64,000 nt of DNA from Amphiscolops sp. MND2022 (Eukaryota), in contig OZ076409.1 in NCBI GenBank assembly GCA_964187785.1, positions 79,796,001 through 79,860,000 of the forward strand, read 5' to 3'. Of this stretch, positions 1 through 64,000 are shown one piece after another. Every line of letters starts with the position of its first letter. Within the stretch, counting starts at the first letter, position 1. The position numbers and the translations under genes were made by a program. The notes beneath the pieces were generated by a model. The model worked only from the letters and a program-made list of their open reading frames with translations, had not been told where the DNA came from and made no database searches.

Positions 1-2550
1 GAGCCCGAGAGATCTTGCGTCACCATGCTACTGAGCGACATTTGCCGAAGGACCAAAGGTGTCGTTACGAGCACCTTTCCACCGAAGACCCAGTGACTAA
101 GATGGTGAAGCACCATGTCCGTGGAAAGGATGGCAAACTTCTTACTCCGTACGAATTGCAATTGGAGTTGCCAAAGTTCAAGGACGTACCGCTAGTGGAC
201 ATCGGTGAAAAACTTCCATTCTATGAAGATTATATGCGAGGCACCGACTATATGACGTCTTCATCAGAAAACAGAGCGAGGGTCCAGGTGTCAATCCTTG
301 GCCATTATCTGCGTACCCATGGGGATATCAGCGCATTAAGGAACCTCTGGAGTGACGTTGGCGTCGTTGTCAACCACCAGGCTCTTTTTACAGACTTCGA
401 CTGGAGTAGAGAACGTTTGTCGGTAAGTATTTTGTTGCCGTCATAATGACCTTGAGTCCATTTCCGACTCTAAACCTAATACTATCTAACAGTTCGTCGT
501 TGTTTTGCAGGCGCTCTTCCATCATTTATTCCTGCAGGCTATACGTGACATCGGAACCCACGTGGTTGAGTCAGGCGAATATTCTTTGGAGTTTGTGAAA
601 CAAGGAGTTTTCTTATTGGTCTTCATACGATTCTGGCGTAAAGATGAACTGTGCCGCGTGCTTCTCAAGCGAACAGGTAGAGTGTTAGGACAGTCCGCAG
701 CTGAACTCCATCTAATTAGCGACCTCATGGCCGTGTTCTCGACCTCTCCAAACATCGTCAGTTGCTCTGGAAGTACCTTAGAGACAGTTCAAACTGTAGA
801 TAACTCCCCGTTCAACAAGCATGGACTACAACGCCCGCTTCGATTTGCTGACTTCTCAATTGCTAAGCTCATGCACAAGGAGAGCTACAGCGTCTTTGGA
901 CGCATAGACTTCCATTCCGTGCTGAAGTATTTAATTGTGTTCCTTGGTGGCTGCCTTGACCAAGATTGGACCTTGCTAACCCCAGTTCTTGCGAAAGTTG
1001 GTTGTTCTTAATTGTTTGCATCGTTTCATAATGTATTGCAGCTTAATGGTTTTGGTTCCTTTAGGCTGTTAGAACGTGCCAAATTGAACTGGGTACCTTA
1101 CCGACTCTCTGTCAGGAACTTCTCTCCCACTGGAGCAGTGTGTGTGGCTATCTTAACGCCCATGCCCCGCCTCATGAAATGATGGGAGTAAAAAGACAGG
1201 TAAGTTTTGCCGTCAGACTGACCCCAGGTCCGAATTGGATCCCTTTTGAGGAACCCTGGTATTTTAGCCTCAGAATCTGGAGAGGGCAATGCTTAGCGAC
1301 GAACTATTCCTCTGCCGCCTCGAGCTCTTTTACCGACTAGTCAGGGACTGTAAGTAAGATCCGTTTACCGGTTGGGTTATAAGGTTAAATCCCATGAGTG
1401 TATTAACATATTTTGTTTAGACACTACTAGTTTCGTGCCACACCTTGTTGAAAGACGGGACCACGGGTTCCACATCTATCGGCAATTGTGTCAGTTTCTC
1501 CTCAAGCTTGGAAGACGATGCATGCGGCCCAAGAATCTCCCACAGGAAAATGATTTGTCTGGAATCCTAAACATTTCCGTCTCTGATACCAGGGCCCTTA
1601 CAGTTACCGATTTTATCGTGAGGTCGAAGTTAGAGCAGAGATTGAATACTGCTTGCAAAATCAAAGCTGAGCGAGAGCTGAGTGACAAGAAGGGGAGTCG
1701 AGCCAACCTCCCTAAACTTGTGAAAGATGCAAAGGAAGACTTCGGGAGGCTCGGAAGGGCATACGTTGCTTACTTGTTTCACTCAGCACAGAGCAATCTC
1801 CAACTCACAAGTGACATTGTAAAAGGACTTGGGTCATTCGATTTAGACATCATGTTCAGATGTCCACTCGGTCAGGCTCTTTATTGTTATAAACAGTTAT
1901 TTCGAAGCTTCCAACTCCGTGGATATTTCCAGCCCGACGAGGAGTCCGTTTACACAGAGGAATATTTGTCCTTTTTAGATGAATTAAGGAAAGAGCTGCC
2001 CGAGTTGGACCAACCTAGAGTCATCATAACTGACGCCGTTATCTACATTTCCACACATGAGGCCTTGCAAAGTCGTCCTCATCTTGCCCGAATCTTTAGG
2101 CTGAGCTGCTTGTGTCTAGACGAGGATTACACCAGTATGCCCACTGTGAAATTTGGGTCCGTCCGCACTGATGATCCAAAGAGTAAATTGATTGACACCA
2201 TTCTCCCCGTGCAATCTTTCTTTATGAATGTGGGACGCAGTATTGATATCTTGTCAACTGCTTCGTCTATTACTGAATTCTTGGCTTTTGAACCTACTTT
2301 CGGTGGCTCTGCCTTTTCTGACACGTATGGGCCGTGGGACGGCTTGGATTATTTCAATAGATCCAGCATTCTTTCTGTACTTAAGCCCAAACGAGGTACC
2401 CAGAAATCTGACACTCGCAGGTTACAATTCAAAGACACGAAGAGTCGCAACGTCACCAAGAGTCTCCCTTCGTCTAGTGTTAAAAATTCGCCTATTAAGC
2501 GACCATCGGACAGTGAGTTGCCTTCTGTGTCGGGCACTAAAAACGTTTAA
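1..2550 (+). pseudogene. Spliced antisense gene, hAT-transposase-like with no recognisable DDE residues; exons <1-422, 511-996, 1042-1353, 1421-2550
   Basis: Phase-compatible introns: 423-510 (GTAAGT..TTGCAG), 997-1041 (GTTGGT..TTGCAG), 1354-1420 (GTAAGA..TTTAG). hAT-like motifs ILRHHATERH, YSLEF..LLVFIRFW and RPHLARIFRLSCLCL. This copy has a frameshift in a TG run (~1140) and a TAG at 1338. Confidence 0.65.
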
Positions 2551-2747
2551 TTGTACCATATGTACATTTGTTTTTATCTGTATTTATGTATTCTTTCGTT
2601 TGTCTATCAGTCTTGAGTCTTTATTTGTCTGTTTGAATAATCGTGTCATTTTGACACTCGTTTGGAATTTCCTGTAGTCCAATAAGTCAGTCGGGGCCCA
2701 TAAAAAATGGTTTGAAAAATCAGAAAAAATGCAACGGGCCAGAAAAT

Positions 2748-4653
2748 TTACATATTCTGACTAGTATCTGTATTCATCAGTGAAGTTGGGGTAGGATTGG
2801 GACGTAGGTTATATCTCCCTCCCCTAGGACTTTCATTTTCTACAACACAATCATCAGTTTCTTCAATTAATACATCGGGCACGGTTGTATCGTTCCCCCC
2901 GGAAGTTGAAATTTCTGAATTTTCATCTCTAGGAAAATCCTGATTGGTCAATTCATCGTTTTCAGATTCGGTACTTTGTTGCCGTCTAGCGGACTGACGG
3001 TCCTCATTGTGTGCGTTTCTTGAGTATTGCTCCGTATTATCAGCCTCAGTATTTGTTTGCCGTCGTGCGGACCGAAGGTCCGTTTCGTTTATTTCGTTTG
3101 AGCGTGAGTCACTATCAGTATCATCAACGTGAGCGGCGTCAGTATTTGTTTGCCGTCGCGTGGACCGTAGGTCCAAATCTGTGATTATAGCATCTTGTTC
3201 ATCGGAATTGGTAGGGAGTTCATTAGTAACAGTCCGATTTTCAGAATTAGGAGGGAAATCGTCAAAATTGGTTTCCCATGAAATGATGTACAGATCATCT
3301 TGTGGAATAATAATTTCATCGTCTGCTTGTAAATTTCCTTCAGGACGAATGTCTTGTGGGGTAGTATTTGGGGTGTATTTTCTAAGGCGAATTCGGTGTA
3401 AAATCTGCGTTTTGTTAGAACTAAGTTTGCGAACAATATAGTTATCGTTAGGTAAAACTTTCTCGATGACGTACGGGCCTATCCATCGAAATTCGCGAAA
3501 TGGGATTTTAGAGCCTTGATGGTCAGCTAGAGGTTGTAAAATGAAACAAAAGTCTCCTTGTAGTAAAGGGGCTGCTTTAGCCTTTCGGTCATAATATTCC
3601 TTGTACTCTAAATATGATTGCATGATGTTTTTCTTTGTTTGATCAATTAGTATTTGCGTACGTCTTTGGAATTCCTCAGCAAAATCAGTAGTTGGAGTGA
3701 TGTGCGGGTTAGGGTTTAGTCCTAACCGGTGGTCTATACTAGATATTATAGGGTACTCTTCCATGAAAAATTCGGGTGGGTTCGCATCCAAGACTTGAAT
3801 GATAGGTTGTGTTATAATTAAGGACGGCCAATGGGAGATATTTGTGCCATTGACGCCTGTATTCGCCTGATGCCATTTTAAGGTTGCCCTTAAGGCTGGC
3901 ATGAGTGCGTTCTAGTTTGCCTATCGTCTGAGGATGCTTTGTGGTCGCGCACCGAAGGTGAATTCCTAAAATTTTGGTAATTTCATCTAGGAGTTTGGAC
4001 GTAAAGGCAGTGCCTTTGTCGGTGATGAGCGTAGTCGGCAAATAGGAATGCTTTGTCATGATATCGATAATGACCTTTGCCGTATTGACGGCCGAAGCGT
4101 CCGTTACTGGGTAGGCAAAGAGATATCTAGAGAACACATCCAGAGCCGTTATGACGTTTTCATAGCCTCCACTTGGGGGTAAGTTGGGCAGAATATCAAT
4201 TTGTAGGGCGTCTTCTGGACCAAGATCCCATTCGGGCAAATTGAGTAATTCGGGTGTTATGGATGCATTGCTGACTCTTTTGTCTTTTATACAAATTTCA
4301 CACCCTTGGACCCACTTTTTGACGATTTTTGCAATTCCAGGGTAGTAGTATTTTCGTCGAATTTCATGCAGCATTTTTGAGATTCCCGGATGTTTGTTCG
4401 CGGAACCATGTAGTGATTGGAGTAATTCTGTGACTAGATGTTTCGGTAATAATGCTTGGCGAAATTGGACACTGCCTGTTTCATCGTAGTAGTCTCTGAA
4501 AATGATGTCATCATGTACGGACAGACGGTCAATTTGACGGCAGTAATGTCGGTAACGCAAATCTTGCTGTAAGATGGTTTCAGAGTATTCGTCTTTTTGC
4601 AGTTTGAGTCGTAATTGATGCAAGATAAGGTCGTTCTGTTGTTCTATAGCCAT
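2748..4653 (-). pseudogene. gypsy integrase (HHCC zinc finger, DDE core, GPY/F motif, acidic C-terminal extension), frameshifted
   Basis: HGSANKHPG..CEIC, QIDIL, ITDKGTAF, GKLER and WIGPY motifs; split across ORFs 3739-4653 and 2748-3902. Confidence 0.93.
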
Positions 4654-4892
4654 GGTGGTTGGTTTTGCCAGTTTTGTATATTTTGAGTTTGGAATTGTGT
4701 ATTATCATGAGTGCTAAGATGATCTAACAAAATATCAGGAGGTTGATTCATTGGGTTTGACCTGGCGTCTTGTTTGCGTTTCCAGATTTGTTCTTCTGTT
4801 TCTCCATCATCGTCCGTATAGAAGATCTGTTCCTCTTCAGTAACTCCCGCTGATTGGACGTTGAGTTCAATGGGTGTGGTGGAAATATCTTC

Positions 4893-7800
4893 TCATATCC
4901 GGAGTATGAGTTTTTCTTTGGGACAGATTTCTAGACGTGACAAGTAGTCAGCGGCAGTATTGTTTTTGCCAGGTATATGGGCTATTGTGAAACTGAATTG
5001 CATAACGTAGTCACACGCGTTCCACAATGTAGGTGGAATGATTTTTGTTTGAAAAAAGCGAGTGACTGACTTGTTGTCTGTTAGTATTATCACCGGTTTC
5101 GGGGTCCCCCAGAAGATATGGCCAAACTCTTTGAATGCAAAGAATATTGCTAGGAATTCTTTCGCATAAATGGACATCTTCAGTTGGGCTGGACTAAAGG
5201 TCTTGGATCCATATGCTACAGGTGCGAAGGCTTTTCGCGTCGAAGTATATTTTTCCATCGGATCGTCCTCGATGAGAACTGCATAACCTGCTGCCGAAAA
5301 ACTAGCGTCTGTCATCAGGGCTATCTGTTTATCGGGTAGAGGTTGTTTGAGTGCCAGTTCACAACATCGGTCAAGAGCTTTGTTGATCTCGGTGAATTTT
5401 TCTAACAGATCGGGTGTCACCATGACTTTGGCATCACTTTTCAATAACTTGAAAAACGGTGTGAGTTTTTCTGAGAGTCTTGGAATGTAGTTACGGTAGT
5501 AGTTCAAGAATCCCAAGTATCTTTGAAGGGCTTTCTTGGATTTAGGGAATTTGGTCTTTTCCAAGAAATTCTGGACCCTGGGTCGTTGTGGCCGCACCCC
5601 TTCAGGAGTGATGGTACGTCCCAGGAAGTCGATTTCCTTGGCTCCGAAATGGCACTTGTGCATCGTTAGTTTGAGGCCAGCGGTCCTGATGCACTGGAAC
5701 GTTGCTCGAAGGTTGTTGATGAGCTGAGTAGCGTCGTTTGCAGCTATCCCAATATCATCTACGTACTGAGCGCATTGGTCAGCTTTTATCACTTTATCCA
5801 GGTATTCGCGCATAAAGCTCGAGAATGCGGACAGCGCTCTGCTTAGACCTTGGGCAAGTCGGCGATAGGCAAAGGTTCTGCTGGCAAAATTGAACGCCAG
5901 CATCTCGATTGACCTCTGGTCAGCCATCTGAAGGCAGTGGTATGCTTGAGAACAATCAAGTTTGCAAAATAATCGTTTGCCTGCCATGTGTTGCGCAGCA
6001 TCCGTTAGTGTGCTGACAGGATGGTTGTTGTTGATATAATCGTCGGAAATCAGGTTGTTGATCTTTCGGAGGTCGACCAGGAGTCGAAGTTTGCCGTTAG
6101 GTTTTTTCTGGGCAAAAATGGGACTTGCATATTTGGAAAATGGGAGAGTTGTTATAATCCCATATCGATGTAGTAGGGCTAGTTCTACAAGGATATCTTC
6201 TTTGAGGTTGATAGGAGTAGGTAAGCTTTGACTATAGGCAGGAGAGTCGTCTTTAGGGGTCAAAGTGACCTTGAAGTCCTCGTTCATACCTATATCAAAG
6301 CGGTGTCGTGCAAAAATATCGTGAAATTCAACAAGTAATTCTTCAATTTGGGCAATTTCGGCTGGATTTAGCGTCGAGTCTGTCCAGTCGAAGTTAGCAA
6401 AAAATTGTTTCCGCGATTCAGGGTCATCCTGAGGGTTGAGTTTCTCTAAATCTTGGAGATTTCGTAGTTCCCTAAGGATTCTTTGTTGTATTGGTGTGTG
6501 AGTTTGGGGATCTCCTGGTTCTTCTGGAGTAGGGAACCAATAGTTCTCACTATCATCGCTAGTTTTCGAGGATTTGATCAGGCTACTGGCATAATAGGCA
6601 GCATTTTCCGGGTTATCCTTCAAAAGGTGCCAAGTGGTCACAGGATCAATGGGTTTGACGTATTTCATCTGCTCTGGTGTGAGGATAGAGAAATTGGCAA
6701 TGTGCGAACCTCTTTTGAGGGTGTACGGGTGGTCAGTGAAGTTGTTGACATGGATTGATGCCTGACCTTGGGTCAGTGTGACTAGAGCGGCGCAGAAGGT
6801 TATATCACCATCTTCTGCAAGGTCGTTGCTCGGTTGAAGAATTCCAGTGACGTTTGTGTCGTCATATAGTTGTGAGAACATGGAAACCATATGTCTGTCG
6901 TTGGAGGGAATAGTTATATCCTCCCGTGCACAGATAGGTTCCATGACGTTAGTGTACTTGTGGTCAGCGGTTTTCAATTGCATGGAGAAGAAAGGGAAGT
7001 TTAAAACTCCTTGACGCATGTCCAGTATGGTATTGTTCCGTTGCAGGAACGAGAGACCAATTAACGGACTTGTGAGTTTTTCCATAACAATGAAGATCTC
7101 GTGGAAATCGATGTCTCCGACCTCGAATTTGAGTTCAACGGTGCTCTTTGGAGTCTCCAGCTGTCCATTGGCTACCATAATCTGGAAGTTGGGTGCTGGG
7201 CCCTCTTTAATTATTGACTGAGGGGCTAATAATCGGATTTTACGTAGATCAGCTTCTGGGATAGCGCTAGATAGGGCTCCCGTGTCTACAAGGCCATCTA
7301 AAGTTAGTTCGCCAAAATCCATGGGGAAGTAGAGCATCCGTCGTTTGTATTTGAGTCCCAAATTGGTCGTCAACGGGACGTAGTCAGGTTCACCGTTTCG
7401 TGAGATCAGCGTATTCACAAAGCGCTCTTCCACTGTTGCCGTCAATGTGACCAAAGGTCCATTGTGTGGAAGTTGTTCGGGTATGGCCTCCTGGATTGGT
7501 GAATTGGTGTTAATCCACACTTTTTGCCAGGGGTCAACAGAGGCCGTGGATAGTTTTGTGTTCAGAAGCTGATCAATGTGAGGTTGATCATGTTCGATAT
7601 CGGCAATGTTTTTGGTAAAGTTTTTGTAGAAGTGTAGCTGATGTTGGTTGTAGATTTGAATGTCCCAATAGGGGTCGAATCCGAAGTCCGGGTCAGGATA
7701 ATATGGGTTATAGTTATCGATTAGGGGAAGGGGGCGAACGGTCGTAGTATTAGAGTGCTGTCTGTCGGACTGAAGGTCCGGGTTGTGTCAGTAAGTAGGC

Positions 7801-7946
7801 AAGTGCTTCACCTGCTGCTGCCAGTCAGCTGATGAAGTTTCTTTAATTGAAGAGTAATATTCTGTATAATATATAGTAGGAGGATCAGATATTATATATT
7901 GTCTGATGCGTAATTTTTCATTAATATGGAGTCGTGGCAAATCTAG
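4893..7946 (-). pseudogene. pol: gypsy pol: aspartic protease, dUTPase-like spacer, reverse transcriptase, RNase H
   Basis: LVDTGA, LRLLVDLRKIN, LAQGL, YVDD, MTDAS, LTDNK and ADYLSR motifs. The frame extends up to the gag slippery site, with in-frame TGA stops at ~7790 and 4893-4895. Confidence 0.95.
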
Positions 7947-9745
7947 TTTTTTGAGTTTTTAAGGATAGAAGTAGTAGTTTTGTTGGTAGAGTCATCGTTT
8001 CTATTGGTCATTTCCTCAGTGTTGGAGTTGTCGAGCTTGAGGTTTTTGGGCTCGAGGTGTGCTCCAGCGCCTTTCCAACATCTCTCCGCCGGGTGATTGG
8101 TTTTGTCACAAGTCGGGCACTTTGGGTACTCTTTTTTGGTACTCGAGCTTTCATTGCGTTTTTGCTCTTCCTTTCGTTTTAGTTTTCGGCAATCGTCTTT
8201 GACATGTCCAGGTTTTTTGCAGTAGTTGCAAGTTATTCCTGGGTCAATGCCTGATGAAAGGAGTCCTTGTCCCGGACGTGTGGCTGTCGGGGCTGTTGAC
8301 ATTGTGGGAACGGGAATGTCGTCGCCTTCCTCAAGTCCATTCAGCTCCAGTTCTCGTTCGAGATGAGTGACAATTTCTTCGTAGGTGGCATTCTCTAATC
8401 GCGCCATGTTGACTGAACGTTTGAGTTTCGGTGGGAGTTTTGCGTATAGCAGACTGTCAATCATGGCTTGTGCGTGCTCGCCAAAGGCTTTTTCGGCGCC
8501 CTGATTGAGTTCCTCGAGAAAATCGGGCAATTTCATTGTGTTTGGGTCAAATACCAATTTGTGCCATTTATGTTTGGCAGTTGCCTGAGATTCAGGTTTG
8601 ACATATTTCCTACGAAACACAGCTAGTACGTCTTCTAAGGTTTGTCTATTTGCCGAACTGATGTTGCGGAAGGTTTGCAAGGCATTTTTGCGCAACAGTG
8701 AATGAAAGTGATTAATTTTCATTGCTTCCGTCATATCGGGTTGCATCTTTATCACCGTGTGAAAAAGGTCTTCAAACAGTTCGAATTTTTCAGATTTGCC
8801 GTCAAATGTGAGTGTGGCAGTATTGACTGGTCGTACCATCAGTGTTTGTGCTGATGATTTGTTGTTCATTCCCATAATGACATCGGCAAGTCTGTTTATG
8901 GGGTCTAATGGTGTTTGGGGCTGCATTTCCCGGTCATTGATAGGATTTGAGGGAATCTGTGTCGGGAGAGTGGTATCTAATGTAACATCGTTGACGCATT
9001 GTTGATGGGGAATTTTGTTTCTGGACTGCGTGGGACGTCCGGTCAGAAATTCAGGGACTGCATGTGGAGTAAGGTTGGCTCCTGTCACCATGTCATAACC
9101 ATCATCATTTTCACTTTGTTCAGAATCTTCCAAACATTCCATTTGATGATTTGAAAGGTTACTTGCTGTTGTGTTTAGTCTAGGAAAATTCTCTCTTGAG
9201 TCCTGGACCTGTTGGCTGAATTTATTTTTATGCCGTCCATATGACCCAAGGTCCACAGTCTGGTCCATAGGGACGTTTCTACTCGGATGCCGTCCATCTG
9301 ACCGAAGGTCCAATTTCGCGTTCTTAGTCTCCCTATGATTTACTATGACATTTTCGATGCTCGGTAGTATTTTTTCATCGATAGCGGAGTTTATTACCTC
9401 CATAATATGGGAATTTAGATCAGATTTCATTTCTTCCAATTTCCTCGACATCTGTGAAGAAATTTCTGAACTAATTGCTCTACTAGTTTCTACTGTAATT
9501 TCACTATTCTCACTCAAATTTGTATTCAAAAGAGATCTATAATTGCTTTCTTCTTGCCTGAAACCTTGTTGCCGTCTACTTGACTCAGGGTCAATTTCTA
9601 TTTGATCTACCGTGTTTTGGTCTCTAATTTCGCTGTTTGAGTAATTTCCAAGCATCACATCAAAATTTTCAATATCTGACATTACGTCAGACTGTCTAGA
9701 ACGTTTCTCTCTTGCTTTCTGCTTTCTAGTTGAAGGCATTTTCAA
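7943..9745 (-). CDS. gag: gypsy Gag with two CCHC zinc knuckles
   Basis: 600-aa ORF with CNYCKKPGHVKDDC and CPTCDKTNHPAERC, and a capsid-like FDGKSEKFELFEDLF region. Confidence 0.92.
   Translation of the reverse strand: MKMPSTRKQKAREKRSRQSDVMSDIENFDVMLGNYSNSEIRDQNTVDQIEIDPESSRRQQGFRQEESNYRSLLNTNLSENSEITVETSRAISSEISSQMSRKLEEMKSDLNSHIMEVINSAIDEKILPSIENVIVNHRETKNAKLDLRSDGRHPSRNVPMDQTVDLGSYGRHKNKFSQQVQDSRENFPRLNTTASNLSNHQMECLEDSEQSENDDGYDMVTGANLTPHAVPEFLTGRPTQSRNKIPHQQCVNDVTLDTTLPTQIPSNPINDREMQPQTPLDPINRLADVIMGMNNKSSAQTLMVRPVNTATLTFDGKSEKFELFEDLFHTVIKMQPDMTEAMKINHFHSLLRKNALQTFRNISSANRQTLEDVLAVFRRKYVKPESQATAKHKWHKLVFDPNTMKLPDFLEELNQGAEKAFGEHAQAMIDSLLYAKLPPKLKRSVNMARLENATYEEIVTHLERELELNGLEEGDDIPVPTMSTAPTATRPGQGLLSSGIDPGITCNYCKKPGHVKDDCRKLKRKEEQKRNESSSTKKEYPKCPTCDKTNHPAERCWKGAGAHLEPKNLKLDNSNTEEMTNRNDDSTNKTTTSILKNSKN
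7946..7952 (-). promoter_or_regulatory. -1 ribosomal frameshift slippery heptamer A AAA AAC at gag/pol junction
   Basis: Minus strand TCA AAA AAC TAG in the gag frame; the -1 frame is the pol frame. Confidence 0.75.
9079..9090 (-). promoter_or_regulatory. Primer binding site TGGTGACAGGAG (tRNA-Leu-like), inside gag ORF
   Basis: Directly follows ...TTATGACA (LTR-type end) and resembles the Leu PBS TGGTGTCAGGAG; encodes MVTG in Gag. Confidence 0.65.
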
Positions 9746-10627
9746 GAAATGGATTTGATTCCAACAGTGAATTAATCAACAGTAACAAATCAAACAGTTT
9801 TGTATCGTAGCGTTTTCAATCAATGAATGAATGATCCCTCTTATTACAAATTCCGCGTATATATAGTTTATACTGCATGACACGCAATATTTTGCGTGTC
9901 AGGAACTAAATTTAGGGTGATATCATTCTAAATATAGCCCCGATTTCATTATTAGGTCACTAGTTCTAAAAATAGACTGAGGGTTTTGACATTACGTCAC
10001 ACAAATGAAGAGATATAAATAGCATCAAACAAACAGTGGGTATCTTTACATGTATTCAAATTCAGGTTAAAATCAACCTTTCATGCATTGGTAACATCAA
10101 TACTCAATGAAATTCTAAATTTGACCATGCGTCAGCATGACTGCAATGATAGACTGGTACTTCACTCTGATTGGTCAACAAGTACTTGTGACCACACGTC
10201 AATTTGACTGCAGTAGAGTACTAGTTAATTAACTAAGAAAAGTGTCTTAAGGTACTCTTTAAACACCGTTTAACAGCACTTGAGTTACTTTGCTAAGTAT
10301 TGCGTCGTTAACTAAGTGATGTACTTTAGGTTCAGATTAATTGCAAGTAATTTCATCAATGGGAAATTCTAAATAGTAACAAATCAATAATAGCAATTGA
10401 ATAAATGCACAGATTAAATGCTGTCAGTTTGACCTTTGGTCTAAATAGTAACATCGAAATTGCATGTTTAGCGTTAATAATTCGGTCATTACATGCATGA
10501 AACAAATATTAAACTATCAGAATAAATGCTAAAGTTCGTTTCAGAGTTTGTTCTAGATAGGTAGTACCCCGGGGGCTGGTGGCGTCTCATTACCTTCTGG
10601 CATCATTTGGTATAGGATGCCGTCACA
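9091..10627 (-). repeat. Putative 5' LTR (~1.5 kb) of the gypsy element
   Basis: Minus strand TGTGAC...TGACA adjacent to the PBS. The outer boundary cannot be confirmed without the 3' LTR. Confidence 0.55.
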
Positions 10628-11079
10628 AGCGGCAGCTTGCGACAGTGTAACTTTGAGGCCTTTTTCGAAAAATATCAGAATACTCTTGGTAAGGCATAGA
10701 TACGGGATAGATAGCTGGTTCTTTTTGTGAAATTTTTTGGTTAATATAATTGTTCGAAACGTTCAAAAATGTACAAGAGTTGCCCAAAAATGTAAAAGAA
10801 GAGAAAATTTTGAAGTTTCCATGTTTTTTGTTGTCATTTTGAGACACTTTTCAACAAATGTTTCAAAGATTTCTTCCGAAAGGAGATTGAACGCTTCTTC
10901 GTTTTGGAACAACTTTTGGGGTGGTCTAAGTCACCAAAGTTTGTAAAACTACAAACAATGCTTAAGAGATCTAAAATGAAACATTTTGAAAATCTCAAGA
11001 GTTTTGAGGTTAATTTGAGGCACTCTTTCATCGCAAATATTCAGATGTCTCTGGAAAAAAAGCATGGGTAGCTGTTGTT

Positions 11080-12657
11080 GGTCGGGCGACAATTCGTCCC
11101 AAATTCCAAAAAGCGACAATTCGTCCCAAATTCCAAAAAGCGACAATTCGTCCCAAATTCCAAAAAGCGACGATTCGTGCCAAGCGTCAATTCGTCCCAA
11201 ATTCCAAAAAGCGACAATTCGTCCCAAATTCCAAAAAGCGACAATTCGTCCCCAATTCCAAAAAGCGTCAATTCGTCCCAAATTCCAAAAAGCGACAATT
11301 CGTCCCAAGCGTCAATTCCAATTCGTCCCATTTTGAAAAGGCGACAATTCATCCCATTTGTAAAAAGCGACAATTCGTCCCAAATTCTTTAATTGATCAG
11401 CTACTTACCAACCTTTTGAAGCTTGAAATGAAAGAAGTAATCAATTCAACTACAAATGAATTCATTTAAGCACGTGACAACAATTAGAAAATGTTGCATT
11501 TTAACGTACTTTAAACAGTCGTAGAATGTTGAAATTAATTGTTGGTACCTGCCTCTAATTGCAATCTTCACGGATTTGATATTACAAAGGTCTTTATTGG
11601 CAATTAAATTGGCGACAAATTGCAGCTTTTAATAATTGGGACGAATTGTCGCCTTTTCAAAATGGGACGCCAGTTTGAATAAAATTGAAATCTTGCACGT
11701 ATCTTGCAAGTTTCTTATAAAACATGGTATTTTTGCAAGCTTTTTGCAAGCCGATGCCAGTCTTGCAAGAATCTTGCAAGAATCTTGCAAGAATCTTGCA
11801 AGACAATGCAAATCTTGCAAGATGATAAATTGGAAAACCAGTCTTGCAAGAATCTTGCAAGACCATGCAAATCTTGCAAGACAACAAATGAGTTGTGATA
11901 ACGTAGTCAACAGCTTCACCAATTGTCGAAAAAGGTTATTTTTCTCTTGTTTTTGCGTTTTTTTTCTAAAAAAATGTACGCCTATGATCAATTTAAGTTA
12001 GTTCGGCCTAATTTCAAAGTCTCCATCGTTTACATGCTAAAAGAGGGTATTTGTGTTCCAATGTACTGCATCAAAACTGAGTTTCGAATGTCGGTTTTTT
12101 ATTACAAAAAATAGGTTTTTAGGGTGCAATACTAAAATCACACTTCTAGAGTTTTAATTTTCTAGAGTTTGCATTTTTGGGTCCTTCAAAATTTAAGAAG
12201 TGAGACTCTGGCTGTATCTATCTGGCTGTCGCCTTTAAGTCAATATTAAATTGACAAAACTGAGGTGACTGAAGTCAGGGGTTTGTCTACTAAAATCTTA
12301 TATAAAATATTCTGAAAAAAATGTCTGGAATCGCTTTTTTGATAATAGAGTATAGGGACAGGTGGAGTTGATTATTAATGGTGATGTTCAATGGAACGAA
12401 ACTTTTGAATTCCCAGTCGAAGCATGCAAATATCTTGAAAGGTCGACACTTTCCTAGAAAGTATAACACAATGTCAATTCATTTCTTGCAAGACAATTTG
12501 CAAGAAAAATGCATTGACTTGCAAAATCTTGTCGGACGTCTTGCAAGATATTTTCAAGAATTACATTTTTCCAACCTAGGGAATTGTCGCTTTTTGGAAT
12601 TTGGGACGAATTGTTGCTTGGGACGAATTGTTGCTTGGGACGAATTGTCGCTTTACG
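11080..12657. mobile_element. Non-autonomous Mutator-like/foldback element with 27-bp tandem subterminal repeats
   Basis: 9-bp TSD GCTGTTGTT (11071-11079, 12658-12666); inverted arrays of GCGACAATTCGTCCCAAATTCCAAAAA. Confidence 0.85.
11670..12581. mobile_element. Nested non-autonomous element with 11-bp TCTTGCAAGAA repeats
   Basis: Interrupts a GGGACG|AATTGTCGC unit of the host MITE; imperfect terminal inverted repeats; TCTTGCAAG arrays near both ends. Confidence 0.65.
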
Positions 12658-13013
12658 GCTGTTGTTTTGTGTTGAAACGTTTTGGATACTTGGCCCACCG
12701 AAGTATTTGAAACTGAAACCTGTACAGAAATGGCAAAAATATTTTTAAATTTTGGAAGTTTATTTTGACTTTCAGATATTTTGGGATCACTTTGAGGCAC
12801 TTTTTTATTCAAACGTTTCTTGAAAAAGTATCCTGGATAACTGGGTCCTTTGTTTTAGAATTCTATGGGTGAACCCCTACAATTTGTGTCTGAAAACTGA
12901 ACATGGTAAAATTTGGAGAAAAATCGAGACTCAGCTTGTAATTTTTTTGCCTTATGAATGTTCGAGCGGAAAATAAACGAAGTGTTGAGCTAATTGTTTG
13001 CGTATTTCCAGCC

Positions 13014-14960
13014 TGTTAACGTGGAGCGTTTTCAGAAGAAATTAGTAGAACTCGAATTGCAAAAGATATTGAGGAATGATATTGAATTGACTATTTCTGA
13101 ATTGACGTGTTTTGAATGTTAATCTCTTTTGCACAAAGGCTCTCAGGCAAAATGGCAAAGGCGTGAGAACTCTCAAGCCAGACAGTTAGCAGGTACTTGT
13201 ACATATTTACAAACAAAGTGTTTTCACACTTTACACGTCTATCACACTCCCCGTTTTTGGGCAGATTCAATATCCTCAAATTTACACTGTGAAAGTAACT
13301 GTATTCAACAAAGGTAACTCAACAGCTTGGTAACTAAATTTACAACACTGATACATGCTGGGTACAGTTTAAAAGTTTTAACAGTTTCAGCTCAATTTTC
13401 TTCTGGTATGTCCTTTTGCACCAGGTCTATTCCATACCGTTTTGTCGGCACCCGCACTCTCTCTATGACCCGTGTTGGGGGAATTGTCCCTTTATTTGCG
13501 GTTTCCCACTTGGTTGTTGCAACTATTGGGATTGCGCTTTCTTGGTGTTTTTGCATATCCCCTTCCTTTGCCTCTTCTTTATGTTTTTGCTCAGGCCCAG
13601 CCTGCTTCACTGTTTCAACTTCTGTGCTGCTCGTCGCTATGTCGATTATTTTCGGGATCGACTCGTCTTCCGCATATGGGTCGACTACCATCTCCGGGGC
13701 TGCCTTCTTCTTCCTCTTTTGAGCTTTCTTTCTTTGAATCACTATCTCACTGGCGTCAGATTCTGTTGTTGACGACACCCTTTTTCTCTTCTCTGATTTT
13801 GCTCGTCCGAATGCTTCCTTTTAATCTTTTGAGGCGATGGCGATGTCCCGTTTTGAATAAATCTTTGGTCTTCCTGAGAACTCAGGTAGCATGGTCACGG
13901 TGTGGGCCGTCTCTTTAATCTTTCGCCCCGCTCTTTTGTCAAATGTCCCTTGTAACTTTGAGCCACGTGCTCTTTCTCAGACGAGCTCCGTGGAATCCAA
14001 GTCATCTTGGAAGTCGGACTGTTCAAATTCGAGGTTGGGGTCTTGTTTTGAAATAGCCAGCTGTTTTGACACTAGGTTCGATTTTACGGTGTTCGGCTGC
14101 CTACCCATTTGCTTCTCAAATTGTGAAGTACCGTCCTTCTTTTTATTTACTCGCAGTGCATAAAGAATTTCCGACAGGCCAGACTGGTTCTTAGTCACTA
14201 TTATTTGTTTATTCGTGCGTAAGCATTCATTGATCGTTCTCATCAATCTCTCAATTTTGCCATTTCCCCTATGATCGCGCACCGGGCATGTTATATGTTC
14301 TATTCCAAATTACGTACAAAATCGGGCAAATTGTTCACTCGTGAATACTGTACCGGGATCCGTTCTTATTTTCTTAGGCACCCCATAAAGCGCTATGTAT
14401 TGCTTCAGAAATTCTATAACTTTTTTCGTAGTGGGACACCTTAGAAATATAGCGTCCGGCCATCCCGAAAAATGGTCGATCGACACCAACAGATACTTTT
14501 TCCCTCTCTTGCATTTTGGAAAGGTCCTGCGAAATCTAGTGCGATCTCCTCGTTTTGTTCTTTTACTTCCGGAATTTTTCCAAAAACTTTTTGGCTTTGA
14601 GTACATTTTAAGTTCTTACCTGATTGCAGGCACTGTTCGCAATGTCTTGCTTGGTCTATGACTTCCCGGTGAATCCGGGGCCACCAAATGTCGCCGATCA
14701 TTGCTAACATAGCGTCACGCCCAGGGTGACCGTAATGTAATGAGCACATAATCATGGCTCTCATCGAATTTGGTATAACCAGTCTGTTATCCATGTATAA
14801 AAAATCACGCTCGTCTACCGAAAACGACTGAAATTTCTCTCGCCACGGCGATGGAAGGCGGCTAACTGCCGTACGATTGTTATTTTTCACGATGGAAATG
14901 ACTTTTTGCATAGTTTTATCTGCGTGGTAATTCGCAGGTAAAAGCTTTTCGTTCAAAAGT
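13014..14960 (-). mobile_element. Truncated Ty3/gypsy fragment: integrase, PPT and short 3' LTR (~13014-13246)
   Basis: HYGHPG..CEQC, LDFAGP, TDPGTVF and NGKIER in frameshifted ORFs; PPT-like AAAAACGGGGAG followed by TGTGATAG. Confidence 0.8.
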
Positions 14961-16870
14961 TGAAGCGCGGAATTCTCACATTATCTTATTGGACCGAAAT
15001 TCAACGCAAACTATATTGATAGATTAGTTTTCCAGAAGTATTGCTTATTACTCAGCAACAGGTTTTTGCGCAGGGGAAAACACAACAGTACCAATAATTT
15101 TTTTTTCGCATTTTTCCGAGTCCACTAATCTGACAATTTTAATCGCTTTGTTGTTTTTTTTCCAAAGATTTCTGAAATAGAGTCACAAAAATTTCTAAAT
15201 TAAAAACCGCATCATAGGTTGAAAAACTTGTCAATAATTCTTTTTTCTTCAACAAGCATCATATTTTGGGTGGTTTTGATTTTATGTGCTGGTATATCCG
15301 TTTTGAGCATTTAAAACGCTTTTTTGGTAATCCATGATTTTTCAACATGAATACAATTTCAGAAATTTAACTTCGATTCAATTTATGACGCGTTTCATAA
15401 AAACTTCACGCTTGGGCGTTTATTACGTCTTTCAACGTTAGTATATGATAAGCAAGTGTCGCCTGATGTTCAAAACTAACAAAGCGTATATTCAACATTA
15501 AAGGTGTCTTCGTCAAGCATTATTGAAATTTGCCCGACAATTCTTTCATCTCATGTAAATACGTTTTTTTCAGGTGTAATTTGCAAAAAATGCAGCTGAG
15601 TCGTCCTATAGGCTCCTGTTAATGAATGACGTTGTCTCACCTCCACAGTTTAGTATAAAGTGCCAGCTTTTACTGCAGAGAAGTTAAAGAAGTGTAGATG
15701 AAAGCGTTGAAAAACAATTGGTTTGATTGGCTTTCGAGTGAATGTTGATGCCGAAAAAACACGAATTCGTTTTTCAAAACAACAGTCCTTATTGCAGTTG
15801 GCAGTTCAACATTGCACAAAAACAGCAAAACTCGTCCGTTTGAATGATTATGCATTTCGAAAGCGTCGGACTGTGCTCTTCCTTCAATTTTAAGGAAAAT
15901 GATTTTCATTCCCATCATCTTTCAGCAAGTACACCTTGTAAAAAGCAAAAAGAACAAAGCGGCTCCACGCCAAAGATTTTAATCATCCTTATCCTTCGAA
16001 AAACCCTCAAACGGAAAACAAACAAGATCTTCAAAAAATTCATTCCTTGCAAAAGAAAAAACCCTGCCTTTGATGTTACACAAAAAGACAAGAAAACTGC
16101 TGAATCTTATACTCATTCAAAAGGCCTTTCTATTGGCTGCGAAAAGTTCATTTCTTAAGAATATGCTTGCCAAAATATCAGATTACTTCAGTTCGAGTTT
16201 TTGGGTCAAAAGACCTATGAAACTTCCAGTAATTAAACTACATTAAAGTACAAATGTTCTTAAAAATCGACGTTTTCTTAGACGTTTTTAGCGTTTTGGT
16301 GTTTGTTTGAGAAACACCAACTTTCGCTATCCAAATTATTAGATTTTTCTGTTTTCATGACCATTTCTGGGCTTTTCGTGGATAAAAAACTTTCAGTATT
16401 CAAGACCTTTGAAATTTGTATCAGAATTGCGTGAAACGACAAAAAATGTGTAATTTTTGCTTTTTCGTGTTTTTGAGGGTGTTTTGATTTGAAAATTTCA
16501 GAATTTTGTTTTGAAAGTTTTCAAAATAGGGCGTATTTCGAACATTTTGTGTCACTAGAATGATGGCTTATCACACTCACGGAAACTTGGGAGCAATCGC
16601 AATTTGTTTTGGTAGTTGCGTGAAACAGGGAAAATCTTTTCTTTAATGAGTTTGCAGAGTTTCTTTTTCTATAAAAACAATAATTTTCAAAGGAACAAGT
16701 TTGCAAAGTAAGTATATGTGCTGTCATGAAACTTGTGAATGTCTGTCCATATCCAGCATATTCAAATGTATTCCTTCTCAAAGTAGTTCAGATCTTTTCG
16801 CCATTTGATACTACAATTTTTCATTTTCCGCCGACACTGTTTATTGAGTAGAGGGAGGAAAGTCACCATC

Positions 16871-18254
16871 TGTCACAGCCCAACAGCTGTGTTGGACCCG
16901 GAGTGCAGCAATAGGAGGTGAACGAGAGCCAAAACTGATCCAAACCCTAAAAATGATAAGAGTCCTGATTTTAACTGTACCTTAATTTTATTTCGAGCGA
17001 GTCATGTAAATATCTCCTTTCGATAACATTTTTGCATTAATTGATTCCTTATTACATGTAACGATAAACTCTAAATGCAGTAAAAGTGAAATTATTCCAT
17101 TCGTAAAATGACCAAGTGAGTAATGGAACCAACAGTTTTTGCGCTTTTGCATAGTATCATTATGCGGTACGGTGCGGTACGAGGGCTGACGCATATATGT
17201 TATCATGCTCTTTGGCATAAGTGACACTATACGTCACTATGCAGTTTGATACGTGACGAGCATACGGCAATACCGCAGCATGCGGTTTTACTTATATCAG
17301 TCATGCTTTGAGCACCATTTTCATGTGCTACTGAGTAACGTTTGGGAAATCTTTGTGAACTAATTTATATCATTTTCTAGGATCCTTAGGCCCTGCAATC
17401 ATATTTTGATTGTCATGTGATGTTTATATTTAACTTTTATAAGATGATACCTGTAAAAATGAGTGTCATTGTTTCATTTTTGAGATCAAGAGCGCAGTTT
17501 TAAATACTATTCATTCAAAAATATACTCTCATTTTCAAGTGCAGTAACTCTCGAAAGAAACCTTCCAACCGCTTTGCAAAACTTTCGTCAACGATTTTGT
17601 TGCCCAAACGAAGTTTGTTTTCAACACATAACTGTGAAACAATTCAACTTTTCGTTGCAACAAAACGTTGTTTTCACTTGAGCGAAATCGGAAATAGACG
17701 AAATAGACGATCCAGGAAGTTAGAAACACCTTTCTCCGAGAAAGAAACAAGTGATATGCAAGTTCAGACACCAAACCCAGGTAATGTAACTTCAAGTAAT
17801 TCTAATGGTGAAGTCCAAGAGAGTTTAGAGAACAAAAATTTGGGGCCTCAATTGACTGAACAAAGCCATATTGGAAAAGAACTCCAAGTGTCGACTCATA
17901 TCCCTGAACAAAAAAACAATGAATGAGCCAGGTTGAATGACGACTGGAATGGAGGAAAAATTCAAAACGATTTTGAAAAAGATAAGATCAAAGAAAACTG
18001 TTTCTACAACAACAAATCCCAGATCAAAAAATAAGGAAACTCAGAGTATGCAACCTTCGAGATCCAAAATTAAAAATGTCTATAGAAATTCGTGAATCAG
18101 ATAATGACAATTCCGAATCGGAAAACGAGGATTATTCTCACAGAGGGTAGGAATGAGAAATTTTAGACATCCAGCCACACTTGCACACCAAATTGAGTAA
18201 ATCTATATGAGACCGTTCTAATAAATGAAAATTCTCAGGCAGAAGATTCTCACG
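16871..18254 (+). mobile_element. Solo LTR (1384 bp) containing a degenerate gag-like 5' ORF
   Basis: TGTCACA...TCACG ends with 5-bp TSD CCATC on both sides; internal decayed ORF SEIGNRRNRRSRKLETP... continuing toward the LTR end. Confidence 0.8.
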
Positions 18255-18332
18255 CCATCTGTGAATCACTTCATTTTTATATTCTGCCATTTGTGCTCTT
18301 TATTACTCAATTTAGTATGTGGATTTTTAGTA

Positions 18333-18402
18333 GCAGTATCGCAGTTGGTAATGCGTCTCCTGACAGGCAGGAGGTCGTTCGTTCAAGCCCGGGCTGGAGC
18401 AT
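18333..18402 (+). repeat. tRNA-derived SINE-like head
   Basis: A-box-like TATCGCAGTTGG and B-box-like GTTCAAGCC at tRNA spacing; no proper cloverleaf. Confidence 0.45.
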
Positions 18403-18516
18403 AATAGTTTTGTGGCAGAAATCATCCTTGTGCTAAACCGGTATCTTGTTTGAAACTTAAGTTAAGTTGAATTTGTTTCTTGATGCCCTCGACAACATAA
18501 AGAAAACAAAATTTAC

Positions 18517-18613
18517 AAACTATTCAAACGACAGTCTAAAATTAATAAAAGCTATTCAAAATTCAGTCTAAAATTGATACAAACTATTGAAACGACAGTC
18601 TAAAACTGAAACA
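18517..18613. repeat. Three ~32-bp tandem repeats
   Basis: AAACTATTCAAACGACAGTCTAAAATT repeated three times. Confidence 0.7.
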
Positions 18614-21600
18614 AGTGGGTGTTTTGTGGGTATTTTGTTTCAATTTTGGCAATTTCCATCATCGGCACATCTACAGAAAAATTTAATACCTCCACAAAAC
18701 TTTGTCAACTATTTGGGTTTTTCTTCAAGAAATGTTATCTTTACAAGAAAAATTTTCTAAAGTAGTGGATAAACATGAAGTGCCATGGAGAACTGTTTGT
18801 GAGAAAAACCCGACTATAGTTTTGAGTTATTCTTGAAGTCATACGCCAACTGAAGGTTTTTCAAAAGAAACAACTGTAATATTGGGCACTTTGAGTCATT
18901 GCACTAGTGCCGCGGAATTCCAAAGATCAGGTCGAGCGTTCGAGTTTTTTTCCTGTTTCGGTCCACTGTGTTTTCGGGTTTTTTCTCATAGTGCGAGATT
19001 TTGCGAATTTTGCGAACAAGTTTGTCAACTCATTGAAAAGTTCCCTTTGTCAACTCATTGTTTAATTTCTGTAACGGCAAGCTATCACCGTTCCTTCTCC
19101 GCTGATAGAGATGAAGGAACCCATGACATGGGTATTTGCACGGGAGAGGCGTCCACAGCCACTAGGTCCATTTTGCATCCTTCGGATAAAAACTGTCCCA
19201 TCACAGGAGGATTCTGCTTCGTGTTGAGTGATCATCGGCATGATCCAGTCTTTAATTGCTGTCAGTACCGTGAAGTGCGCTTTGTCTTCGAAACTACCGG
19301 TTAGACAGCCTTTAAAAACGTTCCAAAAAGTATTTAAATTTTCATCATTCTGGGTGACTCGGGGAATAACAAAAAGGCGGAATAAGATCTAAAGTTGCCA
19401 AAGTAGCCATAAACTTACAACAATGTACAGCAATCTCGTCCACCACAATTATTTGACAGTATCCACATTCAGCATGTAAGCTGGAGCACCACAAGCACTG
19501 ATTCGTGAAATAGACGAAAAGACTCATCTTTACGGTTTTCGCTACTTAATGTCGCATACTGCTGAAAATCAAGAAAAACCGGGTGTTAGTATCTGTAAAA
19601 GAGTCTATTTTCAGAGGTTTTTGCGGTCTCTGATGTTTGTTATTGCCACTGCCCTTGTGTTTTTGCTCGTTTTTGCTCTTTGCTTTCAAAGTACCTGCCA
19701 ATTTCGTAGAAACAGCGAAAAGAGCAATCAGTGGCACGTCAAACATTGAATTAGAATTTTTCATCAAATTTCTTCAATCGCAACATCACTGTATTCGGGT
19801 ATTAGAGGTGATCGTTACATTCTCTCCATTGATTTCTAGGCTAGAAAAAATGTTTTGCGAGCCTAAAGAGTGACCTTTTCAATCGAAGAAATGTGTTTTT
19901 TGAGTTTCAAGGTCTTCGAAATTTTGGCTCTGTGAGATTGCGACGAGAGTTTCTCGGTAATTTTCCTCGAGTGTGTTTGAAAGACTTTGCTCATTTTGAG
20001 CCTTGACTGTAGCTTGTTTGATAACAACGTGTACACTCTCACAACCATCAGTGTAAAAAGATTTTTTATAATGACGTTTACGAATAACATAGGTGTTACC
20101 CCATAGTCAAGCAATGGTTTGATTTCGATATTCAAAACTTCGTATATTTAAAACTTTGTATATATCCTTTATGAAGTTTTGGTAGCTTATTAGTGCCGTG
20201 CTTTCGGCAGTCATGAAATCCGTATTTTTTAATCTTCGGATTTCATTGGTTTTTGCCGACTATAGTTGACTTAGCAGTCAAAGTCTAGATTAATTTTTAT
20301 TTGAACGTATTTACGTGCGTTTTTATGCAAAACTTGACGCCAGAAAGCTCAAAAATTTCCACATTTATTCTAGTCTAACTTATTCAATTTAATAGTCATG
20401 CTTTTTGCTTCGAGTTCAAACCCTCAAGTTAGCGTGACTTTGTTCAAGGCACAAAAGCCGGCCTCCTCCGGCTCCGGAGTTGCAATTCCCATCTACAGTC
20501 CAGATGAGCTTTCAGCACCCAGACGCTCCTTGCCCCAGATACACCCAGAACGCCCACCCGCTTCTAGGGCCTGTTCCAACTCTGTGAGAGAGACTGCGAA
20601 TCCGAAAGACGAAGACAGCCACGACTTGTTCGCTCATTCCGAGGCTGGTCCAGGGACACGGGTCTCGTTCCAGGGATATCACGTTAAAAAGAAATCTCTT
20701 TCGGTTTCTGAAAACTTCTCATTTGCAGATGATAGTCCAAAGCGTGGATACGAATACTACTGAATCCGCCAATGATTTTGGAACAACGCTAATATGCTCT
20801 ATATTATTTATATCTGACTCTAATGTACTTAGATTACAATCATTTCATTCAGTAATAGACTAATTTCTTCGAACTTGATATCATGAAAGTCAGTTTTGTT
20901 ACTTTGCATGATTACTGTTGAAGCTTTACAGAGCAAAAACTGCGGTCGAAAAATATATTTCAGCAAAAGGTCGTTTGATTTCGCGTTCGTACTAAAATAG
21001 TCAACCAAGCCCGCAAAACTGTATATACCTTTAAGTCCAGATTCGAATTTGAAAAAAAGTTTTGCAGGCTTGGCTATTAATATCATATGGCTAAAAATAT
21101 TATATTATAATAACATGAAATAGCATCATGAAGGTTTTGTAATCAAACTGCAGATTCTGCGAGCTTTCAAACTGCTTCGCCGAAGAAAAATTTTCTGGAA
21201 AACTAACGGCAAGTGGCAATTTGAATTCCCGATTTCTTTTCGATATTTGGATGGCAAAATCCTGAAATCTCGAAATTCCAAGAAATGCGGAAACTTTATC
21301 CAAAATCTTCCTTTTTCGAGGCTTATTTTTAATGAAAGATTTTTTCGCCTTTACATGTCCTGAACACTAGGAATAAAACACAGGAAAATTAATCAGTGTT
21401 GTATTTTCCAAGTGTCCAAAGATATTGAAGCAGAAGCCATTTTTTCTTACCTTCCAGAATTGAGCTGCATTTCCTCCTCATTCCTTTCGTCTGCTAGCAA
21501 ACTCAAATTTTTGACACCAGGGATTTTCAGGTAACAAAACGTTCGTAAGGCTTCAAATGCTTGATTATTAATATTTCCACTTTTCGATTCTGAAAGAGTT

Positions 21601-21877
21601 TTCCTTGTTTTTTCCAACGATCAGGTTTTTTGATCTGAGCTAATAATTTAGATTTGAACTAATGTTTCGAAAAGTTTCCTACCGTTTTTTTGTCTTCCCA
21701 GCTTTTCTGACTGTTGTTATCGATTGTCGGGAACTTTTCCAAAAAAGTTGAATGAAATGTTTTTAGCTCTATTTGGATAAATTTGACTAATCAGACCAAG
21801 TGGTTTCTACTCAGCCTCAGCACTACAAGTATTCAGTTCAGTTAGACTTTCCAATTGTTTTGCTTTTCTGATGGGAC

Positions 21878-22761
21878 TCTTGGCGCTAGTCAATTGCGTG
21901 ATCAGAAACTCACACTCGAACGTGACTGATGAAGCTTACAACTCAAAACACTTAGAAACTTTGTCAAAATTTGAGTTGGGAAATTACAAGTTTCAGCAGA
22001 AATGTGCCTGAGACAAATTGGGCCACCCCCACCCCGTCCCGATTAACCACTTCATCAATCACCTTGAAACTCTGCACACATATAGTGGTGGTGCTATTCT
22101 AACTTTTCACTCATAACACCCTACCCCGTATCTCCCCTGGGTTCATAGCAATTAACACCCAAAGTGACCAAGGTCGGACCCCGCAAAACCCAATTTTGAT
22201 GCATTAATAATTATGTGATTTTCTCATTTGACCTTGAAGGAAATGTAACTCTGTTGAAATTTATGATATTTACATCGTGTAAACATGCTTTAGAGCCCAC
22301 CTAACCAACATGCTATACCCACACTATGGTTTGTTTACATAGCCAATAACTTTAATAATTCACTTAAATGTCATTCATTTATACTTCATATTTCAACTCA
22401 TATTTATCGAATAATTGTAAACGATATGTATACCATTGTTAGATAGGCACAAATTGATTGGAAAGCTGTATTAAAGTCGGGTCTCAGGACCACACATATT
22501 CTCAATTCATTTCTTCACCTCTTTTCGACGTTTCGCCAAAGACTTAGGGCGACTAAGTTAGTTACTCTCAACTTGTGGAGAGTTGGACGTGTAAAGAGAC
22601 AAAAAAGAAGTGCAATTCGGGATCATTGGATCCTACTAAGTCAAGATACAGTCCTTTTAATCTAAGAAGCAAGCAGTGTTCGGTAACGATCCGCAGTGCC
22701 GAGCACCGAATTCGGGGCGGCGTAAAGTTTGGTCAATTGAAGGGATCAAGCAGCCGTTACA
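21878..22761 (+). repeat. BEL/Pao 5' LTR
   Basis: Direct repeat of 29171-30052; starts TC (mutated TG) and ends CA. Confidence 0.95.
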
Positions 22762-23246
22762 TTTGGTCCGCAGACCCGGACATCATCGATTGGGCGGACA
22801 TCATCACTTTTGGGGCGCACATAATCAATTGGGCGGAAAACTGGATGATCATCTGATTGCTACACAGCCAGAACAGCACTGTGCGAACAAGTGAATGTGT
22901 ACAGTGAACGACGACTGGTGGTGATCTATACACAACTGTGTGTGCTGCAAAGTGGTCTCATCTGGCCTCTCCTGGGTGAATTGTGTACTCTAGGGCTTGG
23001 GCTACTTCTGCAGGCGCTGAAAGATTGTATTCGAAGTGTTATTACTGGAAACTTTAGTTTACAGTGTACTCTGGGAGTTTGGGCTATTGTGTACTCTGGG
23101 GTTTGTGGGCGAATTCATCGGCTTGTTGAGAATTGTATTCACAGCAGAGTTTGGACTCCTGTGGTTAGTTAGTGTACTCTGGGGTTTTGGGCTAGTTCAA
23201 AATTGCTGAACCTAAGAGAATTGATTACAAAAGAATTGACAACTAT

Positions 23247-26200
23247 TTGAAGAGTTCTATCGACAAGCCACAATGGGAGAGCAACATGAGAGCAATTCAA
23301 AGCTTTGGGGCAAAATTGGATGAAATACATGCTGAGCAGCGCAAAGCAGATGTAACGAAGGAAAAACTCGCAGACCTTCTACCGAACCGACAAGACCTAC
23401 TGCCTAGATGGAAGACACTCGTCGGGGCGAACACAGCACTCTTGAAAGTCAAGTATCAGCCAGAATGGGCGGATAATAAAGGCGACCGATTCTGCAGATA
23501 TCGGAATGAATTAGATTCCTTGGAAACACGACATAAAAACATTAATCAGATGCTCACAATGATGAGGAGCCTAAAGAATGAAGGACAGTTGAAGGAGTTC
23601 CTACAATTTCAAAACTCCAAAGAGAAATGTGATGAAATGCTTCAGAAAAACGAAGATGAAATCAATACAAATCGGGATACTCTTTGCAACTCAGAGGATT
23701 ACAAAGCATTGGTGGAAACAACCGAAGAAACCCTCAAAAGGAGAGATGAAATTGTGGCCGAGATGGATGAGTTGTTGAAACACAGTGGAGATACTTCAAT
23801 CTACAGTGAGTTGCATCGTATGGAGGGAATAATTGCCCGTGCCAGGGTGAATTGGCAAGAGCAACAACTAAAGTCCCGTGACACTTCTCCTCAGAACCTC
23901 AGAAGAATGCGAATGAAGAAATGGCACAAGGTACCGATAGGCCCAATTCGTTTGAGAATCGTTGTGTTAATGAGGTGAATTCGCTACCTGAAGAAAGAGA
24001 TCAGTGTGCAAGCAAGGCACATTCAAAGGGCAACAGAACATCAGTTAGTTCAAAGTCAACTACCACAAAGCGAGTGATGCTCCTCGAACTGGAAGCAATG
24101 AAGAAACAAGAAGAAATCGATGAACAACTAGCTGCCAAGAAGCGCGAAGTAGAGATCCGAAAGAAACAAGAGGAGATGAACATGAGGATACTAGCGGAAG
24201 AATCAGAGATTGCGAAACTCGAAGAAGAAAAAGAGAAGTGTTTGGAACCATGTTACCTCCAAATCAAACAACAACGAACAACAAGATGACAAATGATACG
24301 GTACCGCCACATGTTGAACCCCCGTTAGCCTCACTGCACCCCCACATAGTCATTTCGGACACACAAGAATCGAAAACATGAGTCTACCAGCCAGTCTACC
24401 AAAACTGAAGTTAGCAGAATTCTCAGGTGACCCATTGGAATGGCCCGAGTGGTCAGGGTTGTTCCTCTCGACTGTCCATGCTGCAAACATCGATGCCAGC
24501 TTGAAGATGAATCACCTCAAAACGCTGGTCACTGGAAAAGCGAAAGAAGTAATTGCTGGACTAGGCTACATCGGAGACATGTATGATATTGCTTGGAATA
24601 CCTTGGTCGCGCACTTTGGAAGATCACAAGTGGTAGTTAACGCACAATTGAGACGAATATACACCTTTCCGCCAGTGAAAGCTTACGACTCTGTAGCATT
24701 GGTCAAATACTCAAGAATAGTTTCAAGTTGTGTACAAGTTCTGACGCAGATGAACTATGTTGGCGACTTGCAGTCAGAAGGCGTCCTGAGTAGTGGGACC
24801 AGAAAATTGCCAATGAACATGAAGACGAAATGGTTGGCGCATGCGAGACAAAATGCTAATTACTACATGGGGCTGGAAGCGTTCAGCTTATGGTTGCAAG
24901 AGATAGCAGCGGTGCAGGAAGATGTTCTCATGACAGGCAATCCCAACGCCGACAAATCAAAATAGGCAAGTAAAGACAAGCCAAAGAACTCTACGTTCTC
25001 AACCTTTGCTGACGACAGTGCCGACAAGAAGACTGGTCATGATTGTCCATTGAAAGATGGTAAACATCCCTTGTGGAAATGTGAGAAGTTTCTGTAGATG
25101 ACTTGTCAAGCACGATATGAAAAAGCCAAAGAGCTGAAACTCTGCTTTTGTTGTTTGGCTGGGAAACATGTAGTGAAAGACTGCACATACAAAGCGTGTG
25201 GAGTCAAAGGTTGTAACAGGCGGCACCATCGACTGCTACACCGCGAGACAAATGAGCGGCAGAAAGGAAGCGGAACGGAAGACCCACAACAGAAGGCGGA
25301 GGCGAACTCTGCATTTTGCTCATTAAAGAGCAGTGAAATTCTACCCGTTATACCTGTCATCATCCAAATTGGAAAAAAGCAAGAATCAACCTTGGCGTTG
25401 TGTGACTCTGGAGCAAGTCTATCGTTCATAGACAAGGAATTAGCCAACAAGTTAAATGCTCACGGGGAAGAAATTGACCTGAGTGTGGCTGGAATACATG
25501 GGACAAATGTGAAATGTGAACGATTCACTGTGGGAATTCGTGGCAAGGCAATGAGCGACACACACCACATGACAGTTTACACTCATCCAAACATAAACGC
25601 CGGAACAAAGATCTACAACTATCAGGAGCTCAAACTTGCCTATCCCCATTTGTCGGTCCTAAGCGAAGAAACATTGAAACTCAAAGATGTAAAAATGATA
25701 TTGGGACAAAACTGCTACCATATACATCGGCCTGTAGAATATAAACGCTGCACGAATGGTGAGCCTTGAGCAGTGAAAACGAAACTTGGATGGACTCTCT
25801 GTGGACCACTTCCACAACAAAAAGCTGTGCAGATGACTGCATCTTGCGTAACAGCCTCTGAAGATGATGCACTGGCAGAACAGATAAAAACGTGGTGGGA
25901 CATAGAATCCTATGCGTCTCGCTGCGTGTGTCTGGAAGGTCCAAGGAAGGTGAGAAGGCGTTGCAAATGCTGGAACAAACCACAAAGTTTGATGGTGAAA
26001 GATATGAAGTTGGTCATCTCCGGAAAAGAAATGACCCCTTCTTGCCAAACAATTACTCTTCTGCATTAGGCCAAATGAAATAGTTGGAGTATTGACTTGA
26101 GAAGAAACCAGATTTGAAGAAACTCTATCAAGACTCTATCAAAATAGATGTTGAAAAGGGATTCGTCAGAATCATAAAGCAGGAAGAATTGAAAGCTACA

Positions 26201-29156
26201 AAATTGGAAAGACAGTGGTATGTTCCACATCACCCAGTAGAAAACCCAAACAAACCAGGAAAGGTGAGGCGAGTGTGCAACGCAGCATTCAAATTCCGTG
26301 GAATTTCCTTGAAAGATAACCTTTTGACGAGGCCGGACCTACTGCAGAATCTGATTGGAATAATCTTCAGGTTTAGAGAACAAAAGATCGCCATCACTGC
26401 TGACCTTGAGGCGATGTTCCTACAAGTGAAAGTACCACCAGAAGATTGTAAAGTGTTGAGATTTCTATAGAGAGACAATCCAAATGAACCCATTAAGGTG
26501 TATGAATATGGAAGACATATCTTCGTAGCCAAAAGTTCGCCAACTTGCGCTAATTTTGCTCTGCAACAAGTTGCCAAAGATAAAGCACACGAGTTCCCAC
26601 AAATTACTAAACTGATAATGCGAAACTTCTATATGGATGACTTCGTCAAGTCTGTCCCCAGCGCGGAGCAGGCAATTGAGTTCTACAATATGTTGAGAGC
26701 GATGTTAGAAAGGGGAGGCTTTCACTTAACAAAATGGATTAGCAACTGCGAACAGACTATGACGTCTATCGACCAAGCAGACAAGTCACCGTCCTCTAGT
26801 AAAACCTTTGAAGCTGAACCGACTTCTCCATCAATCTTGGGACTGCAATGGATTGTTGACGCAGACAATCTGGAAGTCTGCAGAGGCATGCAGAAGGAGA
26901 TACCGGTGAAGATAAAGCAGGGAGCGGTGTTATCCCACATTTCAGCTGTGTTCGACCCTCTGGGAATAGTGTCTCCTTTTACTATCAGATTGCGACTGCT
27001 ACTAAAAGCTATATAGAAGGAGAACGGACAGTCGTGGGATAAAGAACTGAATGAAGAAAATCGACATGCATTCGAGAAATGGGCATCAGAGATGATTCAG
27101 GTGAATCAAATGGTCCTTAAAAGAACATATTTCGAGTCTGGAGTGAACAAAGTTGATCTACATATCTTCTCAGACGCTTCGTTGGAAGCAATGTGTATGG
27201 TTGCTTATTTGAGAAAACAAGACAATGGCGAAGTGATCTTTGTCATAGGAAAATGTAGAGTAGCTCCAATTAGGAACATGACGGTGGCCAAGTTGGAGAT
27301 GCAGACAGCAGTCTTTGGAGTAAGACTGCGTGAACTCATTTCAGAAGAACATGCTGTTGAAGTAGACCAAATCGTACACTGGACAGATTCAACAATGGTC
27401 CTACAATGGCTTCACGCAAGCAACAACAAGCAACCTGTCTTTGTAGCGAACAGAGTCGCAGAAATCCTCGAAAATTCAACTATCGATCAATGGCGGCATG
27501 TTGAAGGAAAAATGAATCCTGCTGACATTGGAACTCGAGGAATGACAGTTGAAGCCCTAAAGGAAAGTGAATGGCTCACAAGGCGGGTGTGGCTCACCGA
27601 GACAGAAGACGCCTGGCCTAAGGCGCCTGAAAGGTTGCAATTAAGCATTCGAGAAGACCCTGAACCCGTCAAGGAAGCTGCTGCAATGGAACCCGCATTC
27701 GAATGGGAAAGATTCAGGTCTTTCAAGAGGATGATTCGAGTGTTCTCATACTGTCTAAGGTGGAAGAAAAAGAGTTCTGGAGAAATTCTGACCGTTGAAG
27801 AACTCAATGCGGCAAAGCTGGCAATTTTGAAACGTTGTCGGAAAGAAATTTTTCATGATGCCTACGAGAAGATCTCTAAAGGACAGCCGTTGTCGGCTTC
27901 AGATCAGTTGAATAAGTTATCGCCGTTTCTGGACGAAAATGGATTGCTGCGACTACATAGCCGACTGCAGCATTCAAGATCAATTTATGAGGTCAAACAT
28001 CCGATCTTGTTGTCAGCAAAGCTCTATGTAGTCATCAAGTTGATTGAAGATGCTCATCGAGCGAACTTTCATGAAGGCACAGAATACGTCAGAAGTGTTC
28101 TGAGGCAAGAATACTGGTTATTGGATTCGAAACGCTTTGAGGAACGTCAAAGCGAAATGTATTAAATGTAGAAAGCAACGAGCTGGAGTGTCTCAGCCAT
28201 TTATGGCTGATTTACCGCGAGAGAGATTGCAGGAACGAGTATTCCCCTTTACAAACACTGGAGTTGACTATTTTGGTCCCTTTGAAGGGAAGTTAATGCG
28301 TAAGTCCATGAAGAGATGGTGTTGTCTCTTCACATGTTTGACAACTAGAGCAGTACACATTGAAGTCGTTCCATCTTTGGAAGCAGAGACCTGCTTAACT
28401 GCTATCACACCGTTTATTGCCCGTAGAGGTAAACCTGCTACAATTCTGAGCGATAATGGGACGAACTTCGTGGGTGCAGCCAAAGAAATGAGAGGATGTA
28501 TAAATGCATGGAATCAGTTAGACATCGAGACGTCGCTAGCTCAAAAGGACATCAAATGGAAATTCAACCCTCCAGGAGCCCCTCATTTTGGAGGAATCTG
28601 GGAACGATTGGTTCGAAGTTGTAAAAAAGCGATGATAGCTGTATCGGATGGACGATCTTTGACAGACGACGTCCTAATAACAACTATGTGTTTAGTAGAA
28701 CAGACTTTGAATGCTAGACCACTGACTAGTGTTAGTGACGATCCGGATGACCTGGAAGATTTGACACCGAACCACTTCTTATTGGGAAGATCTAATTTAG
28801 CCACACCATTCCTACCAGTTGCTCAACGTTACACAGATTTGCGACGAGTATTTCGAGTGTCGCAAGCTTATTCAGATATGATTTGGACTAGATGGACTAA
28901 AGAATATATGCCGGAGTGGAATGTGCGTAATAAATGTAACAAAGATGACGTGAGACAGCTGAAAGTCAACGATTTGGTTTGGTTCGTGGATGAAAATGTG
29001 AAGCGGTCTAACTACAAGATGGCGAGAGTATTTGAAGTGCAAGAAGGAAGCGACGGCAGAGTTAGATCTGCGACAGTGGTGACAAAAGATGGCAAACTCA
29101 AAAGACCAGTAGTGAAACTGGCACCCCTGTTCTATGAAAGTGTTTTTCGGGAGTGA
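23247..29156 (+). pseudogene. BEL/Pao gag-pol (DUF1759-type gag, Cys knuckles, protease, RT, RNase H, integrase), many stops and frameshifts
   Basis: LPKLKLAEFSGDPLEW, CFCCLAGKH, LCDSGA, YVPHHPV, FYMDD, IFSDAS, NPADIGTRG, GVDYFGP, SDNGTNF, GGIWER and RPVVKLAPL motifs. Confidence 0.95.
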
Positions 29157-29170
29157 AACAGGGCCGGCAA

Positions 29171-30052
29171 TGTTGGCGCCAGTCAATCGCGTGATCAGAA
29201 ACTCACACTCGAACGTGACTGATGAAGCTTACAACTCGAAACACTTAGAAACTTTGTCAAAATTTGAGTTGGGAAATTACAAGTTTCAGCAGAAATGTGC
29301 CTGAGACAAATTGGGCCACCCCCCCGTCCCGATGAACCACTTCATCAATCACCTTGAAACTCGGCACACATATAGTGGTGGTGCTATTCTAACTTTTCAA
29401 TCATAACACCCTACCCCGTATCTCCCCTGGGTTCAGAGCAATTAACACCCAAAGTGACCAAGGTCGGACCCCAGGAAAACCCATTTTTGATGCATTAATA
29501 ATTATGTGATTTTCTCATTTGACCTTGAAGGAAATGTAACTCTGTTGAAATTTATGATATTTACATTGTGTAAACATGCTTTAGAGCCCACCTAACCAAC
29601 ATGCTATACCCACACTATGGTTTGTTTACATAGCCAATAACTTTGATAATTCACTTAAATGTCATTCATTTATACTTCATATTTCAACTCATATTTATCG
29701 AATAATTGTAAACGATATGTATACCATTGTTAGATAGGCATAAATTGATTGGAAAGCTGTATTAAAGTCGGGTCTCAGGACCACACATATTCTCAATTCA
29801 TTTCTTCACCTCTTTTCGACTTTTCGCCAAAGACTTAGGGCGACTAAGTTAGTTACTCTCAACTTGTGGAGAGTTGGACGTTTTAAGAGACAAGGAAGAA
29901 GTGCAATTCGGGATCATTGGATCCTACTAAGTCAAGATACAGTCCTTTTAATCTAAGAAACAAGCAGTGTTCGGTAACGATCCGCAGTGCCGAGCACCGA
30001 ATTCAGGGCGGCGTAAAGTTTGGTCAATTGAAGGGATCAAGCAGCCGTTACA
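29171..30052 (+). repeat. BEL/Pao 3' LTR
   Basis: TGTT...TACA, direct repeat of the 5' LTR. Confidence 0.95.
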
Positions 30053-30411
30053 GGGACTTTTGTTGTTTCTCTAGTGTACAAGAACTTTTTTACATGAAAC
30101 ATTGGAGCATGCAGGTTTTTTTTCGAGAAAACAAACAGAACCTTCAGGAACCTCATAAGTTTCTCTGTAGTTTGAAAAGTCCCGTCAGCATTTCCCTTTG
30201 CTTTGAAAAAAAGTCGAAGATTTCTGAAAAACATTTGGAAAAAAGTCCATGCAGGCGAAGAGGAACAAGGAGACGAGCAAGAATTTATTCATTTATAAGT
30301 TTGGTTCAATCATTTTTACAAATCAGCCATTTTTGAAATTAAATGGGAAATCTGCAATATTCTCTGTGCTTGGTTTGCTTCACTGAGAAGCGGCACTCAA
30401 TCTAGCTTCAT

Positions 30412-33400
30412 CTAACAGTTGAAAAAAGACCCAAGAACTAAACTTTTGTCTTTGGCGTTCGGCGACATCAAATAATCCAGAATAAAAACAGATGAAATCC
30501 ATGTTTCGTCAAACGAAGCATCCAATACCAGCCAAGTTTCTGCAAATTCCCTTTTACTTAGCAGATGATTGTGGGCAACTTCCAATAAAGGAGGTATTTG
30601 TTCGACTGTTCGTTTCTCGAAAAAAGCTTTGTCTAATGCTGTAAAATCTTTAGGAGGCATCCAAACAGTGTTTTTCAAAACATTCATTTTCAGATGCTTC
30701 AATTCTTTGGAGTAAGCATCGTTTTTCCCGAAATCTGGAAGAAACCAATTCGTGGAGAATCCGGTTGCTTTAACTAGCTGTCTTAAGGACGATAAGAGTA
30801 TGTTGCGAAGTTTCGCGTCATATTGAATTCTTTCGAGGTAACTTAAAGGCTGTGGGCCCTCGCCTCTGATGCCTAAAATCAGTCTTTTGTTCTGGCTCCA
30901 CTCTCTAACCAAATCCGCATGGTCTTCGATGAAATCTCGATAGAGAAACAGACCGATATTGATCCTCGCAGTACTTCGATGTGCTAAAACTGATTCGACG
31001 AGACGAATAGCTTTACTGCGGCTCATTCCAATTGCAATAACTAGCTTTATCTCTCCTCTACTGTCACTTTTATGCGGACAAAACTTGTTTGTGACAGTTT
31101 GAAGATCCCCTACAATCTTCGGGCTCCAATTACTTGCTGAAGGAATCTCGGGATACTCTGCCTCCCATTTGTCATAGGTCACACCGTTTTCTTTCATTCG
31201 AGTTCGCAAGTTGTTCTTCTGTTTATTCGACCATCCAGTAGGTTGCCAGTCATGGAACTCGAGAAAAAATTTGTCCACATACTTAAAAAAACTTTTTCCT
31301 CAAGTATACTATTTTCATACTTGTTTTTTTTCAGCAATCAGTATTTAATTTTCTATACACCCCATAGTCTTCAACATCATTATTTCAACCTACCTTAGTG
31401 ACGTAAAAAAGTGATGTAACTTTGCATATTCAGATGGTGTCGTTTTGACTTCGATCTTTTCGCGATGAATATGATATTGAAAATGTGACAAAAAGATGAT
31501 AACTTTATTTTGTTTTTAAAAATCAGTAAAATGCCAATTTCGCTACATTGTTCAAAGGGTGGGTGTTTTGGCGAACGCAAGATCTACTTGGTCTTTACTG
31601 TAGCGACACTATTTGTAAAACTTACCAACTATTGAGCGATTTGGTAATTTGAATAAAATCACAGGAGGAAAAGTTTCCCTTGAACGTTCCATCATTTAAC
31701 ATTTTGTTGATAACTGCGTATTCGGCACCTTCAATGTCCATCTTCAGGACGACTTCGTCAGTTATTTCAAAGTTGTCAGAAATGAATTGCGAAAAATCGA
31801 TTGTTGGCACTTGCACAACTCGTTTGAGTCCGCGCCATTCATCTTTACCCACAGCAGAGAAAGTGAACAAAGAGCCCCCTCCCCATTTAGACTTCAGAGC
31901 TTTTGCATTTTGGGATGTCTCCGCAACTTTCGATCGGCCAAAGTAGTCCCATAGACTTAAATACAAGAAAGTATATTATTAATTTCTTATTGTTTGGACT
32001 ACTCACTGTAACAGGTTTGAAAAACAACCTATGAGTTGTGTTTTGTTCCATTTTCTGATGATACTTGTTACGACTATTCATCGGAGTAGTTTTGGATGTA
32101 GTCGCTTTAGTCTTCACAGGGCTGGACGTATGAGCCACGGTGGTGTTCTCAGGTTCAGAATCAGAATCCTCCAAGGTGCGGTGGTCGGAAGACCTTTTAG
32201 TCATAGGTGTTATGAGTTTTAGCATTTCTTTTTGGTTTTCTGCTAGGATTTTTGTCAGGTCAGACATAATTTCTTTTCTCAAGGACGTTTTTATTTCGTC
32301 AAAATTTTAGGGTTGGATCCTAGGTGATTTGCTAGGACCTGCGACTAAACTTTCGGGCTAGTTACTTTCAGCTACTGAAGACTCAAACCCTCCTGAGGCT
32401 AGCTCAGCTACAGCTTTCCATTTTTGACTCCTAGTTGTCATTTTTCAAGTTGGGAAGAAAGAAGGTCTTTGGGATTGATGAACTCGTCAAAGAAAAGCTT
32501 CTCTTTACGTTTCAACAGCAAAAATTTTCAAACGAACAAATCACAAAACAATTAACTAACTCTAATTCTAGAGCTCAACATATAGATACCATCTCAACAT
32601 CATTTGTTCCTCACCTAAAAGTTCCTAGGTATCACAAAACTCGGATTTGTTCACTAGAAAGCCCTAATGATTTCAGTTCCGCTTCATAAAATCAGGTATC
32701 AAAAATCCTAGCTGCGTCGCTATTCCGTAACTCTCGTTGAAATCATTTTTGTTCAGGCAAATCCATTTCTTGTTTTAACTCTAAAATTGCGGCAAAATAA
32801 AAGTCTAGTAAACATTTTCATCGACGGAGGTACGCCGGCGTGATCAATTAGTCAGTCTAAAAAGTTGAGAAATTTGAATTTCAAGACAAAAGTATGATAC
32901 TCAAAAAATGGCAACGCAACTAATACTGAACAAAAAATTTCGGAAATAGAAATATATAGATATTGAAAGGGAACAAATGATGCTAAGAAGATTACCTTCC
33001 AGATTAGGATATTGCATGTTAACCGTCTTCTTGATTTACTCATATGACCTACCCACGTACAACGCAGTCACTATACCGCATCTTGTTTGGTTCTTCACAT
33101 CGATTAGCGACCCTTAAGATGATTCCCTGTACGTGAAACTTCGTGTTTACGGAATTGTCCACGTTGTTTGGCCCTCTGAAGTCATACCGACCGTAGAACG
33201 GCTCTCTTTCACGTGGGCACGGAGACAACAGCGATTCTAATTGGGGAGTTGTAGCCTTCTGGCGAATTGGACAGTTGTCCATTACACCCCTTTGCTCTGG
33301 TCCGCTCTCATTGTCCAGTCATAAGGACCTCTCAATTGCGTTGTGGGCAAGCTACTAGGGTTTACTACACACCGAAACGAACAGCACAACCAGGAACCAA

Positions 33401-36400
33401 CTTTTGAACTCAAAAACAGCAACATCTGAGTCGCATCCAGTTTTTTTGAGAAAACCATGGAAAATCACCCGCCGCTAAAGAAACCTATGAAATGACCCTT
33501 TGGGCTCCTAAACCCTTTCCTGAGTGAAAATTCAGGAACACAAGAAGTGAAATAAACAAGATCATTTTTGGGAAAAGTCCCACTGTGCCGATACAAATGC
33601 TAATGAAAAGTCAACTTTTTCAGGGAGTCGCTGTGGACGTTTTAAGATGCTTTTCAGATCTTGGGCAGAAATTATATATCCTGATTTCTTGTCTGGCACG
33701 TTTCGATGTTCTAGTCACAACGGAGGACTTCAGAAAAAAAGACCTCTACAAGTCAACTCTGTGTTTGATAAAAACAAACTACTAGCATTATGGGCATTCC
33801 AAAAGTAGGTTTAGAAATAATGGTTCAGTTCCTGTATCAAGCAGCACGCATTCACCAACTGCATTCTAGTTGGCATTTTTAAAAGAGAGCAAGATAATTC
33901 AGTGCCTAGTGTAAAAGTGCCCACAACTAAACAAGCGACAACGAAAAATTGTATTCAGCGACCTAGATATCTAGGGCTTAATTCTTGCTCAAGACTCTAG
34001 TACATTTTCCTAAAGTAGGACGATATTGCGACAGACGGTATTGATCAGCTTATACATACTGGCTCTCGACAGGGATCAACAATAACCAGTTCCATAACCC
34101 GGTGACAGTTTGTTGTTTGTTGTTTGTTTAACTTGACTTTTTTGCGATGTGGTGTATGATTTGGAATTAAAATGAACACTTGATATTGAATGCATATAAA
34201 CATGGCGTAAGTTAGTCAATCTTTGACCACATTCCGCTAATTGCAAAATGGAAGTTAGTCAAAATTTGACTTAGGTACGAAGAAGTGCATTTTTGAACCA
34301 ACTTCCACTTTTCACTAAGTACGCGCCTTGGCTAGCTTACACCATTTTCCATTACGCGCGTTGACGCAGCTACACCTTCCAGGAGTAGACCGTCTTGACT
34401 GGCTTACGCTGAATGACAATTTTGCGGATTACACAGATTACGCTGCGTGACTGAAATCCATTATACCGGGATGTGTCTCGTAATTGTAATCGTCGCTTTC
34501 TCCACCAATAGAGGTGGAGGAACCTATGGAAGGAGCAGGCGCCCGGGACAAGCGTCTATTGTCATAAACCCATTTTGCCCGTCAGGGAGGAAGTCCCGCT
34601 TCTTTGGAGCATTTGCCGACCTATCCCAGTGTGTTACTGCCACCACAACAAGCACCTTGTTTTTTTCCTCAGGACCATCGTCTAGACAGCTTTTAGAAAC
34701 GCGTGTTTTGGTGCTAACCTGTGAATTTCCCTCAATCATAGGTACCAGAATAAAAGAATGCCCACGAGCTAAGACAATGTAAAAAACACGACAAATCACA
34801 ATCTAATTGACATGAAACAACGACAACAAAGGACCGCAAGCACTGTACGCAAAATTAGGCTAAAAGACACTCATTTTACGAGTTCTTTCAGTAGCAACAT
34901 GCTAAGGAGTACGCGAGTTTGAATCAGTTTACTGTCTCAGCGTAATAAGCATTTGGCTAATTAAGTCTTCTGTGGTTTGCTTTCCGGCCTCTTCATTACG
35001 ACTCCAATCAGGGGAAAACAGGGACAGCAACAAATCTGTTGTAGTCTTATCTGACTTTTGTCACTTCTTGAAAATTTCTAAACGTTCCCGATTGGCGTCG
35101 TAATGTTTGTCTCTGTTTTTCGGGTCGCCCCACGGTTTTCTGTGTTGTTTCACCTGTTTCAATTTCGGACACTGGTGTTTGGACTGACACGGTCATCATT
35201 AGCGCCAAATTATTGTCCCTTCTAGTGTTTCAAAATTAGAACATGTCTATCATAAAGTGACGTTACCGTTTGTTTTTATATATCCAAGTTTGACTATTTC
35301 AACCGCAATATCATATAGAGTGTAAATAACGTAAATTTTATCGTAAGTAACGTTAATTTTGGGTCTCTCTCTTTACACAGGCATTTCTAGTTACCGCTTA
35401 TGTTAAGAAACGCAGAAAATTTTTGTTGTTTTTCGAAGTGAAACGAAATGACAGATTCTATAAAGCTTTCATAATTTCTACTTGAAATTCAAATGTTCGG
35501 CTCGATGGCCTACTGTTTCAATCCAGAAGGCCTAGTGGTGATCACCCATAAGACGTAGCTTCGAATTCAGCACAAATTGTCTTCTCGGATATAGGAATAA
35601 AAGTAATATGAGCTGTACACAGCGTCATCAATTCCGATGCTTTTTCTTCTCCTACATGTCAGGCTCAAGGCGGGAGTTCGAATCCAGCAAGTGCTGAAAT
35701 TTTAATCTTTTGAAGTCGAACTACATCAAAAAAATCAAGTATCATAAATTAGATATAACGAAGATCATTCGGATGTTACGCGTTTTTAAGTTCGTGTTTT
35801 TCCATACTACCCCAGGCAGAAAGCTTAGCTGAAATTTAATCAACGTCAAATTTTCTCAAATTCAACTACACCATGGACATTATCTGACGGATTGCATGTA
35901 GCTTAAGATATTTCGGATATATCGTATGGAGTTCGGATATAACGTATATGGTTCTTAACAATTTTCTTTAATTCCCTTCCAACTTCTAAAAGCAATCCGA
36001 AGGGTCTACTAGTTTTATGGAATATTTCTGGGCACGATGACACGTTTTTTCTCGTTTTTTCGCTAAGGTGTATTGACCGCTTATTGCAAATTTCGTGAGC
36101 AATCAATACACTGGTCTGCTGCAAGTTTGCAGTACGTCGTGCAGTTTGACCAATAAGCGTGCGCCAAGTTCGGATGTTCCCAGCTTGTTTCATCGTGCAG
36201 AAATCGGGGTTTTCAATCCAACCAAAACTTTTCAAGTTTCTTCTTTACCAGATTTCTTGTAACGTTCAATAAGCACATTGTTTTTGTCTAAACGCATCTT
36301 GATATTCAAAACCAACATTTCCCGCTAATTCAAAAATCACTTCGCAAATTTTTTGTTTCTTTTCATATCAAAACTATTTGCACTGCGCACTCGTTCCAAT

Positions 36401-37737
36401 TTTCTGAAAACCGAACCCCTTGCAATAGGATTTTCACATTTCGAGTTAGGCGAAAGCTGTTTTCGAGTCTTAAGGGTACCCTTTCGTAATTCTTTTTGGC
36501 ACTTTGAATTTGATAGAATTTTTCACTATAATGCCCTTTGCATGGATGCGGGACAAAACAGCCGTTTTTAAAACGGAAAAAACAGCCGATTTTCAAAACG
36601 GGACAAAACAGCCGATTTTCAAAACGGGACAAAACAGCCGATTTTAAAACGGAAAAAACAGCCGATTTTCAAAACGGGACAAAACAGCCGATTTTCAAAA
36701 CGGGACAAAACAGCCGATTTTTGAAACGGGACAAAACAGCCGATTTTCAAAAATACTTAGCATATTTGTTGTATGGCTCGGTCACTTCGCTCTTTTCGCC
36801 AAGTAGCAACATTGAGGCATGGCCATATGGCACGTCGCTCCGCTTCGCTTCGCTCCTGCATTTAGGGCACTAGGAGTATGTGAACATAGCTGACTAGGGG
36901 AAATTGAAAAATTTATTTTATTCTTTCGGACTTTGTACTGTTTTAAAATCAGCTGTTTTGTCCTATTTTGAAAATCGGCTGTTTTGTCCTATTTTGAAAA
37001 TCGGCTGTTTTGTCCTGTTTTGAAAATCGGCTGTTTTGTCCCGTTTAAAATCGGCTGTTTTGTCCCGCTCCCCCTTTGCATATTCAAAATACTTTCTCGT
37101 TGTTATGTTTGAGCGGTTTGGGCCGTTCCAAGCTTGTTAAAAACTCGAGTGGCTTGAAAATGAAATCCTAACTTCAAATGCGTTATATGTGAAAAATCAA
37201 AGAACATCAAATGCTTTAGACATCAGTATGTATTTTAATTAGAGTTAATGAGAAGAGAAACAATCTTATAACTAGCCTCCAAGACGTAGGTTGCCACGTG
37301 TCGTCGAGAAACGCATCGAAACTGCCAAACTTGTCAGAAACTCCCAGAGGCACCAATGCTGTGTGGTTTTTGAATCCCGCGTAATACGGAGCCAACAAGG
37401 GGTCTATTTCGAACGAAATCATATAATATTCTTCTGGGTTGGGCCAAACTTCCCGGAACAACTTATAAGTGGATCCTGTATTGGCGCCGCAGTCCAGGAA
37501 AAATTTCCTGGGTCTGGAAGTCAAATTTGGAACCAAGTGAGAAAGCTTCAAGACTTCCAGAGACAGATCAGTTGTGTTAGTAGGTTTCCACTGAGTTGGC
37601 GTATCAAACACCCTATCACGAACATCCAGCTTGAATTTTTGAGATCGATTCTGCGCTAATGATTTCATCGAAACGTATATTATTGCCATTACGAGGAGCA
37701 TGTAGAAGAAAGTTTTCTTAACCAGCAGTGGGCTCAT
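30412..37737 (-). CDS. Host gene: type II membrane FkbM-family (Methyltransf_21-like) methyltransferase plus degenerate NodB/polysaccharide-deacetylase-like domain; exons 37737-37277, 31955-31679, 31281-30412 (~535 aa)
   Basis: N-terminal hydrophobic helix, FLDCGANTG, SFEIDP, LKMDIEGAEY and FFLEFH motifs; the three exons join in frame; a TTCCAG acceptor precedes the ATG. Confidence 0.85.
32066..32731 (-). mobile_element. LTR fragment carrying a gag-like 5' ORF, inside intron 1 of the host gene
   Basis: ORF RKEIMSDLTKILAENQKEML...NSRN ends at LTR-like CGTAACA; TGTTACG/CGTAAC inverted ends; no TSD found. Confidence 0.55.
36544..37071. mobile_element. Mutator-like MITE with ~23-bp subterminal tandem repeats
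   Basis: 10-bp TSD CCCTTTGCAT; TIR GGA(T)GCGGGACAAAACAGCCG; inverted arrays of GGGACAAAACAGCCGATTTTCAAAAC. Confidence 0.9.
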
Positions 37738-39785
37738 CTGGAACAGAAGTTTAAAACTGAGCGTAAAATGAGTTTAAACCTTGTAGTTCAATTTTTGATA
37801 TCATGCACTGTTCAGCAGTATTTGTTGCAAATGCTTTACAATTTTCAAATTGATCACTGAATCTGGATACTTTTTGTTCGGCTAATTCAGCTTACAGAGA
37901 ACCACAATTATTCTAGTACTCGGTTTCTGCAGAAAGTGGTATCGTAGTTCGGAAAATAGTAAAGTGTCCCATTACCTTCGAATAACGAATATTCATTTTG
38001 TCAGTATCGGATACTTGATTTACATGAGTTATTTAAATTGGCGTTGCATAATCGGCGCTTAAGTTCGTGTCTTCGTTATAACAAAGCTGCCGTTTTGTGT
38101 TGACTAAACTGTTGCAGGTTCAAACGCCATTCCGTTTCCTGTTAACGATTGAATCTCATACAGCCATAGCAATGTAATTCGACAAAGTTATTTCGAGATT
38201 AATTGTTATTTCGAAAAAAAATCCGGCAGATTTAGGGGAATATTTTGGTGCCCTGACTGGGGAGCAGCTACCATTCCGAACCGAACCGATTGTTTCCCAC
38301 CCAACCCTTAGGAAGTTGAAGTGACTATGGTCACCGGAGCTTGAAGCATGACTCAAAGAGCTAACTTCTAACAAGGACAGCTTTTTGATTATGGTTTGTC
38401 AATACTTCGATTCTCTCGACGAAGAACCCACTGTAAAGGAAACCTCCAGAAACCTCGATTCGCTGCCGCACAAAGGTGTGCTAACAAAAGTCAACTGTGT
38501 TAAAAGCTCAGTCAAGTGACTTCATGAAATCAAGCACAGTAGCAACTAACAGGTCTAAAAATTCCAGTCAACGGAAGAAGAAAGGGAAAGGGAGGAAAGT
38601 CGAGGAATCGCTTAGTTAGAGTTGGAGGCGAGCAATAGACAGAGGTTATCGGAAGCAACCATGGAAGAGGGTGAACTCCAAGAAAAAATTTCCGTTGTCA
38701 CCGAGATTCTGGTCGACCCTGATTTGGCTTTTAATGAAACTCGAGACCAATATCGAATTAGAATTGTGTTCATAACACTTCCACAGCTCAACTAAACGCT
38801 CACATACCAACAACAGAGCTCGAGAACTTCCCGAATAAAGTTGCCAACCAATCAAGTGCGGGAAACCTCACATTTCAAGATCCATCCTTGAACAACATTC
38901 CATCTAACAACTAATCTCTGCAATCGTCTGCTGAGAGTCAGTCAAATGAATACGGTTTCATATATTAACACGACTGCTACATCTTGGCCCAACTAACTGG
39001 CATTCGAAGCTCAACCGAACTCGATAGTACAAACCCGGGACATCGTTCTTCAGTAACAATCAATTGAAATCCCTATCGGCAAATATCCATCTGTGCAGGT
39101 AGTTCCACTGCTTCCACTCTTCACTATGAGTACCAATCAATCACTTTTCATGTAACAGTCAGCGAAGTACCACCTAAAATCCAATCCTCAACAATACCCT
39201 TCATCTACTGTCTTGAAAATTCTCGATTGCACCACAAACAGCGTTGACAAAAAATAAAACTAGTGTAACACCAAATTGAAATACCAATGTTTCACGGAAC
39301 GGTCTTTGACTTTCCCGTTAGCGATGGGGTTTCTAACCCACCAAAGAACGGTTCGGGCGAACCGATTCCCTTTTTTGAATCAACATAAAGTTTTTTTCCT
39401 CTGACTTCATTCGACATGTAAAAACGCTTGACATGTCATTTTTGATTGACAGCTGAATTTTCTCTCCGTTTTCTGGTAAAGAATGAATATGAATCAGAAG
39501 AACGGAACGCACAAAAAAGTGTGCCCTCAAAATGTCAAATACTCGTCAACAAAAAGTTTCAAATAACTTTGAACTCTGAAATTCAGCTTGTCAATCCTTC
39601 AATTTGACAACATTCCTTCCACACATTCGAGTGTCAGAGAACGTTCACACATCCGAAGTGCAAACAAAGTGACTGGTAAAGAACATTGAGTTGGCCTGGG
39701 TTCTTTCGAGTGATCACGTCAATGAGTATCTTACCAAATGGCTGGATGTCGTCGTTGTGCCGATCTTGCATCTTACCAATGACGT

Positions 39786-42700
39786 TGTCATATTCGCTTC
39801 TTTCCAGTGCCTGACCTCTACCGAATTTCGAATCATAGACTGCCTAGAAAACCAACAGTTGTTTACCAACAAACTCAAAATAGACCTTTTATTAGAAGAT
39901 ACACTTTATATTCTGTAGTACCTAAAGCACAGTCGTTCGAACTAGAGATATGAATTTAATTCCATTCTTTTTTCCGGGTTACTGTTTTGGTAGAATAATT
40001 CATGGCGCGGTCAGCCAATTACTAAACAAATTGAAAACTCCTATAAACAACGTACAACAGAGCAGAGTTCTTCAGGGCCAAAAAATCAAAGACAAAACAC
40101 CCCAACCAAATTCGAGGCAACTACTTGAAATCGAAATTTAGTGCATTTTCAACAACATCCCAGCCGGAGAATTGTGGATGGCAAAACCTAAAGGCGCAAA
40201 ACCGACAAAAATATACAAAACGATAAAAAAACGCTAGAGCTGAAGAAAACAATTGAACTAATAAAACAAAACATCTACAAGAAAAAGAGCAAAAAGAATA
40301 CAAAACCGGAAGCACTAAATTCAATAAAACAAAAACAGATACCAAAAGAAGAATCGATACAAAGAATGGAAAATTCAGAACAAGACAGAAAAACATAATA
40401 TTTGAAAATTGACAATGCAGATTTTGCCATACCCAAAATTGGTCACTAATACACAAATACCCGGTACTCATTGGCGATTTTGTGGGAATTGCGGAAAGTT
40501 CGACAGAAAGAAAGTTCATCTCTTTACAGACCACCAAGCATTAGAACCATTGAATAAAAGAAAATTGAGAAAAAAGCAACACTGAGCGAGACTAACAAGA
40601 TTGTTAGACCGCTTAACTCGTTTTGATTTATCAAAACAGCATAATGCAGGCAGCAATTTGAATTTCGCCAACTATCTTAGCTGAAGTCTGGTAGGGAAAG
40701 CCATGCCGGAAGAAATGTACGATGAAGAATACGTAATCAATATTTTTACCGAACAAGTTGATTTGAATCTGAAAACGAAACATTATTAGACTACCAATCA
40801 AAACAAAGTAAAACCATGACAGAGAGGAACAAGAATGACTGAAAGCAAAATTGAACACGCGACGGACCAATTTCAATTGATTAAATTGTTTGAAAACAAA
40901 AGTAACTTGAATTAAATGCAACAAAACGAAACAACGGCGTTCGGGAAGTCCCATTTCAGCACTCGGAAACTAAGTCAACTGTGTACAAAAGAAAATGGGG
41001 AGCCACGCGATAATGGATATAATTAGAAGGCCAAACAACAGCCGGATAAAAGAAGACTCGTGCAACAGATGAATATGCTATCCCGGCTTCTAACACTGCG
41101 ACGCCGGACGACTCTCAGATACAGCGCACGGTGTTTGCTCCATCAAACTTCAACAAAAAGAGCATGGAAGAAAGTGTCGAGATTGATGCGGAGCTGAAGA
41201 GGAGAGCCAATAGATAATACCTACCAGCCTATAATACAAGAAGATAAAACCGGAATGGCACAGGAAAAAAAAGATGTGCAGGAGACAGCCGAGAAATAAG
41301 AAGACCATGTGACAATGTGGATTGACAATCTACCAATCGTAGACCTCAACAATTGTAATACGGATGGCAAGGAGGCGTCTTATATCCAAATAACCCACAT
41401 TGTCGATAATTTACCGCAATCAAACCAATCACCGAGGACCACATATGAAAAGTCGAGATGAAATTCATGATTGCTTGAGACCTTTGATTTCAGAAACATC
41501 CATTTACTTGGTACTAACTGGGGTTGGAAACAGTATGAGCCTAGAATACGAAGATCGAACGACAGTTCCGGATAGCAACCGGACGGTCTTCGACAAGTTA
41601 TCAATTAGATGGGGCCTTGTGTTTGTCGACGCCACGTGTTTATCGACGATTCCTATTAATCTTAGACGACGAATGCTGAATATACTTCATTTCAGTCATT
41701 CCGGCATATCAAAGATGACATTCGAAGCGACAATATGCTCTTGGCTAGCAGTGAACCAGGACATCGAGAACTTCTCGATGTCCTTGTTTACTGCTCGCCA
41801 AGAGCATATTCTCGCTTATCGATTGTCTTAAGAACAATCTTAAGAACATTCTCGCTCAACAAATCAACCAGTGTTTTTTGGTTAAATGTAGTTAAGATTC
41901 TGACCTGATGCAAAACATGCTGTGCAGCCCTTTAACTTATTGAATAAATAAAAGGACTGCACAGCATGCTTTGCATCATGTCAGAACCTTAACTACCTTT
42001 AACCAAACAAGCCGGGACCGGCCCAAGTCGGCGCCATATCCAAGGCTCAAAAATAGCAAAAAGACTTCCAAGTGTCAAGTATTCGTTTACAGTAGTCGAA
42101 AATCGAAAATTTTTCGAATTTTTTTTTGAAAAAATTACATACTAAAAAAATGGACCGAGTGGCGCGCTGGGGCTCGCTACCGCGAGCCCCTGGCGCGCTA
42201 ACGTCTCACAATGCCGAAAAACTGAAAGGGGGGACCCTTTGAAGTTTTTCAACATCCATTCTGTCGCAAAACATCAAAAAAATGCAGGGGGACCCTTTGA
42301 GGAAAAAAAAATTCGAAAAAAAAATCCGAAAAAAATGTCTCGCAGTGCCGAAAAAAATTGAAAGGGGGGACTCTTTGGTCTCGCCCGGTATGATATGTTA
42401 CGCGGAAAAACAGGTAAAACCATTTTGATTCAGTTCGCTAGGCCAAATGTGCTATTTGACACCATAATATTTTGTAGAACTTTTAAGAACTATTTTGGTC
42501 AGTTCGTGTGGATAGAAAAAAAAGAGTCACTATAATAGTCGCGTTTCACTTCATGAAGCGCCGACTGAAAAACACTACGGAAGAAAAACTACGGAATTTA
42601 CCCGAACCCGATCAAGAGATACAAGTTGACGTTACCGGAAAACTACATAACCAAAATAAACACCGTGAAGCACAAATAATTATTGCGGTACACAAATAAT

Positions 42701-44285
42701 TATTGCGGTACATAGATCTAGCAACTGGCGGACTGTAAACACTTGCAAAACATTGGAAACCGGAGAACTAATACTTTTTCTATCTAGCAAATTTAATTTG
42801 TACGGAATACCTGAAAAAATTTACTCCAACAGAGGGGGAGCATTCGTATCAGAGGAATACTGGGAAGTGTATAAAAGCAGGAACATTGAAATAGAATACT
42901 GCACATCCCGAACGCATACGGGAAACTGAGTTGTAGAAATGGCGATACAAACACTCAAAATTACTCTGATTGTAACGAATTATAAGACGGAGTATGCTTG
43001 CGCGAAAGCGTAAATCGAGCACTACGGGTTATGCGATTTGCAACACCAACGGGACATAAAATAAATTACACCATTTGAGCTACATCATGGTAGAAAACCG
43101 AGAACCGAATTAACGAACATCGGTAAAAGCGGAAAAACATTTCTATTTAGCTGGTCAGAAATGTCTGTCTCAACACAGAACAGACTCAAAATAAGCTTAC
43201 ATGTGGGCCGTGATGCGCAAGAGGACATCACCAACCACATTTTGGTGGCGAGAACAAAGACTGAGGAAAAACACTTCATCGAAGGACTAAAGTCTTCGAA
43301 GAATAAAAGTTCCGTTAGATATCCGTTTTACCTTTGTTGAGAAAAACAACAAAAAACGTTAGAAGAATAATCCCTGAACAAATACCTATCCGCAGTACCT
43401 GAAAGTATCATCAAATTGAACCCGGAAAAAAATACCCCGAAAATTAATTATAGGATCAGTTCTTCAAACCGGAAGAAAAGCTAGAAGAGTACCGAACATC
43501 AACACAAGCGGTGAAATAAACCCGAACAACAAGCAGGTGTTGCGGAACCAAGATGAAAACATGGCTGGTGAGACGGAAGCTTCCCGGACACATTAAACAA
43601 GGGACCGAAGATAGTCCAAAAGCGAATGCGGTCAGATAATGACACGGAAGACGATGACGATGATGGAGACCATGAAGAGATGCCGGAAAAACAGGAACGC
43701 CAAAAACTTACGACACTTCCGAACGCGACGGAAGATATGCGCCAATACGGACCAATCCGGAGGAGGATGCAATTCAGTCAGACACCGACGGTGAGAAACT
43801 GGGTGAGAACATGGAATCACCATCAAAACGATCTAACCTAAATATTAAAAAATCGAGTAGATACGGCAGCATACCTCACACTGGAAACTTTTAGGGCTGA
43901 AACATAATTTTTTAATGGATGTTGTTTATAATACAGGTAATTTGTGGACTAGACACAAAGAAACACCCCATCCGGAAGTAATCCAGAAACCATCGGATTA
44001 CCTACCAGGAGATATCACGCCCCCGGTGCCATCCAATTGTAACTGAGAAAAAGAAAAAGAGGGGGAAATGTCATATTCGGTTCATTACGGTCCTTGACCT
44101 CTACCGAGTTTCTGTTCATAGACTGTCTTGAAAACCAGGAGTTGTTTAACAACAAACTCAAAATAAACATTCAATTAGAAGATACATTACAAATTTTGTA
44201 GTATCTGAAATGGAGTCGTTCGAACTAGAGATTTTATTTCAATTCAGTTCTTTTATCTTAGTTTCTAGTTTGGTAGAGTAGAACA
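39786..44285 (+). mobile_element. Old, internally deleted Ty3/gypsy element with short LTRs
   Basis: Diverged LTRs 39786-39997 and 44069-44285; TSD GACGT; PBS TGGCGCGGTC (Ser-like); PPT AAAAAGAGGGGGAAA; RNase H and integrase remnants. Confidence 0.85.
42006..42567 (-). mobile_element. Helentron-associated interspersed element (HINE/DINE-1-like)
   Basis: Minus strand: 5' subTIR AGTCGGCGC, 3' subTIR GCGCCGACT, then hairpin GCCGG-TC-CCGGC and TTGTT; inserted in a T run with no TSD. Confidence 0.75.
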
Positions 44286-44467
44286 GACGTTGTGTAATTT
44301 GTTCGAAACATTTTTTCATTCGAGAGCTTAACAAAAGTCTGCATTGACGTAGTAGTCAAATGATTCACAAAACAAGGTGTGGTCCAGTAACAGTGCAAGT
44401 TTGAAAGAGATCGACAACCAGATTGCAAACAAAAACTGAAGCTGCAACTCAGCGTTTGATATTTTCG

Positions 44468-44712
44468 AAATCCTGGCAAGTACCCAATAAATCTTAGAAA
44501 TTTTGCACAATTCCCGCTATATCTTGGCGAACTTGACAAGATTCTGCATGAGTCGTGGTAATCTTGGTAAGATTCACGTTAAATTTCGGCCATCTCAGCA
44601 AGATTCGCGGTAAATCTTGGCTATGATGGATAGATTCCCGCCAAATCATTGCGATATGGGAAAGATTCCCGCATTTCCTGCAAGATCTTGCCAAGAATTC
44701 CAAGATGTCAGA
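44468..44712. repeat. Degenerate array of TCTTGGCAAG-like repeats (MITE remnant)
   Basis: Repeated TCTTGG/CAAGAT motifs resembling the family at 11.7 kb. Confidence 0.45.
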
Positions 44713-45823
44713 CGATAGGCAAGCAATGCAAAATTAATTATAAACGAGATTGGTAATGTAACATCGAAAACCCCGTTTCGAAGATGGATACTGACTCCAA
44801 TTATACAATGATGCGAGAAATTACGACATTTTTAAATTCAAAAGAGTTCGACCGCTTGCCATAACATAGTCACAAGAAGTCCTGTGAGAAGTTAGCTGAC
44901 GAAAGGCTCAGCGAATGAAACGAACCTCGAAGATAACTGTCTTCGGAGCTGGTTCTCATTACCTCGGACATCTCACTTCCATTGTCTAGCTGCTACTACT
45001 ACTATTGTGCAGTATCAGCTGACGCATTCAGGCGACTTTACTTCAAAACTTCAACAGCACAGTAGATGGTCTCAATTATGTGTTCGACCAGTTTGTTTGA
45101 TTTTGTCAGTTAATTGAATTTCCGTCTCAGTTGCCGGGGTACCAACCCATATATGATTGTCGCACCTTTGGGCCTGGCGCACTTTCTAACAACCTAAGCC
45201 TGCCTGGAAGAATGTGTTGAAGTGCACATGCAAAACGACCCTGCAAATCACAGCTGAACTGAACATCAAAACGTTAACACTTTGAAAAGCAACACGTGTC
45301 GTGTGCTTTTCTGTTCAGTGTACATATCGAACGCATTTGAAGCTGCTAAATGAAAAATCGAATGTTGTCGTAGTATTTGTTAGAAGCGAAGAAAGTCGAC
45401 GAAGAATATAACGATTCGGCACAGAAACTTAATTTGATTTGAAAACTTGGTACACTCTCAACTTTATATCGTGGGATTTGACATTTGATCTTTCAGTTGC
45501 GTTAATATTGTTTTGTTTTGTTCAAATATAAAATGCCTCATTTAAAATTTGCGATCAAAAATCATTGGAATGCTCAAATGCAAAAAAAATTTTGTAAATA
45601 TAATCACCGACAAAAGTTCTGTCCTTAAAGAAATTTAGTTGAAAAAGTTAGGAAATGTGTGAAACCTTTGTTTGAAGAAAAAATTTAGCGTCGGAAAACA
45701 AAGGGCATGTGAACGTACTGCTGCAGAAAGAGTTCATTCACTTTTTTATCCGGAAGTACTACTGAGAAAAACGTTTCACAGCTATTGAAATTCAAGCTTT
45801 TCTGCAGTTTCCGTCAAAAGCAT

Positions 45824-46254
45824 CCGGCCCAAGTCGGCACCATATCTAAGGCTCCAAAATACCAACAGTACTTCAAAGTGTTAAAGTATTCTCTTCTACA
45901 GTACCAAAAAAACCAAAACTGCACCGAATTGGTGCGCCAGGGGTGAATCTTTGAGATTTTTCATCCATTGTGTTGCAAACCATCAGACAAAATGAAAGGG
46001 GACACTTTGGTGAAAATTTTTTTAATGAAAAAAGTTTCACAATGCCGAAAAAACTGAAAGGGGCCCCTTAGAGTTTTTTCAACATCCATTCTGTCGTAAA
46101 AAAAACTGGGCCAACATGTACAATTTGGCGCCTTCTTTAAATTTTGTAGAACTTTTGGTAGAACTATTTCGGTCACTTCTAGTGTATCGAAAAAAAAACA
46201 CTGACGAAAAGCCATGACTATAGTCGACTCTTTTCTTAAGAAAAGGGCCGACTA
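45824..46254 (-). mobile_element. Second, more diverged HINE copy
   Basis: Shares GGCCCAAGTCGGC..CATAT..AAGGCTC, CACAATGCCGAAAAA..GAAAGGGG and the GCCGACT end with 42006-42567. Confidence 0.75.
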
Positions 46255-49200
46255 AAAATGAGTTTTGCAAAACTACGTTCAAGTGAATGAACAAAATGAA
46301 ACAATAAAGTTTCTTCAAGATCTTATTGATCCCTTATGTTGATTTTTTTGTTTTGAAAAAAGTGTGGGGGATAAGGATTCAGAGTCAAATCGTCGCAATT
46401 TTGTCAAATTAGAAAAGGTGCGAAGTTGCAATAGAGAAGGAATTTAAGAACATTTTTGAGAACATATTTGACTTGTGTGAACTTTATGAATAAACAAATT
46501 TTCAAACAATTTACATGAAACCTTTCGAAGAAGTTTCAGCCAGAGACAAAACTTTTGTCGGTGAGTGTAACTCACTTTGGAATTGGGGGATGACGGACCT
46601 TCGTGACTACAACTTTTCAGTCGTTTTTGACACCAACCAATTCATTAGTGATGACCAATGTAATAAACAGTGATTCCCAATAACCGTTCGATTACTCAGT
46701 TTGAAACTCTTTCCGTATTACTTTTTCGTTACCAGTACACTGATCTCATTGATATGTTTATGGGTGCTTCCAATGACTGATTGACTGAATGGAAAATCAA
46801 ATTGAATAATATACGTAATTGGAGAGTGCGTCACCGAAAGGGTTTATCACGAAAATGGGGCCTCGAAATTCATTCAGCATTTGAATTTTTTCACAAACGT
46901 TTGACGTCACGAAAATTCCACAAAAGTTGTCATAATGCAACAGAAGTTTAGTAGCTGTTTTTTAAGTAGTAGTTAGAGTATGGTAGTAAGATTCCTGAGG
47001 ATGTAAGCGCCCCCATTGTACAACCATTCTCTAACTAAGTTAGAGCTCATTCGGCTTTTTAGAACGACACTCTGGCTGGCGAACAACTCTTTGATATTAA
47101 AAAATACTCACTTCTGTCATACAAAAATAGTAATGTACTGTGGTACTTTCCCCCTTCTTGAATCGTTGGAGTCCATATGCATCTCTGCAAGAGAGTTTGA
47201 GACAAAACTCTATTGAATAAAATTGAAAGAGATTTTTCAAACGATAGTTTTAGTTATAAGAAAATTTTTATATTCTGAGTAGTTTTAATTTTTCCTCGTA
47301 AACTCTCTGGTTATTCGGTTTGAGAACTTGAACAACTTCTAATACTTTGCGGTAAAAACTGCTGAACAACTTTTGACTTTTTTATATACATATTAGATTA
47401 TATCAATTATACGCCCCAGGCTATTATAGCCCGACCGAGGGCCCTAAGAGACGAAAAGACCGAAGAAGACGGAGCTCTAATTAGAGGAGTCTCCTTAGAC
47501 GTTTGGAAAAGTCCCCTAGGAGACCGTTAGGGACTAAAAGCTAATGTCTAGATTGTAGTAAGACTCTGGTCTCCTGTTTAAGCAATCTAGGCATTGTCCC
47601 AGTTCTAGGATGTAGCTGCTAGCTTGACGTTACATCTAGAATAGTTTTTATGGCTCCCACAGTTTTTCATTTTGCGTTTTACTTGGAGTTTTTCCTGCTT
47701 TCTGGCCCTGCTAGGTCCGTATCTAGGAAAAACTTTTTGGAAAGACCTAGATTGTTTTTATTGCCTTTTTCTAGCCCTTTGGGACTTGTACTAGTATTTT
47801 TACTGCGTTTCCTGCATGTTTCCGAGGTCTGGAACCAGAAATAAACAGTTTCAGAGAGTGTACCCTTTGAACCCTGATTATACGGGTTGAAATAGGATAT
47901 CCGGCCCATCCCGAACTGGTTTTAAAGGGTTTTATAGCCTAATTTCAGCAAATTGGCAATGCAAGGGGACCGAGAGGACACAGTGTGCAGGTTTCCATCA
48001 GCTGTGATGAAGACGTGACGTCCTTCACGACCACTCCACCCATACCCCATCAGTTGCCGTACCCACCACGTCAGCCGACTTACAACGCTGTATACTGTAT
48101 ATAACGGCTGAAAAACATATTCCTAGATGTAGTCCCACAAAAACCAACTGAGAAAAATGCCCGGCGCGTGTTTGGACCAGTAGTTGAAAAATTTGAGCAC
48201 GAAAACCTTGATTATAGTACCCTATATAGCTCAAATTGTGATTTTGTCGATTTTAAAAGTCAAAATTTTTCTGAAGTGAATACCGCCACCGAGAACGCCT
48301 GAAAACTTTTCAATAGACCTGTCAAACCTGGAACCCCAACTTTTTGTTTGGCTAAATTGTGAGATAAATTAAAAATTTAGCAATTTTTGATCAAAAAAAC
48401 CGTCAAATTTGACCATTTTGACCAAATTTGACAAGGGCGAAGCCTTGCGCGTTTGATTCCAAGCTTTTAAAGCGGCCCAAAGAGTTTGTTCTCGAGGTTA
48501 GTAGACAAAACACCACTGCCAAGATGTCGGTTTTTAGCGTGCCCCCAAAAAATTGAAAAATTATCAGTGCTTTCTTTTTATTATACATAGACCTGAGTAA
48601 AAGACCTAATAGACCTGAGCGGTATATTATCAAAACTAATAATTGAAACAACCCCATTCCCCTAAATAAATTTGTTACACCTTCCTACACTACTACCTAC
48701 TACACTACTGTTAAAACCATTCGGAACGTCTGAAAACAGAGAGACAAAAAGTTCTTGGTGAAAACACGTTTTTTCAGTACTGTTCCGAGAGTGTAAAAAG
48801 TGTAACTTGAGACGTTTTTGAGAGACATTATTGGAAAGCTTGCCTATTTTCAATTAGCATGGTGTATAACGTTGCTAACGCAGAAAACCGCAAACGGTTT
48901 TGACCAGTGGTTGCCGAGAAATAGCCAAAAACGAGTTTTTTTTGCGACGTTTTCGGAACACTGTAATAGCGTTTCTGAGGCAGGTCGAGGTCTCTCCTAG
49001 TAGAAGCAACCCAAAACGGATCGAACCATGCTGTAGACCGCAAAACGTTACGTTAGTGATGTGATTTTCGTAGCGCTACCATCACTAGTGATTGAAAAAC
49101 CTTAGCCGCAGTTTTGCTCAAAACTTGTACGAAATTGTCGAAAAAATCGAATTTTAGTTGAGCATAGTGCAATACCCCGCAGGTATCCCAGCATTAAAAA

Positions 49201-51886
49201 TTTTGGCATTTTCGTACGTACGGAACTAGATCCCGACGATTGTAAACGGTGTGAAATTTTCAGGTTGCTACTAGCGCCTGAAATAATTTTCACCTTTCCC
49301 AGATCGACAAAAAAATAGCCGATTTTGTGAATTTTCAACAAAAAATCGCACACTTTTTGACTTAGTACGTGCCAGGGAAGGTCCAAACGACCCTCTTCGT
49401 ACACCTGGCACCCCCCTCCTGCACGTTCCGTTGAACCAGTTGATGTGCTGAACCGGCCCTAAGGTTGTGGATCTCTGGGGAACTCTCTACGAGACAAGGA
49501 GGCAAAAACCCAAAAGTCGAAATTTGTCTCCCGACTGCCACCAAAGTCACCTAGGTGCAAATTATTCGTCGTGAACACGCACACTCGGTACCTTGTGTAC
49601 CCTGTGGGTGCGAGATCGTGTTTATATGCACTTTGAAGATTTCAGACTCTGGACGCGGAGCGTCTCAAAACAGTGAACCAGACATACTAGTAGTCATCTG
49701 TTTTGAATAAGAATATGTTGCCAGACTATATTGAGATCCCAAGTTAAGCAACTACTCCAAGCTCAGTGTCTAAGTCCATACTCGTCCACTAGGTCCTTCC
49801 AATTGATCTACCTCCTGCTCACCAAATAGATAGAACAAACTAACCAGAAGCATGCTGCACTGTGACAACCTCAGCAATTACCGCAACACCCGCTTCAAGA
49901 GTCCCAAATTTTCTCTTAACACCAGTAGTAGAGCTTGCGGTTGGAGAAAGAGTAGATTAGCGCGTAGTACATCTTGGTTAGTTGTCTTAGTGTACTTCAA
50001 AAAAAAGATAACTTGAAAATTAGATTATCTCCAATTAGTGGGGAAAGGAACCAAACTTGTTGTTCTTGTTAGAATGTAGTATAGCACTAGGTCAGTTCAT
50101 TAGGTTAGTTGAGACGTCATAGCCCACAGGTCAACCATTTTCTATAGAAACTGAGCCGGTTAACGCGAGCTGCAAGCTTTCAAAATTTGTTAACATTAGT
50201 TTTGAGTTTGAATAGTGAATTTTGTTTCTTCCCTGCGCATTCCTGTTTGCTTTTATTTTCACATGGGGAAGGAACAGGTAAGCCGTTGAAAAGGCAAGCC
50301 AATAAAAGGCGAAAGCAAAAGAGTGGAGCCATAGAAATTAATCCGCCCGCATCGAAGTTTGCGAATATAGACAAGAGTGAAGCAAGTAGTGAATCCAGTG
50401 GCTTCCACGTCAGAAACCCAGTAGGCAGCGAAGTAGAATTGGTAACTTGATGGAACGACCTTGCCAAAAACGTCCTCGAAGCTACCATAGCAGACATGTT
50501 TTCAATATCATGTCAGACTACGTGTCTAACGCTTCTCAGAGCGCAGAAATAGCCTCAGCGAACCACACTAACTCATCGCGAGCTTCTCCCGAAAGCGTCG
50601 ACTCGGCAAATGACAACGAAGCAACGCTGCTGAACAATGCCTGGCCTCTGCTGAAGGTCACTGACCATATCCTGAGTGATTGGCCAAACTCTAACGACAA
50701 GCCAGTGGATGCACAAAGCACTGCCAGTGAGGGCTTGCAGCCGGACACCGCCAAGGCAACCCCAGAAAGAATGATTCCAACCTCAAGAACCCACAGAGAC
50801 CCACTGGGCTCCCAAGCATTGATGCACATTGTTTTTGTCAAACAATTTTGTCAAATCCGTGTTTTTTCTAATGAGTTTACCTCATGAGTTTCAATTGGTA
50901 GTAAGAGTTAAACTCCTAAAAGTGAGTTTTTGTAGTTCAACTCCGCATCACTCAACGTGACCCTCGAGGAGGTTAGCAACACTTCTAGCAACGTCTACTA
51001 GTTTGAGCTTGAAAAATTTGACGTTGATGGCTGTACTCAGAAGATCAAGAGTCATCGGGCTCAGCAGAACCTGACCTGACTCAATATTCGGCGAAAATCC
51101 GTGTCTAGAGACTGTCCTTATAAAATTCTGTATTGCTGTAAGATATTTGAGGTTTTTCTCAATCCATTGCGGTGCTGCATAGAAAAGTTAAGGTAAGGTG
51201 GCGGTTTTGTACAACAGAACTAGCGTTGAAACTGCAAGGTTACATTTTCCACTGTTACGACCCCTGTTTCTACTAAATAACTACCTAGATTTATTTCAAT
51301 TTCGCTTGTATTAATTGCTTTGGTGGAATGATCCCGGTAGTTGAGTTAAAGCAACGTATCTCATTGGCTCTCTAAATCGGCGAAAGTTTTATTTATAAGT
51401 TACTGTTTGTTGGGACTGCTTTCATATTTGCAACTTGACGACCAGTTTTGGTCTACAGTGATAGTGGCTGGCATGAGTAGTAATAGTGGTTTGTCGTTTA
51501 TTTCGTTTTCTTCTGCATACCACGAGTGCCTTTTTGCATACCTCTACATGATGGCCTTCACGGCATCAGATTAATGACAAAGGTCTATGTCACAATAAAG
51601 AAAAACCTTGTTTATCGAATTAGTTTTATCGGGTGGTTTTTTTTGGATCGAATTTTTGTTTGAGTGAAAAGCGAGATCGAAAATGGATCGAAAGATTTTG
51701 AGATCAAATTGTTCCGTTTTTGTAAGTTTTCTGCTCCTGCAAAGCGTTTGAAAGCGTTTAAAATATTTTAAGTACTTTTCCCAACCTAATATGGGTCATA
51801 TATGGTGTGTGCACGCTCGCTTCGCGATCTCCGTTCCCGCTAGGTCCTTGCTCCTGTCGGACCTCGCTTAGCAAGATGGGAACATA

Positions 51887-52499
51887 AGCGGTCCCAAGGG
51901 GCCGCGGGCATTAGAGGAAATGGGGGCATATCCCATGGCCATTGGTATTTGAAAACGCTAGCCTAATTGTTGTGATGGACTTGCTCAATAGCTTCAGAGA
52001 TGGAAATGATTTGAATTTGAGGCCTCCGTTTTTGATAAATTGGCGCATTTTATTTGGGCAAAGTCTACAATTTACCCAGTGTATCAACCCTGAGGGCTTC
52101 AGACACTTCAGAGCGTTGCACGTTTCGTTGTTTTTCATGACAACTCAACCTCGAAACCTACCCAAATGCAGGAATACCACAATTGGGTGTGTGCCAATCT
52201 CCCCAAAAAAACAATCACCACAGCAGTGAAGCAATCCGTATTTGGAAAAAACCTTGAATTGATAAAATGGAATATAAATGGAATTATCTCACCGGGTTGT
52301 GGTGATTCTTTCAGCCCAAGTGCAGCGACAGACCAACAAAACAGCGTCAGAGATGTTGTCCAGTCTCAAATTCAAATTATTTCCATATCTGAAGCTATTG
52401 AGCAAGTCCATCACAACAATTAGGCTAGCGTTTTCAAATACCAATGGCCATGGGATATGCCCCCATTTCCTCTAATGCCCGCGGCCCCTTGGGACCGCT
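51887..52499. repeat. 135-bp near-perfect inverted repeat (51887-52021 / 52365-52499)
   Basis: Arms are reverse complements with about two mismatches. Confidence 0.9.
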
Positions 52500-54750
52500 A
52501 AATGTTGTAGATGCTTTTAGTGAACACAATCCCTCAGTGTCACGATGATAACTTTAGACCAGACACCCTTTTTAGTTCAGGGGTTGTTCACTTGAAAAGA
52601 GTTCCTAAAAGTTCACGGATCCCTCTAGCTGAAAACTTGATACCCAAGGTTGATGATATTTGTGTTTTTTAGAAAAACCACCTCGAGGAGGTAAACGTCA
52701 GAGGTCATCACTCAGTGCAATTATCAACAAGCGTGTTCGAGATGGTGTCATTGAGAGAAGACCGAAACGCGACAGAAAACCGCAGCAGAAAAGCGAGTTA
52801 GATCGACGATTGCGTTCCATTTGCACTAAAATAGACGAAGGTAATGTTAAGGCCGGAATCAGAATGGCAGTAGGCGACGATAAGATTGCAGATTTCACGG
52901 TCGACAACTACGCTGCCCTCAAGCTGAAACATCCGCAAAGGGAATTTTGCTCTGTTCCAGACCCCACAGATAACGGGCAAACTGGACTGAATTTTCTCAA
53001 AGTCCTAACAAATCTTGTGCGATAAACCGACATTTCATGCTAGAGAAAACTTTTGAAAAACACCCTGAAGTTTATAAGTACTCACAATCGGCGTACAGTC
53101 AACCAAGTTTTCTTTTTTTACGGTGATTCAGTTATCAAATCTTGTGAAGGGGACCAGCATGGAGATCCTGAGTCTCCAGCTTTTTTTTCGGATTCCATTC
53201 CGGATCTGATTGACAGTTTGGAGTCGAAAATAAACTTATGGTACCTTGGCGATGGAAATATAAGTGATGATTACAAAACCGTTCTGAAAGAATTCAGAAA
53301 AATAGTTGAAGGTGAAAAAACGCTGTGACTCAAAATTAAACCCACGAAATGCGAAATTTTTTCCTTGGGGACATCACTGAAAAACGACGATCGACAATTT
53401 TAGCATCTTTCCAAAAATTTTGCCCCGGGATCAAAAGACAAAAGAAAGATGAACTTATCAATCTTGGTTCACCGCTTGGCCCGAAATCACAAGCAGACTT
53501 ATTGGAAAAAAATCAATGAACTGGAAAATGTTAATGGAATTGTTGAAAAACTAGATGCGTACTATGGTTTTTTTTATGTTGAGAAATTGCCTCAGTCTGC
53601 CAAAGTTGTCATACTTCCTGACAACCAGTACATGTTTTAATCATCCAGCTCTCTTGGAAAAGTATGACAAAACAGTACGCGACGGGCTTTTCAAAGTGTG
53701 TAATGTGAACTTCGACGATATTTCGAGTACTCAGATGGCTCTGTCCGCTAAAATGGGTGGTCTTTGGGTGTCATTCGCATCATTACTAGCACTTCCCGCC
53801 TTTTTGGCCTCAGCTTTTGGTGCGAGTGACTTTCTCACGACGATTTTCTCGGAAACATTCGAAGATGTTTCATTTACAAAAGCGCTTCAGAAATGGTTGA
53901 ATTTGACGAGTGAATAGGAAAGTCCTCTCGATGGAACCCAGAAAAATTGGACACAACCTGTCTTTGTCAAAACCGCCCAAGATTTGATTTCTAGAATGGA
54001 TGACAAACGTTCGAAAGTTTTCAACGCTCATCAAGGTCTCAATGGCTGAACGTCGTTTGGCTGAAGAACCTAGGCCTGAACCTTGATGATCAGCAACTTC
54101 GGATTTCAATTGGTTTACGTCTCGGAGCCAACATTTGTGTTGCGCATACGTACCACTGTGGTAAAAGAGTTGAACGGGACGGTTTACACGGTCTTTATTG
54201 CACCAAGAGTGCTGGTCGCTTCTCACGTCATGCTACTCTCAATTCGCTCATAAAGCAGACGTTGGGATCTCTTGACTTGCCTTCAATGCTCGAACCGCGC
54301 GGACTGTATCGAACCGATGGCAAACGCCCAGACGGTGTTACCATGATTCCTTGGGAAATGGGTAAACAGCTGGTGTGGGATGTCACAGTTATGGATGCTC
54401 TTGCACCCAGTCGCCTGAATCAAGGCCCTTTATGTAACCCGGGAACCACCGCCACCGAGGCTGAAGCGCGTAAATTTGAGAAGTATTGCGAATTATTAGA
54501 CAACGAATACATTTTTCAACCGGTGGCCTTGGAAGTACAGGGTTCTTTAGGCGAGAACAGTGAAATTTTCATCACGCGTCTCTGTAAATTGCTCTGTCGT
54601 TCGCACGACGATCAACGAGCTGGCAGGTTTTTGAAGCAGTGGATTTCAATGGCTCTTCAGATCGGCAATGCGGCCTGTGTTCTAGGAACTGTAAGCGACA
54701 GTGATGCGTTCGAAGAAATTTATTACATAGTTTTTTTTGTTTTTTTTTCA
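52500..54750 (+). mobile_element. Decayed CRE-like non-LTR retrotransposon (RT plus restriction-like endonuclease)
   Basis: GDQHGDPESP and WYLGDG (RT remnants), HGLYC..RHATLN, EPRGLYRTDGKRPDG..WDVT and LQIGNA; many stops and frameshifts. Confidence 0.85.
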
Positions 54751-54867
54751 AATTTTTTAAAACCTCTATATAAATGCAGCTTTAAAAAAACTTTCTACCG
54801 GTCGACTGCGATAGTGGCTGGTATGAGTAGTTTGTTTTTGTTACCGGTCTACTGGGATAGTGGCTAG

Positions 54868-55242
54868 TATGGGGTTCCCTACGTTCGTTGCAGACCATGG
54901 GTGTGTGTCTTCCCCCAACATGATGATACACATGGCACTTGATTGATGACGAAGATCCATGATATCTGATAGAGAAAAAAATTTGAAAACGCTATGTATT
55001 TGAAAACATTGATTTGGTCTCATTTTCTTTGACCATTTTACTTCGATCTCAGTGACAGATTGCATATTCGCGCAAATTTATTCGATCCAAACGCCCACCG
55101 CCGTTTTATCGCGTTCAAGAAATTTTTTCTCCCATTATCAGATGTCATGGATCTTCGTCATCAATCAAGTGCCATGTGTATCATTAAGTTGAGGGGAGAA
55201 GACACACCGCCGTGGTCTGCAACGAAAGTAGGGAACACCATA
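54868..55242. mobile_element. MITE with ~100-bp TIRs (further copies 57308-57682 and truncated 58254-58622)
   Basis: TATGGGGTTCCCTACGTTCGTTGCAGACC... is inverted relative to ...GGTCTGCAACGAAAGTAGGGAACACCATA. Confidence 0.8.
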
Positions 55243-55850
55243 GTGGGTGTTGACACACCCCTGGACTTTGTCCTAAATCTTTTATTATTATTATCATTAT
55301 TAATAGTATTATTATTACTAGCAAACCCCTTTGTCCGAAGGACAGCAAAAGTGCTCTTCTGAAGTAACATCTAGTGTTTTGGGGTAAACTGTTACAAAAA
55401 GATCCTTAGATGATATTTGATATCGAAGATATTCCGAAGGTCCTTGGATGATCTTTGATCTCAAAGATCTTCCGAAGATCCTTGAATACCCTTCGACATC
55501 GAAGAACTTCCGAAGACCCTTGAATAATCTTTGATCTCGACGATCTCGCAAAGATCCTTGAATGGGCTTCTTTCATCTCGAAGATCTTCCGAATGTCCTT
55601 GCACGACCTTTGAACTCGAAGCTCTTCCGAAGATCCTCGAATCATCTTTGTTGGCAAAGATCTTTCGAGGATCCCTGAAAGACCTCTGATCTCGAAGAAC
55701 TTCCGAACATCCTCGAGTTACCTTTGATCTCGAAGATGTTCCGAAGACCATAGGAAGATCATCCATCCCGACGATATTACGAAGATCCTTGATTGATCTT
55801 TAATCTCGAAGACGTTCCCTACGTTCGTTGCAGACCATGGGTGTGTGTCT

Positions 55851-57190
55851 TTCCAAAAATTTTGCCCCGGGATCAAAAGACAAAAGAAAGATGAACTTAT
55901 CATTCTTGGTTCACCGCTTGGCCCGAAATCACAAGCAGACTCATTGGAAAAAAATCAATGAACTGGAAAATGTTAATGGAATTGTTGAAAAACTAGATGC
56001 GTACTATGGTTTTTTTATGTTGAAAAATTGCCTCAGTCTGCCAAAGTTGTCATACTTCCTGACAACCAGTACATGTTTTAATCATCCAGCTCTCTTGGAA
56101 AAGTATGACAAAACAGTACGCGACGGGCTTTCCAAAGTGTGTAATATGAACTTCGACGATATTTCGAGTACTCAGATGGCTCTGTCTGCTAAAATGGGTG
56201 TTCTTTGGGTGTCATCCGCATCATTACTAGCACTTCCCGCCTTTTTGGCCTCAGCTTTTGGTGCGAGTGACTTTCTCCCGACGATTTTCTCGGAAACCAT
56301 CGAAGATGTTTCATTTACAAAAGCGCTTCAGAAATGGTTGAATTTGACGAGTGAATAGGAAAGTCCTCTCGATGGAACCCAGAAAAATTGGACACAACCT
56401 GTCTTTGTCAAAACCGCCCAAGATTTGATTTCTAGAATGGATGACAAACGTTCGAAAGTTTTCAACGCTCATCAAGGTCTCAATGGCTGAACGTCGTTTG
56501 GCTGAAGAACCTAGGCCTGAACCTTGATGATCAGCAACTTCGGATTTCAATTGGTTTACGTCTCGGAGCCAACATTTGTGTTGCGCATACGTACCACTGT
56601 GGTAAAAGAGTTGAACGGGACGGTTTACACGGTCTTTATTGCACCAAGAGTGCTGGTCGCTTCTCACGTCATGCTACTCTCAATTCGCTCATAAAGCAGA
56701 CGTTGGGATCTCTTGACTTGCCTTCAATGCTCGAACCGCGCGGACTGTATCGAACCGATGGCAAACGCCCAGACGGTGTTACCATGATTCCTTGGGAAAT
56801 GGGTAAACAGCTGGTGAGGGATGTCATAGTTATGGATGCTCTTGCACCCAGTCGCCTGAATCAAGGCCCTTTATGTAACCCGGGAACCACCGCCACCGAG
56901 GCTGAAGCGCGTAAATTTGAGAAGTATTGCGAATTATTAGACAACGAATACATTTTTCAACCGGTGGCCTTGGAAGTACAGGGTTCTTTAGGCGAGAACA
57001 GTGAAATTTTCATCACGCGTCTCTGTAAATTGCTCTGTCGTTCGCACGACGATCAACGAGCTGGCAGCTTTTTGAAGCAGTGGATTTCAATGGCTCTTCA
57101 GATCGGCAATGCGGCCTGTGTTCTAGGAACTGTAAGCGACAGTGATGCGTTCGAAGAAATTTATTACATAGTTTTTTTTGTTTTTTTTCA
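55851..57190 (+). mobile_element. Duplicated 3' half of the CRE-like element
   Basis: Near-identical to 53410-54750 at offset 2441. Confidence 0.9.
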
Positions 57191-60118
57191 AATTTTTTAA
57201 AACCTCTATATAAATGCAGCTTTAAAAAAACTTTCTACAGGTCGACTGCGATAGTGGCTGGTATGAGTAGTTTGTTTTTGTTACCGGTCTACTGGGTTAG
57301 TGGCTAGTATGGAGTTCCCTACGTTCGTTGCAGACCATGGGTGTGTGTCTTCCCCCAACATGATGATACACATGGCACTTGATTGATGACGAAGATCCAT
57401 GATATCTGATAGAGAAAAAAATTTGAAAACGCTATGTATTTGAAAACATTGATTTGGTCTCATTTTCTTTGACCATTTTACTTCGATCTCAGTGACAGAT
57501 TGCATATTCGCGCAAATTTATTCGATCCAAACGCCCACCGCCGTTTTATCGCGTTCAAGAAATTTTTTCTCCCATTATCAGATGTCATGGATCTTCGTCA
57601 TCAATCAAGTGCCATGTGTATCATTAAGTTGAGGGGCGAAGACACACCGCCGTGGTCTGCAACGAAAGTAGGGAACACCATAGTGGGTGTTGACACACCC
57701 CTGGACTTTGTCCTAAATCTTTTATTATTATTATCATTATTAATAGTATTTTTATTACTAGCAAACCCCTTTGTCCGAAGGACAGCAAAATTGCTCTTCT
57801 GAAGTAACATCTTGTGTTTTGCGGTAAACTGTTACAAAAAGATCCTTAGATGATATTTGATATCGAAGATATTCCGAAGGTCCTTGGATGATCTTTGATC
57901 TCAAAGATCTTCCGAAGATCCTTGAATACCCTTCGACATCGAAGAACTTCCGAAGACCCTTGAATAATCTTTGATCTCGACGATCTCGCAAAGATCCTTG
58001 AATGGGCTTCTTTCATCTCGAAGATCTTCCGAATGTCCTTGCACGACCTTTGAACTCGAAGCTCTTCCGAAGATCCTCGAATCATCTTTGTTGGCAAAGA
58101 TCTTTCGAGGATCCCTGAAAGACCTCTGATCTCGAAGAACTTCCGAACATCCTCGAGTTACCTTTGATCTCGAAGATGTTCCGAAGACCATAGGAAGATC
58201 ATCCATCCCGACGATATTACGAAGATCCTTGATTGATCTTTAATCTCGAAGACGTTCCCTACGTTCGTTGCAGACCATGGGTGTGTGTCTTCCCCCAACA
58301 TGATGATACACATGGCACTTGATTGATGACGAAGATCCATGATATCTTATAGAGATAATAATTTGAAAACGCTATGTATTTGAAAACATTGATTTGGTCT
58401 CATTTTCTTTGACCATTTTACTTCGATCTCAGTGACAGATTGCATATTGGCGCAAATTAATTCGATCCAAACGCCCACCGCCGTTTTATCACGTTCAAGA
58501 AATTTTTTCTCCCATTATCAGATGTCATGGATCTTCGTCATCAATCAAGTGCCATGTGTATCATTAAGTTGAGGGGAGAAGACACACCGCCGTGGTCTGC
58601 AACGAAAGTAGGGAACACCATAGTGGGTGTTGACACACCCCTGGACTTTGTCCTAAATCTTTTATTATTATTATCATTATTAATAGCATTATTATTACTA
58701 GCAAGTCCCTTTGTCCGAAAGATAGCAAAATTGCTCTTCTGAAGTAACATCTTGTGTTTTGCGGTAAACTGTTACAAAAAGATCCTTAGATGATATTTGA
58801 TATCGAAGATATTCCGAAGGTCCTCGGATGATCTTTGATCTCAAAGATCTTCAGAAGATCCTTGAATGCCCTTCGATATCGAAGAACTTCCGAAGACCCT
58901 TGAATAATCTTTGATCTCGACGATCTTGCAAAGATCCTTGAATGGGCTTTCATCTCGAAGATCTTCCGAAGGTCCTTGCACGACCTTTGACCTCTGAAGA
59001 ACTTCCGAACATCCTCGAGTTACCTTTGATCTCGAAGATGTTCCGAAGACCATAGGAGGATCATCCATCTCGAAGATATTACGACAATCCTTGATTGATC
59101 TTTAATCTCGAAGATCCTTGAATAATAATTGATCTCGAAGATCTTGGGAAGTTCCTTGAAAGATCTTCAATCTCTATTATCTAAAGCTTCTCGAATGATG
59201 TTTGATCTCGAAGGTCTTCCGAAAATCTTTGAAAGATCATTGACTTCAAAAATCTTCCGAATATCTTTGTCCTTGAAAGAACTTTGATATCGGAGCTCTT
59301 CCGCAGATCCGTGATTGATCTGTGATATGGAAGATCTCCCGAAGATTCTTGAATGATCTTCAATCTCGAAGATCTTCAGAAGGTTCTTGGTTGACATTTG
59401 ATCTCGAAGATCTTCCAAAGATCCTTGAATGATCTAAGACACGGAAGATCTTCCGATGGTCCTTGATTGATCTTTATCCTTGTAAATCCTTGAAAAACAT
59501 TTGACCTCGAACATCTTGTGAAGGTCCTTGAATGATCTTCGATCTTGAGTTTCTAAAACTCCTCGAATGTTGTTTGATCTCGAAAAACTTCCGAAAATCT
59601 TTGGAAGATCTTTGACTTCAAAGGCTTCCGAAGACCTTCAAATGTTCTTTGATATCAAAGACCTTCAGAAGGTCTTTGGATGATCTTTGATCTCGAATAT
59701 CTTATCTTCCGAAGGTCTTTATCTAAAGATTATCTAAAGATGCTCGAACTATTTTTGATCTCGAAGAGTTTTCGAAAATCTTTGAACTATCTTCTACCTC
59801 AAAAAACTTCCCAAGATCCTTGAATGATCTTCGATCATGAAGAACGTCGGGAGTTCCTTGAATGACCTTTGATCTCGAAGATCTTCCGATGATCTTCGAA
59901 GGAATTTTGATCTCGAAGATTTTCCGATGATTCTTGAATGATCTTTGATCTCGAATATCTTCCGATGGTTCTTGATTGATATTTGATCTCGAAGATCTTC
60001 CGAAGATCCTTGAAAGATCTAAGACACGGAAGATCTTCCGATGGTCCTTGATTGATCTTTATCCTTGTAAATCCTTGAAAAATATTTGATCTCGAACATC
60101 TTGTGAAGGTCCTTGAAT

Positions 60119-60610
60119 GGGAGTGTACGCCTTTGATCTAATGGCTTGGGTCTAATGGAATTAGATCTAACTGTTAGGTCTAACTTTCAGACCTAATTTT
60201 ATCTAAAATACTTAGGTCTAACCCCTTTATGATCTAATATGTGTTCTGAAAGCGAAAATATATTGTGTGGCATATGCGATGTGTGCACGCTCGCCCTCAC
60301 CGTCGCAAAGACCAGCTCCCACTACGATCGCTTCGCGATCTCCGTTCCTGCTAGGTCTTTGCTCCTGTTCGACCTCGCTTAGCAAGATGGGAATATAAGC
60401 GGCCCCAAGGTGCCGCGGGGCACTAGAGGAAATGGGGACATATCCGAGGCACGTTTTATACTTTAGTTTTAGATCCTAATTGACTTTTTTTCTCAAATTA
60501 GATCAAATTAGAAGAGATTTTTAGACCTGATTATTTAGATCAATTTATTTAGATCTCAGTTTTGCCCCCTCTCTTAGATCTTTTTCATTAGACCTGATTC
60601 CACGTAGCTC
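60119..60610. mobile_element. MITE inserted in the satellite
   Basis: Flanked by duplicated (C)TTGAATG; inverted GATCTAA/TTAGATC subterminal repeats. Confidence 0.8.
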
Positions 60611-63085
60611 TTGAATGATCTTCGATGTTGAGTTTCTAAAGCTCCTCGAATGTTGTTTGATCTCGAAAATCTTCCGACGATCTTTGGAAAATCTTTGACT
60701 TCAAAGGCTTCCGAAGATCTTCAAATGTTCTTTGATATCAAAGACTTTCAGAAGGTCCTTGATTGATCTTTGATCTCGAATATCTTCTGAAGGTCTTTAT
60801 CTAAAGATTATCTAAAGATCCTCGAACTATTTTTGATCTCGAAGAGTTGTCGAAAATCTTTGAACTATCTTCTACCTCAAAAAACTTCCCAGGATCCTTG
60901 AATGATCTTCCATCATGAAGAACGTCGGGAGTTCCTTGAATGACCTTTGATCTCGAAGATCTTCCGATGATCTTCAAAGGAAATTTGATCTCGAAGATTT
61001 CCGAAGATTCTTGAATGACCTTCGATCTCGAAGATCTTCAGAAGATCCTTGAAAGTTCTTTGATATCAAAGATCTTCAGAACGTCATTGATTGATCTTCA
61101 ATCTCGATTATCTAAAAGTCCTCGAAAGATACTTGATCCCGAAGAGTTTTCAAAAATCTTTAAATTATCTTTGACCTAAAAATTTTTCCCAAGATCCATG
61201 AATGATCTTCGATCATGAAGAACGTCGGGGGTGAATGAACTTTGATCGCGAAGATCTTTCGATCATCTTTGAATGATGTTTGATCTCGAAGATCTATCGC
61301 AGGACCTTGAATGGTCTTTGATATCGACGTTCTTCCGAAGGTCCTTGAATGCCCTTCGATATCGAAGAACTTCCGAAGACCCTTGAATAATCTTTGATCT
61401 TGACGATCTTGCAAAGATCCTTGAATGGGATTCTTTCATCTCGAAGATCTTCCGAAGGTCCTTGCACGACCTTTGAACTCGAAGCTCTTCCGAAGATCCT
61501 CGAATCATCTTTGTTGGCAAAGATCTTTCGAGGATCCCTGAAAGACCTCTGATCTCGAAGAACTTCCAAACATCCTCGAGTTACCTTTGATCTCGAAGAT
61601 GTTCCGAAGACCATAGGAGGATCATCCATCTAGAAGATATTACGATGATCCTTGATTGATCTTTAATCTCGAAGATCCTTGAATAATATTTGATCTCGGA
61701 GATCTTGGGAAGGTCCTTGAAAGATCTTCAATCTCTATTATCTAAAGCTCCTCGAATGATGTTTGATCTCGAATGTCTTCCGAAAATCTTTGAAAGATCT
61801 TTGATTTCAAAAATCTTCCGAATATCTTTGTCCTTGAAAGACCTTTGATATCGGAGATCTTCCGCAGATCCGTGACTGATCTGTAATATGGAAGATCTCC
61901 CGAAGATTCTTGAATGATCTTCGATCTTGAGTTTCTAAAACTCCTCGAATGTTGCTTGATCTCGAAAAACTCTCGAAAATCTTTGGAAGATCTTTGACTT
62001 CAAAGGCTTCCGAAGATCTTCAAATGTTCTTTGATATCAAAGACCTTTAGAAGGTCCTTGAATGATCTTTGATCTCGAATATCTTATCTTCCGAAGGTCT
62101 TTATCTAAAGATTATCTAAAGACGCTCGAACTATTTTTGATCTCGAAGAGTTTTCGAAAATCTTTGAACTATCTTCTACTTCAAAAAACTTCCCAAGATC
62201 CTTGAATGATCTTCGATCATGAAGAACGCCGGGAGTTCCTTGAATGACCTTTGATCTCGAAGATCTTCCGATGATCTTCGAATGAAGTTTGATCTCGAAG
62301 ATTTTCCGAAGGTTCTTGATTAATATTTGATCTCGGAGATCTTCCGAAGGTTCTTGATTGATATTTGATCTCGGAGATCTTCCGAAGATCCTTGAAAGAT
62401 CTAAGACACGGAAGATCTTCCGATGGTCCTTGATTGATCTTTATCCTTGTAAATCCTTGAAAAATATTTGATCTCGAACATCTTGTGAAGGTCCTTGAAT
62501 GATCTTCGATCTTGAGTTTCTAAAACTCCTCGAATGTTTCTTGATCTCGGAAATCTTCCAAAAATCATTACAAGATCTTTGACTTCAAAGACTTCCGAAG
62601 ATCTTCAAATGTTCTTTGATATCAAAGACCTTCAGAAGGTCCTTGAATGATCTTTGATCTCGAATATCTTATCTTCCGAAGGTCTTTATCTAAAGATTAT
62701 CTAAAGATGCTAGAACTATTTTTGATCTCGAAGAGTTTTCAAAAATCTTTGAACTATCTTCTACCTCAAAAAACTTCCCAAGATCTTTGAATGATCTTCG
62801 ATCATGAAGAACGTCGGGAGTTCCTTGAATGATCTTTGATCTCGAAGATCTTCCAATGATATTCGAATGAAGTTTGATCTCGAAGATTTTCCGATGATTC
62901 TTGAATGATCTTTGATCTCGAAGATCTTCCGAAGGTTCTTGATTGATATTTGATCTCGGAGATCTTCCGAAGATCCTTGAAAGATCTAAGACACGGAACA
63001 TCTTCCGATGGTCCTTGATTGATCTTTATCCTTGTAAATCCATGAAAAATATTTGATCTCGAACATCTTGTAAAGGTCCTTGAAT

Positions 63086-63577
63086 GGGAGTGTACGCCTT
63101 TGATCTAATTGCTTGGGTCTAATGGAATTAGATCTAACTGTTAGGTCTAACTTTCAGACCTAATTTTATCTAAAATACTTAGGTCTAACCCCTTTATGGT
63201 CTAATATGTGTTATGAAAGCGAAAATATATTGTGTGGCATATGCGATGTGTGCACGCTCGCCCTCACCGTCGCAAAGACCAGCTCCCACTACGATCGCTT
63301 CGCGATCACCGTTCCTGCTAGGTCTTTGCTCCTGTTCGACCTCGCTTAGCAAGATGGGAATATAAGCGGCCCCAAGGTGCCGCGGGGCACTAGAGGAAAT
63401 GGGGACATATCCGAGGCACGTTTTGTACTTTAGTTTTAGATCCTAATTGACTTTTTTTCTCAAATTAGATCAAATTAGAAGAGATTTTTAGACCTGATTA
63501 TTTAGATCAATTTATTTAGATCTCAGTTTTGCCCCCTCTCTTAGATCTTTTTCATTAGACCTGATTCCACGTAGCTC
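63086..63577. mobile_element. Second copy of the same MITE at the same satellite site
   Basis: Near-identical to 60119-60610, including flanks, at offset 2967. Confidence 0.8.
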
Positions 63578-64000
63578 TTGAATGATCTTCGATCTTGAGT
63601 TTCTAAAGCTCCTCGAAAGTTGTTTGATCTCGAAAAGCTTCCGAAAATCTTTGGAAAATCTTTGACTTCAAAGGCTTCCGAAGACCTTCAAATGTTCTTT
63701 GATATCAAAGACCTTCAGAAGGTCCTTGATTGATCTTTGATCTTGAATATCTTCTGAAGGTCTTTATCTAGAGATTATCTAAAGATCCTCGAACTATTTT
63801 TGATCTCGAAGAATTTTCGACAATCTTTGAACTATCTTCTACCTCAAAAAAATTCCCAGGATCCTTGAATGAGCTTCGATCATGAAGAACGTCGGGAGTT
63901 CCTTGAATGACCTTTGATCTCGAAGATCTTCCGATGATCTTCGAAGGAAATTTGATCTCGAAGATCTCCGAACATTCTTGAATGACCTTCGATCTCGCAG

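Follow-up and report, generated by a model that had tools for sequence, protein, structure and literature searches.

Why should a Gypsy-type LTR retrotransposon carry, on the strand opposite to gag-pol, an intron-bearing gene that resembles a hAT transposase, and what might its product do for the element? The question arose from a first-pass annotation of the window (the whole 64,000-nucleotide stretch of DNA analysed here), and the element concerned is now delimited as a complete 16.1-kb copy with the antisense gene lying between pol and the 3′ LTR (Table 1). The LTR inside the window, at first taken to end at 10627, ends at 10644; its partner was found by searching leftward, as had been anticipated (C1:79790558-79792111; 99.7% alike, with 5 differences in 1,554 bp), together with a 5-bp target duplication. 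A polypurine tract joins the paired LTRs and the primer-binding site as marks of a Gypsy-type LTR retrotransposon, the first 12 bases of the primer-binding site being identical in the other complete subfamilies with an exactly read LTR end, and Pfam on the window frames gives the Gypsy-type domain order gag, protease, RT, RNase H, integrase. The pol of the window copy is broken into four frames.

The window holds the 3′ part of an antisense gene of five exons, 1,317 codons and four introns (88, 68, 68 and 71 nt), its coding exons lying on the plus strand within 1-2550 and its start to the left of the window; it ends 197 bp from the integrase-frame stop (2550 against 2748), tail-to-tail and without an LTR between them, close to the ∼200 bp first estimated. 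Three introns of 88, 45 and 67 bp had been proposed, with one frameshift and one stop to be tolerated as decay similar to that of pol. The 88-nt intron stands; the 45-bp intron was mistaken, as the acceptor at 1040-41 is AG in just 3 of 20 diverged copies whereas that at 1063-64 is kept in all 20, giving 68 nt; a further intron had been overlooked, and the last measures 71 nt, not 67. With four corrected introns the reading frame is open throughout the window part of the gene, so that its exons contain neither frameshift nor stop, and the supposed decay was an artefact of an exon model wrong in detail. One premature stop does occur in the window copy, at codon 417, ∼450 bases left of the window. 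Intron 1 has GT-AG ends in 20/20 copies and the same codon position in 7/7 distant subfamilies, and the homologue P0070 continues in register straight across this position; intron 3 is precisely missing in subfamily J. Exon 1 encodes, in order, ∼530 low-complexity Ser/Thr/Pro/acidic residues, a basic RKRPRKK patch at residue 499, a C2H2 BED-like finger (pattern CxxC-17-HH-4-H, its CxxC ∼40 bases left of the window) and a conserved helical region.

Table 1. Features of the retrotransposon and its antisense gene, in window positions
Feature	Position	Strand	Details
Exon 1, 3′ end	1-422	+	full exon 707 codons, starts G000:C1:79794302
BED-like zinc finger, second half	1-41	+	His pair and last His at 21-41
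Intron 1	423-510	+	88 nt; phase 0; contains GAC-N5-GTC site at 448
Exon 2	511-996	+	162 codons; residues 1-107 form RNase H-like core in model
Intron 2	997-1064	+	68 nt; phase 0
Exon 3	1065-1199	+	45 codons; no indel across 20 copies
Intron 3	1200-1267	+	68 nt; phase 0; contains GAC-N5-GTC site at 1220
Exon 4	1268-1349	+	27 codons plus one base
Intron 4	1350-1420	+	71 nt; phase 1
Exon 5	1421-2550	+	all-helical domain, then basic disordered tail
GAC-N5-GTC, dispersed	448-9044 (internal range)	.	
pol	2748-7787	-	protease, dUTPase-like stretch, RT, RNase H, integrase
gag	7943-9739	-	first ∼216 codons inside 5′ LTR
Primer-binding site	9073-9090	-	adjoins 5′ LTR
5′ LTR	9091-10644	-	1,554 bp; TG...CA ends; 8 GAC-N5-GTC sites
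Target duplication of element	10645-10649		5 bp; beside 5′ LTR

In 20/20 diverged copies whose synonymous sites are saturated, all eight splice-end dinucleotides (GT/AG) are intact, as are the start ATG and the stop codon, which argues against chance as the source of this gene structure; they are also kept in 14/14 closer copies examined, the number used out of 18 for the closer-copy selection and splice analysis (L039, L044, L046 and L049, partial or rearranged, were left out, and L049, which has an internal duplication, was also dropped from the exon-mapping alignment). The layout of five exons and integrase is identical in all 20 diverged copies, bearing out a Gypsy element with an antisense, intron-containing gene, and the gene is present at 4/4 loci picked by RT alone; of ten distant loci, eight hold a complete LTR element that includes the gene and two retain an integrase tail beside it, and its position is identical across subfamilies only 32-52% alike. 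A pol-less subfamily retains the antisense gene. Purifying selection, which the first-pass annotation had singled out for checking, is strong, with dN/dS 0.03-0.11 for the folded regions and 0.13-0.22 for the N-terminal arm (9/9 diverged copies with readable dS); among the five closest siblings dN/dS is near neutral. A JGI metagenome scan gave no confirmed relative among 184 pattern matches. Loci G and H, considered as a free-standing donor DNA transposon, were rejected in that role, since both, with 4/4 further copies, have an integrase tail after the gene; an element supposedly identical in RT, its antisense gene being distant, was likewise discarded as a recombinant natural experiment, its pol DNA being only ∼80% alike.

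The protein is very probably of hAT transposase origin, as suggested by moderate structural and embedding scores, with no significant sequence profiles. The model of exon 2 had Hermes transposase as its first Foldseek match, in agreement with the likeness first proposed and at moderate scores, Hermes chains taking ranks 1-6, 8, 9 and 11 of 350,542 chains (best E 4.6e-3; probability 0.99-1.00); in VIA it aligns with Hermes 149-263 (Z 6.7, rmsd 2.9, 102 residues), at a Z that ties with other RNase H and actin-like folds. The exon 5 model is collinear in VIA with Hermes 367-609 (Z 4.9, rmsd 7.0, 167 residues), ranked 9 and the longest alignment in the list, and its helical domain is a putative hAT insertion domain plus C-terminal part; for exon 5, Foldseek returned nothing, with Hermes absent from the candidates, a second-look VIA run gave no clear match, the Atlas embedding search no usable match, and a weak search no longer fused or spliced relatives. 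Atlas otherwise returned hAT-type families (DUF4371, ZBED1/ZBED5 RNase-like, DUF659 and zf-BED) in 8/8 of the listed rows carrying a Pfam family, at scores of 0.87-0.92. Profile-profile comparison with 14 host hAT sequences was not significant, four alignments searched against the sequences of solved structures gave nothing significant, and a DUF4371 search of the genome had no match, its control being equally without one. Pfam detected no hAT (including PF05699), BED or TRP28 family in the window frames and in 102 and 104 aligned members (alignment A5, which put exon 1 and exon 2 pieces together and misaligned them, served merely as a sequence list for Pfam); the finger's CxxC...H...H and an upstream Trp are conserved in 58 aligned sequences, with only sub-threshold C2H2 matches and no zf-BED.

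By sequence register against host hAT transposases, the first Asp position is variable, strand 4 has no conserved terminal acid, the Glu position is hydrophobic and the CxxH motif is absent, in line with the earlier view that triad and CxxH were unrecognisable; catalysis has probably been lost. Other acids are conserved, namely Glu27 in strand 1 (95%), Glu65, Asp97 and Asp133 in exon 2, and Asp140 and Asp204 in exon 5.

A candidate target emerged from the element's own DNA, in which the spaced palindrome GAC-N5-GTC was seen 36 times against 4.3 expected, with spacing controls of 3 seen against 4.0 expected for N4 and 8 against 3.6 for N6; elsewhere it was found 12 times in 53 kb of flank, once in a BEL element and 15 times in 98 kb of hAT loci. 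The internal sites start at 448, 1103, 1220, 1936, 2992, 3070, 3163, 4520, 4759, 4939, 5068, 5192, 5574, 5911, 6075, 6764, 7449, 7768 and 9034, and numerous sites are extended to TGCCGTC-N5-GAC-N5-GTC. Density is 16-27 per 10 kb in 20/20 copies and peaks in the LTR (8 in 1.55 kb), with 15/36 sites in pol; sites also lie upstream of and inside the gene's own introns, beside the promoter region and splice donors. Motif bases in introns are 0.96 conserved against 0.56 (n=12), four-fold sites within motifs are not conserved (n=4), and individual sites turn over. The bases flanking the motif are paired above expectation (63 against 48 and 67 against 49, of 162), an excess that a hairpin would likewise yield.

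Five of nine complete elements carry GAC-N5-GTC (25-36 times); the other four are without it, have GCC-N6-GGC instead (13 times, ∼1.8 expected) and possess a different loop ahead of the finger's recognition helix. According to the text available from PMC10368747, Hermes BED domains bind a palindrome cooperatively together with a third repeat, and the loop before the recognition helix contacts bases. The motif class shows a single change, on a branch that also sees changes in RT, integrase, gag and a small sense ORF, so this change does not attribute the motif to the antisense protein. The pol-less subfamily has neither GAC-N5-GTC nor GCC-N6-GGC.

A possible history begins with a Gypsy-lineage ancestor that would have acquired a hAT-type transposase gene, antisense, between pol and the 3′ LTR, where introns, not being spliced from a genomic RNA of opposite polarity, would pass through reverse transcription; the gene would be expressed from its own transcript. 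The DDE active site would then have been lost and the zinc finger and transposase scaffold retained, while the N-terminus gained a long disordered arm containing a basic patch. We infer an accessory role, now with a candidate target motif: the protein would most likely bind the spaced palindromes scattered over its own element, and binding would activate the element or shield it from host silencing, as with transposase-derived regulators in plant DNA transposons. The chances that the retrotransposon retains a dead hAT transposase as its own sequence-specific regulator appear evenly balanced. More tentatively, and with the odds leaning slightly against it, a (probably) invertebrate retrotransposon lineage may have domesticated a transposase as a sequence-specific self-recognition factor co-evolving with its palindromes, an activating or anti-silencing module swapped between subfamilies that would explain the filling of a gigabase genome.

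Other readings assign the palindromes or the protein differently. The protein could be hAT-derived and essential yet act without palindromes, say by contacting chromatin or other proteins or by restraining copy number, the motif being read by a host factor, by the N-terminal part of gag, by the small sense ORF, or in the form of RNA/ssDNA hairpins; this would suit a motif class that tracks every gene tree equally, the mild surplus of paired flanks and a gene kept without either motif in the pol-less subfamily. We regard it as unlikely, as wobble-type flanks are unbiased to the genomic strand (TG 22 / CA 14, GT 21 / AC 19), a hairpin stem would contain no more than 3 fixed pairs, the exact spacing and the existence of a separate version in each of two clades favour an element-encoded DNA binder over a host factor, and no protein of the element other than the antisense one has a recognisable DNA-binding finger of this type. 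Binding might instead take place on cDNA, where the protein would coat the pre-integration complex, assist nuclear entry or tether integrase to chosen sites, a role like that proposed for plant antisense ORFs in the accessible portion of PMC7264820; sites along the entire 16 kb, pol included, and the basic patch are consistent with it. A separately transcribed, spliced antisense gene would, however, not be naturally packaged, the densest sites are in the LTR and beside the gene's own promoter region and splice donors, and inspection by eye reveals no sequence common to the target duplications of 7 complete elements, making this distinctly unlikely.

It is very unlikely that a rearranged active site still cuts or joins DNA and so provides a second, hAT-like route of mobilisation or processing: the conserved acids persist and the full transposase architecture is under strong selection, but two of the three canonical positions are without an acid, CxxH is absent, and insertions show LTR ends and 5-bp, not 8-bp, duplications. 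An independent hAT insertion or neutral passenger, conceivable in a genome rich in hAT transposases (150 scored of 2,215 candidates), is refuted by linkage and selection and is scarcely credible, given the fixed position across dissimilar subfamilies, the low dN/dS of the folded parts, and the constant presence of integrase or its tail beside the gene, even in the copies supposed to be free-standing; self-comparisons revealed no 8-bp duplication and no TIRs belonging to the gene itself (very short ones could escape), features that would have counted against the first reading.

For the regulator reading, the nearest precedents are plant systems, namely Retand antisense ORFs, VANC and TnpA. Plant Gypsy elements of the Retand/Tat group (TRP28, PF04195; Grande, RIRE2) are described, in the parts available of PMC11963269 and PMC7264820, as having a conserved antisense gene between pol and the 3′ LTR in nearly all copies, with DNA binding suspected; the long region with an antisense ORF in most copies is shared with the present element, whereas the gene here has no TRP28 (PF04195) match, is spliced over 1,317 codons, and combines a near-complete predicted hAT architecture with a putative target motif. 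Neither paper uses the word ‘intron’ in its main text. VANC of Arabidopsis VANDAL is an anti-silencing factor associated with family-specific short motifs that also occur in its own introns (PMC5735166, available text); enrichment in the cognate family, difference between families and presence in own introns recur here. VANDAL elements are, however, plant Mutator-like DNA transposons, with no homology seen to the present retrotransposon, and VANC motifs are non-palindromic and lie in tandem repeats of non-coding DNA, those here being dispersed, spaced palindromes that also fall in coding sequence. TnpA of Spm/CACTA is a transposase-derived regulator of cognate copies without catalysis, in a source whose available text does not contain the words retrotransposon, LTR or Gypsy (bioRxiv 10.64898/2026.08.24.746577); regulators of this type remain in DNA transposons or turn into host genes, whereas the owner here is a class I element.

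In Hermes and its hAT relatives an N-terminal finger, an RNase H-like core and a helical insertion follow one another, an order that the antisense protein probably shares (with a BED-like finger and a putative insertion domain, at moderate model scores), but the protein has a 530-residue disordered arm and lacks the DDE triad and CxxH, and its gene shows neither TIRs nor an 8-bp duplication. ZBED and SLEEPER genes are host-domesticated hATs; unlike them, the gene described here travels on a retrotransposon, with hundreds of copies, and is not fixed at one host locus. A literature search found no report of an antisense hAT-derived gene with palindromes in a retrotransposon, and the present case would join two known things, the element-encoded, sequence-specific regulators of plant DNA transposons and the plant Gypsy antisense ORFs, whose function is unknown. 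Strong selection maintains the scaffold of a probable class II enzyme within a class I element, and the DNA of the element suggests a candidate target site with a natural specificity switch between clades; the role of antisense retrotransposon genes, a long-open question, therefore becomes directly testable. If true, the route from transposase to regulator would extend to domestication of one transposon by another.

Concerning the element's own affinities, the nearest solved structures to its RT are those of foamy virus (E 1.5e-15) and then Ty3 (3.4e-10). Membership of Troyka, whose elements have 3-bp target duplications and CG...CG ends in the text available of PMC12440569, was rejected because of the 5-bp duplication and TG...CA ends; Odin and lokiretrovirus-like elements have a dual RNase H (a tether plus a new RNase H); in the present element Pfam places one RNase H region directly behind RT. 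The records seen give the family no name. The family is large, with 123 copies scored at at least 76% identity, out of 7,643 candidates, and 525 clusters at 50% identity.

Reading 10 kb to the left of the window (C1:79796001-79860000 of a 1.07-Gb eukaryotic genome) completes an LTR element of 16,087 bp with TG...CA ends, a primer-binding site and a polypurine tract, and supplies the partner LTR (5 differences in 1,554 bp) and 5-bp target duplication anticipated by the first-pass annotation. The minus strand carries gag and pol, ordered as in Gypsy elements; between protease and RT, pol residues ~285-365 (frame 4893-7787) give a Pfam dUTPase match below threshold (E 0.0013). The ~6.4-kb interval from integrase to 3′ LTR holds the antisense gene and a sense ORF. 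The latter, without a Pfam match, occurs in most subfamilies (30-97% identity) and has a CxxC near its end. The start of gag lies within the LTR (window 9091-9739, minus strand), so that the 3′ LTR repeats the ~216 codons lying in the 5′ LTR; the frame passes through the primer-binding site, an arrangement common to eight complete distant elements. RT (window 5570-6230, minus strand) is extremely conserved in the lineage (150 scored matches at 97-100%), its nearest solved relatives being foamy-virus RTs, ahead of Ty3. Troyka membership was rejected on comparison with PMC12440569, and PMC9040795 was of no relevance here.

Coordinates of the element, its antisense gene and candidate arrays
Feature	Location	Strand	Remark
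LTR, left copy	C1:79790558-79792111		1,554 bp
LTR, right copy	window 9091-10644		1,554 bp
Sense ORF, 337 codons	L032 (locus reaching left of the window) 2020-3033	-	left of window; sense to gag-pol, runs into 3′ LTR
Exon 1	C1:79794302 to window 422	+	
Exon 2	window 511-996	+	
Exon 3	window 1065-1199	+	
Exon 4	window 1268-1349	+	
Exon 5	window 1421-2550	+	
Possible element array	C7:62495290-62526654		~14.5-kb spacing
Possible element array	C12:14845904-14876023		~14.5-kb spacing
Possible element array	C10:13.39-13.42 Mb		~14.5-kb spacing

Alignment of gene copies yields five exons separated by introns of 88, 68, 68 and 71 nt, which join into 1,317 codons with a single premature stop (codon 417, left of the window); introns of 45 and 67 nt proposed earlier give way to those of 68 and 71 nt, and the frameshift and stop then tolerated become unnecessary. 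ATG, stop and all eight splice dinucleotides are kept in 20/20 copies at exon DNA identities of ~64-72%, with 256 indels across the four introns versus 2 across exons 2-4, and the GT-AG of introns 1 and 2 occupy identical codon positions in 7/7 distant subfamilies. Since the database relative P0070 lacks intron 1 and subfamily J lacks intron 3, each reading through in exact register, the junctions are supported independently of RNA.

Of 7,643 candidates from a protein search, the 123 that were scored all reached ≥76% identity. Presence of the gene in other copies, a check proposed at the outset, is borne out: the five exons and integrase stand tail-to-tail in all 20 fetched copies, and the gene is present at 4/4 loci chosen by RT alone. 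Eight of ten distant-subfamily loci are complete 15.5-16.4 kb elements (LTRs 97-100% alike), with RT 90-97% identical to that of the window and exon 5 just 32-52%; the remaining two, like 4/4 further members of the pol-less subfamily, keep the gene and integrase tail, pol being absent from the DNA read. In this subfamily (loci L135-L136, L141-L144, L133-L134) open antisense exons and the integrase tail are followed by 88-bp repeat arrays; four loci share, at 94-100% identity, a unit ≥10 kb long, which has therefore spread recently. The proposed purifying selection is likewise upheld, dN/dS (14/18 loci used) being 0.03-0.11 in folded parts of nine diverged copies with readable dS and near neutral among the five closest siblings, as expected where selection acts on the replicating lineage and inserted copies then decay. 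In 10 of 20 diverged copies (L051-L070) integrase DNA is ≥95% identical yet exon 5 only 68-76%; the module has therefore been exchanged between subfamilies. Database relatives, all without a name, comprise 117, 79 and 525 matches; given the distance of P0070 and P0072, two of those compared, from this genome (best matches 44% and 53%, respectively), other genomes probably carry the family too. A spacing of ~14.5 kb between matches suggests that entire elements stand head to tail in arrays, with shared LTRs.

Residues 1-530 of the protein form a low-complexity stretch that includes a basic patch at 499, and a CxxC...H...H finger begins at residue 554. In the exon 2 model (pLDDT 77) three strands follow a first helix, and a fourth strand lies between two further helices. 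Foldseek places chains of the hAT transposase Hermes at ranks 1-6, 8, 9 and 11, with a best E of 4.6e-3 and none reaching 1e-3; VIA superposes residues 1-107 on Hermes 149-263 with an rmsd of 2.9 and a Z of 6.7, a score that other RNase H folds equal. The confident, helical exon 5 model (pLDDT 87) has zero Foldseek matches; VIA ranks Hermes ninth, on the expected part 367-609 (Z 4.9, rmsd 7.0, 167 residues). An Atlas embedding search with P0070 255-605 returns an unnamed cluster at the top (0.93) and a hAT-type family in 8/8 listed rows carrying any family. The hAT likeness claimed earlier thus stands on three modest collinear signals and is blank in Pfam (no hAT match among protein members) and in profile-profile comparison with host hAT sequences (not significant); the three signals agree on a hAT origin, which is likely. 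When host hAT transposases are used to set the sequence register of the catalytic positions, that of the first Asp varies (Glu 32%, Ala 29%, Val 17%), the end of strand 4 has no conserved acid, the Glu position is hydrophobic and CxxH is missing, in agreement with the first-pass annotation; catalysis has probably been lost.

Against an expectation of 1.5, the element contains TGCCGTC 16 times, and an unbiased spaced-word scan recovers a GAC-N5-GTC core 36 times (4.3 expected), spacers of 4 or 6 being near chance; among controls, the flanks yield 12 over 53 kb, the BEL element 1 and hAT loci 15 over 98 kb. Its density is 16-27 per 10 kb in 20/20 copies, among which individual sites turn over, and sites are distributed across the LTR (8), 3′ region (13) and pol-gag (15), those in pol occupying all three frames. 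Within introns 1 and 3, conservation is 0.96 at motif bases against 0.56 at the remainder (n = 12); four-fold sites within motifs show no conservation signal (n = 4). The core is common to 5/9 complete elements; the other four lack it, carry GCC-N6-GGC 13 times each (~1.8 expected) and differ in the loop preceding the finger helix, the part used by the BED domains of Hermes for cooperative recognition of a palindrome (PMC10368747). This switch is one change, on a branch common to all genes of the element, so motif and finger may, but need not, have co-evolved.

The antisense gene would have a promoter of its own within the 3′ region, and its transcript would be spliced; established retrotransposon biology predicts that the introns come through replication intact, the genomic RNA being the opposite strand. 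The protein would enter the nucleus, where the finger on its transposase scaffold would bind palindromes of cognate copies and the disordered arm would activate transcription or keep silencing off; to this predicted palindrome-binding activator or anti-silencer we give about an even chance. That the palindrome serves some other factor, or forms a hairpin, is rather unlikely, and would accord with the shared branch of the motif switch, with flanking bases that pair slightly above expectation, and with the pol-less subfamily, which keeps the gene and has neither motif. Action on cDNA, for import or targeting, is given somewhat less weight. A rearranged nuclease could draw on Glu27, 95% conserved and two residues ahead of the first Asp position, but is improbable against the degenerate catalytic positions described for Asp, strand 4, Glu and CxxH; and a passenger gene is scarcely credible given low dN/dS in folded parts and fixed linkage to integrase in every fetched copy.

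By its proposed mode, the antisense protein would work like VANC (PMC5735166) and TnpA/AtMu1 transposase (bioRxiv 10.64898/2026.08.24.746577), although its carrier is not a DNA transposon and the protein is without DDE; Retand antisense TRP28 ORFs share its location in the element (PMC11963269 and PMC7264820), whereas no TRP28 is present here. Gene and element belong to none of these classes. A search of literature listings and of the papers cited here, spanning few subscription journals and neither Repbase nor supplements, brought up no LTR element described as carrying a gene of hAT descent; databases may still contain an entry that has gone unremarked, and the element might, tentatively, carry a new sort of self-recognition system.

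Elsewhere in the window, a BEL/Pao LTR element (22179-29769, plus strand) has terminal repeats 98% alike and broken frames. The interval 53569-63835 contains nested duplications as well as a 38-bp satellite that forms higher-order units; duplicated frames of 251-287 codons at 54004 and 56445 lack a Pfam match. MITE-like elements at 11059-12686 and 36539-37068 bear 26-27 bp tandem units as inverted terminal arrays.
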